Shown here: positions 1 through 32,000 of the stretch, piece after piece
How the letters are laid out: every line of letters begins with the position of its first letter
Position numbering within the stretch: position 1 is the first letter of the stretch
NCBI RefSeq assembly: GCF_009831105.1
Contig: NZ_WUUQ01000002.1
Location: 150,001 to 182,000, forward strand
From: Copranaerobaculum intestinale
GTDB taxonomy: Bacteria; Bacillota_I; Bacilli_A; Erysipelotrichales; Erysipelotrichaceae
DNA length: 32,000 nucleotides
Reading direction: 5' to 3'
Position numbers and translations under genes: made by a program
The notes under the pieces: model-generated
Told to the model about the DNA's origin: nothing
The model's database searches: none
What the model saw: the letters and a program-made list of their open reading frames with translations, nothing else

Positions 1-1
1 A

Positions 2-535
2 AATACCAGCTGCACTGAGGAATATGATCCCAATGTACGACTGTGTCAGGAGACATTATTGCCGTTAGGCATTGATTTTCGTCGCGGAACGGCTAAGCAG
101 CTGCCATTTTCCGATGCTGCTTTCGATATGGTGATCAACCGACATGGCGATTTATGTGCGTCGGAGCTGTATCGCGTCTTGAAGCCGGGAGGACTGTTCA
201 TCAGTGAACAGGTCGGAGAGAATAATGATCGGGAACTGGTAGAGCTGTTATTACCGGGTACCTTGAAGCCATTTCACGGACTGAATTTACACGATCAGTC
301 GCAGGTGTTTGAGCAGGCTGGTTTCACGATTTTGCAAGCTGAAGAAGCATATCGTCCGATTCGCTTTTTTGATGTTGGTGCTTTGGTGTGGTTTGCCTGC
401 ATTTTGGAGTGGGAATTTCCGGGATTTACGGTCGAGCGCTGTATGGACAGATTGCTTGAAGCACAGCGTATACTGGAAAAGGATGGAGAAATCATCGGAT
501 CGATTCATCGCTATTTGTTAATTGTCCGTAAATAA
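2..535 (+). CDS. Class I SAM-dependent methyltransferase (Methyltransf_11-like), 5'-truncated at window edge
   Basis: The frame is open from base 2, with no stop before the TTG at 59 that the ORF track uses as start. LPFSDAAFDMVI...YRVLKPGGLFI resembles the post-motif I/II region of small SAM methyltransferases. A hairpin terminator follows. Confidence 0.6.
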   Translation, partial: NTSCTEEYDPNVRLCQETLLPLGIDFRRGTAKQLPFSDAAFDMVINRHGDLCASELYRVLKPGGLFISEQVGENNDRELVELLLPGTLKPFHGLNLHDQSQVFEQAGFTILQAEEAYRPIRFFDVGALVWFACILEWEFPGFTVERCMDRLLEAQRILEKDGEIIGSIHRYLLIVRK

Positions 536-564
536 GCGAATTTTTAGAATTTTAGATGTAAGTG

Positions 565-589
565 AAGCCGATCATTTGATCGGCTTTTT
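565..589 (+). terminator. Rho-independent terminator
   Basis: AAGCCGATCA (565-574) pairs with TGATCGGCTT (577-586), followed by a T-run. Confidence 0.75.
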
Positions 590-669
590 GCATATTTTCA
601 CAATATCTCAGCCAGCATATGAGTAGCGTTTTTTTTTAATTTGTGGCATAATCTTAAAAAGGTGATGAG

Positions 670-1446
670 ATGGATCATTTAATCGGCTTACGAACGATCA
701 AAACCGGAATTGCGGTAACTTGTACGGTACTGGTATCCAAATTGCTGGAGCTTCAGTATCCTTTTTATGCCGTGATTGCAACGATCATTTCGATGGATAA
801 CTCGATATCCAGTTCTTTTACCAAAGGGAAGAACCGCATGCTGGGAACCACGCTGGGAGCGGTTCTTGGCACTGTCATGGTTATGATTAAGCCGGAGAGT
901 GCTGTTTTGACCGGCATTGCCGTTATGATAGTCATCACTGTATGCAACTTGTTTCACTGGAACGGCAGTATTGTGATTTCCGGTACCGTGATTGCGATCA
1001 TTATGTTTAATCTGAACAATCGCGATCCGTTTCTATATGCATTATCTCGTCTGGGTGATACCTTCATCGGCATCAGCGTTGCGCTGCTAGTCAATATCAG
1101 TATCAAACCGCAGAATTATGAAAAAAAAGTAATTGTAACGAATTTAGAAATTCATAAGGAACTCGATAACTTTCTGGCGCATGATGCATATGATGTTATG
1201 AAACTGGAGCGGGAAATTCAAAGTATGAAATCCCATTTGGCTACTTATGACCGGGAGTTGAGCTGGACGCATCATTATCGTGAGGAAATCAATCTGATTC
1301 GGGATCATTTTCGATGTTACGATGAGATACTGCTGCATCTTGAGACACTTGCAGAGCTGGATGAACTGGATGAAAATGCATCCTATGTTCGTGATTATCA
1401 TGAAAAAAAAGCGCGCAGTTTAATTCTGCGGTATGAGGAGGAATAA
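670..1446 (+). CDS. ArAE/FUSC-family (UPF0421/YgaE-like) integral membrane protein
   Basis: The N-terminus IGLRTIKTGIAV is typical of the aromatic acid exporter / FUSC family. It has about 4-5 hydrophobic helices and then a charged helical C-terminal domain. A 3-nt spacer separates it from cysK. Confidence 0.6.
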   Translation: MDHLIGLRTIKTGIAVTCTVLVSKLLELQYPFYAVIATIISMDNSISSSFTKGKNRMLGTTLGAVLGTVMVMIKPESAVLTGIAVMIVITVCNLFHWNGSIVISGTVIAIIMFNLNNRDPFLYALSRLGDTFIGISVALLVNISIKPQNYEKKVIVTNLEIHKELDNFLAHDAYDVMKLEREIQSMKSHLATYDRELSWTHHYREEINLIRDHFRCYDEILLHLETLAELDELDENASYVRDYHEKKARSLILRYEEE

Positions 1447-1449
1447 GCA

Positions 1450-2334
1450 ATGAAAGCATATGAATTGATCGGGAATACCCCGATGTATCAATTGGAGAAT
1501 ACAAACATTTATATCAAGCTGGAGAAGTTTAATCTGGGCGGAAGTATCAAAGACCGGGCTGTTTTGAAGATGATTCAGACTGCGATGGCTGAAAACAAAA
1601 TTACGAAAGATACAGTCCTCATCGAAGCAACCAGCGGTAATACCGGTATTGCCCTGGCGATGATCGGAGCAATGTTTCAGATACCGGTTATTATTGTCAT
1701 GCCGGAAACAATGAGCGTGGAACGCCGCCAGCTGGTTAAGGCCTATGGGGCGAAGCTGGTGCTGAGCGAAGGCAAGCTGGGCATGAACGGTGCGATAGCT
1801 TATATGGAAAAAGAAAAGCAGGCACATTCGAATTATCGGTCGCTGAGTCAGTTTGATAATGCGGCAAATGTCCAGGCGCATTATGAAACTACAGCCGAGG
1901 AAATTCTGCGTCAGGTACCGGATGTCGATATCTTTGTGGCAGGCATCGGAACCGGAGGCACCTTCACCGGCGTAGCCAAACGATTAAAAGAAGTGAATCC
2001 TGCGATCCGGACGATTGCGGGTGAACCAAAGGACAGCGCAGTGCTCAGCGGTTTGAAGCCGGGGCCGCATAAAATTCAGGGAATTGGGGCTGGTTTTATC
2101 CCATCTATTCTGGATCAGGATTTGATTGATGATATCATGATGGTTACCAATGAAGAAGCGTTGGAGGAAACAAAACAGTTTGTACGGGAAACGGGAATAT
2201 TGATCGGAATCAGCAGCGGAGCGAATATTGCTTTGGCAAAACGGCTTGCGGATCGTAATCCGGATAAAAAGATTGTCACAGTTGCCCCGGATGGCGGCGA
2301 GAAATACTTGTCGATACTGGATTTCGGAGAATAG
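1450..2334 (+). CDS. cysK: Cysteine synthase A (O-acetylserine sulfhydrylase)
   Basis: The PLP lysine motif KLEKFNLGGSIKDRA, TSGNTGIALA and GIGTGGT(F)TG are all present. Length is 294 aa. Confidence 0.9.
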   Translation: MKAYELIGNTPMYQLENTNIYIKLEKFNLGGSIKDRAVLKMIQTAMAENKITKDTVLIEATSGNTGIALAMIGAMFQIPVIIVMPETMSVERRQLVKAYGAKLVLSEGKLGMNGAIAYMEKEKQAHSNYRSLSQFDNAANVQAHYETTAEEILRQVPDVDIFVAGIGTGGTFTGVAKRLKEVNPAIRTIAGEPKDSAVLSGLKPGPHKIQGIGAGFIPSILDQDLIDDIMMVTNEEALEETKQFVRETGILIGISSGANIALAKRLADRNPDKKIVTVAPDGGEKYLSILDFGE

Positions 2335-2337
2335 CGA

Positions 2338-2871
2338 ATGAGTCTGATACGTGATATTTCTTACAATATCACCCGTACGATGGAGTATGATCCGGCTGCG
2401 CATTCTCGGCTGGAAGTGCTGCTACTTTACCCGCACATCAAAGCTTTGCTTCTGCATCGTCTGTCTCATTTCTATTATCGGCACCATCTGTTTTTTCTGG
2501 CACGGCTGAATTCCAATATCGGACGTTTTTGGACTGGCATCGAAATCCATCCCGGCGCAACGATCGGCAGGGGACTTATCATCGATCATGGCATGGGGGT
2601 CGTGATCGGGGAAACAGCAGTTGTCGGTGATGACTGTCTCATCTATCATGGAGTGACCCTGGGAGGTACCGGCAAGGAACACTGTAAACGTCATCCGACC
2701 CTGGGAAATAAAGTCATGGTCGGATCGGGCGCGAAAATTCTCGGTAATATCACCCTTGGTGATCGAGTACAGGTTGGTGCGAACGCCGTTGTCATGAAAA
2801 ACGTACCGGCTGATTGTACGGCTGTCGGAATACCCGCCAGAATCATTGAGAAACACCCAAGCGGCATGTAA
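2338..2871 (+). CDS. cysE: Serine O-acetyltransferase
   Basis: Left-handed beta-helix hexapeptide repeats [43 protein letters not shown]. The gene lies 3 nt after cysK. Confidence 0.88.
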
Positions 2872-2898
2872 AGAGAGGATACGTCCTTTCTTTTTTTT
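2872..2898 (+). terminator. Rho-independent terminator after cysE
   Basis: AGAGAGGA (2872-2879) pairs with TCCTTTCT (2884-2891) across loop TACG, with one G-U pair in the RNA. An 8-T run follows. Confidence 0.7.
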
Positions 2899-2907
2899 GG
2901 TGAATCC

Positions 2908-2915
2908 TGTATAAT
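2908..2915 (+). promoter_or_regulatory. Candidate -10 element (TG + TATAAT) for asnA
   Basis: TATAAT at 2910-2915 with TG immediately upstream. The -35 is weak (TTTCTT). RBS GAAGGAGGA precedes the ATG at 2941. Confidence 0.35.
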
Positions 2916-2940
2916 TACAACCGTTGAAGGAGGATGGGAC

Positions 2941-3954
2941 ATGAGTATGCAGGAACTGATACTGCCGCAGCATTATGAGAATAAGCTCGACATTGTATCG
3001 ACGGAAATTGCAATTAAGTATGTGAAAGATCTGTTTGAAAAAAGACTGGCTCATCACTTGAATCTGATGCGTATATCAGCTCCGCTGTTTGTGGGGGAAG
3101 CAAGCGGACTTAATGATAATCTAAATGGTACGGAGCGTCCGGTCAGCTTCGATATTCTGGAAACAAAGGATGATATGCAGATTGTTCATTCGCTCGCCAA
3201 ATGGAAGCGAATGGCATTGAAACGTTATGGTTTTTCTGTGAATAAGGGCATTTATACCGATATGAATGCAATTCGCAGAGATGAAGCACTGGATAATCTT
3301 CATTCTGTTTATGTTGATCAATGGGACTGGGAAAAAATCATTGATGAATCATCTCGTAATGAGGAAATGCTGAAAGAAACGGTACGTAAAATTATGCGAG
3401 CTCTCAAGGAAACCGAAAAAGAATTAACAATCGTATTTGAAAATTTAGAACCCTTCATTCGAGAGGATATCAAATTTATTACCGCTCAGGAGCTGGAGGA
3501 CCGCTATCCAACCCTCACTCCGAAACAGCGGGAGTATGAAATCACAAAGGAATACAAATCGGTTTTCATCATGCAGATCGGTGATGTGCTAACCAGCGGA
3601 CAAAAACATGACGGCCGTGCGCCTGATTATGATGACTGGAAGCTGAATGGGGACATCTTACTTTATTATCCGGTTTTGGACTGTGCCGTAGAGATCAGTT
3701 CCATGGGCATCCGTGTTGATGAAAAGACCTTACAGGATCAGATCAAAAAATCCGGATGTGAAGAACGATTGGCAATGCCGTTTCACAGACAGCTGTTAAA
3801 TCATGAACTGCCGCTTACGATGGGCGGGGGCATCGGTCAGTCAAGAATTTGTATGATCATGCTGAATAAGGCGCATATCGGGGAAGTACAGGTCGCACAC
3901 TGGCCAACTGATATGATCGTAGCATGTGAAAAACACCATATCCATCTGCTGTAA
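2941..3954 (+). CDS. asnA: Aspartate--ammonia ligase (asparagine synthetase A)
   Basis: 337 aa. ISAPLFV, VYVDQWDWEK and GGGIGQSRICM match the class II aaRS-like AsnA family. Confidence 0.88.
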   Translation: MSMQELILPQHYENKLDIVSTEIAIKYVKDLFEKRLAHHLNLMRISAPLFVGEASGLNDNLNGTERPVSFDILETKDDMQIVHSLAKWKRMALKRYGFSVNKGIYTDMNAIRRDEALDNLHSVYVDQWDWEKIIDESSRNEEMLKETVRKIMRALKETEKELTIVFENLEPFIREDIKFITAQELEDRYPTLTPKQREYEITKEYKSVFIMQIGDVLTSGQKHDGRAPDYDDWKLNGDILLYYPVLDCAVEISSMGIRVDEKTLQDQIKKSGCEERLAMPFHRQLLNHELPLTMGGGIGQSRICMIMLNKAHIGEVQVAHWPTDMIVACEKHHIHLL

Positions 3955-3989
3955 AAAATATATAAACCGCAGGCAAGGGGGATTAGCTT

Positions 3990-4763
3990 ATGAAAAAAGG
4001 AAAACAAAAGGCGTTTATTTATCAATTTACCAATGTTATTTTGGTAATAGCAATAGTATTTACCGGATTGGGACTCATCCATGATGCGATGCAGGCTGAG
4101 TCATGGAACCATATGAGTTTTCTGGTCTATTATGGAGCGGCTTTGATTGTGTTTCTGCTGGCGCTCTTCTTTAATTTCGCATCCTTGCAGTATATATTTT
4201 ATCGGGAAATGCAGCCGCTGACAGCACGGACTGCTTATGAATATATTCTTCATGTAAGCCGTGGATATTATTCCGTGTATTTGCATTGCCTGATCTATCT
4301 TGGCTCCTTTTCAAAAGCCCAAGAGCTGCTGCAGGAATGGAAGCCATCAAAAAATCAAATGTTGTATGCGCATTATTTTGAAGGACTGTTGGCCTATTAT
4401 GAACAAGATAAGCAAACTCTTATTGCGAGTGTGCAGTGGTTTCAAAAGGATACTCAAGCTTTGGCTGATAACAAAGAAAAGCAAGAGCTTGCGGATAAAG
4501 CGCGTAATCGCCGCAAAAACAATTTCAAGTATCAGCTGGAGGCTAAAGCAGCGCTGTTGAATCATGATTATCCAACCGCACTTACAATACTTTCACAAGC
4601 TTTAGAAAGCTGCGATACCAACGTAGAAAAGCTGGCCATTACCTTTGATCAGGGGGTGGCATATGAGGGTATGAGTCAAAATGAACAGGCGCGTAGCTGC
4701 TTTCAGAAAGTGGGTGAGGGAAACAGCGATCTGTATTTTGTCAAACAGGCAAGAAAAAAATAG
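3990..4763 (+). CDS. Hypothetical membrane-anchored protein with a TPR-like helical C-terminal domain
   Basis: Two N-terminal hydrophobic helices (VILVIAIVFTGLGLI and LVYYGAALIVFLLALFF). The rest is helical repeat-like sequence (AQELL..., YPTALTILSQALE, NEQARSCFQKV). I recognise no enzymatic motif. Confidence 0.45.
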   Translation: MKKGKQKAFIYQFTNVILVIAIVFTGLGLIHDAMQAESWNHMSFLVYYGAALIVFLLALFFNFASLQYIFYREMQPLTARTAYEYILHVSRGYYSVYLHCLIYLGSFSKAQELLQEWKPSKNQMLYAHYFEGLLAYYEQDKQTLIASVQWFQKDTQALADNKEKQELADKARNRRKNNFKYQLEAKAALLNHDYPTALTILSQALESCDTNVEKLAITFDQGVAYEGMSQNEQARSCFQKVGEGNSDLYFVKQARKK

Positions 4764-4779
4764 AAATCATAATCATTTT

Positions 4780-4814
4780 ATCTATCCTTTATTGAAAAGA
4801 GGATAGATTTTTTT
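4780..4814 (+). terminator. Rho-independent terminator
   Basis: ATCTATCC (4780-4787) pairs with GGATAGAT (4801-4808), followed by a 7-T run. Confidence 0.7.
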
Positions 4815-4951
4815 ATCAAAGTGAAGTTAAATCAGAAAAAAATAGAAATTCTTCAAATTATCAAACGATACCATGTAACAAATGACCGATCATAAAACTA
4901 AACTCGGAATCATTGCTGTTCCGTTTTTAGAATTGAGATAAATTTTTCAAA

Positions 4952-4980
4952 GAAAAACTGCTGACAGATCGTCAACAGTT
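4952..4980 (-). terminator. Rho-independent terminator of the SDR gene
   Basis: Minus-strand RNA ACUGUUGAC-GAUCU-GUCAGCAGU forms 9 bp with one G-U, followed by UUUUUCUUU. It lies 20 nt beyond the stop at 5000. Confidence 0.7.
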
Positions 4981-4999
4981 CATCAAGTTTTGTAGAACC

Positions 5000-5761
5000 T
5001 TAAGGCATGATGGATGTAGCACCATCGATCACTAAGCTCTGTCCGCTGAAATACTTGCTGTCAGGACCAGCTAGGAATGCGATAACCGGAGCGATATCGG
5101 TCAATGGATCACCCAAGCGTTTCATTGGCTGAGACTGCATAATCTCTGCGTATTTTTCTGGATTCTTTTTCGCCCATTCTTTTGCGGCCGGACTTTCAGC
5201 ACCAGGCAGTACAACATTGACGGTAATATTATACTGACCCCATTCCTTGGCGGCAATTTTGGTTAGACCACGTACGGATTCTTTATTACAGCCGTAAGCC
5301 AGCTGTCCTGCGTAGCCGAACATACCGGTAGCGGAAGCGAAATTAATGATACGTCCTTCTCCCTGTTCCTTCATGTACGGAAAGCATTCCTGCATAAAGT
5401 TTAATGAACCGATCGTTCCGCCCTGCCATGCCAGAAGCATGTTTTCATAGGTAGTATCTTCTACCGTGGCTTTACCTGGTAAGGTTTGTGCGTTATTAAC
5501 CATCACATCAATTGAGCCAAAACGCTTAACGGTTTCTTGAACAACTTCCTTAACCCGGGCACGATCTGCCACATCACAGGAGATGGCAAATGCCTCATTA
5601 CCATTTGCTTTAATTTCCTCAGCAGTGGCAGTAATGGGATCAATTCGTCTTCCAACACAGACTACTTTAACTCCGCGTTCTGCCAAACACAGAGCAATTC
5701 CTTTACCGATGCCCTGACCCGCTCCTGTAACAATAGCTACCTTTTCATGTAATTGTTTCAT
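5000..5761 (-). CDS. Classical SDR-family oxidoreductase (3-oxoacyl-ACP reductase-like)
   Basis: TGAGQGIGKGIA (NAD(P)-binding), NNA and the catalytic S...YGCNK are present. The ORF track starts at 5767, but GGAGG spacing favours the ATG at 5761 (MKQLHEK). Confidence 0.8.
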   Translation of the reverse strand: MKQLHEKVAIVTGAGQGIGKGIALCLAERGVKVVCVGRRIDPITATAEEIKANGNEAFAISCDVADRARVKEVVQETVKRFGSIDVMVNNAQTLPGKATVEDTTYENMLLAWQGGTIGSLNFMQECFPYMKEQGEGRIINFASATGMFGYAGQLAYGCNKESVRGLTKIAAKEWGQYNITVNVVLPGAESPAAKEWAKKNPEKYAEIMQSQPMKRLGDPLTDIAPVIAFLAGPDSKYFSGQSLVIDGATSIMP

Positions 5762-6039
5762 AATCATCCTCCTATTTTCATGTCTACTTACATTATAATC
5801 CTTTCATGCGGAAGCGAAAGTCCTTTCTTGGAAAAAGGATGCCTTTTTGCACATTATGAGGAGGTTCTTTTGATTTTTTATGATAGTTTCCCGATTTGAA
5901 AGAAAATTCTAATAACACAAAACCCTTATTTATCATTATATCATCTATAAAAAGGTACCCAACCTACTATAAAAACACCCATAAACACGGTTGCAAAATT
6001 GTATAATGAAAGCGTATTCAGAAAATTCTCTGAAATTTG

Positions 6040-6068
6040 TTGACATGAAATTTTGAATAGCTTATAAT
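6040..6068 (+). promoter_or_regulatory. Consensus sigma-A promoter of the triple-RidA gene
   Basis: TTGACA (6040-6045), an exact 17-nt spacer, then TATAAT (6063-6068). It lies 52 nt upstream of the ATG at 6120, which is preceded by AAAGGAGA. Confidence 0.75.
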
Positions 6069-6119
6069 CCGCCTGTTAATTCTATTAACGAGCATATATG
6101 AAAAGGAGAATAACAATAT

Positions 6120-7388
6120 ATGAGTAACGACAACGTAGTATTAGGAAGAAATACCGAAAACGCTCCAAAGTGTCCATATAGTTCACAGACAGTAGCATTT
6201 TCACACTACAACAACCTTTCTGCACAATTACCGATTGATCCGAAGACCGGCAATCTGGTAGCTGGCGGAATTAAAGAACAGGCAGAGCAGTGTTTACATA
6301 ATATCAAAGCTATCGTGGAAAGCATTGACCACGTCATGAGCGATGTTATCCGGATCACCGTATTTGTAAAAAACATCAAACATGTTGACGCCGTTGATGA
6401 AGTATACAAAACATTCTTTACGACATACCTGCCGGCGCGTACAACCGTAGCGGTAGCGGATCTGCCAATGGGTGCCATGGTTCAGGTAGAAGCATTGATC
6501 TCCTGCGGCGAGGGAACAATTCCGAATGCGCCTCAGTCCGGCGATCTGATCAAACTGACAAACAATACCGCAAATGCACCGCTGAGCGCTTTATCTACTC
6601 AGACGGTAGCGTTCTCACACTATAACAACCTGACGGCACAGCTGCCTATTTCACCAAAAACCGGCAGAGTGGTAGCGGGTGGCATCAAGGAACAGACGAT
6701 CCAGTGCTTAAGCAACATTAAAGCAATCCTGGAAAGCATCGATGTACCTTTTGATGATATTGTGAAAACAACAATTTACGTAAAAGACCTTGCGGATATG
6801 GATAAGGTAAACGAAGTTTATACAACGTTCCACCCGGATTCAGCAATCGCAAGAGCGGTCGGCTATATGCCTGCTCGTACTGTCGTTGAAGCTGCTGATC
6901 TGCCGATGGGCGCTTTGATTCAGATTGAAGTAGTTGTATCTCATGGCGATGGCACTCCTCCACAGCTGGTGGAAGACAGACATGGTCTGATTATCGAAGC
7001 AAACAATACGGAACATGCACCGGTATGCAAATATGCTTCTCAGACAGTGGCTTTCTCACACTACAACAACATTTCAGGACAGTTTCCGATCGATGCGGAA
7101 ACTGGTAAAATTGTTGCGGGCGGAGTGAAAGAACAAACGGTTCAGTGCCTAAACAACATCAAAACGATTATTGAAAGTGTTGATCACGTAATCGAAGATG
7201 TCGTAAAGGTGAATATCTATCTTAAAAACCTTTCCGATATGGATGCTATGAATGAGGCTTATTCGACTTTCTTTCCAGATGGAGTACCGGCAAGAAGAAT
7301 CGTTGGTGTTTCCAACCTAGCGCATGATGCATTGGTTGAAATCGAAGCAATCGTAGGAAATGCGGAAGGTACACCTCCGGTAAAATAA
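6120..7388 (+). CDS. Three tandem RidA/YjgF/YER057c/UK114 domains fused in one polypeptide
   Basis: SQTVAFSHYNN(L/I)(S/T)(A/G)Q(L/F)PI...TG..VAGG(I/V)KEQ..QCL.NIK.I.ES(I/V)D occurs three times, with the Q codons at 6186, 6600 and 7041. Each module ends in PAR...(V/I)E and a G(E/D)GT(I/P)P linker. Confidence 0.85.
   Translation: MSNDNVVLGRNTENAPKCPYSSQTVAFSHYNNLSAQLPIDPKTGNLVAGGIKEQAEQCLHNIKAIVESIDHVMSDVIRITVFVKNIKHVDAVDEVYKTFFTTYLPARTTVAVADLPMGAMVQVEALISCGEGTIPNAPQSGDLIKLTNNTANAPLSALSTQTVAFSHYNNLTAQLPISPKTGRVVAGGIKEQTIQCLSNIKAILESIDVPFDDIVKTTIYVKDLADMDKVNEVYTTFHPDSAIARAVGYMPARTVVEAADLPMGALIQIEVVVSHGDGTPPQLVEDRHGLIIEANNTEHAPVCKYASQTVAFSHYNNISGQFPIDAETGKIVAGGVKEQTVQCLNNIKTIIESVDHVIEDVVKVNIYLKNLSDMDAMNEAYSTFFPDGVPARRIVGVSNLAHDALVEIEAIVGNAEGTPPVK
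6141..7358 (+). repeat. Diverged intragenic triplication (RidA modules at about 6141-6509, 6546-6947 and 6984-7358)
   Basis: Offsets between equivalent codons are 414 nt and 441 nt. By hand alignment, roughly half the residues are identical between modules 1 and 3. The DNA copies are clearly diverged, so this is not a recent duplication. Confidence 0.8.
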
Positions 7389-7413
7389 GCAGTATACTAT
7401 AAGTATAAAATAG

Positions 7414-7451
7414 ACAGATGATTGCCTACGGAGAAATCATCTGTTTTTTTC
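7414..7451 (+). terminator. Rho-independent terminator of the triple-RidA gene
   Basis: ACAGATGATT (7414-7423) pairs with AATCATCTGT (7435-7444), followed by a 7-T run. Confidence 0.8.
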
Positions 7452-7484
7452 TATTTAAAAAGGATTCAGCAAGATGCTTTCACA

Positions 7485-7519
7485 ATAAAAAGCCTTCCAT
7501 ATCGATGATTGGAAGGCTT
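7485..7519 (-). terminator. Rho-independent terminator of rqcH
   Basis: AGCCTTCCA (7491-7499) pairs with TGGAAGGCT (7510-7518). The minus-strand RNA is followed by UUUUAU. Confidence 0.7.
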
Positions 7520-7540
7520 CATGGTACACGTCTATGTCGA

Positions 7541-9193
7541 TCACTGCTGATACCGATCGTACAGCTCCTGCACATCTGCTTTTGAGGGATCGATATAGAT
7601 CGTTTTATAGCTTTGCATCGTAACCAATCCCAGCTTAGAGCCGGGGATTTTTTTTAGTTGCCGGATGTTACAGTAATTTACCGGGACACTGGATGATTCA
7701 CGCCCCTTGGAATACCAGGCTGCGAGCATGGCACCGCCTCTCAGCAGCTGTTCGCTGATGTTGTCGCTGCGGATGATGACATGGGCGCCGTGGAAATCTT
7801 TTGTATGCATCCATAAATCATTTTTTCGAGCGAAATGCCAAGTCAAATAATCATTTTGAATATTGTTTTTTCCGACATAGACCATGCCGTCAGGAAATGC
7901 AAAGGTTTCAAAATGGGGGAGTTCCTGTTTCTTCTTTCTGCGAATCCGACTCTGTACGTTTCGCATATAGCCCAGCTTAACCAGCTCAGTACGAATTTCT
8001 GCGGCATCCTGCATCGTTGCCTGTTCCAGCTGCATTTCGATCATTTCAAAATAGCGTGCTTCACTTTGTGCTTGGGCTATCTGTTCACTGACAATTTTCT
8101 GAGCGCGTTTTCCCTTATGATATTTATTGTAATATTTATTGGCATTCCCTTTTACATCCAGCTTAGGATCCAGCGGGATGGAGATATCTTCACCGGTTTC
8201 AAAGGACGGCAGCACCGCATGATCGCATTTTTGGGGAAACTGATACTGATAGGCAAATAATAAATCTCCGTATTCTCGATAACGATCACAGTTCATCGCT
8301 TCATCGAGAGTGGCCTGCAGCTTTGGCAGCTTGCTTTGATTCTTATGCAGTTCACGCCGTACAGTACGGATCAGATCACCGGTCTGCTGCTTGATCCGAA
8401 CCCTCTCTTCTTTTTCATAATAAACGATATCGATGCCGTGCATCAGCTCATAGACAGCGGCCGGCACTTCCAAATGTTTTAGCGGAATACCGTGATAATA
8501 AGTCTGATGATCCTTTTCACTGATATAAATTTGACTTGACTGCTTCAATTCATCCATGACGTCATCAAAAGCTTCTCCATGGGCGATGCGGTATTGCATC
8601 TCATCGGCAAAGAGCGGCGAGAAGCCGTGAAATTGTTTGGTGAACGGCATTTCATAGTCGATTTGCTCATGATGATAGGGATCTTGTTTTCCTGTATGTG
8701 CCTGCGGCATAACGAACTGTGCCTGCGGCAGAATCAGCCGTTTACTATTCTCATATGGAGGGATGCGCTTTAACGCATCAATGATCTTATTTTCTTCATC
8801 GACCAAAATAACATTGGCATATTTGCCCATTAATTCGATATACATATGCAGTTTATGAATATCGCCCAATTCATTGCGTACTTCAATGATGGTATCGAGG
8901 ATACGGTCTAATCCAATCTGTTCCATGGATAGTATGATGCCGCCGTCGAGATGCTTACGCAGTACCATATTGAAGTTGCCCGGCACCTCTAAGGTCACAT
9001 AGCTTTTGGTTGTCAGGTTAATGCGGTTATAGACGCTGTGAGCCGAAATCAATAATCGGTGGTTATGATTTTGGGAGCGCAGGGTCAAAAGAATTTCCGT
9101 ATCAGATATCTGCTGTATTTTCGTAATTTTTGCGGGCAGCAGCGTTTTGATTGATTTTTGCAGCTGCCGAAGCAGCAGTCCATCCAGTGCCAT
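7541..9193 (-). CDS. rqcH: Ribosome quality control protein RqcH (NFACT / FbpA family)
   Basis: 550 aa. The N-terminus MALDGLLLRQL...L...KI.KI.Q matches the NFACT-N start. The C-terminal DLWMHTKDFHGAHVIIR matches the NFACT-R region. Confidence 0.85.
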   Translation of the reverse strand: MALDGLLLRQLQKSIKTLLPAKITKIQQISDTEILLTLRSQNHNHRLLISAHSVYNRINLTTKSYVTLEVPGNFNMVLRKHLDGGIILSMEQIGLDRILDTIIEVRNELGDIHKLHMYIELMGKYANVILVDEENKIIDALKRIPPYENSKRLILPQAQFVMPQAHTGKQDPYHHEQIDYEMPFTKQFHGFSPLFADEMQYRIAHGEAFDDVMDELKQSSQIYISEKDHQTYYHGIPLKHLEVPAAVYELMHGIDIVYYEKEERVRIKQQTGDLIRTVRRELHKNQSKLPKLQATLDEAMNCDRYREYGDLLFAYQYQFPQKCDHAVLPSFETGEDISIPLDPKLDVKGNANKYYNKYHKGKRAQKIVSEQIAQAQSEARYFEMIEMQLEQATMQDAAEIRTELVKLGYMRNVQSRIRRKKKQELPHFETFAFPDGMVYVGKNNIQNDYLTWHFARKNDLWMHTKDFHGAHVIIRSDNISEQLLRGGAMLAAWYSKGRESSSVPVNYCNIRQLKKIPGSKLGLVTMQSYKTIYIDPSKADVQELYDRYQQ

Positions 9194-9222
9194 GAAGCCA
9201 TCATCCTCTCATTTGCTGTACC

Positions 9223-9231
9223 ATTATAACA
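9223..9231 (-). promoter_or_regulatory. Candidate extended -10 (TGtTATAAT) for rqcH
   Basis: The minus strand reads TGTTATAAT about 30 nt upstream of the rqcH ATG. I see no good -35. Confidence 0.4.
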
Positions 9232-9269
9232 TACTTCTCAGAAATTCCGGCAGATTCGACAAATGTTGT

Positions 9270-9298
9270 TTGACATCCTATCGGGGCACGAGTAAAAT
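9270..9298 (+). promoter_or_regulatory. Sigma-A promoter of gmk
   Basis: TTGACA (9270-9275), a 17-nt spacer, then TAAAAT (9293-9298). It lies 30 nt upstream of the gmk ATG. Confidence 0.65.
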
Positions 9299-9327
9299 GG
9301 TTACACAAGGATAAGCGAGGATATGAT

Positions 9328-9894
9328 ATGAAGAGAGGATTGTTGATCATCATCAGCGGACCAAGCGGTGTCGGAAAGGGAACGATACGCTCGTATTTCA
9401 TGCAGGATGAGTCACTTTGCCTGGCGTATTCCACATCAATGACGACCAGGAAGCCTCGGGTTGGTGAAGTAGATGGGAAGGATTACTTTTTTACGACCCG
9501 AGATCAGTTTGAGAAAGCGATGGAAGCTGGTGAGCTTCTGGAGTGGGCCGAATTTGTGGGCAACTATTATGGTACACCGTTAAGGGAAGTAGAGCGTTTG
9601 CGTAATGAGGGGAAAAATGTTCTGCTGGAAATAGAAGTGCAAGGGGCAACCCAGGTAAGGGAGAAATGTCCGGATGCTTTATCGATCTTTATCGTTCCGC
9701 CGAATATGGAAGAGTTGGAAAAACGGATTCGCGGCCGCCGCAGTGAACCGGAGGAAATTGTTCAGCAGCGTTTAGCGAAAGCAGCTGGTGAAATGAAAAT
9801 GGCAAAAGATTATAAATACGTTATTTGTAATGATGATCCGCAGCTGGCTGCGGATATGATCAAGCTGATTATAAAGAAACATATGCATGCTTAA
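9328..9894 (+). CDS. gmk: Guanylate kinase
   Basis: P-loop ISGPSGVGKGT, then TTR.PR.GE.DG.DY.F. Length is 188 aa. Confidence 0.92.
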   Translation: MKRGLLIIISGPSGVGKGTIRSYFMQDESLCLAYSTSMTTRKPRVGEVDGKDYFFTTRDQFEKAMEAGELLEWAEFVGNYYGTPLREVERLRNEGKNVLLEIEVQGATQVREKCPDALSIFIVPPNMEELEKRIRGRRSEPEEIVQQRLAKAAGEMKMAKDYKYVICNDDPQLAADMIKLIIKKHMHA

Positions 9895-9895
9895 G

Positions 9896-9915
9896 CCGTC
9901 CCTGACGGTTTTTTT
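9896..9915 (+). terminator. Weak candidate terminator or attenuator after gmk
   Basis: CCGTC-cct-GACGG followed by a 7-T run. The stem is only 5 bp. Confidence 0.35.
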
Positions 9916-9963
9916 ATTTCCTTCTAGGCTTTGCTCAGTTATAATAAGATTTAGAAACGGAGG

Positions 9964-12135
9964 ATGGACATGAAGCTGGTACATGTTTATATCGAACACG
10001 CTGCAATGCAGCTGAACCGCACCTTTGCATACGACGGCGGTAATTTTAATGTGCAGCGCGGAATGCGTGCCGTAGTACCTTTTCATCATCGTGAGCTGAT
10101 CGGTTTTATTGATAAGGTGGAAGAAATTGATGATCGAGATGCGGCCGGTTTTCCTTATGAATTAAAAAAGATCGTTGATGTCATTGATGATCGCCCGCTG
10201 ATTTGTGATGAGCTTTTTGAGCTTGCCTCCTGGATGAGTCATTATTATATTGCACCGATGATCAGCTGTTTTCAGGTAATGCTGCCAGCCAAGCTGAAGC
10301 CCCGCACAACTCGTCATACAATAAAAACCGAGGTATGGGTACGTTATGTTAAATCGGCGGAATGCTTAACGGTGAAGCAAAAAGCGGCCTTACAGAAACT
10401 GCGGGAATCCCAGGAAATGCTGCGCAGTGATTTCTATGCAAAGTATAAAAGTGTAGGAAAAAAGCTGTTGGAGAAGGGGTGTGCAGAAGCCTTCTTTAAG
10501 GAAGCCTCAGCCCATAGACAGATACGTCCGGGTACTGCTTCTCCATTCACGCTGAGTGAGGAACAGCAAAATGCAATAGCTTGCATTCAAGGCTGGAAGA
10601 AACATCATGTTCATCTGCTGCACGGCGCTACCGGCAGTGGAAAGACAGAGGTTTTTCTGCGGCTCGCACAGGATGTGATCGAACAGGGGAAGCAGGTGCT
10701 GATACTGGTGCCGGAAATATCATTGACGCCGCAAATGGTGAAACGGGTGGAAGACCGATTTGGATCACAGGTTGCGATTTATCACAGCGCGCTGAATAAT
10801 CAGGAAAAATATGAACAATTTCAGCTGGTATATAAAAAACAGGTAAAAATTGTTGTCGGAACACGCAGCGCGGTATTTATGCCGTTTCATGATCTTGGTC
10901 TGATTGTGATGGATGAAGAACATGATGCAAGCTATAAACAGGAAAACGCTCCGCGTTATCACTGCCGGGATGTCGCAATCTGGCGCGGTCAGTATCACCG
11001 CTGTCCGGTTGTTTTGGCCAGCGCGACACCTTCATTAGAATCCTATGCTCGTGCTTATAAAGGAAAGTATCAGCTGGTAGAGATGCCGGGCCGCATCAAT
11101 CAGCAGTTTCCCCAGGTTCAGCTGGTGGCAATGCGCAATGCGGTGCGCCGCGGCGATGACTATTTGCTTTCTCAGGAACTGCTGAATGCGATAAAAGCGC
11201 GAATCAAACGGCAGGAACAGATTATTCTGCTCTTGAATCGAAGAGGCTACACACCGATCCTGCGCTGTGTATCCTGCGGCCATGTGCAGATGTGTCCGCA
11301 CTGTGATATTGCCATGTCTTATCATAAGGAAGAACAGCTTCTGAAATGTCATACATGCGGTCATCAGGAGCCGATGCCGTATGCATGTCCTGCATGTGGC
11401 GCACACACCTGGCGCTATTTGGGCGCCGGGACGCAGAAGCTGGAAGAACTTCTTCATCAACAGCTGCCTGAAGCAAAACTGATTCGAATGGATGCGGATA
11501 CCACGTCCCGTAAATATGCACACCAACAGCTGCTTCAGCGTTTTGAACAGCACGAAGCGGATATTTTGCTGGGTACCCAAATGATTGCCAAGGGACTGGA
11601 TTTTGCGAATGTGACGCTCGTCGGTATTTTAAACGGTGATGCCTTGCTGAATCGTACCGATTATCGCTGTGTGGAAATGACCTTTGATCTTTTGGAACAA
11701 GCCTGTGGCCGCAGCGGCCGCGGTGATAAAAAGGGAGAGGTGATCATTCAAGCGTATGATCCCGCACATTATGCAATACAGCTTGCTGCAGCTCATCAAT
11801 ACCGCCGCTTCTTTAAAGAAGAAATGAAATACCGGCATATTGCCAAATATCCGCCGTATGCTTATTTAGGAAGTTTGGTGTTTATCCACCGCGATCAGAA
11901 GATTGCGGGAAAGGATGCGCATAATGCCGCCAAGCGATTGTACGGGAAAGCGGATCGAATATTAGGCCCCAGTGAATTAACCAAGGTAAAGGATGAATAT
12001 CGCTACCGTATCATTTTGAAAGGAAAGGATCGTGAGGCTTTGGTGGAGCTGTTAATGGAAACTTATCAATATCATCGCTCTCAAAAACTGCACAGCCGGC
12101 TGGAATTAGATATTGATCCGTTGGTGCTGGATTGA
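9964..12135 (+). CDS. priA: Primosomal protein N' (replication restart helicase PriA)
   Basis: Walker A GATGSGKTEV, DEEHD, and the Cys-rich zinc region CVSCGHVQMCPHCD...CHTCGH...CPACG. GGAGG spacing suggests the true start may be the ATG at 9970. Confidence 0.92.
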   Translation: MDMKLVHVYIEHAAMQLNRTFAYDGGNFNVQRGMRAVVPFHHRELIGFIDKVEEIDDRDAAGFPYELKKIVDVIDDRPLICDELFELASWMSHYYIAPMISCFQVMLPAKLKPRTTRHTIKTEVWVRYVKSAECLTVKQKAALQKLRESQEMLRSDFYAKYKSVGKKLLEKGCAEAFFKEASAHRQIRPGTASPFTLSEEQQNAIACIQGWKKHHVHLLHGATGSGKTEVFLRLAQDVIEQGKQVLILVPEISLTPQMVKRVEDRFGSQVAIYHSALNNQEKYEQFQLVYKKQVKIVVGTRSAVFMPFHDLGLIVMDEEHDASYKQENAPRYHCRDVAIWRGQYHRCPVVLASATPSLESYARAYKGKYQLVEMPGRINQQFPQVQLVAMRNAVRRGDDYLLSQELLNAIKARIKRQEQIILLLNRRGYTPILRCVSCGHVQMCPHCDIAMSYHKEEQLLKCHTCGHQEPMPYACPACGAHTWRYLGAGTQKLEELLHQQLPEAKLIRMDADTTSRKYAHQQLLQRFEQHEADILLGTQMIAKGLDFANVTLVGILNGDALLNRTDYRCVEMTFDLLEQACGRSGRGDKKGEVIIQAYDPAHYAIQLAAAHQYRRFFKEEMKYRHIAKYPPYAYLGSLVFIHRDQKIAGKDAHNAAKRLYGKADRILGPSELTKVKDEYRYRIILKGKDREALVELLMETYQYHRSQKLHSRLELDIDPLVLD

Positions 12136-12905
12136 TGCGCCGTTGTCTGATCGTCTATGCCATATTGATTGTACTACTAGGGATTGGAGCCCGCTATGAT
12201 CTCTCACTGAATCAATACTTCTATCATCCTCAATCAAGCTTTGGCTGGTTTATGGAGCATATTTATATCTTATTTATGATTGGAATTCTGCCCGTTACCT
12301 TTATCATGCTGATGAGTGTAAGAACACATATCGGTACGGTAGTACTGGGGTTTGTATCCTGTCTGTATATGGCTCATGAAATTACATCCTATTTATTAGC
12401 GAGCCATCATAGCTATCAGCTGCTGGGACTGTCCGTCATTTTATTTGTGGGATTAACTCTGCTTATGCAGTTGATCCCCAAAGCAACACGCAAAGCAATG
12501 CTGCCGTTTCTTTTATTCGTATGTCTGGTGCTGATCAGTGCTTCCCTGCTTGTTGAGCTATTAAAAAACTTGTGGGGAAGAGTGCGGTTTCGCAGTTTCC
12601 ACGGTCCGCAGCGTTTCACTCCATGGTATCTGCCGCAGGGCGTCAATGGTAATAAATCATTTCCCAGCGGTCATACGACAGCGGCCAGTATAACCCTGTG
12701 TCTGTTCGCACTTCCCTTGTTTACAAAGAAGCGCTTATCATCATGGCAGACCATGCTTGCCGTGTTATCGCCGATCATGATGGCATTATCCCGAATGATC
12801 ATGGGAGCTCATTACCTAAGCGATACCGTTTTCGCTATTCTTATCGTTTATACAATGCTTGAGGGAGCGATTCTCTATATGAAAAAATCAAAAGAAACCG
12901 GATAG
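12135..12905 (+). CDS. PAP2-family membrane phosphatase
   Basis: PAP2 motifs KNLWGRVR, PSGHT and SRMIMGAHYLSD, plus about 6 TM helices. The ATG overlaps the priA stop (TGATG). The ORF track lists a TTG at 12132. Confidence 0.75.
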   Translation: MRRCLIVYAILIVLLGIGARYDLSLNQYFYHPQSSFGWFMEHIYILFMIGILPVTFIMLMSVRTHIGTVVLGFVSCLYMAHEITSYLLASHHSYQLLGLSVILFVGLTLLMQLIPKATRKAMLPFLLFVCLVLISASLLVELLKNLWGRVRFRSFHGPQRFTPWYLPQGVNGNKSFPSGHTTAASITLCLFALPLFTKKRLSSWQTMLAVLSPIMMALSRMIMGAHYLSDTVFAILIVYTMLEGAILYMKKSKETG

Positions 12906-12919
12906 CGATTCGGTTTTTT
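12895..12919 (+). terminator. Candidate terminator after the PAP2 gene
   Basis: AAACCG (12895-12900) pairs with CGGTTT (12911-12916), followed by a T-run. The stem is short and spans the stop codon. Confidence 0.45.
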
Positions 12920-12977
12920 ATTTTATTTCCATAAATTCGTGCATTTATTATTTCTCAGTTGAATAAGTGATTTACGA

Positions 12978-13006
12978 TTGACGGAGAAGGTAATACAGCT
13001 TATAAT
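12978..13006 (+). promoter_or_regulatory. Sigma-A promoter of the PadR operon
   Basis: TTGACG (12978-12983), an exact 17-nt spacer, then TATAAT (13001-13006). Confidence 0.7.
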
Positions 13007-13034
13007 ATCGATATACGATATCATGTTACGATAT
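13005..13034. promoter_or_regulatory. Cluster of ATATCG/CGATAT half-sites (candidate PadR operator)
   Basis: A perfect 10-bp palindrome ATATCGATAT lies at 13005-13014. Further CGATAT copies lie at 13016-13021 and 13029-13034. AATATCG (13004-13010) and CGATATT (13029-13035) form a 7-bp inverted repeat. The cluster overlaps the -10 and the predicted transcription start. Confidence 0.5.
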
Positions 13035-13047
13035 TGGAGGTGAAAGA

Positions 13048-13359
13048 ATGGCTAAACGTACGATGGAAACATTGACAGAATCGATGTTATATGTGCTGAT
13101 GGCTTTTCATACCGGAGCTTGCTGCGGGACTGATATAGCAGAATTTGCGGAAAGAAAAACACATGGTCGGGTGAAGATCGGTCCGGGTACGCTGTATACG
13201 ATTCTTTCTAAATTTGTGGAAGAAGCCTTGATCTTGGAAATTTCTGTTGACGGACGCAAACGCACCTATCAGATTACGGAAAAGGGCCGTGTTGTTTTTC
13301 AAGAAGAATTAGACCGTCTGCGTAAATGTGTAGAGGACGGAGAAAGTGTGCTGCTATGA
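13048..13359 (+). CDS. PadR-family transcriptional regulator
   Basis: 103 aa winged-helix protein: LYVLMAF...G.DI........G...IGPGTLYT.L..........E......RK.Y.IT.KG, followed by a C-terminal coiled helix. Confidence 0.8.
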   Translation: MAKRTMETLTESMLYVLMAFHTGACCGTDIAEFAERKTHGRVKIGPGTLYTILSKFVEEALILEISVDGRKRTYQITEKGRVVFQEELDRLRKCVEDGESVLL

Positions 13360-14552
13360 ATTATAAATATCGTTTTATGAATATCCACCTATTTGAACGG
13401 AAAGCCTTGGAAGATTATTTTTCGCACATGGCGGCAAACGGATGGCAGGTCGATCGCCTGCGTTATGGATACGTACGGTTTCACAAAGAAAAACCGCAGC
13501 AGCGCTATTATCATATCGGATTTCATGATAAGATCGGATATTTATCCCTTCCTTATGCAGAAGGGGAAAACAGTGATTATACCGGCTTTATGGAATCTTT
13601 TGGATATACGTATGTCAGTAGTATCGGCGTAGCTCAGTTATTTGTCAGCAGTGAAGATCAACCGTTTTTCAGTGAACCGGAAATTGATGAAGCGGCGTTT
13701 CGTAAAGCGGTCTTTAAGGATGAATTTTCTAAAAGTATTCTGCCGTTTATTTTGATGTTGCTGCTCTTTATCATGACGGAGTTTCCGTTTTATTTAGATT
13801 CTTTAGCTTCCAATGCGACATTGCTTTTAAACGGCATGGAATTCCTGTTAATGGTTTATTTTTTTGGTCAAATGATTCCCTATCTGCGCTATTTACAAAA
13901 TCATAAGGAATGTACAAACCGTGCGATCACTGCGCGTTTTCGTGCTTACCATATCATATTTCCCTGTGTGTTTTTGACGGTATTATTATTTTTCTTTTTG
14001 CCGACATCCCTCTTTGTGCCGGCGATTTTGGTAATTGCATTGTTAATGACAATGCGTTTGGGTCTGCGTTTTGTAACCAATCATACGGTGCATAAAAAAC
14101 TATGGCAGGCGCTTGTCATAGCCGGATATGCAGTCGCCTATCTGGTGATTTTGAATATCGGTCATGATTCTGATCCAACCCCGCTCAGGATCAAGGATGA
14201 TAAACCGTTCATGACCGCAGCTGATTTTAAGCAGCCGGTAAAAACCGCCGATTTTGAGAGTCAGCAATCCATCCTTTTAAAGGTGCAGTACTATACGGAT
14301 GAAAAGATGTCCTATCGCTACTTGAAGGTTGCTGATACACCCTTGAGCGGGTTGATCGAAAAACGGATTTTAAGTGATTATCAGCTGTCCTTAGCAGCGT
14401 ATGAACAACGTGGAAGTGTACGCGTCTACCATGTTCCGGGTGAATACGGTGATCAAGTTGAGGTAAATATTTTGGTGAAACAACGAAATTATTTACTGAT
14501 ATACGGTAAGCTGAAGGACGCATATTTGACCTTCTTTGAGAATCATGTATAA
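13356..14552 (+). CDS. DUF2812-like membrane protein (typical PadR partner)
   Basis: The ATG at 13356 overlaps the PadR stop (ATGA). The N-terminal soluble region FERKALEDYFSHMAANGWQVD is followed by about 5 TM helices. The ORF track start at 13326 is probably an upstream extension. Confidence 0.55.
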   Translation: MNYKYRFMNIHLFERKALEDYFSHMAANGWQVDRLRYGYVRFHKEKPQQRYYHIGFHDKIGYLSLPYAEGENSDYTGFMESFGYTYVSSIGVAQLFVSSEDQPFFSEPEIDEAAFRKAVFKDEFSKSILPFILMLLLFIMTEFPFYLDSLASNATLLLNGMEFLLMVYFFGQMIPYLRYLQNHKECTNRAITARFRAYHIIFPCVFLTVLLFFFLPTSLFVPAILVIALLMTMRLGLRFVTNHTVHKKLWQALVIAGYAVAYLVILNIGHDSDPTPLRIKDDKPFMTAADFKQPVKTADFESQQSILLKVQYYTDEKMSYRYLKVADTPLSGLIEKRILSDYQLSLAAYEQRGSVRVYHVPGEYGDQVEVNILVKQRNYLLIYGKLKDAYLTFFENHV

Positions 14553-14582
14553 TCGTCATAGTGAGAATACGGAGGCGTTTGA

Positions 14583-15830
14583 ATGAGTGAGCGTAAAAAA
14601 GCATGGGAGTGCCTGATTCAGATCATAAAGGATGGAAGGTACAGCAATTTGGTGCTGCGGCATGAGTTAGATAACATGAATATGGGCAATAAAGCACTGA
14701 TTACCCAGATCGTGTATGGAACTCTGCAGAATTACCGGCTGGTGCGTTATCAGTGGGAAGCGGATGTAAAGCATTTGCCGATCGAGGAAATTGCGATCCT
14801 ATTGGATATGAGCGTCTATCAGCTGCTGTATATGAAGCAAGCGGATTATGCGGTTCTTGATGAAGCCGTGCAGCTATCCAAGCAGATCAAGGGCGCGAAA
14901 TTCAGTCCTTTGGTCAATGCGGTGCTTCGCAAGGTACAAAAACGAAGGGAGCGTCCGCTTCCTGAGGATGCATGGAAACGGCTTGGTATCGTTACTTCGC
15001 ATCCGGATTGGCTGATCTCCATGTGGAAAGCGCAATATGGGGAAGCGGCATGCAGGGCGATTTGTGAACATGATCAGAAGACTTCACCGCAGGCCGTCCG
15101 AGTCAATCGTTTAAAAATAACTGAGGATGCTTTTTTAAAACAATTTCCAAATTTTGAAAAGCATCCAAAGCTGACGCAGGTGCTGCTTGCCAAAAAAGGT
15201 GCCATGCTGGATCGGGAAGCCTTTGAAGCTGGTTTGTATTCTATACAAAACGCTTCTTCTCAGCTGATCGTTCCGTTGCTGGATCCTCAGCCGCGGGATC
15301 ATATTTTGGATATCTGCGCCGCTCCGGGAACCAAGACCTGCCAAATTGCGGAATGGATGCGGGATCAGGGTTCCATTACAGCCTGTGATCTTCATGAGCA
15401 TCGAGTTAAGCTGATTGAGGAGGGAATCCAACGTTTGGGCATCACTTGTGTAAAGACAAAGTGCTGTGATAGCACACATGCCGATACACTGTTTGAGAAA
15501 GCAGAATTTGACCGTATTCTGGTCGATGCACCATGTACCGGGTATGGTACCCTGCAAGGGAAAAGTGATATCCGCCTGCGGATGAAAAGTGAGGATATGG
15601 ATGAAATTATCACGATCCAAAAAAACATCTTGGATGCCTGCAGTAAGCTTCTAAAGGAGCGTGGTACGCTTGTCTATTCTACCTGTACCTTAAATAAAAA
15701 AGAGAATGAGAAACAGATAGAAAGCTTTCTGAAACGGCATGAGCATTATGAATTGATCGAAATGCGCACGATCTTTCCCGATGAATATGACAGTGATGGA
15801 TTTTTCATGGCTAAGCTCACAAAGCATTAA
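14583..15830 (+). CDS. rsmB: 16S rRNA (cytosine967-C5)-methyltransferase
   Basis: An N-terminal NusB-like domain, then DICAAPGTKT (SAM binding), DAPCTG and YSTCT catalytic Cys motifs. Confidence 0.88.
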   Translation: MSERKKAWECLIQIIKDGRYSNLVLRHELDNMNMGNKALITQIVYGTLQNYRLVRYQWEADVKHLPIEEIAILLDMSVYQLLYMKQADYAVLDEAVQLSKQIKGAKFSPLVNAVLRKVQKRRERPLPEDAWKRLGIVTSHPDWLISMWKAQYGEAACRAICEHDQKTSPQAVRVNRLKITEDAFLKQFPNFEKHPKLTQVLLAKKGAMLDREAFEAGLYSIQNASSQLIVPLLDPQPRDHILDICAAPGTKTCQIAEWMRDQGSITACDLHEHRVKLIEEGIQRLGITCVKTKCCDSTHADTLFEKAEFDRILVDAPCTGYGTLQGKSDIRLRMKSEDMDEIITIQKNILDACSKLLKERGTLVYSTCTLNKKENEKQIESFLKRHEHYELIEMRTIFPDEYDSDGFFMAKLTKH

Positions 15831-15839
15831 ATATGATTA

Positions 15840-15866
15840 CTGCCTGGGTTCAGGCAGCTTTTTTTA
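15840..15866 (+). terminator. Rho-independent terminator after rsmB
   Basis: CTGCCTG-ggtt-CAGGCAG followed by CTTTTTTTA. Confidence 0.7.
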
Positions 15867-15948
15867 TTTTCCCTTCGCGTCGATATTTTTCTTACTCGAT
15901 AAGTTTTTGTGTTTCGCGGTAACCTTATTAGTATCAAAGGCAGTTTTA

Positions 15949-15957
15949 TGGTAAAAT
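15949..15957 (+). promoter_or_regulatory. Candidate extended -10 (TGgTAAAAT) for rlmN
   Basis: TG at 15949-15950 and TAAAAT at 15952-15957. The -35 is weak. It lies 17 nt upstream of the rlmN ATG, which leaves a very short leader. Confidence 0.3.
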
Positions 15958-15973
15958 AAAACAAGGTGATGAA

Positions 15974-17017
15974 ATGAAAAGTCTTTACGATTTAAGCTAT
16001 CAGCAAATGCAGGAATATGCCATCAAACAGGGATGGAAAAAATATCGGGGCCATCAAATTTTTCAATGGCTGTATCGCAAGCGCGTTGACCGAATTGATG
16101 CGATGAGCGATCTGAAAAAGGAAACAAGGGAAGTGCTGGAACAGGATTTTATCATATCTCCGCTTACATTAAAGGAGCGTCAGATATCCAAGGATGGTAC
16201 CAGAAAATACTTGTTCGCCTTAGCGGACGGTTCATTAATTGAAAGTGTGCTCATGAGTTATGATTTCGGCAAGAGTGTATGTGTGACATCTCAGGTCGGA
16301 TGTAATATGAGCTGCGCCTTCTGTGCCAGCGGTTTAACAAAGAAGAACCGTAATTTGACATCCGGAGAAATGGTTGCGCAGATCATGTATGTGCAGCGTG
16401 ATCTCGATGAAAATGAAGAACGTGTTTCCCATATCGTCGTGATGGGAACCGGTGAGCCCTTTGACAATTATGACAATGTTATGAATTTCTTGAGCACGGT
16501 CAATGATGATCAGGGACTCGGTATCGGGGCCCGTCATATCACGATATCTACCTGTGGCATCGTGCCTAAGATTTATGAATTTGCACGAGCGCATACACAG
16601 TATAATCTGGCAATCTCGCTGCACGCTCCAAACGATGAGCTGCGCTCAAAATTGATGCCGGTGAATAACGCATACCCATTAAAAGACTTAATGACTGCGA
16701 TTCAATATTACACAACGGAAAGCAACCGCCGGCTCACCTTCGAGTATATTCTGTTAAAAGATGTGAATGATCAGATAGAACATGTCAAACAGCTGGCTAA
16801 GCTTGTAAAAGGGATAAATGCCTATGTCAATTTGATTCCTTATAATGCGGTGGATGAACACGGCTATCAGGGATTATCACGTAATGAGGCTATGAAGTTT
16901 TATGATGCTTTGATGAAGGAAGGGGTGCGCTGTACCATTCGTAAAGAGCATGGCGGTGATATTGATGCAGCGTGCGGACAGCTTCGGGTAAAACATTTAA
17001 AAAGGAAAGGAGAATGA
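15974..17017 (+). CDS. rlmN: 23S rRNA/tRNA (adenine-C2)-methyltransferase, radical SAM
   Basis: Radical SAM cluster motif GCNMSCAFCASG, MGTGEP, and the C-terminal DIDAACGQL catalytic Cys. Confidence 0.92.
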   Translation: MKSLYDLSYQQMQEYAIKQGWKKYRGHQIFQWLYRKRVDRIDAMSDLKKETREVLEQDFIISPLTLKERQISKDGTRKYLFALADGSLIESVLMSYDFGKSVCVTSQVGCNMSCAFCASGLTKKNRNLTSGEMVAQIMYVQRDLDENEERVSHIVVMGTGEPFDNYDNVMNFLSTVNDDQGLGIGARHITISTCGIVPKIYEFARAHTQYNLAISLHAPNDELRSKLMPVNNAYPLKDLMTAIQYYTTESNRRLTFEYILLKDVNDQIEHVKQLAKLVKGINAYVNLIPYNAVDEHGYQGLSRNEAMKFYDALMKEGVRCTIRKEHGGDIDAACGQLRVKHLKRKGE

Positions 17018-17763
17018 GGATGCGCAGTTATTGTTTAACGGATCAGGGGCTGGTTCGCAAAACCAATCAGGACAGTATTTTATTGACCCATAATCAAAAC
17101 GGGGATCTGCTGGGTGCGGTCTGTGACGGTATCGGCGGCGGAGTTGCTGGCGATGTAGCGAGCGGGCTGGCTGTCGCGGCCTTAAAGGAAGCCTTTCAAA
17201 ATGCCCCGCGTTTTGAAAATGATCAAGGTGCGAAGCAGTGGTTACATAAAGAAATCAGTAAAGCAAATGAAGCAATCTTTGTCCAGGCATCGCAAACCAT
17301 TCATCAAAAAGGAATGGGAACAACGCTGGTCGGGGTATTGATAACGGATCAGGATGCCTATAATTTTAATATCGGCGATTCTCGTACCTATGGGTTATAC
17401 GGTAAGGAATTTGTGCTGCTGACAGAGGATCATAATTTAGTCGGTGATTTGGTGAAATCCGGCGAAATCAGTGAAGAAGAGGCAATGCATCATCCGCAGC
17501 GCAATCTTTTGACGAATGCATTGGGTATTTGGGATCATGTAAAAATCGATATCAATAAAATTAAGCGGGATTTTGACTGCTTGCTGATCTGCAGTGATGG
17601 CTTGCACGGATATGTGTCCAATGAGAAAATTTATCGGGTGCTTATGGAATCTATTGATATCAAAGAAAAAGCTCAGAAGCTGGTGGAGTTATCAAAAGCA
17701 GCCGGCGGATATGATAATGTCAGTGTGATTTTGATCGAGAATGGTGATGCGCATGAAAAATAA
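17014..17763 (+). CDS. prpC: PP2C-family Ser/Thr protein phosphatase
   Basis: TDQGLVRKTNQDS, VCDGIGG, GMGTT and CSDGL...GG.DNVS motifs. The ATG at 17014 overlaps the rlmN stop (ATGA). An ATG at 17020 is an equally plausible start. The ORF track start at 16972 lies inside rlmN. Confidence 0.88.
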   Translation: MRMRSYCLTDQGLVRKTNQDSILLTHNQNGDLLGAVCDGIGGGVAGDVASGLAVAALKEAFQNAPRFENDQGAKQWLHKEISKANEAIFVQASQTIHQKGMGTTLVGVLITDQDAYNFNIGDSRTYGLYGKEFVLLTEDHNLVGDLVKSGEISEEEAMHHPQRNLLTNALGIWDHVKIDINKIKRDFDCLLICSDGLHGYVSNEKIYRVLMESIDIKEKAQKLVELSKAAGGYDNVSVILIENGDAHEK

Positions 17764-19429
17764 GATGATTGCGGATCGCTATATGATCGTATCTTCCATC
17801 GGTGAAGGCGGAATGGCTGATGTTTATCTGGGCATTGATACGATTCTCAATCGTGAAGTGGCGATCAAAATTCTGCGCGGGGAGTTATCCAATGATCCGA
17901 TAACCCTGCTTCGTTTTCAGCGTGAGGCCAATGCCGCAAGCAAGCTGAATCATCCCAATGTGGTAGGTGTCTACGATGTCGGGGAGAGTGAAGGGCGGCA
18001 TTATATCGTCATGGAGTATGTGCGGGGCCGCACTTTAAAACAGTTGATTTCACAGCGCGGTGCTTTGGACAAGGTAGAAGCTGTGCAGATTATGAAGCAG
18101 TTGGTTTCAGCGGTACAGCACGCGCATGAGAATAATATCATCCATCGTGATATTAAACCGCAGAATGTTTTGGTAAAAGATGACGGCACCGTGAAAATTA
18201 CCGATTTTGGAATTGCTTTAGCCCATGATGCCGTACAGCTGACGCAAAGTGATGCCGTGCTGGGCAGTGCTCATTATCTGGCGCCTGAAACAACCCGAGG
18301 AGAACCGGCAACGGTACAGATTGATATTTATGCACTCGGTATTGTTTTTTATGAATTATTATGCGGTGATGTGCCATATCACGGTGATAACCCGGTGCAG
18401 ATCGCGATGAAGCATCTGCGTGAGGAAATTCCGAGTATTCGTGATTTCAATCCTACGCTGCCGCAGTCAATTGAAAACATCATTACCAAAGCGACGGTAA
18501 AGAATCGTTCTCAGCGATACCGCACAGCTCAGAATATGCTGGATGATCTAAACCGCTGTCTGCTGCCGGAGTATGTAGACGTAGCGCCGCTGGTGTTTGA
18601 AGAAGAAAATGATCAACAGGGCTCCACGCGAATTGTAAGCCGGGAAAAGCCGAAACAGGTACAGCCGGAAGAAACAAAGGAAGCGCGTTTTGACCGGCGC
18701 AGTAAGCTGATCATCGGCTGTCTGCTGTTGGCAATTGTGGCTGTCGCGACCGTCGCGGTTCTCTTCTTTACCGGAGTTTTTGATTTTGCGAAAAAAGTAA
18801 CGGTTCCGGATGTGCTGGGACTTGATCAGGATGAAGCCATAGAGCTGCTGGAGAAAAAAGGTCTGGAAATCGATAAGGTTAAACAGGAACTGACAGATGA
18901 TAAAGACAAGAATACCGTTCTTTCACTCAGTTTGAAACCAGGCACTGAAGTAAAAGCAGGCAGTAAGATTACGATTACCGTATCTGCCGGAGAATACTTC
19001 GTCATAGAAGATTATGTCGGCAAAAATATATCAGAGATTGAAGACTTATTCCAGGATTCCCACTTGAAGATAAAAATTGAGAAAAAGGAAACGGCTACCA
19101 GCAGCTATGAGCCGGGAACGATCCTTTCTCAGTCGGGCTTGAAGCGCGGAAAAAAGATCGATCCGTCCAAGCCGTATACAATCACTTTGGAAATATCGAT
19201 GTATCCGCAAGTCACGATTTCCGGTATCAAAGGTATGAAGATCGATGATGCGATCGCAAAGCTGAAAGCGATGGGACTGAAAGTGATCACATCCCAGAAA
19301 TCCACAGTTGATTTTACCGAGGAAGAGCTGGCAAGCCTTCAAAAAGGTGTCGTGGTGGATTCTGATCCAAAAGAAGGAACCTTGTATACGCAAGATGGGA
19401 ACAGCGTGATTACGCTATACTACTATTAA
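17753..19429 (+). CDS. prkC: Ser/Thr protein kinase with three extracellular PASTA domains
   Basis: Hanks kinase motifs GEGGMADVY, AIK, HRDIKPQN, DFG and APE. One TM helix (LIIGCLLLAIVAVATVAVLFF), then three PASTA-like repeats of about 65 aa. Start chosen by the GGTGA spacing. 17741 and 17765 are alternatives. Confidence 0.9.
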   Translation: MKNKMIADRYMIVSSIGEGGMADVYLGIDTILNREVAIKILRGELSNDPITLLRFQREANAASKLNHPNVVGVYDVGESEGRHYIVMEYVRGRTLKQLISQRGALDKVEAVQIMKQLVSAVQHAHENNIIHRDIKPQNVLVKDDGTVKITDFGIALAHDAVQLTQSDAVLGSAHYLAPETTRGEPATVQIDIYALGIVFYELLCGDVPYHGDNPVQIAMKHLREEIPSIRDFNPTLPQSIENIITKATVKNRSQRYRTAQNMLDDLNRCLLPEYVDVAPLVFEEENDQQGSTRIVSREKPKQVQPEETKEARFDRRSKLIIGCLLLAIVAVATVAVLFFTGVFDFAKKVTVPDVLGLDQDEAIELLEKKGLEIDKVKQELTDDKDKNTVLSLSLKPGTEVKAGSKITITVSAGEYFVIEDYVGKNISEIEDLFQDSHLKIKIEKKETATSSYEPGTILSQSGLKRGKKIDPSKPYTITLEISMYPQVTISGIKGMKIDDAIAKLKAMGLKVITSQKSTVDFTEEELASLQKGVVVDSDPKEGTLYTQDGNSVITLYYY

Positions 19430-19430
19430 T

Positions 19431-20300
19431 ATGAAAAAAGGAACCATTATAAAAATTATATCCAATCAGTATGATGTGCTGAGTGAAGCGGGCGATCGCA
19501 TTTCTTGTGTAGCGATGGGAAAGCTGCGCAAATCTCGTTCACCGGTCGTCGGCGATCATGTTTGGTGGGAAACGATTGGAGACAAGAACGGTATCCAGAA
19601 GATCATGCCGCGAAGAAATGAACTGAAACGTCCTTTGATTGCCAATGTGGATCAGGCAATCATCGTGATGTCATCAGTTGATCCCGATTTTTCTTCTACG
19701 CTGATTGACCGTTTGATCTTTCAAATCTGCTATGCGGGAATACGGCCGCTTTTGTGCGTTACAAAATGTGATTTGATCGGGAGCGATCATGTAGTATGGA
19801 AACAGATCGAAGATTATCGAAGCAGCGGGTATGAGGTATATGTCAGCGGTATCGGCTATGATAATCATGATTTGATTTTGGCTTTAAAGGATAAAATCAG
19901 TGTTCTGACCGGTCAAAGCGGCGCCGGGAAAAGCAGCTTGCTGAACCGCATCGAGCCTTCCTTTCACTTACAGACACAGGAAATCTCAAAGGCACTTGGA
20001 CGAGGTAAGCATACTACCCGGCACTGTGAGCTGTGGAAGGTGAAAGAGGGATGGGTAGCGGATACCCCGGGGTTTTCATCCTTAGATTTTTCGACCATGG
20101 ATATGCAAAAGCTGGCGGAATGCATCCCGGATTTTAAACCCTATCAGGGACAGTGCAAATTTCGAGACTGCATTCACCGCAATGAACCGGACTGTGCTGT
20201 ATCGCAGGCTGTTGATGAGAAAAGGATTGTTAAGAGCCGGTATATGCATTATTTAGATATCTTGGATATGATTGAACAGACAAAAACGAAATATCGTTAG
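19431..20300 (+). CDS. rsgA: Ribosome small-subunit-dependent GTPase A
   Basis: Circularly permuted GTPase: NVDQ, TKCDL and GQSGAGKSSLLN. C-terminal zinc motif CKFRDCIHRNEPDC. Confidence 0.9.
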   Translation: MKKGTIIKIISNQYDVLSEAGDRISCVAMGKLRKSRSPVVGDHVWWETIGDKNGIQKIMPRRNELKRPLIANVDQAIIVMSSVDPDFSSTLIDRLIFQICYAGIRPLLCVTKCDLIGSDHVVWKQIEDYRSSGYEVYVSGIGYDNHDLILALKDKISVLTGQSGAGKSSLLNRIEPSFHLQTQEISKALGRGKHTTRHCELWKVKEGWVADTPGFSSLDFSTMDMQKLAECIPDFKPYQGQCKFRDCIHRNEPDCAVSQAVDEKRIVKSRYMHYLDILDMIEQTKTKYR

Positions 20301-20311
20301 GAGGTAGAACG

Positions 20312-20980
20312 ATGCAGGAACTGATTATTTCACCGTCCATCCTGTCCTTGGACTATTCAAAAGTGAGTGAACAGTTGGATGCGCTGAATCACAGCGGAGC
20401 CAAATGGATGCATTTTGATGTCATGGACGGTCATTTTGTACCGAATTTAACATTTGGTCCTGATATTTTGAAGGGTTTCAAGAAAGCGAGCCCCCTGGTA
20501 ATGGATGTGCATATCATGGTAGATGACCCTCAGATGTTTGCGGAAGTCTTTATGAAAGCAGGAGCTGATATTGTGACCTTTCATCTGGAAGCGGTTGAAA
20601 ACATCGATGCCTGTGTGAAGCTGTGCCGTAAGATTCGATCAATGGGCGGCAAAGCCGGAGTTTCACTGAAACCGAATACCCCGGTGGATGCGCTGCTTCC
20701 CGTTCTTGAAGAGCTGGATCTGGTGCTGATCATGTCGGTGGAACCCGGTTTCGGCGGCCAGTCATTTATGGCGCACACTCTTGAGAAAGTGATAATTCTG
20801 CGTCAGGAAATCAGTCAGCGTAACCTACCGGTTCATCTTGAAATTGACGGCGGTATCAACCGTAATACTGCCAAGCAGGCGATTTTAGCCGGCTGCGATG
20901 TATTGGTTGCTGGAAGCTATGTTTTTAAACAGGATATCCGGACTGGAGTTCAATCCCTATTATGCGCCGCGCAATCTTAA
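20312..20980 (+). CDS. rpe: Ribulose-phosphate 3-epimerase
   Basis: SPSILS.D, HFDVMDGHFVPN, MSV.PGFGGQ.F and DGG(I)N. AGGAGG RBS. Confidence 0.92.
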   Translation: MQELIISPSILSLDYSKVSEQLDALNHSGAKWMHFDVMDGHFVPNLTFGPDILKGFKKASPLVMDVHIMVDDPQMFAEVFMKAGADIVTFHLEAVENIDACVKLCRKIRSMGGKAGVSLKPNTPVDALLPVLEELDLVLIMSVEPGFGGQSFMAHTLEKVIILRQEISQRNLPVHLEIDGGINRNTAKQAILAGCDVLVAGSYVFKQDIRTGVQSLLCAAQS

Positions 20981-21558
20981 TTGCCGGTATGGCCAAGCAG
21001 ATTCCCGATCTGGAAGGTGATTATTTTGGGATCGACAGGGGTGCCTTCATCGCCCTTCATCAGGGATTTTCGCTGCAAGCAGCGATCGGTGATTTTGATT
21101 CTATTACAAAAAAAGAGCGGGAAGAGCTTGAAAAAAGCTGCCCGATGGTCGTATTGCCTACCCACAAGAATGAAACTGACAGTGAAGCCGCAGTAAAGCA
21201 TGTGCTTTCACTTGGCTATGATTCTATTTTGTTATATGGATGCCTGGGCGGACGTATAGACCATGAGCTGGCTAATCTTCGGCTTATGACGCAGCGTCGT
21301 TATCCGCTTACGCTGATGAATGAGAAAAACCAGTTGGAGGTATTGAATCCCGGAACCTATACGATTTTCAAAACTAGAAAATATCTTTCCTTCTTGGCTT
21401 TGGAACCGTCGTGTATCAGTGAAGCGCATGTTGCATATCCGCTTGATCATCAAAGGATTGACATGCAGGATATATACACCATATCCAATGAAATTGAGGA
21501 TCAGGCGATCGTAACAATTCACGAAGGACGAGTTATGATGATGCAAAGCGATGATTAA
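20962..21558 (+). CDS. thiN: Thiamine diphosphokinase
   Basis: GDFDS, HKNETDSEAA and GGRIDHELAN motifs. Overlaps the end of rpe by 19 nt. Confidence 0.85.
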   Translation: MRRAILIAGMAKQIPDLEGDYFGIDRGAFIALHQGFSLQAAIGDFDSITKKEREELEKSCPMVVLPTHKNETDSEAAVKHVLSLGYDSILLYGCLGGRIDHELANLRLMTQRRYPLTLMNEKNQLEVLNPGTYTIFKTRKYLSFLALEPSCISEAHVAYPLDHQRIDMQDIYTISNEIEDQAIVTIHEGRVMMMQSDD

Positions 21559-21583
21559 GACGCATTCTTTGCGTCTTTTTATT
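21558..21583 (+). terminator. Rho-independent terminator ending the priA-to-thiN gene string
   Basis: AAGACGC (21558-21564) pairs with GCGTCTT (21571-21577), followed by TTTATT. Confidence 0.7.
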
Positions 21584-21634
21584 GTTTTCAGCTATCTCAA
21601 TCATCTAAACGGCATTCGCGGCAGTTCGCTCAAG

Positions 21635-21665
21635 AAAAAAACCAGACAAGATGGGCTTGCCTGGC
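21635..21665 (-). terminator. Rho-independent terminator of the aldolase gene
   Basis: Minus-strand RNA CCAGGCAAG-cccat-CUUGUCUGG forms 9 bp with one G-U, followed by a 7-U run. On the plus strand the same stem has an A-C mismatch. Confidence 0.7.
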
Positions 21666-21674
21666 TTTTTTTGT

Positions 21675-22562
21675 TTAATGAACAGATGCTTTGTAAATTT
21701 CAAGGATAGCCTGTTTCAGTGCGTTATCAAATTCTTCCTGGGTTTGCTGAGCAGACAAATCTGATAAGAGTGCTCGGGAGAAGCTTGCAATCAAACCCTG
21801 ATTCTTCATCAGAAGATCATCGGCCTCTTTGCGGGTATATCCGCCGGATAATGCGACAACCCGTACGACATGGGGATCATCAATGATTGGTGCGTATAAG
21901 TTTGTTTCGGTTGGAATCGTCAACTTAAACATGAGCAACACATCGTCATCCAATTTCACAAGATGCTCCTGAATTTCCTTCAGCAACAATGCTTCTGCTG
22001 CTTTTTTGGTGCTGCTATTGATGGATACCTCCGGCTCCAGAATCGGAACCAAACCGGCTTTTACAATCTGTAAGCCTATTTCAAATTGCTGATCGACAAT
22101 CTTTTTAATACCTATCGGGTTTGCTTCCTTGATGACACTACGCATTTTTGTACCGAAGATGTGCTTTTCATTTGCGGTTTTCAACAGTGCTTCTAAGTCC
22201 GGCATCGGCTTCATGAGCTGAACATCATCGGCTTCGTCAGCCAAGCCTTTATCCACCTTCAGGAAAGGTACGATTCCTTTCTTCTCCCACAGATAGTCTG
22301 CCGTGTCCATACCTTCCACCTTCGAATTCATGGTTCGCTCAAAGAGAATTGCCCCCAGTATATGCTGTGCGGTGAAAGCACAGCTGGTGATGATACGGCT
22401 GCGCATCTGATGAATGAGATCAAACATCTCTTCATCATTATGAAAGGCTGTTTCCTCGATACCATAAGCTTTCAAAGCTTTTGGGGTACTGCCGCCGCTT
22501 TGATCTAGCGCTGCGATGAAACCGGGATCCTTGCGCATGCGTTCAAATTGTTTTGTGTTCAT
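21675..22562 (-). CDS. fda: Class I fructose-1,6-bisphosphate aldolase
   Basis: 295 aa. GFIAALDQSGGSTPKAL, GAILFE.TM, VPFLKVDKGL, IFGTKMRS and VVRVVALSGGY closely follow the staphylococcal-type class I Fda, as I recall that sequence. Confidence 0.85.
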   Translation of the reverse strand: MNTKQFERMRKDPGFIAALDQSGGSTPKALKAYGIEETAFHNDEEMFDLIHQMRSRIITSCAFTAQHILGAILFERTMNSKVEGMDTADYLWEKKGIVPFLKVDKGLADEADDVQLMKPMPDLEALLKTANEKHIFGTKMRSVIKEANPIGIKKIVDQQFEIGLQIVKAGLVPILEPEVSINSSTKKAAEALLLKEIQEHLVKLDDDVLLMFKLTIPTETNLYAPIIDDPHVVRVVALSGGYTRKEADDLLMKNQGLIASFSRALLSDLSAQQTQEEFDNALKQAILEIYKASVH

Positions 22563-22778
22563 GTATGAGCACCTCCTTTACTTGTATTATATACCCGGAC
22601 TTACATAGTTACGAGTGAAATGTTCAGGGAATGGAAACCGTAAATGAAAAGCTGCCTGCTATGTAAAATAGTTGATGTAAATTGAATAAAATCGGTTCAT
22701 GAATTGGATGCTTTCGATAATGGAAGGAACTGTAAAATTATGTTTTTAAAATTCATGGTAAGATACCTTCAACAGAGA

Positions 22779-22795
22779 TTTCGACACTGTCGAAA
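22779..22795. promoter_or_regulatory. Perfect 17-bp palindrome (candidate operator)
   Basis: TTTCGACA-c-TGTCGAAA, with 8-bp arms, lies in the 378-nt fda/regulator divergent intergenic region. Confidence 0.4.
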
Positions 22796-22940
22796 ATTAA
22801 AAAAAAGATTATATGCAGTGTCTGAAATTTATGATAAGAGGCAGTGAGTGTTGAAACATTTCAAAAGTGTCCGTTTTTTGCATACGCTTTTCTATAATGT
22901 AGTCATCCAAAATACTGCCTCGGATCAGGAGGAAATGTTT

Positions 22941-25661
22941 ATGAATGTCATCAGCACAAAAAAACTGCTGCTTCAGTTTCTGGAGCGAGATGTGGAATTC
23001 AGTATCGAGAGTCCGTATCGCTGTACGACAAGTGATATCAGTGAGACCATGCACATCAGCCGTTCTTTAACGAGTCAGTATCTGAATGAACTGAACAAGG
23101 AAGGAAAGCTAGTGAAAGTAACTTCCCGTCCCGTATATTATTTCAGTACCAAACGGTTAGAGGAATTATATTCCGCAACCGTTGGTGAATTTGAATTTTA
23201 TGATATGGAAGAATTGCATGGTTATTTACAAAAAGGGAAAAACAGCGTTCAAGATTTTCAAAAAGTCATCGGAAATGAAGGAACCCTCAGCTATTGTACG
23301 ATGCAGATGAAGTCTGCAATGCTATATCCGCCCGATGGACTGCCGATTATTTTTCATGGCAGGAAGGGAAGCGGCAAGGCTTATCTGGCGGAAGTCATGT
23401 ATGAATATGGTGTCAACCAAAGAATATTGTCATCACATGCTCATTTTGTAAAAGATCATATTGCTTCAATTCATGAACCGTATGAAGAAGTACTGTTTGG
23501 AACGAGCCATGCGGATCGAATCGTTCCCGGCTTACTTGAAAAAGCTGCCGGAGGACTGCTTTATCTTGGGGACGCGGGAAATATGAATATGGAATGTCAG
23601 CGGCGGCTTACCGCTTATATTACCAAGGGTACCTTTACCAGGATCTATGATGATAAAACGATATTGAATGTAAAGACGCGAATCGTGTTAGGGGTAGAGC
23701 ATGATCTGCATGAACAGCTGTATGATGAACTGCTGCTGAACATACCCGTCGTCTGTGAGATACCTGCGTTGTCGATGCGCCCTCAGGGTGAGCGAAATGA
23801 TATGATCGTCTCATTTCTGATCAAAGAAGCGCAGTCCTTGAAAAAGGAAATTCTGCTGTCAAAATCGCTGTATCAAGTATTCATGGGATATCATTTCCAT
23901 GACAGTATCGATGATATGAACACCAATCTGCGGCTTGCGTGTGCCAATGCCTATGCACAGAGCGGAAATGAAGAAGAAATTCATATGTATCTTCGGCATT
24001 TGCCGATGGAGGTGTTCGGTGACCTGGAATTATCGCTTCGCGGTCGTGACAGCGAAGAACTGCTGGGCGTGGATGAGTTGAAGATGCAGGATGGAAAGCG
24101 TCAGATTCTTCAGTTGTATGAACAGATTCTGGAAGCTCATCAGATGTACCTGGAGCGCACCTTTGATGAACCGGAATGGGTGAATTCAGGATTAAATGCG
24201 ATGCGCTGTTATTATGATTTTATCGTTTTTGAACAGCGTGATGATGACTTGGGAAGAAAGACGATCGCCGCAAAGCTGGAAGAGCTAATATCAGAGGTTG
24301 AGAAACAATTTCAAATTACCCTGCCCTTGAATTGCAGCTTTATTTTAGCAAGGATGGTGTATGCGATCTATCGGATGCAGTCGGAAGTGCAGCTTTGGGA
24401 ACATCAGCACAAGGATGCAATTCACAGCTGTCAGGAAACGCTGGATAAACAACTGCCGGATGTCAGTGCGATGGCTGCTTCGATCATTCGCAAAATTAAC
24501 GGCGCCATGGATGTGAAGCTGGGGACGATGAACACGATCTTTTTGATCTTCAATATTCATTTCTATAACCGGGATGTCATTAACCGTGATACCTGCGGGG
24601 TGATTATCTCACATGGTTATTCCACGGCCACAAGTATTGCCGATGCAGTCAATCAAATGCTGGAAATGCAGGTTTTCAAAGCGATTGACATGCCCTTGGA
24701 TACCGATGTGAAGCAAATCCAGAAAAAGCTGGTCCGCTTTGTGGAACTGCATCCGAATTATCGAAATTTGATCATCATGGTTGATATGGGATCATTGGAG
24801 GAAATTGCCTCCGGTCTGCAAGCCGATATGAATATCGGTGTCATCAACAACATATCAACCGGCCTGGCCCTGGATATCGGAAATCGGATTCAGCGCCATC
24901 AGGAATTGGAGGATATTCTCCAGAATGCATGCCGCGGGTTTGAATGTCATTATCAAATTTTATCCAAGAGCGGTAAAGAAAAAGCAATCGTCTTTACCAA
25001 TGATGTAGGAATGAAGGTTTCTTCAAAGCTGGTGGAGCTGTTCAAGAGCAGTCTTCCGAAAATCATTAATCTGAAGTTTATCGAATACGATTATGACCGC
25101 CTTCAGAAGATGGGAATCCAGGATGTGCTGTTTGATAAATATGAAGTCATTTTGTTGATCAAGCCCCACATGCTGAAGCTGGACGGCATTCAGAGCTTGT
25201 CTTTGGAAGAACTGATCAGCTTTAAATCCATTGCGCAGGTGAATCAAATACTCTCGCAGTACTTGAATGACGCTGAGATTGAAAGCTTTAATAAACAGCT
25301 GCTGAAGAATTTTTCATTGCAGAGCATCATGGAGAATCTAACGATTCTCAATCCCGGCAAACTGCTTGATCAGGTATCAGAAGCGATCACTCAGCTTCAG
25401 CTGTTGATGGATCGCAAGTTTCAAAGCAAAACCATTATCGGCATCTACATGCATACCTGTTTTCTAATTGAGCGGCTGGTTACCAAAACCGCAATTCTTT
25501 CAGATGATATGGATGCTTTTGAAAAAGCACATCCGGATTTTATCCGCAATGTCCATATCAGTTTTGAGAAAATGCTGAAAAATTACAGTGTCGAGATACC
25601 GATCAGTGAGATATCTTATTTATACGACTACATCCAGAACGAAGAATGGGAGGAGAAATAA
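22941..25661 (+). CDS. LevR-architecture PTS regulator (HTH, degenerate AAA+, PRD, EIIA-Man-like, EIIB-Gat-like, PRD)
   Basis: The domain order is readable by eye:
- Winged HTH (ISETMHISRSLTSQYLNEL).
- AAA+-like block (IIFHGRKGSGKAYLAE...GGLLYLGDAG).
- PRD.
- EIIA-Man-like VIISHGYSTATS.
- Second PRD (IGIYMHTCFLIERL).
Start is set at the ATG at 22941, 8 nt after AGGAGG. The ORF track GTG at 22848 adds 31 aa with no RBS. Confidence 0.75.
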   Translation: MNVISTKKLLLQFLERDVEFSIESPYRCTTSDISETMHISRSLTSQYLNELNKEGKLVKVTSRPVYYFSTKRLEELYSATVGEFEFYDMEELHGYLQKGKNSVQDFQKVIGNEGTLSYCTMQMKSAMLYPPDGLPIIFHGRKGSGKAYLAEVMYEYGVNQRILSSHAHFVKDHIASIHEPYEEVLFGTSHADRIVPGLLEKAAGGLLYLGDAGNMNMECQRRLTAYITKGTFTRIYDDKTILNVKTRIVLGVEHDLHEQLYDELLLNIPVVCEIPALSMRPQGERNDMIVSFLIKEAQSLKKEILLSKSLYQVFMGYHFHDSIDDMNTNLRLACANAYAQSGNEEEIHMYLRHLPMEVFGDLELSLRGRDSEELLGVDELKMQDGKRQILQLYEQILEAHQMYLERTFDEPEWVNSGLNAMRCYYDFIVFEQRDDDLGRKTIAAKLEELISEVEKQFQITLPLNCSFILARMVYAIYRMQSEVQLWEHQHKDAIHSCQETLDKQLPDVSAMAASIIRKINGAMDVKLGTMNTIFLIFNIHFYNRDVINRDTCGVIISHGYSTATSIADAVNQMLEMQVFKAIDMPLDTDVKQIQKKLVRFVELHPNYRNLIIMVDMGSLEEIASGLQADMNIGVINNISTGLALDIGNRIQRHQELEDILQNACRGFECHYQILSKSGKEKAIVFTNDVGMKVSSKLVELFKSSLPKIINLKFIEYDYDRLQKMGIQDVLFDKYEVILLIKPHMLKLDGIQSLSLEELISFKSIAQVNQILSQYLNDAEIESFNKQLLKNFSLQSIMENLTILNPGKLLDQVSEAITQLQLLMDRKFQSKTIIGIYMHTCFLIERLVTKTAILSDDMDAFEKAHPDFIRNVHISFEKMLKNYSVEIPISEISYLYDYIQNEEWEEK

Positions 25662-26050
25662 TGCGAAGAATTATTCTGGCATCACATGGTGAAATGGCCA
25701 AGGGGATGAAAAACACATTGGAGATGATAGTTGGCAAGGATGAGCGGATACAGCTGCTGATGTTAATGCCGGGGCATCATCCGGACGAACTGAAACAGCA
25801 GGTAGAAAGGTGGGCAGCTGAGAATCCCGAGGATGAATTTATCATTCTGTGTGATCTGTTTGGCGGCAGTGTCGCAAATGCGCTCATGCATCTGTGTACC
25901 TGTGAAAAAATCCATGTGGTCACCGGGGCAAATTTAGGAATGGCCATTACGATTTGTACCGCAAAAGATGAAGAACCGCTTGCCCAGCTGATTCGCAATT
26001 CTTTGAGCGAAGCAAAAAAGTATATGCTTTATACCAATGATCTCATGTAA
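25661..26050 (+). CDS. PTS mannose/fructose/sorbose-family EIIA
   Basis: RIILASHGEMAKG carries the phospho-His. Length is about 129 aa. The ATG overlaps the regulator stop (TAATG). Confidence 0.85.
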   Translation: MRRIILASHGEMAKGMKNTLEMIVGKDERIQLLMLMPGHHPDELKQQVERWAAENPEDEFIILCDLFGGSVANALMHLCTCEKIHVVTGANLGMAITICTAKDEEPLAQLIRNSLSEAKKYMLYTNDLM

Positions 26051-26067
26051 AAGAAAGGAGGGATATT

Positions 26068-26589
26068 ATGATCAAAATGTTGAGAATTGATGATCGTCTG
26101 CTGCATGGTCAGGTTGTCTTTATCTGGTCAAAACAGTTGGATATCAAGGGAATTGTCGTCGCCAACGATGCTTTACCCGATGATCCGATCCAATCTATGG
26201 CAATGAAAATGGTCGTACCGGAGCACATCAAGCTGCTGATCAAGAAGGTTGATGATGCGGTGCATTTCCTGAATGATCCCCGGATTGAGGGGATGGGCGT
26301 TATGGTGGTCGTAAAAGATCCTGAAGATGCCGCAAGGGTCATGAAAGGCTTGCACAATCCAAATGTTGTTCAAAAGCTGAATATCGGCAACAGCGGTCGG
26401 GTCGATAAAGGGGACCGCCAAAAGCTGACGCCCGAAGTATATGTCGATCAAACGGATATAGCGGCATTGAAAGAACTGCTTCAATATCAAATTCCTTTTG
26501 AGATCCAGATGATTCCGACCAATGGAAAAACGGATGTAAAGGATGCGTTAAGCCATTATCATGAAGCAGATACAGAAAAATCCTCATAA
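26068..26589 (+). CDS. PTS mannose/fructose/sorbose-family EIIB
   Basis: The N-terminal LRIDDRLLHGQVV is the signature phospho-His motif of EIIB-Man/Sor. Confidence 0.88.
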   Translation: MIKMLRIDDRLLHGQVVFIWSKQLDIKGIVVANDALPDDPIQSMAMKMVVPEHIKLLIKKVDDAVHFLNDPRIEGMGVMVVVKDPEDAARVMKGLHNPNVVQKLNIGNSGRVDKGDRQKLTPEVYVDQTDIAALKELLQYQIPFEIQMIPTNGKTDVKDALSHYHEADTEKSS

Positions 26590-26697
26590 AGAGGAGGAAA
26601 GCATCAGGCAAGATGGATTTCTTAAAAGTACATGATCTTTCATAAGAAACAGCAGAGCATGTATGAAAATTAGGGAAAAGAAAGAGGAGGTTACGTT

Positions 26698-27486
26698 ATG
26701 GAATTATATCAGGCTTTACTGATTGCGCTAACGGCCGCAATCGCACAATTTACATTCAACACGATGGGATTGATGCTGAATCGTCCATTGGTTTTGGCTC
26801 CTATTGTAGGACTTATCCTAGGCGATCTGCATCAGGGTATTATCATGGGTGCTGCCTTGGAATTGATTTTTCTGGGCGTTGTTTCGATTGGCGGATCAAC
26901 TCCGTCCGATGCCAACATGGGTTCGGTATTGGGGACGGCCTTTGCCATCAGCATGAGCAAAGGGGTTCAAGTCGCCTTGGCATTATCCGTTCCGATCGGT
27001 ATTCTGATGCAGATGATCACCTATTTAATTTATTTCTTCCGTTCCACAACGATGGACCGCGTTGAAGTGTATGCAGAGCGCGGCGAATTTAATAAAATCA
27101 CAATGCTTCATTTCGGACATCAGTTATTAGAAGTAGCTATCTATGGAATTTTGGCATTTTGTTCCCTGCAGTTTGGGGCTGGGGCAATGAAAAATTTGGT
27201 TGATTCCATCCCGGAGATCGTTATGACCGGATTGGATGTCGCATCACAAATGCTGCCGGCAGTCGGATTTGCATTGCTTATGAATATGCTTTGGAATAAA
27301 CAGCTCTGCATCTTTGTATTCTTTGGGTTCATCCTGGCTACCTATTTGGAACTGCCGATTATCGCCATTGCCGGGATCGCACTTACGATCGGCATCGTTA
27401 TGATTTTGACTGATATGAATATGAAGAGTACAAAAGCTGTTAATCAAGCACCGGTAAGTGCTGAGGAGGACTTCTTCAATGAATAA
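26698..27486 (+). CDS. PTS mannose/fructose/sorbose-family EIIC
   Basis: 262 aa polytopic membrane protein in the canonical position. GAALELIFLG and GGSTPSD are typical of EIIC-Man. GAGGAGG RBS. Confidence 0.8.
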   Translation: MELYQALLIALTAAIAQFTFNTMGLMLNRPLVLAPIVGLILGDLHQGIIMGAALELIFLGVVSIGGSTPSDANMGSVLGTAFAISMSKGVQVALALSVPIGILMQMITYLIYFFRSTTMDRVEVYAERGEFNKITMLHFGHQLLEVAIYGILAFCSLQFGAGAMKNLVDSIPEIVMTGLDVASQMLPAVGFALLMNMLWNKQLCIFVFFGFILATYLELPIIAIAGIALTIGIVMILTDMNMKSTKAVNQAPVSAEEDFFNE

Positions 27487-28294
27487 AATGAGTTTGAGTA
27501 CAGATGAAAAAAAGCTGACCCGTACCCTCTTCTTGCGTTCTTTCATGCTGGAGGCTTCCTTCAACTTTGAAAAAATGCAGGCGTTGGGATTTGCCTGGGC
27601 GATGTTCCCGGTCATTAAAAAATTCTATCCAACCAAGGAGGAGCAGGTAGAAGCGCTAAAACGTCATACGGCTTTCTTCAATATTACGCCTTATATCGTG
27701 ACATTCTTACTAGGATTATCCGCATCGATGGAAAAAGAATATGCGGAAAATAAAAGCATTGATCCATCCATGATCAATGCCGTCAAGGTATCGCTGATGG
27801 GGCCGTTGTCCGGAATTGGTGATTCCTTCTTCTGGGGTACCTTCCGCGTAATCGCCGCCGGTGTCGGTATTTCATTATCCCAGCAGGGAAATATTTTGGG
27901 ACCGATCTTATTTCTATTGATCTTTAATGTTCCGCATTTATTGATTCGTTATTATTGTTCAGTGCTTGGTTATTCACTGGGTTCTAAATTTATCCAGAGC
28001 TCCTATGAGAACGGATTGATATCTCATATGACAAAGCTGGCAACGGTGATCGGTCTTACTACGGTCGGTGCTATGATTTCTACGATGGTTGTTTTCCAGG
28101 TCGGTTTTACGACGAAAATCGGCAGTATGAAATTTGTATTACAGGATATTTTTGATCAAATCGTACCGAATATTCTGCCATTGTCTTTGACCTTCTTCGT
28201 ATTCTGGCTGATCCGTAAAGGGGTTAAAGTAAATTATATCATCATCGGTGTATTTGCTTTTGGACTGCTTGGAACCTTAGTCGGTATTTTATAA
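27479..28294 (+). CDS. PTS mannose/fructose/sorbose-family EIID
   Basis: LTRTLFLRSFMLEASFNFEKMQALGF matches the conserved EIID N-terminus. The ATG at 27479 lies 8 nt after GAGGAGGA and overlaps EIIC by 8 nt. Confidence 0.85.
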   Translation: MNKMSLSTDEKKLTRTLFLRSFMLEASFNFEKMQALGFAWAMFPVIKKFYPTKEEQVEALKRHTAFFNITPYIVTFLLGLSASMEKEYAENKSIDPSMINAVKVSLMGPLSGIGDSFFWGTFRVIAAGVGISLSQQGNILGPILFLLIFNVPHLLIRYYCSVLGYSLGSKFIQSSYENGLISHMTKLATVIGLTTVGAMISTMVVFQVGFTTKIGSMKFVLQDIFDQIVPNILPLSLTFFVFWLIRKGVKVNYIIIGVFAFGLLGTLVGIL

Positions 28295-28346
28295 ATGCTT
28301 CCTCTCCGCAAGGAGAGGATGTATTATGATAGGAAGGAGGAATTTT

Positions 28347-29570
28347 ATGCAAATCATAAAGAGTCATGCAATTTATACGGAATCCGGCATTGTAGACGGT
28401 TATCTTGTTTTAAAGGATAAGCAAATTGATCGAATCTTAGACAAACGCGGTGAGCTTCCTGAAGGTTCGATCATTGATTATGGCTATCACCGTATTTTGC
28501 CGGGCATCATTGATTTGCACACGCATGGGTACCGATCCTTTGCGGCGCGAACCCTGCACTTTGAGGAATGCTTAGGATTTGCCCGGGTAATGCCCTCGAT
28601 CGGGGTAACGAGTTTTCTGCCGACAGTATGCGGGTGGAAGGAACATCAGATAGAAATGATCGAAGCAGTATCCAATGCGATCGCAGTACAAAAGCAGGGA
28701 GCGCGCATGCTGGGTATTCATATGGAAGGCCCGTATTTTCATCCCAGCCGACATAACGCGACACCTCTAACTGAGCTGAAAGAACCAAGTATCAAAGAAT
28801 TTGAGGATTGTCTGAACGCTTCTAAGGGATATCTGCGCTATGTAACCTTGGCTCCGGAACTGCCGCACGCACAGAAAGTTATAAAATGGTTGGATGAACA
28901 CCATATCATAGCCGGAGGCGGTCATACGACAGCGGATTATGAACAGTTTTCAGATGCAAAAGCAAATGGTATGAGGGTAAGCATCCATACCGGTAATGCG
29001 ATGAATCAGATGGATCGCCGTGAGATTGGACTTTTGGGCGGTGCGTTGGCTGATCCGGACATGTATTGTGAGATCAACTGTGATCTGGTTCATCTTTCCA
29101 AAGAAATGCTGGAAATCATGTTCCGGATTAAACAGAATTATGAACGATTTATTATGATTTCCGATTCGGATACGGTCAGCGGGATCGAGCCCGGCTATTA
29201 TCTGGTCGGCAATCAGCGAACCAGGGTTACAAAGGACGGCCGCATGCTGCTGGATGACGGGACGATTGCCGGAAGCTGCCGTAATATTTTATACGGGATC
29301 AGAAATCTGGCTGAAGAATTCCATATCCCATTGACGGATATTTTGAAAATGAGTTCGCTGAACGCGGCACGGCTGCTTAAAATCGATGATCATAAGGGTT
29401 CAATTTTGGAGGGAAAGGATGCTGATTTGGTAATCGTTGATGAAGCGTATGACGTCCTTGAAACCTATGTAGAAGGACAATCTGTTTATCAAGCGAATGA
29501 TGAATTGCCATCGAATCCGCGTTTTTGTGAAGAAGTGCCGATAATTTTTGAAAAGGAGGGTGCTATATGA
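28347..29570 (+). CDS. NagA-like amidohydrolase (N-acetylhexosamine-6-phosphate deacetylase family), paralog 1
   Basis: PGIIDLHTHG (HxH), LGIHMEGPYF, APE, GGGHTTA, HTGNAM, MISDS and G.ILEGKDADLVIVD follow the COG1820 pattern. Start at 28347 follows GAAGGAGG. The ORF track start is 28326. Confidence 0.7.
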   Translation: MQIIKSHAIYTESGIVDGYLVLKDKQIDRILDKRGELPEGSIIDYGYHRILPGIIDLHTHGYRSFAARTLHFEECLGFARVMPSIGVTSFLPTVCGWKEHQIEMIEAVSNAIAVQKQGARMLGIHMEGPYFHPSRHNATPLTELKEPSIKEFEDCLNASKGYLRYVTLAPELPHAQKVIKWLDEHHIIAGGGHTTADYEQFSDAKANGMRVSIHTGNAMNQMDRREIGLLGGALADPDMYCEINCDLVHLSKEMLEIMFRIKQNYERFIMISDSDTVSGIEPGYYLVGNQRTRVTKDGRMLLDDGTIAGSCRNILYGIRNLAEEFHIPLTDILKMSSLNAARLLKIDDHKGSILEGKDADLVIVDEAYDVLETYVEGQSVYQANDELPSNPRFCEEVPIIFEKEGAI

Positions 29571-30727
29571 TTATTCAGAGTGATGCAATTTACACAGAAA
29601 AAGGAAAATACAGCGGTTATATGGAAATTGAAAACGGACATTTTATCCGCTTTTTCGATAAACTACCCAAGCAGGAAGCAGTACTCGACTATCGTGGTTG
29701 CTTGATCCTGCCCGGCTTTATCGATATTCATACACATGGCTATGACGGTCATCATGCGCAGGCGGTGGATAAGCAGGAGCTGATCGCTTTAAAAAAATCT
29801 ATGACGAAGGCGGGTGTTACTGGCTTCTTGCCAACTGCCGGGGCTCATTTTGAACAGGAGTATGATAATCTGAAACAGCTGGCAGATTGTATTGAAGAAC
29901 AGGATTTTGATCATCCAATCGGTGCTCAAATGTTGGGGATACACATGGAAGGCCCTTTTTTGAATCCTGAACGCAGAGGTGCATTTCAACCGTATCAGCT
30001 GCTGCCGGCAGATATTCAAAAGGCATCTGCATATTTGGAAGCAAGCCGCCATCATATCGTTTATATGGCATTGGCACCGGAACTGGATCCTGACGGTAAA
30101 CTGATTCAATACCTGAAGGAACAGGGTGTAAAGACGGCCGGTGCTCATACGACTGCATCGTATGAAGAATATGAGCGTGGGATTCAGCAGGGTTTGTCAG
30201 CATCGACTCATACAGGAAACGGCATGTGTCAGATTGACCGCAGAAATGTCGGAGCACTTGGCGCTGCACTGTTAAATGATGATCTTTATTGTGAGGCGAT
30301 CTGTGATTTTCACCATGTTGACCCAAGGATGCTGGATATTATGTTTCGGGTAAAAAAGGATGGATGCCGCAAATTTATCATGATTTCCGATTCCACAGAA
30401 GTATCCGGTCTGCCAAAAGGAACCTATACTTCTGATGGCATGCAGGTAACCATTCAGGATAATGGGTTGATCCTGGATGAGGAGGGGACGATCATGGGCA
30501 GTGCTCATGATGTACTGTACGGTTTCCAGAACCTGAAAAATAAGATGAAACTGCCGATTGAAGATATTCTGATGATGACGTCACTAAATCCTGCTTCTTT
30601 ATTGGGAATAGCGGATCATAAAGGCAGTATTCTGGAAAATAAGGATGCGGATTTTATCATTCTGAATCAGAAGGATGAATTGCTGGCGACCTACGTACAG
30701 GGAAACTGTGTTTATCAAAAAGCATAG
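29567..30727 (+). CDS. NagA-like amidohydrolase, paralog 2
   Basis: The same motif series is present: PGFIDIHTHG, LGIHMEGPFL, APE, AGAHTTA, HTGNGM, MISDS and GSILENKDADFIILN. There is an ATGA start/stop overlap with paralog 1. Confidence 0.7.
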   Translation: MIIQSDAIYTEKGKYSGYMEIENGHFIRFFDKLPKQEAVLDYRGCLILPGFIDIHTHGYDGHHAQAVDKQELIALKKSMTKAGVTGFLPTAGAHFEQEYDNLKQLADCIEEQDFDHPIGAQMLGIHMEGPFLNPERRGAFQPYQLLPADIQKASAYLEASRHHIVYMALAPELDPDGKLIQYLKEQGVKTAGAHTTASYEEYERGIQQGLSASTHTGNGMCQIDRRNVGALGAALLNDDLYCEAICDFHHVDPRMLDIMFRVKKDGCRKFIMISDSTEVSGLPKGTYTSDGMQVTIQDNGLILDEEGTIMGSAHDVLYGFQNLKNKMKLPIEDILMMTSLNPASLLGIADHKGSILENKDADFIILNQKDELLATYVQGNCVYQKA

Positions 30728-30766
30728 CTTGAAGAGGGCATTGACTGTAAGTATTACATTACTTTT

Positions 30767-30797
30767 AAAGGCTGTATTGAAATCAGCCTTTTTTTAT
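30767..30797 (+). terminator. Rho-independent terminator ending the PTS/amidohydrolase operon
   Basis: AAAGGCTG (30767-30774) pairs with CAGCCTTT (30784-30791), followed by a T-run. Confidence 0.75.
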
Positions 30798-30860
30798 GCT
30801 TTGTATTTTGACCTTCCCCAAAAACTTGATTGCATAACATAGGACAAGTATCCCTACAAG

Positions 30861-30869
30861 TGATATAGT
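30861..30869 (+). promoter_or_regulatory. Candidate extended -10 (TGaTATAGT) for the rubredoxin-fusion gene
   Basis: TG at 30861-30862 and TATAGT at 30864-30869. AGGACA lies 17 nt upstream as a weak -35. Confidence 0.4.
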
Positions 30870-30881
30870 TAAAATAACATA

Positions 30882-30895
30882 TGTAAACGATTACA
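30882..30895. promoter_or_regulatory. cre-like (CcpA-type) operator
   Basis: TGTAAACGATTACA fits TGWAANCGNTNWCA at every specified position. It lies inside a larger palindrome ATATGTAA-acga-TTACATAT, between the candidate -10 and the RBS. Confidence 0.5.
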
Positions 30896-30915
30896 TATAT
30901 GGAGGAGGCTTTGCT

Positions 30916-31566
30916 ATGAAATATGTTTGTACAATATGCGGTTACATATACGATGAAGCCGCAGGCGCCTTAGAAAGCAGAATACCGCCTAATACCCCTT
31001 GGGATGCTCTGCCTTCCGATTGGGTCTGTCCGATTTGCGGCGCACCGAAAGATGTATTTGAAAAAGCGGAAGAGGAAGCACCTGCGGCAGTTAAGGATGA
31101 ACCTTTGACATCTTTTGATGCATCGTGGAATCAGTTGGCATTGAGTGCTTTGTGTTCCAATCTGGCAAAAGGCTGTGAAAAACAGTATCTTGCTGAAGAA
31201 GCAGCTTTATACAACCAGCTGGCTGCTTATTTTGAGACGAAAGCAGTGCCAAAGGAAGGCAATGTACAGGATCTTTTAAATCAGGTCGAACAGGATTTAA
31301 AGGAACTTTATCCGGCTGCTAAACAAGCTGCGGATGACGCCTATGATCGAGGGGCAAAGCGTATTCTGGTATGGAGTGAAAAAGTAAAACGGATCCAAGA
31401 ATCATTATTGAAACGATATGAAACAGAACAGCAAAATCTGATTAAGGATACCAAAGTGTATGTTTGTGAAATCTGCGGTTTTATTTATGTTGGAGATACA
31501 CCGCCTGAGGTATGTCCTGTCTGTAAAGTTCCCAGCTTTAAGCTGGTAGAAGTGGAAAGGGGTTGA
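30916..31566 (+). CDS. Rubredoxin / helical domain / rubrerythrin-type C-terminal rubredoxin-like fusion protein
   Basis: N-terminal [10 protein letters not shown]...[11 protein letters not shown] is a canonical rubredoxin. C-terminal CEICGFIY...CPVCKVP resembles a rubrerythrin C-terminal FeS4 domain. The intervening ~130 aa is helical and contains no His or ExxH. Confidence 0.7.
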
Positions 31567-31571
31567 AAGCC

Positions 31572-32000
31572 ATGTTTGCGGTAAGAACGATACGATTATG
31601 TACGAAGGATTGCTTATGTCTTTATGTGTGTCCTACGGGTGCCAGTGATACAGAGAACGGTCAGATTGATTGGAGTAAATGCATCGGCTGTGGTTTGTGT
31701 GCAAAGGCATGCCCCTCTCATGCAATTTCCATGGTACCGGAAAAATATCCTGCTCAGCAAAAAAAATCAGAAGCAGTTGAAAATACACTCAATGCTTTGA
31801 TTGAAAGTACGGTAAAACAGGAAGCAGTCGCAGGATATATTGCCCATACTTCTAAGGATCCGATCTTATCTCAGTTTGCGACAGCACTGAAAACTTCAAA
31901 TCGTTTAATGAGTGAGGATTTGTTTCGGGAAGCCGGCTACATGCTTCCGCAGAGTAAAAATGCTCATGCCTTTCTGCGATCTTTGTTGGATGATCCGGAG
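31572..32000 (+). CDS. 4Fe-4S cluster-binding protein, 3'-truncated at window edge
   Basis: Not in the ORF track because there is no stop in the window. Hand translation from the ATG at 31572 is open for 143 codons to base 32000. CTKDCLCLYVCP and the canonical CIGCGLCAKACP are present. It starts 5 nt after the previous gene. Confidence 0.6.
   Translation, partial: MFAVRTIRLCTKDCLCLYVCPTGASDTENGQIDWSKCIGCGLCAKACPSHAISMVPEKYPAQQKKSEAVENTLNALIESTVKQEAVAGYIAHTSKDPILSQFATALKTSNRLMSEDLFREAGYMLPQSKNAHAFLRSLLDDPE

What the first reader, a model, noticed from the sequence alone, without database searches (positions are those of the whole stretch)
6120..7388. Three RidA (YjgF/UK114) domains fused into one chain, a possible covalent pseudo-trimer
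**Seen in the sequence**
- One uninterrupted 422-codon ORF contains three complete RidA-like modules.
- The block SQTVAFSHYNN...PI...TG..VAGG.KEQ..QCL.NIK recurs with Q codons at 6186, 6600 and 7041.
- Each module is followed by the same G(E/D)GT(I/P)P linker.
- All three keep the PAR arginine (the Arg105 equivalent that S. enterica RidA needs for imine hydrolysis) and the C-terminal (V/I)E.
- Module 2 alone carries an extra segment of about 9 aa (HPDSAIARAVGY) just before PAR.
- Module 3 changes DLPMGA to NLAHDA.

**Established knowledge**
RidA-family proteins are obligate homotrimers, and their three active sites sit in the inter-subunit clefts.

**Inference**
- A 3x fusion would build the trimer from one chain and let the three clefts diverge, giving asymmetric or specialised sites.
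- The gene is monocistronic, with a textbook TTGACA-17-TATAAT promoter and its own terminator, which suggests high expression.
- I do not know of a characterised triple RidA.
Basis: partly seen in the sequence, partly recalled or inferred. Interest (0 to 1): 0.8.

Follow-up and report, generated by a model that had tools for sequence, protein, structure and literature searches.

The report
Triple RidA fusion, already named 3x-RidA
This gene really does fuse three RidA (imine deaminase) domains into one chain that is predicted to fold like the usual RidA trimer, but the architecture was named "3x-RidA" in 2015 and is common in databases, so it is a known though still biochemically untested protein type.

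Summary
ORF 6120..7388 (+) encodes 422 aa made of three complete RidA modules. Each module alone passes Pfam PF01042, and all three keep the Arg105-equivalent arginine. The consensus promoter, the terminator and the monocistronic layout are also real.

The "covalent pseudo-trimer" reading is supported. An AlphaFold2 model built on a diverse alignment is compact (pLDDT 87, pTM 0.90). Each module matches solved RidA monomers, and the whole chain aligns with chorismatase over about 380 columns.

It is not new. Niehaus et al. 2015 (PMC4433059) named this subset "3x-RidA" (example EF_0115) and called the proteins "presumably covalently linked trimer units". The window protein is 100% identical to deposited, annotated proteins. 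More than 5000 database proteins match at E <= 1e-10, and at least 274 species genomes encode a relative. I found no biochemical or structural study.

Points added here:
- One ancestral triplication explains this clade, and other 3x families arose independently.
- 4x variants exist.
- Glu120 is replaced by Gln and Tyr17 mostly by Leu across the family.
- Module 2 carries a conserved 8-aa insert.
- The gene has moved horizontally between bacterial classes.

Verdict: already known; interest low to moderate.

The parts
6040..6068 (+). Sigma-70-type promoter, TTGACA-17 nt-TATAAT
   Evidence: 12 of 12 consensus match. Function is inferred, not measured.
6102..6109 (+). Shine-Dalgarno region AAAGGAGA, 10 nt upstream of the ATG
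   Evidence: Read directly from the sequence. AAAGGAGA or AAAGGGGA occurs upstream of 54 of 84 family genes, the window included.
6120..7388 (+). 3x-RidA coding sequence, 422 aa plus stop
   Evidence: ORF. PF01042 in three stretches, 255.5 bits. TIGR00004 at 285 bits. 100% identical to deposited proteins annotated as reactive intermediate/imine deaminase.
6120..6518 (+). Module 1 (aa 1-133). The Arg105 equivalent is R107 (6438-6440).
   Evidence: PF01042 89.4 bits alone. TIGR00004 108.4 bits, above the 106.25 cutoff. R107 is Arg in only 98 of 114 close homologues.
6507..6545 (+). Linker 1, GEGTIPNAPQSGD (aa 130-142)
   Evidence: pLDDT is below 50 for residues 131-140. The sequence is nevertheless nearly invariant in homologues: I134, P135, P138, Q139, G141, D142.
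6519..6953 (+). Module 2 (aa 134-278). The Arg105 equivalent is R253 (6876-6878).
   Evidence: PF01042 83.2 bits alone. R253 is Arg in 111 of 114 homologues and E270 is invariant.
6843..6866 (+). Module 2-specific 8-aa insert AIARAVGY (aa 242-249), just before the PAR arginine
   Evidence: It appears as a gap in modules 1 and 3. I243, A244, R245 and Y249 are 100% conserved in 114 sequences. AF2 predicts a short helix at 242-246.
6945..6986 (+). Linker 2, GDGTPPQLVEDRHG (aa 276-289)
   Evidence: pLDDT dips here, with a block mean of 54 for residues 281-290. T279, P280, P281, Q282, R287, H288 and G289 are invariant.
6954..7385 (+). Module 3 (aa 279-422). The Arg105 equivalent is R392 (7293-7295). 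Ends in the tail AEGTPPVK.
   Evidence: PF01042 99.3 bits alone. R392 is Arg in 111 of 114 homologues. E407 keeps the canonical Glu120, where 86% of the family has Gln.
7412..7450 (+). Intrinsic terminator: 12-bp stem, internal loop, U7 tract
   Evidence: RNA fold of 7386-7470 gives -17.6 kcal/mol, z = -2.56. The consensus scan did not report it.

Best explanation
The gene encodes a member of the already described 3x-RidA group: three RidA-subfamily domains fused head to tail in one 46-kDa chain.

**How it is built**
- The chain is predicted to fold into the same barrel that ordinary RidA forms from three separate subunits.
- One polypeptide therefore supplies all three inter-module clefts.
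- Each cleft keeps the carboxylate-anchoring arginine (R107, R253, R392).

**Most likely activity (inferred, not shown)**
- Hydrolysis of reactive enamine/imine intermediates, such as 2-aminoacrylate released by PLP enzymes, to 2-oxoacids and ammonia, as in canonical RidA.

**Origin**
- The fusion arose by tandem duplication of a whole gene including its GxGTPP tail, once for this clade.
- Fusion allows the three modules to differ. The differences are a module 2 insert, an extra Arg393 in module 3, and a less conserved arginine in module 1. They are modest.

**Expression**
- The gene is transcribed alone, from a consensus sigma-A promoter to its own terminator.
For: **Shown**
- Three independent PF01042 hits, and TIGR00004 hits for the whole protein and for module 1.
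- The best PDB sequence matches are RidA/YjgF proteins.
- The Arg105 equivalent is present in all three modules and is 86-97% conserved in 114 homologues.
- The residues equivalent to the trimer salt bridge are kept in every module: R78/K216/K363 and E124/E270/E409. The bridge itself is described for AtRidA K136-E182 in PMC4960622.
- The AF2 model has pLDDT 87.2 and pTM 0.90, with low confidence only at the termini and the two linkers.
- By Foldseek, each module matches RidA monomers at TM 0.85-0.95. The whole chain aligns over about 380 columns with single-chain chorismatase 4bps/5ag3 at TM 0.5-0.6.
- Modules 1, 2 and 3 each form a separate clade across species, which points to a single triplication.
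- Niehaus et al. 2015 define 3x-RidA and make the same inference.
- E. faecalis carries a full-length homologue at 67.7% identity.

**Inferred**
- The deaminase activity itself.
- The geometry of the three sites.
Against: - No enzymatic or structural data exist for any 3x-RidA.
- Glu120 of canonical RidA is Gln in modules 1 and 2. This is invariant in the family, and 86% of the family also has Gln in module 3.
- Tyr17 is Leu in module 2, and mostly Leu in all three modules across the family. Alanine substitutions at these two positions had little effect in S. enterica RidA (PMC4433059).
- Modules 2 and 3 alone fall just below the TIGR00004 cutoff (92.9 and 103.4 against 106.25).
The pseudo-C3 geometry therefore rests on pTM and on the chorismatase alignment, not on a superposition with a RidA trimer.
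- Gene context is not conserved, so no pathway can be assigned.
Confidence: 0.8

Rival explanations
1. The protein has the RidA fold but a different primary role. It could be a stress-response protein such as a redox- or chlorination-activated holdase (as reported for E. coli RidA), or a deaminase/hydrolase for another reactive electrophile. It would not be the housekeeping 2-aminoacrylate deaminase.
For: - The family replaces Glu120 with Gln and Tyr17 with Leu.
- It carries its own invariant motifs in every module: S-H-Y-N-N and Q-C, with one conserved Cys per module.
- Regulatory neighbours of orthologues are stress-type:
  - a divergent MerR/GyrI-like regulator with a MerR-type promoter in 14 loci;
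  - divergent HxlR in enterococci;
  - groES-groEL directly upstream in 8 Bacillales loci.
- The residues lining the pocket, other than the arginine, are the most variable positions.
- E. coli RidA becomes a chaperone on N-chlorination (PMC4284807, abstract listed).
Against: - The window gene has none of these regulators. It has a plain consensus sigma-A promoter.
- The arginine that defines imine-hydrolysing Rid subfamilies is retained in all modules.
- Neighbour associations cover only a minority of the 83 loci.
- The sigB-like reading of the Bacillales upstream motif is untested.
Confidence: 0.15
2. It is a chorismatase-like specialised enzyme. The pseudo-trimer would serve as a scaffold for a single evolved active site, and the other two clefts would be vestigial.
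For: Whole-chain Foldseek alignment to chorismatase 4bps/5ag3, E about 1e-13 and TM 0.49-0.61 over about 380 columns. From my own knowledge, chorismatase FkbO is a monomer with pseudo-threefold symmetry related to the YjgF/RidA trimer (Juneja et al. 2014). I could not confirm this in the papers available here.
Against: - Only 14-15% identity to chorismatase.
- No Pfam or NCBIfam match other than Rid reaches its cutoff.
- All three modules are about equally conserved (0.87, 0.89, 0.84), and all keep the arginine.
- The gene is not in a biosynthetic cluster.
Confidence: 0.03
3. The triple ORF is an assembly or sequencing artefact that joins three adjacent RidA genes.
For: None found.
Against: - The identical 422-aa protein occurs in several independent assemblies. 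P0001 is on 6 contigs and the near-identical P0009 on 12.
- Full-length orthologues occur in at least 274 species genomes, including complete chromosomes and plasmids.
- The linkers are conserved and in frame.
Confidence: 0.01

Closest known systems
3x-RidA subset of the RidA subfamily (Niehaus et al. 2015, BMC Genomics 16:382; example EF_0115 of Enterococcus faecalis V583)
   Same: The architecture is the same: three RidA domains in tandem, about 422 aa. The proposed covalent trimer is the same. The window protein is 67.7% identical over its full length to the E. faecalis 3x 'RidA family protein', 74-80% identical to homologues in many Bacillota, and 100% identical to deposited annotated proteins.
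   Different: Nothing categorical. The window copy sits on an outlying branch:
- synonymous sites are saturated against all 82 compared orthologues;
- it keeps Glu at 407 and Tyr at 20 and 305, where the family mostly has Gln and Leu;
- it has NLAHDA in module 3;
- it lacks the conserved 5' and 3' UTR sequences of the main clade.
Canonical homotrimeric RidA/YjgF/UK114 (e.g. E. coli RidA 1QU9, TdcF 2UYN, PH0854 2DYY)
   Same: - The fold of each module (TM 0.85-0.95, 33-42% identity).
- The Arg105 carboxylate anchor.
- The inter-subunit Lys/Glu pair.
- Clefts predicted at module interfaces.
   Different: - One chain instead of three, with conserved 13-14-residue linkers.
- Gln for Glu120 in modules 1 and 2.
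- Leu for Tyr17 in module 2.
- Family-specific SHYNN and QC motifs.
- The modules can and do differ from one another.
Chorismatases FkbO/Hyg5 (PDB 4BPS, 5AG3)
   Same: A single chain containing three YjgF-like domains. It aligns with the whole model over about 380 columns and is a characterised precedent for a covalent pseudo-trimer of this fold.
   Different: - Only 14-15% identity.
- Chorismatase acts on chorismate at one specialised site (own knowledge).
- In the window protein all three modules remain RidA-like and score as RidA.
Other, independently arisen 3x-Rid proteins and 4x variants
   Same: Dozens of 50%-identity clusters of 350-460 aa proteins with three Rid stretches at 25-39% identity.
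   Different: Their modules cluster within each protein rather than with modules 1, 2 or 3 of this clade, which implies separate triplications. The 4x forms (Laribacter P0013, P0016, P0017) arose by re-duplicating module 1 or module 2 of this clade.

Membership tests
Rid family (Pfam PF01042, Endoribonuclease L-PSP / YjgF) | Domain match above the Pfam gathering score | tested here: met
   Three stretches. Each module alone scores 89.4, 83.2 and 99.3 bits against a cutoff of 27.3.
RidA-type detoxifying hydrolase (NCBIfam TIGR00004) | Score above the curated cutoff of 106.25 bits | tested here: inconclusive
   The whole protein scores 285 bits and module 1 scores 108.4, both above the cutoff. 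Modules 2 and 3 score 92.9 and 103.4, just below it.
RidA subfamily (imine-hydrolysing Rid) | Conserved arginine equivalent to Arg105 | tested here: met
   R107, R253 and R392 align with Arg105. Conservation in 114 homologues is 86%, 97% and 97%.
RidA subfamily (imine-hydrolysing Rid) | Conserved Glu120 and Tyr17 near the site | tested here: not met
   - Glu120 corresponds to Q122, Q268 and E407, so only module 3 keeps Glu.
- Tyr17 corresponds to Y20, L158 and Y305, and is mostly Leu in the family.
- Alanine substitutions at these positions had little effect in S. enterica RidA, so they are not strictly required.
RidA subfamily | Trimeric barrel with sites at subunit interfaces | tested here: met
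   Prediction only. AF2 pTM is 0.90 for the whole chain, there is a whole-chain match to pseudo-trimeric chorismatase, and the interface Lys/Glu pair is retained in each module. I could not superimpose the model on a RidA trimer because no coordinates were available.
RidA subfamily | Enamine/imine deaminase activity | not testable with these tools
   Needs an enzyme assay or genetic complementation.
3x-RidA (Niehaus et al. 2015) | [quoted passage not shown] | tested here: met
   The definition is quoted.
3x-RidA (Niehaus et al. 2015) | Homology to the named example EF_0115 of E. faecalis | tested here: met
   An E. faecalis 'RidA family protein' matches at 67.7% identity and 100% coverage. It lies next to a family 20 glycosylhydrolase. 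That this neighbourhood is EF_0114/EF_0115 rests on my memory. The V583 sequence itself was not retrieved.
Chorismatase (FkbO/Hyg5/XanB2) | Sequence-level membership | tested here: not met
   Only 14-15% identity in the structural alignment. No family other than Rid reaches its Pfam or NCBIfam cutoff. The resemblance is limited to the overall fold.

The most novel reading that the evidence does not exclude
The 3x-RidA clade, this protein included, may be more than a stapled RidA trimer. It could be a horizontally mobile, lineage-specifically stress-regulated enzyme with an altered catalytic set: Gln for Glu120, Leu for Tyr17, and invariant SHYNN and Cys motifs. Its three clefts would be non-equivalent, given the module 2 insert with invariant Arg245, the Arg393 next to the catalytic arginine in module 3, and the dispensable arginine in module 1. 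It would act on substrates other than 2-aminoacrylate, for example carbamoyl-phosphate- or electrophile-derived species.
Probability: 0.25. Interest if true: 0.5.

Novelty: already known. Interest (0 to 1): 0.25.

Why it matters
As a discovery it matters little. The architecture and the covalent-trimer idea were published in 2015, and the exact protein is already deposited and annotated.

It does have some value as an experimental system. Site-by-site mutagenesis is impossible in a homotrimer, because any mutation hits all three sites. A natural single-chain RidA would allow it, and no 3x-RidA has been assayed or solved.

Three patterns found here give concrete hypotheses for anyone who takes the family up:
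- the loss of Glu120 and Tyr17 across the family;
- the conserved module 2 insert;
- the spread between bacterial classes and onto plasmids.

Tried and rejected
- **AF2 on a shallow alignment.** With close homologues only (A1, all at least 74% identical) the model was unusable, at pLDDT 55. I replaced it with a diverse alignment, A3.
- **CodY control.** Two CodY-box-like motifs abut the -35 hexamer at 6013-6038. Against that, the window holds 6 matches where 3.7 are expected by chance, and I saw no similar motif upstream of the orthologues I inspected. I treat this as unsupported.
- **Riboswitch or leader.** No Rfam family matches in the window or in the UTRs of 8 orthologous loci.
- **Conserved operon context.** None exists. 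The gene is isolated in all 83 loci, and recurrent neighbours cover only minorities of them.
- **Diversifying selection.** Similar identity at amino-acid and synonymous sites raised this suspicion. It is rejected: the Nei-Gojobori dN/dS median is 0.17. The pattern reflects recent horizontal transfer instead.
- **DNA-level tandem repeat.** Not detectable in the window.
- **High expression from codon bias.** Not supported.
- **Second Rid gene in the window.** None found.
- **Literature.** Seven searches found no characterisation of a triple RidA beyond Niehaus et al. 2015.
Full report
**1.

- Window 6120..7388 (+) is one uninterrupted ORF of 422 codons. Its translation contains three RidA-like modules.
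- Pfam PF01042 matches in three stretches (255.5 bits). Each third scanned alone passes the 27.3-bit gathering score by a wide margin: 89.4, 83.2 and 99.3 bits.
- NCBIfam TIGR00004 ('Rid family detoxifying hydrolase') scores 285 bits for the whole protein. The modules alone score 108.4, 92.9 and 103.4 against a cutoff of 106.25.
- The modules are 51-58% identical to each other, with BLASTP E = 4e-55 and 4e-56. They are 36-39% identical to E. coli RidA, whose sequence I recalled from memory. In that recalled sequence the residues at positions 17, 30, 88, 105, 107 and 120 are the ones I expected.
  - the Q codons at 6186, 6600 and 7041;
  - the G(E/D)GT(I/P)P motif after every module;
  - the PAR arginines R107, R253 and R392;
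  - an insert specific to module 2, which is 8 residues (AIARAVGY, 242-249);
  - NLAHDA in module 3.
- The promoter TTGACA-17-TATAAT at 6040-6068 is a perfect 12/12 match.
- A 12-bp stem followed by U7 at 7412-7450 folds at -17.6 kcal/mol (z = -2.56).
- The neighbouring genes are divergent and convergent, so the gene stands alone.
- The neighbours are a short-chain dehydrogenase and an NFACT/RqcH-like protein. Further away lie a PLP-dependent enzyme, a hexapeptide transferase, AsnA, guanylate kinase and PriA. None suggests a pathway.

**2. The pseudo-trimer reading is supported by prediction**

- A first AlphaFold2 run used only close homologues and failed, at pLDDT 55.
- I then collected divergent triple-Rid proteins and built a 52-sequence alignment.
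- The resulting model has mean pLDDT 87.2 and pTM 0.90. Confidence is below 50 only at residues 1-4, 131-140 (linker 1) and 417-422, and it dips to a block mean of 54 at residues 281-290 in linker 2.
- A pTM of 0.90 over 422 residues means the three modules are placed confidently relative to one another.
- Foldseek against the PDB matches each module to solved RidA/UK114/YjgF monomers at TM 0.85-0.95 (normalised by target length) and RMSD 1-2 Å.
- Foldseek also aligns about 380 columns of the model to single-chain chorismatase (4BPS, 5AG3) at TM 0.49-0.61.
- From my own knowledge, chorismatase FkbO is a monomer with pseudo-threefold symmetry related to the YjgF trimer. It would be a characterised precedent for a covalent pseudo-trimer of this fold.
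- The Lys-Glu pair that holds RidA trimers together is K136-E182 in AtRidA (PMC4960622). Its equivalents are present in every module: R78/K216/K363 and E124/E270/E409.
- I could not obtain model coordinates. A direct superposition on a RidA trimer was therefore not done.

**3. It is not new**

- Niehaus et al. [quoted passage not shown] - The window protein is 100% identical to deposited proteins annotated as 'reactive intermediate/imine deaminase' from a Clostridiaceae isolate and an Erysipelotrichaceae MAG.
- More than 5000 database proteins match at E <= 1e-10. Nearly all of the best 120 are 416-452 aa long and 74-80% identical to the window protein. They come from Enterococcus, Carnobacterium, Bacillus, Sporosarcina, Romboutsia, Lacrimispora and others.
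- A scan of one genome per species found 274 genomes encoding a relative.
- An E. faecalis 3x 'RidA family protein' is 67.7% identical over the full length.
- No PDB chain has this architecture.
- Seven full-text searches found no biochemical or structural study of a triple RidA.
The architecture and its interpretation are prior art.

**4. What the family looks like (added here)**

*Origin*
- In a neighbour-joining tree of individual modules, modules 1, 2 and 3 of this clade each group across species. That points to one ancestral triplication.
- The 4x proteins re-duplicated module 1 (Laribacter hongkongensis, 579 aa) or module 2 (two metagenomic proteins).
- Many other proteins of 350-460 aa carry three Rid stretches at 25-39% identity. 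Their modules cluster within each protein, so triple fusion has arisen repeatedly. The tree has no support values.

*Catalytic residues in 114 close homologues*

| E. coli RidA position | Module 1 | Module 2 | Module 3 |
|---|---|---|---|
| Arg105 | Arg in 86% | Arg in 97% | Arg in 97% |
| Glu120 | Gln, invariant | Gln, invariant | Gln in 86% (the window keeps E407) |
| Tyr17 | mostly Leu (Y20 in the window) | Leu, invariant | mostly Leu (Y305 in the window) |

- Alanine substitutions at Tyr17 and Glu120 had little effect in S. enterica RidA (PMC4433059). These changes therefore do not rule out deaminase activity.
- Every module carries the invariant family motifs S-H-Y-N-N and Q-C.

*Asymmetry*
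- It is real but modest. Of 132 columns shared by the three modules, 31 are conserved and identical in all three.
- Only 7 are conserved but different between modules. These include R78/K216/K363 and T108/T254/R393.
- Added to this is the module 2 insert, whose I243, A244, R245 and Y249 are 100% conserved.

*Variable positions*
- The most variable positions are the Tyr17-loop equivalents (17-21, 155-157, 302-306), the residues flanking the arginine, and the equivalents of E. coli K115/D116.
- From general knowledge of RidA structures, these line the cleft.

**5. Evolutionary dynamics (added here)**

- Orthologues from different classes are far more similar at the DNA level than vertical descent allows.
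- For example, Psychrobacillus (Bacilli) and a Clostridium MAG share 91% nucleotide identity. Their identity at four-fold degenerate third positions is 0.88, against 0.41 expected from codon usage.
- Nei-Gojobori dS is 0.23-0.46 for such pairs, and the median dN/dS is 0.17. This indicates purifying selection with recent horizontal transfer, not diversifying selection.
- Copies occur outside Bacillota:
  - Flavobacterium bizetiae and Azoarcus taiwanensis, and Laribacter hongkongensis;
  - Chloroflexi, Gordonibacter, Desulfovibrionaceae and Candidatus Adiutrix MAGs, the last with gene GC 0.46 in a locus of GC 0.64;
  - 85-104 kb Vibrio parahaemolyticus plasmids.
- The similarity extends about 17-40 nt upstream and about 130 nt downstream of the coding sequence. 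The downstream stretch is a conserved 3' UTR ending in a terminator, recognisable in more than 40 loci.
- The window copy is an outlier. It is 72-80% identical in protein, its synonymous sites are saturated against all 82 compared orthologues, and it lacks the conserved UTRs.
- The window gene's GC content (0.45) matches its surroundings (0.44).

**6. Function**

- The gene is isolated in all 83 orthologous loci. The median gap is 376 nt upstream and 272 nt downstream, and no upstream gap is shorter than 60 nt. Its neighbours are not conserved.
- Recurrent minority contexts are:
  - a divergent MerR/GyrI-like regulator with a MerR-type promoter, in 14 mostly clostridial loci;
  - a divergent HxlR regulator in enterococci;
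  - groES-groEL directly upstream in 8 Bacillales loci;
  - on Vibrio plasmids, a position right after an arcC-permease-aguA-argF cluster. This echoes the link between RidA and carbamoyl phosphate proposed by Niehaus et al..
- The window gene has none of these. It has a consensus sigma-A promoter.
- Two CodY-like boxes lie next to the -35 hexamer but are not statistically convincing, and I saw no similar motif upstream of the orthologues I inspected.
- Codon bias is ordinary, so high expression is only suggested.
- The best-supported mechanism remains RidA-type hydrolysis of enamine/imine intermediates at three arginine-containing inter-module clefts of a single-chain barrel.
- My confidence is about 0.9 for the architecture and about 0.6 for the activity.
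- The main rival is a stress-linked or altered-substrate role for the family, at about 0.15.

**7. Verdict**

The structural interpretation is supported. The novelty claim is not, because this is a deposited, annotated member of the published 3x-RidA group. The remaining interest lies in the absence of any experimental characterisation and in the family-level patterns described above.

Noticed in passing
L001-L083 (orthologous loci), e.g. L027 4001-5278 against L018 4001-5278: 3x-RidA genes from different bacterial classes share 88-91% nucleotide identity. Identity at four-fold degenerate sites is 0.73-0.88, against about 0.4 expected. dS is 0.23-0.46 and median dN/dS is 0.17. This indicates recent horizontal transfer across Bacilli, Clostridia, Chloroflexi and others. 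The window copy is a saturated outlier.
   Followed up: yes
L027 5273-5400, L018 5273-5400 and more than 40 other loci. Absent at window 7389-7540.: A conserved 3' UTR of about 130 nt follows the stop codon in the main clade and ends in a terminator (CAGGCATTTGTTTGTAAATACAGGAAC...ATGCGAAATCGCAT...GGGGCTGTCTCA...TGAGACAGC-T tract). There is also a conserved 5' UTR, ..TTAATAAATTTATCTAAAAGGGGAATACTATCATG. No Rfam family matches either. They may simply travel with the transferred cassette.
   Followed up: partly
L003, L010, L012, L018, L022, L024, L031, L032, L040, L048, L054, L067, L074, L080 (upstream of the gene): In 14 mostly clostridial loci the gene is preceded by a promoter of the type TTGAC-N-TT..AGC.A.TC.A.GG. 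About 11 loci also have a nearby MerR + GyrI-like regulator, immediately upstream and divergent in 8. Enterococcal loci have a divergent HxlR regulator instead.
   Followed up: partly
L002, L009, L027, L030, L036, L037, L038, L043, L046: In Bacillales loci the motif GGTTTAGACC-N-GCGAAAC lies upstream of the gene. In 8 Bacillales loci the gene sits directly downstream of groES-groEL on the same strand. The motif might be a sigma-B-type promoter, but this is untested.
   Followed up: no
L084 (V. parahaemolyticus plasmid pHLC) 1-6245: On shrimp-associated Vibrio plasmids of 85-104 kb, a 3x-RidA (59% identity) lies right after arcC, an APC permease, aguA (agmatine deiminase) and argF. This carbamoyl-phosphate-producing cluster is consistent with the link between RidA and carbamoyl phosphate proposed in PMC4433059.
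   Followed up: partly
P0013 (Laribacter hongkongensis, 579 aa), P0016 (634 aa), P0017 (565 aa): These are four-module (4x) RidA proteins derived from this clade. They arose by re-duplication of module 1 (P0013, nearly identical copies) or of module 2 (P0016, P0017). How a fourth module fits a threefold barrel is unexplained.
   Followed up: partly
window 6013-6038: Two overlapping CodY-box-like motifs (3 and 2 mismatches to AATTTTCWGAAAATT) abut the -35 hexamer. The window as a whole holds 6 such matches where 3.7 are expected by chance, and I saw no similar motif upstream of the orthologues I inspected.
   Followed up: yes
window 6000-6007: An extended -10-like element, TGTATAAT, lies about 60 nt upstream of the main promoter and has no proper -35. 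It could be a second, weaker start site.
   Followed up: no
window 3990-4763 (+): A 257-aa ORF with no Pfam family above cutoff. It has only weak sub-threshold similarity to TPR_12 and to AimR-like regulators (E about 2e-4).
   Followed up: no
L027 about 5400-5700; also L018, L009 and L075 downstream of the 3x-RidA terminator: A second block of about 240 nt, 94-95% identical between Bacilli and Clostridia loci, lies beyond the terminator. It could be an insertion-sequence remnant, which would fit the gene's mobility. It was not analysed or annotated.
   Followed up: no

Follow-up and report, generated by a model that had tools for sequence, protein, structure and literature searches.

Seven genes of Copranaerobaculum intestinale (Erysipelotrichaceae), all in the same (+) direction at 22941-30727 of the window (the whole 32-kb stretch of DNA analysed here), are in our judgment rather likely to form a self-contained, PTS-coupled module that takes up and deacetylates at least one N-acetyl (or N-acyl) hexosamine, in which two deacetylases would act independently and the regulator would be decoupled from sigma-54. 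The genes encode, in order, a regulator, the mannose-family PTS subunits EIIA, EIIB, EIIC, and EIID, and two NagA-family amidohydrolases, Amh1 and Amh2. Since cassettes in other genomic contexts keep this order, with proteins that are 44-78% identical, the set is not a chance assembly.

Organization and conservation of the operon

All seven genes were assigned by Pfam and NCBIfam, which bore out the identities given in the initial annotation, and the start codons used here agree with the NCBI gene calls for C. intestinale (WP_160624879-885). The features of the unit are:

22941-25661, + strand: regulator, 906 aa, with Sigma54_activat (partial), EIIA-man, and PRD domains; start as in WP_160624879
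25661-26050, + strand: EIIA, mannose family, 129 aa (PF03610, E 4.5e-19)
26068-26589, + strand: EIIB, sorbose/mannose type, 173 aa (PF03830, E 4.6e-41)
26698-27486, + strand: EIIC, 262 aa (PF03609, E 8e-71)
27479-28294, + strand: EIID, 271 aa (PF03613, E 1e-98)
28300-28319, + strand: GC-rich hairpin, TCCTCTCC-GCAA-GGAGAGGA, directly 3' of the EIID stop codon, without a T tract
28347-29570, + strand: Amh1, derived NagA-family paralogue, 407 aa; signature W97, loop (K/R)HNATP (N137, T139), I213, ISDSD
29567-30727, + strand: Amh2, ancestral-type NagA-family paralogue, 386 aa; signature H94, loop (K/R)(K/R)GAF(T/Q), T214, ISDSG
30767-30796, + strand: intrinsic terminator, AAAGGCTG-N9-CAGCCTTT followed by a T-run

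The flanks are as previously described, with a 378-nt intergenic region upstream (22563-22940) and the terminator downstream. The genes had also been described as tightly or translationally coupled, which held for three of the six junctions: regulator/EIIA (TAATG at 25659-25663, the EIIA start overlapping the regulator stop codon), EIIC/EIID (8-nt overlap, 27479-27486), and Amh1/Amh2 (ATGA at 29567-29570, the Amh2 start overlapping the Amh1 stop codon). The other three are not tight, with gaps of 17 nt (EIIA-EIIB), 108 nt (EIIB-EIIC), and 52 nt (EIID-Amh1), the last containing the hairpin, which may be an intra-operon stabiliser or partial attenuator. GC-rich hairpins non-homologous to this one occupy the equivalent place in three related loci (L004, L012, and L014), and none was found at the corresponding place in L005, L006, or L015.

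The cassette order is kept in Holdemania filiformis, H. massiliensis, Holdemania sp., and metagenomic contigs with differing neighbours. A comparison of gene neighbourhoods, as the initial annotation had proposed, found the same set in Holdemania and uncultured relatives, never with a deaminase, kinase, or aldolase. The C. intestinale operon likewise has no deaminase/isomerase, kinase, or aldolase gene, and the rest of the 32-kb window holds no nagB, agaS, SIS, or sugar-kinase gene, in agreement with the earlier claim that downstream catabolic genes are missing. GlcN-6-P is a central metabolite, and to regard the missing nagB and agaS as unusual was therefore an overstatement. In Streptococcus pneumoniae, nagA, nagB, and manLMN are reported to be separately induced genes or operons (PMC5110562). 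A class I fructose-bisphosphate aldolase gene adjoins the operon in divergent orientation (21675-22562) and is absent from the cassette's other genomic contexts.

Related loci differ in their enzyme content. The canonical Erysipelotrichaceae aga cluster (L010) carries SIS, PfkB, and DeoC, unlike the operon described here, and its PTS is only 32-36% identical to that of the window, while a Man-PTS locus of Dielma (L011) combines a NagA-like enzyme with YdjC, a deacetylase of a different family. Cassettes with only the Amh2 type are L015 and the upstream one of L012/L013, and the Amh1 type is the sole enzyme of a metagenomic cassette (L098); the PTS of single-enzyme cassettes of either type is ~70% identical. 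Where both are present, the Amh1 and Amh2 genes are translationally coupled through ATGA in the window and in L006, and lie 15-84 nt apart, without overlap, in Holdemania.

Among the PTS subunits, EIIA bears the phosphorylatable His of its family in an N-terminal ...ASHGEMA... motif, and EIIB contains the phospho-His motif RIDDRLLHGQV. None of the subunits reached a substrate-specific NCBIfam cut-off (the top model for EIIC, AgaW, scored 199 bits, below its 300-bit cut-off), and the best models were discordant (AgaW for IIC, ManZ/generic for IID).

Amh1 and Amh2

Both amidohydrolases passed the TIGR00221 nagA equivalog model (259.9 and 252.3 bits; cut-off, 225.65 bits), and Amh1 and Amh2 each aligned over their full length to B. 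subtilis NagA (2VHL; E 5.6e-53 and 1.5e-49, respectively), in line with the earlier label of NagA-like amidohydrolases. Residues D56, E127, H193, H214, N217, R225, H249, and D273, among others, were invariant in our alignment (A3), and these are the counterparts of residues for which roles in metal binding, catalysis, or phosphate binding are described in mycobacterial NagA (PMC6016474). With all metal, catalytic, and 6-phosphate-binding residues (Asn, Arg) kept, both enzymes are predicted to be catalytically intact. Both also keep an RR pair. At two positions where E. coli NagA carries Q and N, the Amh1 clade has invariant His residues (H58 and H60; alignment A1).

The two proteins are 43% identical. 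Between their clades, 86 conserved positions are identical and only 7 are discriminating, several of them in or beside known active-site motifs. The pairs N137/G and T139/F sit on either side of Ala-138, a residue that binds the C3-OH through its backbone in NagA, and T139/F corresponds to MM His-139 (MS His-134), a residue no more than 3 A from the N-acetyl carbonyl (PMC6016474); I213/T immediately precedes a metal-ligand His. Compared with canonical NagA, Amh1 and Amh2 both have HTGN(A/G)M in place of TH(L)(Y/F)NAM, and Thr or Phe in place of His or Gln at E+12. Since these replace canonical residues, GlcNAc-6-P may not be the substrate. The Amh2 states are present in the single-enzyme cassettes of L015 and upstream in L012, which makes Amh1 the derived copy.

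Promoter and regulator

The intergenic region upstream of the regulator contains the following elements:

22779-22795, + strand: Box 1, perfect palindrome TTTCGACA-C-TGTCGAAA (inverted repeat I10), with one ASTGTYGAAA copy per strand
22816-22822, + strand: Box 2, CAGTGTC, with conserved AGTG(T/C)C core; centre 32 nt downstream of the Box 1 centre
22847-22864, + strand: Box 3, AGTGTTGAAA, with the overlapping palindrome TTGAAACATTTCAA
22893-22898, + strand: -10 box, TATAAT, sigma-70-type

ASTGTYGAAA occurs four times in the window (0.28 expected), and three of these occurrences are within the operon promoter. Box 1, a putative upstream binding site of the regulator, has its centre ~118 nt before the predicted transcription start, and the orthologous promoters in L004 and L012-L014 share its core, TTCG(A/T)CACT. 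The AGTG.C columns of Box 2 (alignment A2) and AGTGTTGAA of Box 3 were invariant in five of five promoters, and Box 3 is centred 32 nt 3' of Box 2, ~37 nt ahead of the -10 box. TATAATG and a CATC at 22904-22907, near the predicted transcription start, were invariant across five loci, although the regulators are only about 44% identical. No good -35 hexamer was found for the TATAAT at 22893-22898, which fits an activator-dependent promoter, and another alternative sigma factor could also recognise such a promoter.

The regulator gene is preceded by the ribosome binding site AGGAGG (22927-22932), and its product has a LevR-like domain order (weak winged HTH, degenerate AAA+, weak PRD, EIIA-Man-like, PRD), with DagR as its top model match (313 bits vs. 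a cut-off of 1400). ISHGYSTA, with the EIIA-like His, and (Y/V)(I/M)H..FLIERL, with the PRD2 His, are conserved across all orthologues. The window regulator, its four orthologues, and all 28 of the database homologues retrieved share a deletion of the GAFTGA loop and a degenerate Walker B (GD in place of DE in the window regulator). GAFTGA loss is a mark of sigma-70-dependent homologues of enhancer-binding proteins (EBPs), e.g., TyrR, DhaR, and HupR (PMC3162934), and both EBPs and sigma-54 are rarely found in Erysipelotrichia (PMC12316311). There is no TGG-N9-TGC match to a -24/-12 promoter in 22563-22940 and no -24/-12 element upstream of EIIA. In contrast, the regulator of the single-enzyme cassette L015 keeps GAFTGA and FLDE, and that locus has a perfect TGGCACGCTATTTGC sigma-54 promoter 40 nt upstream of EIIA and an adjoining rpoN gene. 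Judged from its sequence, then, the window regulator resembles a sigma-54 activator that no longer has the parts required for acting with sigma-54. Given these losses and the sigma-70-type -10 box, the earlier label of LevR-type regulator misleads where it implies sigma-54 control, as does the parallel drawn with the gfr operon.

Alternative explanations

That the regulator is nevertheless a working sigma-54 EBP like LevR or GfrR is hardly credible. The Pfam Sigma54_activat match (E 1.8e-13), the domain order, the GxxGxGK Walker A kept in C. intestinale, and the NCBI name, "sigma 54-interacting transcriptional regulator," all point that way; however, GAFTGA deletions abolish sigma-54 activation according to the literature, the Walker B DE pair and the -24/-12 element are likewise lacking, and L015 illustrates the sigma-54 version.

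With regard to the enzymes, it is conceivable, though unlikely, that this is an ordinary operon for GlcNAc/GalNAc in which the deacetylases are redundant and their duplication is functionally meaningless, as with the overlapping NagA and AgaA of E. coli. Both enzymes are annotated NagA and pass the nagA model, E. coli NagA can substitute for AgaA (PMC12118421, PMC3668189), and Erysipelotrichaceae are known GalNAc users (PMC8063399). However, redundant copies would be expected to decay, and both have been kept across genera down to ~50% identity, each marked by invariant residues of its own at positions facing the substrate (W97, N137, T139 vs. H, G, F); the low identity of the L010 PTS also argues against an ordinary operon. 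An obligate heteromeric deacetylase for a single substrate strikes us as improbable. NagA is a dimer with its active site at the interface and a partner-subunit Arg in the phosphate site (PMC6016474), the RR pair is kept in both paralogues, and twin cassettes always have Amh1 then Amh2, adjacent and, in the window and L006, coupled. Yet each type also occurs alone, the gene pair is separated in Holdemania, the catalytic set is complete in both, so that neither is a pseudo-subunit, and the discriminating positions appear to include active-site loop positions rather than known dimer-contact regions. We give very little credence to a substrate with two N-acyl groups (a di-N-acetylated sugar or, e.g., chitobiose-6'-P) removed sequentially by the two enzymes. 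The presence of two deacylases in a single operon would suit it, as would the pairing of NagA-like and second-family deacetylases in other Erysipelotrichaceae Man-PTS loci (YdjC, Dielma), but the cassette encodes neither a glycoside hydrolase nor a phospho-glycosidase for disaccharide cleavage, single-enzyme versions of both types occur with a ~70% identical PTS, and no downstream route is known for a diamino sugar.

Proposed function

In the preferred reading, a PTS-coupled module with two independent deacetylases, EIIA/B/C/D would import and phosphorylate the sugar, presumably at position 6, since both enzymes keep the 6-phosphate-binding residues of NagA. Amh2 and its neofunctionalised duplicate, Amh1, would each remove the N-acyl group of a hexosamine 6-phosphate, releasing acetate (or another acid) and leaving the amino-sugar phosphate free. 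Their substrates or substrate forms would be related yet not the same, with the differences probably lying around the N-acyl/C2-C3 side of the sugar. The general inference made initially, i.e., a PTS-imported N-acylated amino sugar and two paralogues with distinct roles, thus gains support from the intact NagA residues, the clustering of differences at the active site, and the occurrence of each type alone. Our literature search found nothing on amino-sugar use in C. intestinale or Holdemania.

Since the regulator is the first gene, the operon would be autoregulated. The regulator most likely binds the three ASTGTYGAAA-type boxes, 32 nt apart, and most likely activates the sigma-70-type promoter with its conserved TATAAT and weak -35. 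Through its conserved EIIA-like and PRD His residues, it would be under PTS phosphorylation control, allowing induction by the substrate as well as catabolite control. The resulting GlcN-6-P, or a compound close to it, would then pass to enzymes encoded elsewhere, entering glycolysis by way of NagB or AgaS, or cell wall synthesis by way of GlmM and GlmU.

Gene Content and Organization of the Cassette

The seven-gene unit described by the initial annotation was confirmed in the ORF listing and domain scans as a cassette of a regulator, the four components of a mannose-family PTS and two NagA-family amidohydrolase paralogues (Amh1 and Amh2), all of whose products, with those of several neighbours, are identical to RefSeq proteins of C. 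intestinale DONG20-135.

Genes of the cassette and of its two flanks (coordinates, strand, product)
21675-22562, minus strand, class I-type aldolase, 295 aa (weak, partial PF00274 match, E 4.6e-8)
22941-25661, plus strand, regulator, 906 aa
25661-26050, plus strand, EIIA
26068-26589, plus strand, EIIB
26698-27486, plus strand, EIIC
27479-28294, plus strand, EIID
28347-29570, plus strand, Amh1
29567-30727, plus strand, Amh2
30916-31566, plus strand, rubredoxin protein, 216 aa (N-terminal rubredoxin, C-terminal rubrerythrin-type rubredoxin-like domain)

Direct reading of the sequence recovered the three overlapping junctions (TAATG, an 8-nt overlap and ATGA), the 378-nt intergenic region upstream (22563-22940) and, at the end of the cassette, a hairpin followed by a T-run (30767-30796). 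The claim that the genes are tightly or translationally coupled holds for the three overlaps; however, the remaining three junctions are spacers of 17, 108 and 52 nt. The 108-nt EIIB-EIIC spacer (26590-26697) is unusually long, compared with 12 nt in the orthologous Holdemania-like contig L004, and holds short ATG-initiated reading frames. Between EIID and Amh1 lies a GC-rich hairpin without a T tract (28300-28319), the 3' arm of which, GGAGAGGA, looks like a Shine-Dalgarno sequence. GC-rich hairpins follow EIID in four of the seven loci examined, and those of L004 and of two Holdemania loci (L012 and L014) are unrelated in sequence while occupying the same junction. A hairpin at this point may tune the ratio of transporter to enzyme.

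The aldolase gene, divergent to the cassette, and the rubredoxin protein gene sit with the cassette between an rsgA-rpe-thiamine pyrophosphokinase block and rpmB. The remainder of the window is given over to housekeeping genes (gmk, priA, rsmB, rlmN, a PP2C phosphatase, a PASTA kinase, rsgA, rpe and thiamine pyrophosphokinase). It also encodes, at 6120-7388 on the plus strand, a 422-aa protein of three tandem RidA/L-PSP domains (PF01042), an unusual fusion. Domain scans of this remainder found no nagB, agaS, SIS, sugar-kinase or rpoN gene, and no riboswitch or other RNA family (e.g., glmS) was matched in Rfam between 21500 and 32000.

The reported absence of downstream catabolic genes stands, in that the cassette has no AgaS, kinase or aldolase, but it is only mildly unusual, since GlcN-6-P is a central intermediate and since, in S. 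pneumoniae, induction of nagA, of nagB and of manLMN is reported for each as a gene or operon of its own (PMC5110562).

The Regulator Lacks the Parts Required for Sigma-54

The first gene had been labelled a LevR-type regulator, implying a sigma-54 enhancer-binding protein (EBP). Domain scans placed Sigma54_activat at residues 119-262, EIIA-man at 554-619 and PRD at 815-900, with weak matches to a winged HTH (23-64) and to a further PRD (447-540), and detected no EIIB-Gat-like domain. The order of these domains is indeed that of LevR (HTH, AAA+, PRD, EIIA-Man-like, PRD). However, alignment to Aquifex NtrC1 revealed a 5-residue deletion exactly at GAFTG, i.e., in the loop that contacts sigma-54, and a Walker B motif that reads LLYLGD in place of LFLDE, with GD for DE. 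Loss of GAFTGA and a degenerate Walker B were also found in four twin-cassette orthologues and in all of the 28 homologues retrieved from databases, several of which have a degenerate or lost Walker A as well.

The promoter region agrees with the protein. No TGG-N9-TGC match to the -24/-12 element (TGGCAC-N5-TTGC) occurs in 22563-22940, the regulator gene contains two, both of them poor, and none of the orthologous promoters searched contains such an element. A TATAATG (22893-22899) and a CATC are invariant in five orthologous promoters whose regulators are only ~44% identical. The same five promoters have in common three boxes related to ASTGTYGAAA, centred here at 22787, 22819 and 22851, i.e., spaced by 32 nt or about three helical turns; the pattern was observed four times in the window against an expectation of 0.28. 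Judged by its sequence, the regulator is not a sigma-54 activator. Deletion or alteration of GAFTGA is a mark of the sigma-70-dependent EBP homologues TyrR, DhaR and HupR (PMC3162934), and both sigma-54 and EBPs are scarce in Erysipelotrichia (PMC12316311).

All regulator orthologues conserve the His of the EIIA-like domain and that of the second PRD. These residues match the phosphorylation sites of LevR; since they are conserved, control of the regulator by PTS phosphorylation is probably retained, by analogy with LevR. The subfamily is broader than the cassette, because a GAFTGA-less LevR-like regulator 43% identical to that of the window occupies the first position in another operon, L096 (896-8055, GCA_020025755.1), which otherwise encodes an AP_endonuc_2 TIM-barrel protein, IIA, IIB, IIC, IID and an SIS protein. 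This points to reuse of a regulator-first, sigma-54-independent design for other substrates.

A contrasting arrangement was found in L015 (209-10492), a locus of a MAG labelled Faecalibacterium sp. that carries IIA to IID, a single Amh and ptsI. Its LevR-type regulator lies on the opposite strand and keeps both GAFTGA and FLDE, a perfect -24/-12 promoter (TGGCACGCTATTTGC, L015:209-223) is located 40 nt upstream of EIIA, and rpoN is directly adjacent, with ptsI also next door. On these motifs, L015 is a sigma-54-dependent version of the cassette. It is apparently not the published F. prausnitzii GalNAc cluster, the gene content of which differs (lacC, gatY-kbaY and the candidate regulators ptsH, rhaR and immR, versus ptsI, a LevR-type regulator and rpoN in L015).

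Amh1 and Amh2 Are Predicted Amino-Sugar-Phosphate Deacylases

Amh1 and Amh2 are 43% identical to one another; their identity is 34% to B. subtilis NagA, 28% to E. coli AgaA and 25% to E. coli NagA. Both pass the nagA equivalog cut-off of 225.65 by a modest margin (259.9 bits for Amh1, 252.3 bits for Amh2) and match solved structures of NagA over the whole protein length. An alignment that takes in these three reference enzymes showed E127, H193, H214, N217, R225, H249 and D273 to be invariant, and the HxH motif is present in both paralogues. With residue roles taken from mycobacterial NagA (PMC6016474), Amh1 and Amh2 retain all metal ligands, the catalytic Asp, the His that binds the anomeric OH, and the Asn and Arg that bind phosphate. 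The two resemble NagA of B. subtilis (2VHL), E. coli and mycobacteria in family, predicted fold, binuclear HxH/E/H/H/D site and phosphate contacts, and the label "NagA-like" was justified: the retained catalytic and phosphate-binding residues speak against a place in a non-sugar amidohydrolase clade. Since the full set of active-site residues is kept, both are predicted to be active deacylases of a 6-phospho amino sugar, a role that fits the PTS.

Unlike canonical NagA, however, both enzymes are changed at the positions 10 and 12 residues after the metal-ligand Glu (E+10, E+12) and in the motif TH(L)(Y/F)NAM, which becomes HTGN(A/G)M, with TG for (L)(Y/F) beside the metal His; HGY follows HxH where canonical enzymes have HGGxG. 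At E+12, the carbonyl-facing residue is Gln in B. subtilis NagA and His in mycobacterial NagA, where it lies within 3 A of the acetyl carbonyl and its mutant is almost inactive (PMC6016474); at this position Amh1 has Thr and Amh2 has Phe. HTGN is common to the Amh enzymes and the deacetylase of L010, an aga-like Erysipelotrichaceae cluster, and was considered as a marker of GalNAc specificity, which we rejected since E. coli AgaA reads HCYNGM. Four other NagA-like proteins, each adjoining SIS genes (L010 2154-3371 and the retrieved proteins P0069, P0072 and P0076), have Lys for the metal-ligand His of HxxN (QKTGNCM) and Glu for the Asp before HxH (EHHIHG or EMHVHG), and may be altered or non-catalytic paralogues.

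A neighbour-joining tree and a read-out of motifs separated an Amh1 clade from an Amh2 clade. Comparison of 36 Amh1 with 30 Amh2 sequences showed 86 alignment positions to be conserved and identical across both clades, while only seven are conserved within each clade yet different between them (Amh1/Amh2): L82/M, P83/A, W97/H, N137/G, T139/F, I213/T and V332/I. N137 and T139 stand on either side of an Ala that contacts the C3-OH through its backbone, I213 immediately precedes a metal-ligand His, and W97 is predicted to belong to the loop that follows the second strand. Single-enzyme relatives show the Amh2 states at the discriminating positions. In our reading, Amh2 would have kept the ancestral job and Amh1 would be a neofunctionalised duplicate, with a pocket that differs on the N-acyl/C2-C3 side.

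The PTS

All four mannose-family components, including the family-specific EIID, were detected well over gathering scores (PF03610, PF03830, PF03609 and PF03613). EIIA contains a predicted phospho-His motif of the N-terminal xHG type, MRRIILASHGEMA, and EIIB one of the RIDDRLxHGQV type, LRIDDRLLHGQVV; the His residues are presumably the phosphorylation sites, as in IIA-Man and IIB-Man. None of the substrate-specific NCBIfam equivalog cut-offs was reached (score/cut-off: AgaW 199/300, AgaF 69.5/130, AgaE 168/500, ManZ-type 242/365), and the best models disagree, being AgaW for IIC, AgaF for IIA and ManZ or generic for IID. Among twin and single cassettes, IIC and IID are about 67-78% identical, and the PTS is only 32-41% identical to those of other Erysipelotrichaceae amino-sugar loci, including the canonical aga-like cluster L010.

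Distribution of the Cassette

Conservation was surveyed by neighbourhood look-ups and tblastn. The gene-neighbourhood comparison proposed in the initial annotation showed the order regulator-IIA-IIB-IIC-IID-Amh1-Amh2 to recur in Holdemania sp., H. filiformis and H. massiliensis (L012-L014), in the Holdemania-like contigs L004, L005 and L099-L103, in a third context, L006, and in a close relative, L097. Genes flanking these cassettes are unrelated to the flanks in the window, and no further gene, the aldolase included, was co-conserved in the compared neighbourhoods; as the neighbouring class I aldolase does not accompany the cassette in other loci, it was rejected as a member of the unit. The cassette is a conserved, portable module. 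In gut metagenomes, Amh1 homologues (46-76% identity) are common, typically with an Amh2 homologue on the same contig.

Cassettes with a single enzyme also occur. Only an Amh2-type enzyme is encoded in L015 and in an additional cassette that immediately precedes the twin one in L012, L013, L099 and L101; in Holdemania sp. and H. filiformis (L012/L013 160-12415), IIA-IIB-IIC-IID and a single Amh2-type gene precede the full twin cassette in tandem, the regulator of the upstream cassette lying outside the DNA fetched. L098, from a low-GC organism, has only an Amh1-type enzyme, with a terminator and AT-rich sequence downstream of its gene, and refutes the proposition that Amh1 never occurs without Amh2. 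Because each enzyme type is also found alone, neither an obligate Amh1-Amh2 heteromer nor an obligate two-step reaction is likely.

Two further kinds of locus were encountered. A large Man-PTS locus of Tissierellia from biogas metagenomes (L007/L008 5272-16685) encodes a neutral-ceramidase-like protein, IIA, IIC, IID, IIB, two SIS_2 proteins, two NagA-like amidohydrolases (40% and 33% identical to Amh1 and Amh2), a GFO/IDH/MocA oxidoreductase, two HAD phosphatases and a GntR regulator, and looks like an undescribed amino-sugar pathway. A Dielma fastidiosa-like contig, L011, encodes a Mga-type regulator, a Man-PTS, a YdjC-family deacetylase, a NagA-like enzyme (THTANVM) and an HAD phosphatase at 4354-11934, and a second Man-PTS beside a sulfatase at 17523-21182.

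Discussion

The cassette resembles several known systems in part. Like the E. coli aga/gam regulon (the AgaVWEF PTS, the GalNAc-6-P deacetylase AgaA, AgaS, KbaYZ and the repressor AgaR), it sets a mannose-family PTS, of which EIIA and EIIC are closest to AgaF and AgaW, beside a NagA-family deacetylase acting on the PTS product. Unlike that regulon, it has two deacetylases, distant from AgaA in identity and motif, does not carry the downstream enzymes, has a regulator of LevR architecture rather than of DeoR type, and has PTS scores that all fall under the equivalog cut-offs. With the gfr operon of Salmonella, enterococci and clostridia (GfrR, GfrABCD, GfrE/GfrF) it shares a LevR-order regulator, a mannose-family PTS and two paralogous enzymes for two related phospho-substrates; however, GfrR is listed among sigma-54 EBPs, and GfrE and GfrF are SIS-type deglycases whereas Amh1 and Amh2 are Amidohydro_1/NagA enzymes. 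Within the regulator's subfamily, L096, with its AP_endonuc_2, PTS and SIS genes, is the closer gfr-like relative.

The LevR/lev operon of B. subtilis is likewise similar in regulator domain order, control of a mannose-family PTS operon and conserved regulatory His residues. LevR, however, needs sigma-54 (SigL) and a -24/-12 element, whereas the cassette has a TATAAT box, and its regulator is encoded first in the operon that it presumably controls. TyrR, DhaR and HupR share the altered AAA+ "sigma-54 interaction" domain, which predicts sigma-70 dependence (PMC3162934), but they combine PAS, GAF or receiver domains with a C-terminal HTH, in place of PRD, EIIA-like and N-terminal winged HTH domains. 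In the literature searched, we found no GAFTGA-less sigma-70 regulator of LevR architecture and nothing relevant on amino-sugar use by C. intestinale or Holdemania.

The cassette as a whole combines known kinds, i.e., a PTS-plus-deacetylase unit resembling aga/nag and an EBP homologue uncoupled from sigma-54, and overturns no expectation. The PTS would import and phosphorylate the substrate, Amh2 and/or Amh1 would take off the N-acyl group, and the resulting hexosamine-6-phosphate would enter central metabolism or cell-wall synthesis via enzymes encoded elsewhere, with the cassette autoregulated by the GAFTGA-less regulator at a sigma-70-type, activator-dependent promoter. The initial interpretation was thus right in part, but erred in the sigma-54/LevR-type control that it implied. 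A more far-reaching joint reading, which we consider improbable, is that the derived Amh1, marked by an invariant W97 and HNATP loop, removes the acyl group from an amino-sugar phosphate that so far lacks a described deacylase of its own (candidates being an N-glycolyl or other N-acyl variant, an epimer at C2, or a hexosamine-6-P substituted at C3), that the cassette serves two-substrate amino-sugar salvage, and that its regulator represents an undescribed class of PTS-controlled, sigma-54-independent LevR-like activators which arose in Erysipelotrichia, where sigma-54 is scarce.

In Erysipelotrichaceae, the cassette would provide a second PTS system for amino sugars, distinct from the canonical aga cluster. 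Gut Erysipelotrichaceae abundance tracks host-glycan amino sugars (GalNAc, ABO genotype; PMC8063399, PMC12118421), and the substrate of the cassette would add a nutrient niche. Since the twins differ at only a handful of substrate-facing residues, the Amh1/Amh2 pair is a tidy natural experiment on how specificity is set in the NagA family. For the regulator, the NCBI name "sigma 54-interacting" is an annotation error, as the parts required for sigma-54 are missing. In the whole subfamily, which takes in all 28 retrieved homologues and in which one cluster numbers >3,500 sequences, control by PTS domains appears to have shifted to promoters of the sigma-70 type, and the mislabelling affects predictions of sigma-54 regulons in Bacillota. 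Together, the regulator subfamily and the twin enzymes pose well-defined, testable problems in cultured gut bacteria.

Follow-up and report, generated by a model that had tools for sequence, protein, structure and literature searches.

LevR of Bacillus subtilis and the LevR-like CelR, MptR, and ManR (Listeria, Enterococcus) share the domain order HTH, AAA+, PRD, EIIA-Man, EIIB-like, and PRD (PMC11976118). These bEBPs are paired with a mannose-family PTS and carry conserved EIIA-like and PRD2 histidines, as does the regulator described here. Sigma-54 activation is reported to require each of the GAFTGA motif, the Walker B DE pair, and the arginine finger (PMC3162934). TyrR, DhaR, VpsR, NtrX, HupR, and NtrC (Rhodobacter, Caulobacter) have a bEBP AAA+ domain in which GAFTGA is absent or defective, and they serve sigma-70-type promoters (PMC3162934). 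Regulators of the MtlR, LicR, and ManR type, including CelR of S. pneumoniae and S. mutans, are PTS-phosphorylated activators that bind DNA ahead of the sigma-A promoters driving PTS operons (PMC3478281), a logic like the one proposed below.

The window, a 32-kb stretch of DNA from Copranaerobaculum intestinale (Erysipelotrichaceae), contains a LevR-type regulator at the head of a mannose-family PTS operon. This regulator is probably a LevR-derived factor that has abandoned sigma-54; under PTS control and with a dead ATPase, it would activate a sigma-A promoter and thereby also its own gene.

Operon layout and regulator architecture

The genes of the operon and their supporting evidence are as follows.

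22927..22932, plus strand: ribosome-binding site AGGAGG of the regulator (sequence; kept in the ortholog locus L001)
22941..25661, plus strand: LevR-type regulator, 906 aa (Pfam, NCBIfam, AlphaFold, Foldseek, PDB 3gx1)
25661..26050, plus strand: mannose-family EIIA, its ATG overlapping the regulator stop (Pfam, NCBIfam)
26068..26589, plus strand: sorbose/mannose-family EIIB (Pfam, NCBIfam)
26698..27486, plus strand: mannose-family EIIC (Pfam, NCBIfam)
27458..28294, plus strand: mannose-family EIID (Pfam, NCBIfam)
28326..30727, plus strand: two tandem NagA-type amino-sugar-6-phosphate deacetylase paralogs, 28326-29570 and 29567-30727 (TIGR00221)

The regulator probably starts at ATG 22941 and not at GTG 22848, since AGGAGG lies at 22927-32 and protein P0002 of locus L001, which is 86% identical, has been given the same start. 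The final A of its stop codon TAA (25659-25661) is also the first A of the EIIA ATG (25661-25663), forming TAATG, so that the first-pass annotation was right to report an overlap of the two genes; the EIIA ribosome-binding site GGGAGGAG lies directly 5' of it. The ortholog regulators of L001, L082, and L083 overlap or abut EIIA, and the gap in L084 is 18 nt. EIIA, EIIB, EIIC, and EIID follow immediately 3' of the regulator, and a mannose-family PTS adjoins the regulator in about 45 related loci too. The two NagA-type paralogs, the final genes of the operon, score 260 and 252 bits with TIGR00221, both above the cutoff; they are 43% identical to one another, and the pair is also found in L001 and L084.

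Pfam matches and the secondary structure of the AlphaFold model (pLDDT 83) give the LevR order of HTH, AAA+, EIIA-Man-like domain, and C-terminal PRD. The protein is divided into a winged HTH (aa 1-100), a degenerate AAA+ domain (aa 119-375), a helical PRD1-like domain (aa 385-543), an EIIA-Man-like domain (aa 546-680) matching PDB 3gx1, an EIIB-like domain (aa 681-800), and PRD2 (aa 815-900). The NCBIfam LevR-like model DagR (NF047795) matches over its full length (residues 60-930) with 313 bits against a cutoff of 1400, a score below that of an equivalog. The name DagR from this best NCBIfam match was not adopted; literature searches under it led only to an unrelated, retracted paper on a Streptomyces LacI-family protein. 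Three features of the protein concern its predicted DNA binding and PTS control.

23058..23144, plus strand: DNA-recognition part of the winged HTH (SRSLTSQYLNEL...SRPVYYF), the best conserved stretch of the family
24612..24614, plus strand: His558 in SHGYSTA of the EIIA-Man-like domain, predicted site of activating HPr phosphorylation
25452..25454, plus strand: His838 in YMHTCFLIERL of PRD2, predicted site of inhibitory phosphorylation by PTS EIIB

The HTH residues R41, S45, L48, L51, K59, R63, P64, and V65 are invariant in the family alignment A1, and 587 relatives were retrieved by the HTH pattern SQYLN. His558 is also invariant in A1, is kept in 76 of 80 aligned sequences, and aligns with HG of Lin1832 (3gx1). 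His838 is invariant in A1 and kept in all complete sequences of the 80-sequence alignment. The roles assigned to both residues are taken by analogy from LevR (PMC11976118); their conservation suggests a phosphorylatable histidine in the EIIA-like domain and in PRD2.

Motif content of the AAA+ domain

The AAA+ motifs were located by alignment to NtrC1 and to the family, with the structural model consulted for the L1 loop.

23358..23378, plus strand: P-loop (Walker A) GRKGSGK, kept
23490..23516, plus strand: L1-loop stump VLFGTSHAD, GAFTGA deleted
23550..23579, plus strand: degenerate Walker B GGLLYLGDAG, DE replaced by GD
23679..23735, plus strand: degenerate sensor I and lost arginine finger

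In the phmmer alignment of the regulator to the NtrC1 structures 1ny6, 4ly6, and 1ny5, ELFGYEKGAFTGA is paired with VLFGTSH-----AD, a five-residue gap spanning GAFTG; GGTLFLDEIG is paired with GGLLYLGDAG, which changes the catalytic DE to GD; and FREDLYYRL is paired with -YDELLLNI, which puts Tyr in place of the arginine finger and Asn in place of the second Arg. In the counterpart of the LevR-type LLRRIP, RR has become LN. Sensor I reads RIVLGVEHD, with GVE for ATT/ATN, and the P-loop is the sole surviving motif. The pattern G[AS][FYW][TS]G[AS] was not found anywhere in the regulator protein, and the model suggests only a short hairpin (aa 187-196) at the L1 position.

The first-pass annotation had aligned this domain by eye and reported GAFTGA and DE as lost, and the HMMER alignment to NtrC1, which recovers neither GAFTGA nor DE, bears it out. 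The Walker A sequence GRKGSGK at 23358-23378 is exact in the translation, the Walker B coordinates and the GD pair hold, and the YDELL said to replace FREDL is found at 23721-23735. The replacement of the GAFTGA loop by VLFGTSHAD also stands, with the start moved by one codon from 23493 to 23490; the loop is indeed shortened, by five residues relative to NtrC1 (about four in the first-pass annotation).

PF00158 matches the domain with 51 bits, compared with 130-133 bits for intact relatives and a gathering cutoff of 20.2. Foldseek assigns it a bEBP-type AAA+ fold, with TM scores of 0.72-0.79 to NtrC1, FlrC, PspF, and NtrX; the top match is the GAFTGA-less NtrX, and VpsR was matched too. The PF00158 match, the Foldseek result, and GRKGSGK thus place the domain in the bEBP clade of AAA+ folds with a P-loop, and none of the GAFTGA, Walker B, arginine finger, and sensor I features of bEBPs is present. 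The same losses are common to about 68 of the 80 aligned relatives and so are no quirk of this gene; some family members have lost the P-loop as well.

Against the 86% identical ortholog of L001, dN/dS was 0.073 for the AAA+ core and 0.058 overall, values that are approximate since dS between the two is saturated (>1). The dN of the core is 2.5-4 times that of the EIIA and PRD2 domains. These rates indicate that purifying selection still acts on the degenerate AAA+ domain.

Promoter elements at the locus and among its relatives

Upstream of the regulator, three predicted operators and one predicted promoter element were identified.

22779..22795, strand not assigned: distal operator, inverted repeat TTTCGACAcTGTCGAAA, kept in the 86% ortholog locus L001
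22817..22827, plus strand: middle operator copy AGTGTCTGAAA, kept in L001 and L082; L083 and L084 have related copies
22847..22864, plus strand: proximal operator AGTGTTGAAAC, partial palindrome TTGAAAcATTTCAA, with a recurring 45-nt spacing to the -10 box
22893..22898, plus strand: predicted sigma-A -10 box TATAAT, unchanged in L001 and L082

The distal operator reads AGTGTCGA on the minus strand and cTGTCGAA on the plus strand, with an extra half-site TTCAACAG beside it at 22768-22775. The middle copy lies 30 nt from each neighbouring copy, and the GTGT of the proximal operator begins 45 nt 5' of the -10 box. L083 and L084 have TATAAT or TAAGAT at the position equivalent to this box. The -35 position, TCCGTT (22870-22875), is poor, as is expected of an activator-dependent promoter; with no -35, a two-hexamer promoter scan finds no plus-strand promoter. 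The assignment as a sigma-A-type promoter draws on the conserved TATAAT at a fixed 45 nt from the operator, and the transcript is predicted to start near 22905. All sites in the window lie 5' of the -35 position, none over the -10 box or the transcribed leader.

The region upstream of the regulator contains no cre (CcpA) sites. Three other candidates were rejected: a minus-strand promoter-like match at 22837-22808, which is not kept in L001; a terminator-like call at 22779-22795, which lacks a T-run and coincides with the palindromic operator; and an internal promoter at the 3' end of the regulator after AGTGTCGA at 25587, which has no -10 box at the family spacing.

For the -24/-12 type, TGGCAC-N5-TTGCW was scanned with GG/GC intact and up to two mismatches. 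No match was found in 22563-22940 or in the EIIB-EIIC spacer 26590-26697, in agreement with the first-pass annotation, and the spacer itself is missing from the ortholog. With at most one mismatch there was none in the whole 32-kb window, where the total of similar matches was below the shuffle expectation. The target promoter is thus not recognisable as a -24/-12 promoter. No ORF with an RpoN box was found within the window. A query with a Dielma RpoN encoded next to a related regulator, run against the protein collection, had no Copranaerobaculum protein among the matches listed, an outcome with no bearing on rpoN in C. intestinale since other Erysipelotrichaceae RpoNs (30-34% identical) were likewise outside the matches listed.

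The relatives separate by promoter type according to whether GAFTGA is present. TGGCAC-N5-TTGCW (0-2 mismatches) was found 30-105 nt after the regulator stop in all 11 evaluable GAFTGA-bearing relatives, whereas the same scan of the equivalent regions beside the regulator gave none in 34 non-redundant GAFTGA-less loci; this 11-versus-0 association, whose p value is uncorrected for phylogeny, may reflect few independent events, since a simple NJ tree puts all GAFTGA-bearing relatives into one clade. The rpoN gene adjoins six GAFTGA-bearing regulators and no GAFTGA-less one. The gap between regulator and PTS is 85-155 nt in the former, whereas most of the latter overlap the PTS or lie within 35 nt of it, and in GAFTGA-less loci the PTS operon usually begins with the regulator.

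Both kinds of loci carry the DNA motif AGTGTYGA(A). Within 360 nt around the starts of GAFTGA-less regulators it shows a 73-fold enrichment (25/34 loci; Poisson p ~1e-53). It is absent upstream of GAFTGA-bearing regulators, in whose loci two copies spaced by 21 bp precede the -24 element by 70-127 bp. In nine of the 34 GAFTGA-less loci (shuffle maximum, 3), exactly 45 nt separate the proximal GTGTY from a TATAAT-like box; a second spacing peak, at 75 nt, is accounted for by the next motif copy.

GAFTGA-less members were also found in Collinsella and Olsenella, whose phylum (Actinobacteria) is reported to lack sigma-54 (PMC3162934). A GAFTGA-less member and a GAFTGA-bearing system with a -24/-12 promoter can occur in one genome, for example in Dielma fastidiosa (L010, L037). 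Both observations suggest that other members of the family, too, act independently of sigma-54. At 50% identity, at least 108 GAFTGA-less clusters were obtained, spanning Erysipelotrichaceae, Clostridia, Lachnospiraceae, and Coriobacteriia, and intermediates that have lost GAFTGA and kept Walker B and the Arg pair are extant.

Proposed mechanism, alternatives, and known systems

The first-pass annotation had suggested a LevR-architecture protein acting without sigma-54, still under PTS control and autoregulated with its operon. The first suggestion is strengthened by the promoter counts (11/11 versus 0/34) and by the move of the motif to the vicinity of TATAAT, the second by the conservation of His558 and His838, which points to retained PTS control, and the third by the fusion of the regulator to the front of the PTS operon with putative operators before its gene, an arrangement consistent with autoregulation. 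What we infer from the comparison is that sigma-A is used, that the regulator activates, how phosphorylation controls it, and what the AAA+ domain does.

In the proposed mechanism, the winged HTH would bind the three AGTGTYGAA-type sites, phased by 30 bp (22779-22864), just 5' of a sigma-A promoter with a perfect -10 TATAAT (22893-98) and no usable -35. The regulator would activate a single operon comprising its own gene, EIIA, EIIB, EIIC, EIID, and the two NagA-like deacetylases, and its position as the first gene would produce positive autoregulation. As in LevR, HPr~P would phosphorylate His558 in the EIIA-Man-like domain and activate the protein, and the EIIB~P of the operon would phosphorylate His838 in PRD2 and inhibit it while no substrate is transported. 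The AAA+ domain, predicted to be incapable of ATP hydrolysis and of sigma-54 contact, would persist under selection as a folded module that probably serves oligomerisation and may bind nucleotide via the P-loop.

It is unlikely that the protein is instead a sigma-54-independent repressor or a TyrR-like dual regulator that uses the same AGTGTYGAA sites and holds off the sigma-A promoter by oligomerising or looping until the PTS is dephosphorylated. Three phased sites could carry a higher-order repressing complex, a second half-site appears over the -35 position in L003-L005, so that the proximal site may extend there, and the GAFTGA-less bEBP homolog TyrR acts mainly by repression (PMC3162934). 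However, the sites of the window all lie upstream of the -35 position, the missing -35 hexamer is typical of activator dependence, the fixed 45-nt phasing to the -10 box fits contact with RNA polymerase, and the characterised LevR-like proteins are all activators (PMC11976118). The site positions thus favour an activator over a repressor, which is still unproven.

Continued action as a sigma-54 activator, through an atypical contact and a -24/-12 element so divergent or so distant that the scans missed it, is very improbable. The Pfam domain does exceed its gathering cutoff and the P-loop is kept, but the three elements reported as essential (PMC3162934) are gone, the P-loop itself is absent in some family members, and members exist in Actinobacteria; moreover, no GG-N10-GC (≤2 mismatches) was found near the operon or beside the regulator in the 34 loci, and the identical scan succeeded in all 11 GAFTGA-bearing relatives. 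Least probable of all is a decaying, non-functional LevR remnant with the operon constitutive or under another regulator: the loss of several catalytic motifs and the raised dN of the AAA+ core would fit it, but the 906-codon frame is intact, dN/dS is low both overall and in the core, HTH, His558, and His838 are conserved in relatives down to <30% identity, cognate predicted operators are kept upstream, and the many GAFTGA-less clusters persist.

For the sigma-A activator reading, a wider proposal is offered tentatively. The GAFTGA-less LevR-type proteins may form a large overlooked class of regulators in gut anaerobes, in which an enhancer-binding ATPase was turned entirely into a promoter-proximal sigma-A activator, the operator was kept but moved from an enhancer position to the -50 region, the regulator gene joined the operon that it controls, and the dead AAA+ domain persisted under selection as a PTS-gated oligomerisation scaffold whose P-loop may sense nucleotide. 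The binding of c-di-GMP or ATP by FleQ, VpsR, and TyrR provides a parallel for such sensing. If this reading is right, these loci represent a natural experiment in a regulator changing its RNA polymerase partner, with the DNA-binding domain, operator, and PTS inputs constant and the sigma contact, ATPase, and promoter type swapped. They would bear on the prediction of sugar-utilisation regulons in gut Firmicutes and Collinsella and provide a compact model for what a catalytically dead AAA+ domain (pseudo-ATPase) contributes to a transcription factor.

No LevR-type sigma-54-independent example was found in the searchable literature, and the GAFTGA-less LevR-type group of gut-bacterial regulators is apparently undescribed. 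Such proteins risk being labelled as sigma-54-interacting since they pass the Pfam Sigma54_activat threshold, and surveys of sigma-54 regulons discard proteins without GAFTGA (PMC3162934, PMC6615313, PMC12316311); possible mislabelling in genomes and exclusion from surveys would leave the group unstudied. S. pneumoniae CelR, called LevR-like in one paper and found in an organism thought to lack sigma-54, was considered as a precedent and set aside as an MtlR/LicR-type protein with no AAA+ domain (PMC3478281). Regulators of the MtlR/LicR/ManR type in general differ from the window regulator in having no AAA+ domain, a DNA-binding module of HTH plus Mga-like type, the order PRD-PRD-EIIB-EIIA with mannitol- and galactitol-type modules, and a non-homologous N-terminal half.

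With the TyrR/DhaR/VpsR/NtrX kind, the window regulator shares bEBP AAA+ homology and a defective GAFTGA, as judged by alignment and Foldseek, and DhaR likewise controls a PTS-linked operon. However, those proteins sense through other domains and lack PRD and EIIA modules, and most sigma-54-independent homologs in PMC3162934 keep the Walker B DE, whereas the window regulator has lost its ATPase motifs too. LevR itself is closer in architecture, and GAFTGA-bearing relatives within the regulator's own protein family share the AGTGTYGA motif. Unlike LevR, the window regulator has no GAFTGA, Walker B DE, arginine finger, or -24/-12 promoter; its gene is the first of the operon and does not stand upstream of an enhancer-dependent promoter, and its predicted sites abut the -10 box, whereas those of the GAFTGA-bearing loci precede the -24 element by 70-127 bp.

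Degeneration of the AAA+ core and state of the protein

The LevR-type regulator was aligned to NtrC1 crystal structures using phmmer, which reproduced the hand alignment of the first-pass annotation to the sigma-54 activator core; its motif coordinates were correct to within one codon after translation and motif mapping. The P-loop GRKGSGK is retained. A 5-residue gap occurs where NtrC1 has GAFTG, the DE of Walker B is replaced by GD, and sensor I is also altered. Since FREDLYYRL of NtrC1 pairs with -YDELLLNI, the arginine finger is represented by Tyr. The Pfam Sigma54_activat model, proposed earlier as a check, does match the regulator (51 bits), and the phmmer alignment leaves GAFTGA and DE missing, so the hand alignment stands. 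The scores were 130-133 bits for intact relatives, 54-81 for intermediate forms, and 25 for Collinsella members, and the most degenerate family members had no match at all.

The dN/dS relative to the 86% identical ortholog (P0002, locus L001) was 0.058 for the whole protein and 0.073 for the AAA+ core, both values approximate because dS was saturated. Amino acid changes in the core were 2.5-4 times faster than in the EIIA-like and PRD2 domains. Mean pLDDT was 83 for the AlphaFold model as a whole and about 90 for its AAA+ domain. The model retains the AAA+ fold of bacterial enhancer-binding proteins (bEBPs), with only a short hairpin at the L1 position; its best structural matches were NtrX, NtrC1, LuxO, ZraR, PspF, and VpsR. 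The HTH recognition region, His558 (SHGYSTA, EIIA-Man-like domain), and His838 (PRD2) are invariant. In LevR-like proteins, the EIIA-like histidine takes an activating phosphate from HPr and the PRD2 histidine an inhibitory one from EIIB (PMC11976118). Judged from the dN/dS, the modeled fold, and the invariant HTH and histidines, the protein is functional.

Locus organization

The operon comprises the regulator, EIIA, EIIB, EIIC, and EIID (mannose-family PTS), and two tandem NagA-type deacetylases, in ordinary Firmicute chromosomal surroundings (priA, rsmB, rlmN, PASTA kinase, rsgA, rpe, and thiamine pyrophosphokinase). The longest regulator ORF begins with GTG at 22848; a strong AGGAGG ribosome-binding site at 22927-32 and the P0002 gene call point to ATG 22941 as the start, giving 906 aa. 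The overlap between regulator and EIIA reported previously was found to be one base, the last A of TAA being the first base of ATG.

The deacetylase paralogs (28326-30727, 43% mutual identity) close the operon, and the pair is kept in the related loci L001 and L084. This pairing suggests that the substrate is an N-acetylated, possibly doubly acetylated, amino sugar; no deaminase or isomerase gene was found within the operon. The 108-nt EIIB-EIIC spacer (26590-26697) is missing from L001, whose EIIB and EIIC are 2 nt apart, and looks like a small insertion because it is flanked by a duplicated ribosome-binding sequence, AGAGGAGG. At 30882-30895, directly upstream of a rubredoxin/rubrerythrin-like gene (30916-31566), there is a cre site for CcpA that forms a perfect palindrome, TGTAAACGATTACA. 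A one-mismatch cre (6007-6020) precedes gene 6120-7388, whose 422-aa product has three RidA/Rid-family domains in tandem (TIGR00004 matches three stretches). No cre was detected in the promoter region of the PTS regulator.

Relatives and promoter type

All 30 homologs obtained by word-indexed protein search (86% to <20% identity) lacked GAFTGA and the Walker B DE. Scanning genomes, with each species represented by one, yielded at least 587 relatives; 80 loci were kept, and 50 of these were analyzed. In twelve of the 50 regulators, DE and the Arg-Arg pair accompany a GAFTGA, GAYTGA, or GSFTGA motif (GAFTGA+); 38 have no GAFTGA, the window regulator and L001 not counted. Among the GAFTGA-less proteins, some retain DE and mostly also Arg-Arg (Hungatella and Enterocloster types, L032), some Arg-Arg alone, and the majority, including the window regulator, the P-loop alone; in eight, the P-loop is also gone. 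When 1.84 billion cluster representatives were searched exhaustively with HMMER, 644 LevR-like clusters were obtained at E<=1e-30, and GAFTGA was missing from 108 of the best 143 full-length ones. The hosts include Erysipelotrichaceae, Clostridium, Lachnospiraceae, Oscillospiraceae, Collinsella, and Olsenella. By these sequence comparisons, the losses define a family, within which the Hungatella group, with DE and Arg-Arg, may be an ATP-hydrolyzing intermediate.

Every locus was scanned for the -24/-12 element TGGCAC-N5-TTGCW with obligatory GG and GC dinucleotides. A match (0-2 mismatches) was present 30-105 nt past the regulator stop, in the 85-155-nt gap ahead of the PTS genes, at each of the 11 GAFTGA+ loci for which downstream sequence was available, versus none past the stop at 34 non-redundant GAFTGA-less loci (Fisher p ~1e-10, with no phylogenetic correction, a simple NJ tree placing the GAFTGA+ proteins in a single clade). 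At GAFTGA-less loci, the regulator usually leads a tight operon, overlapping the next gene or lying at most about 35 nt from it. The reported absence of -24/-12 elements from the gaps before the regulator and between EIIB and EIIC extends to the whole vicinity of the operon, and consensus matches across the window were no commoner than in shuffled sequence. The rpoN gene adjoins the GAFTGA+ regulator divergently in six Erysipelotrichaceae loci:

L028 4580-5866, minus strand, rpoN
L030 4577-5842, minus strand, rpoN
L034 4702-5898, minus strand, rpoN
L036 4611-5819, minus strand, rpoN
L037 4655-5905, minus strand, rpoN
L043 92-1354, minus strand, rpoN

There, the genes for the sigma factor (rpoN) and the activator (the LevR-like protein) are grouped with the target PTS operon in one compact module. 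No RpoN-box ORF was found in any GAFTGA-less locus or any part of the 32-kb window. Dielma fastidiosa carries both kinds (L010 and L037), as does one Thermoanaerobacterales MAG, and several Anaerorhabdus MAGs have both between them. Because both kinds coexist in one genome, the GAFTGA-less form is not simply a by-product of rpoN loss.

Putative operator sites, proposed mechanism, and known systems

A 378-bp intergenic region separates the regulator from a divergent aldolase gene. Alignment of the window with L001, L082, L083, and L084 revealed AGTGTYGAA-like repeats and a conserved TATAAT upstream of the regulator:

21675-22562, minus strand, class I fructose-bisphosphate aldolase
22779-95, putative operator site, AGTGTYGAA-type motif
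22817-27, putative operator site, AGTGTYGAA-type motif, sites 30 bp apart
22847-64, putative operator site, AGTGTYGAA-type motif
22893-98, predicted -10 box TATAAT, with TCCGTT at the -35 position

Within 360 nt around GAFTGA-less regulator starts, AGTGTYGA occurs 36 times in 25 of 34 loci, a 73-fold enrichment over the rest of the same loci (Poisson p ~1e-53). In 9 of the 34, exactly 45 nt separate the start of the proximal GTGTY from a TATAAT-like hexamer downstream, the maximum at any spacing in 200 shuffles being 3 loci; a second peak at 75 nt is due to the next motif copy. No AGTGTYGA was found upstream of GAFTGA+ regulator genes. At GAFTGA+ loci, two direct motif copies 21 bp apart lie within the 3' end of the regulator coding sequence, at the classical enhancer position, with 70-127 bp between them and the -24 element downstream. 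Pairs of AGTGTCRA copies include:

L025 about 8643-8671, enhancer pair, 21 bp apart
L034 8763-8791, enhancer pair, 21 bp apart
L036 about 8673-8701, enhancer pair, 21 bp apart
L037 about 8652-8680, enhancer pair, 21 bp apart

From the motif distribution, the putative family operator is kept but relocated between the two kinds of loci.

The enhancer pair is translated into Ser-Val; the pairs of L034 and L036 fall within a non-homologous C-terminal extension (KASVK...NSVN), and therefore the DNA site may shape the protein tail, not the reverse. In the window, as in L082, a AGTGTCGA copy (25587-25594, YSVE codons) lies within the regulator 3' end, 75 nt ahead of the stop, with neither a -10 nor a -24/-12 element downstream; it may be an ancestral enhancer relic or a coding coincidence. 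Pairs merely 12-13 nt apart precede GAFTGA-less regulators of Hungatella/Lachnospiraceae types (L011, L012, L014, L019, and L022) and of Collinsella and Olsenella (L051, L052, and L073), a geometry that differs from the 30-nt phasing in the window's clade. A block at 22609-22627 (GTTACGAGTGAAATGTTCA), conserved with L001 near the divergent aldolase promoter, partially resembles the proximal operator (AACATTTCA).

The first-pass annotation had described lost sigma-54 contact and ATPase motifs without a -24/-12 promoter, which the NtrC1 alignment and promoter scans bear out; its reading of a LevR-architecture protein repurposed away from sigma-54 is supported by promoter type tracking GAFTGA status and by the moved operator. 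Independence of sigma-54 is very likely. The location of the sites upstream of a -35-less promoter suggests that the regulator activates by contacting sigma-A RNA polymerase. Autoregulation as a sigma-A activator is moderately favored as the mechanism, ahead of its main rival, a repressor or dual role. As such an activator, the regulator would bind the three upstream sites, contact sigma-A RNA polymerase, and activate its own operon (regulator, EIIA-EIID, and deacetylases) from that promoter.

The idea of a sigma-54-free bEBP homolog is not new, since TyrR, DhaR, HupR, VpsR, and YplP, with defective GAFTGA, are well documented to work with sigma-70 (PMC3162934). No LevR-type, PRD-containing example was found in the literature searched, and sigma-54 regulon surveys explicitly exclude GAFTGA-less proteins (PMC6615313; PMC12316311). 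The lone apparent precedent, pneumococcal CelR, was rejected as an MtlR-type protein. The GAFTGA-less Collinsella members fit with the reported lack of sigma-54 in Actinobacteria (PMC3162934). NtrX, the top structural match, is itself GAFTGA-less, as the regulator is, and the regulator type would represent a large variant of the already known sigma-54-free bEBP homologs.
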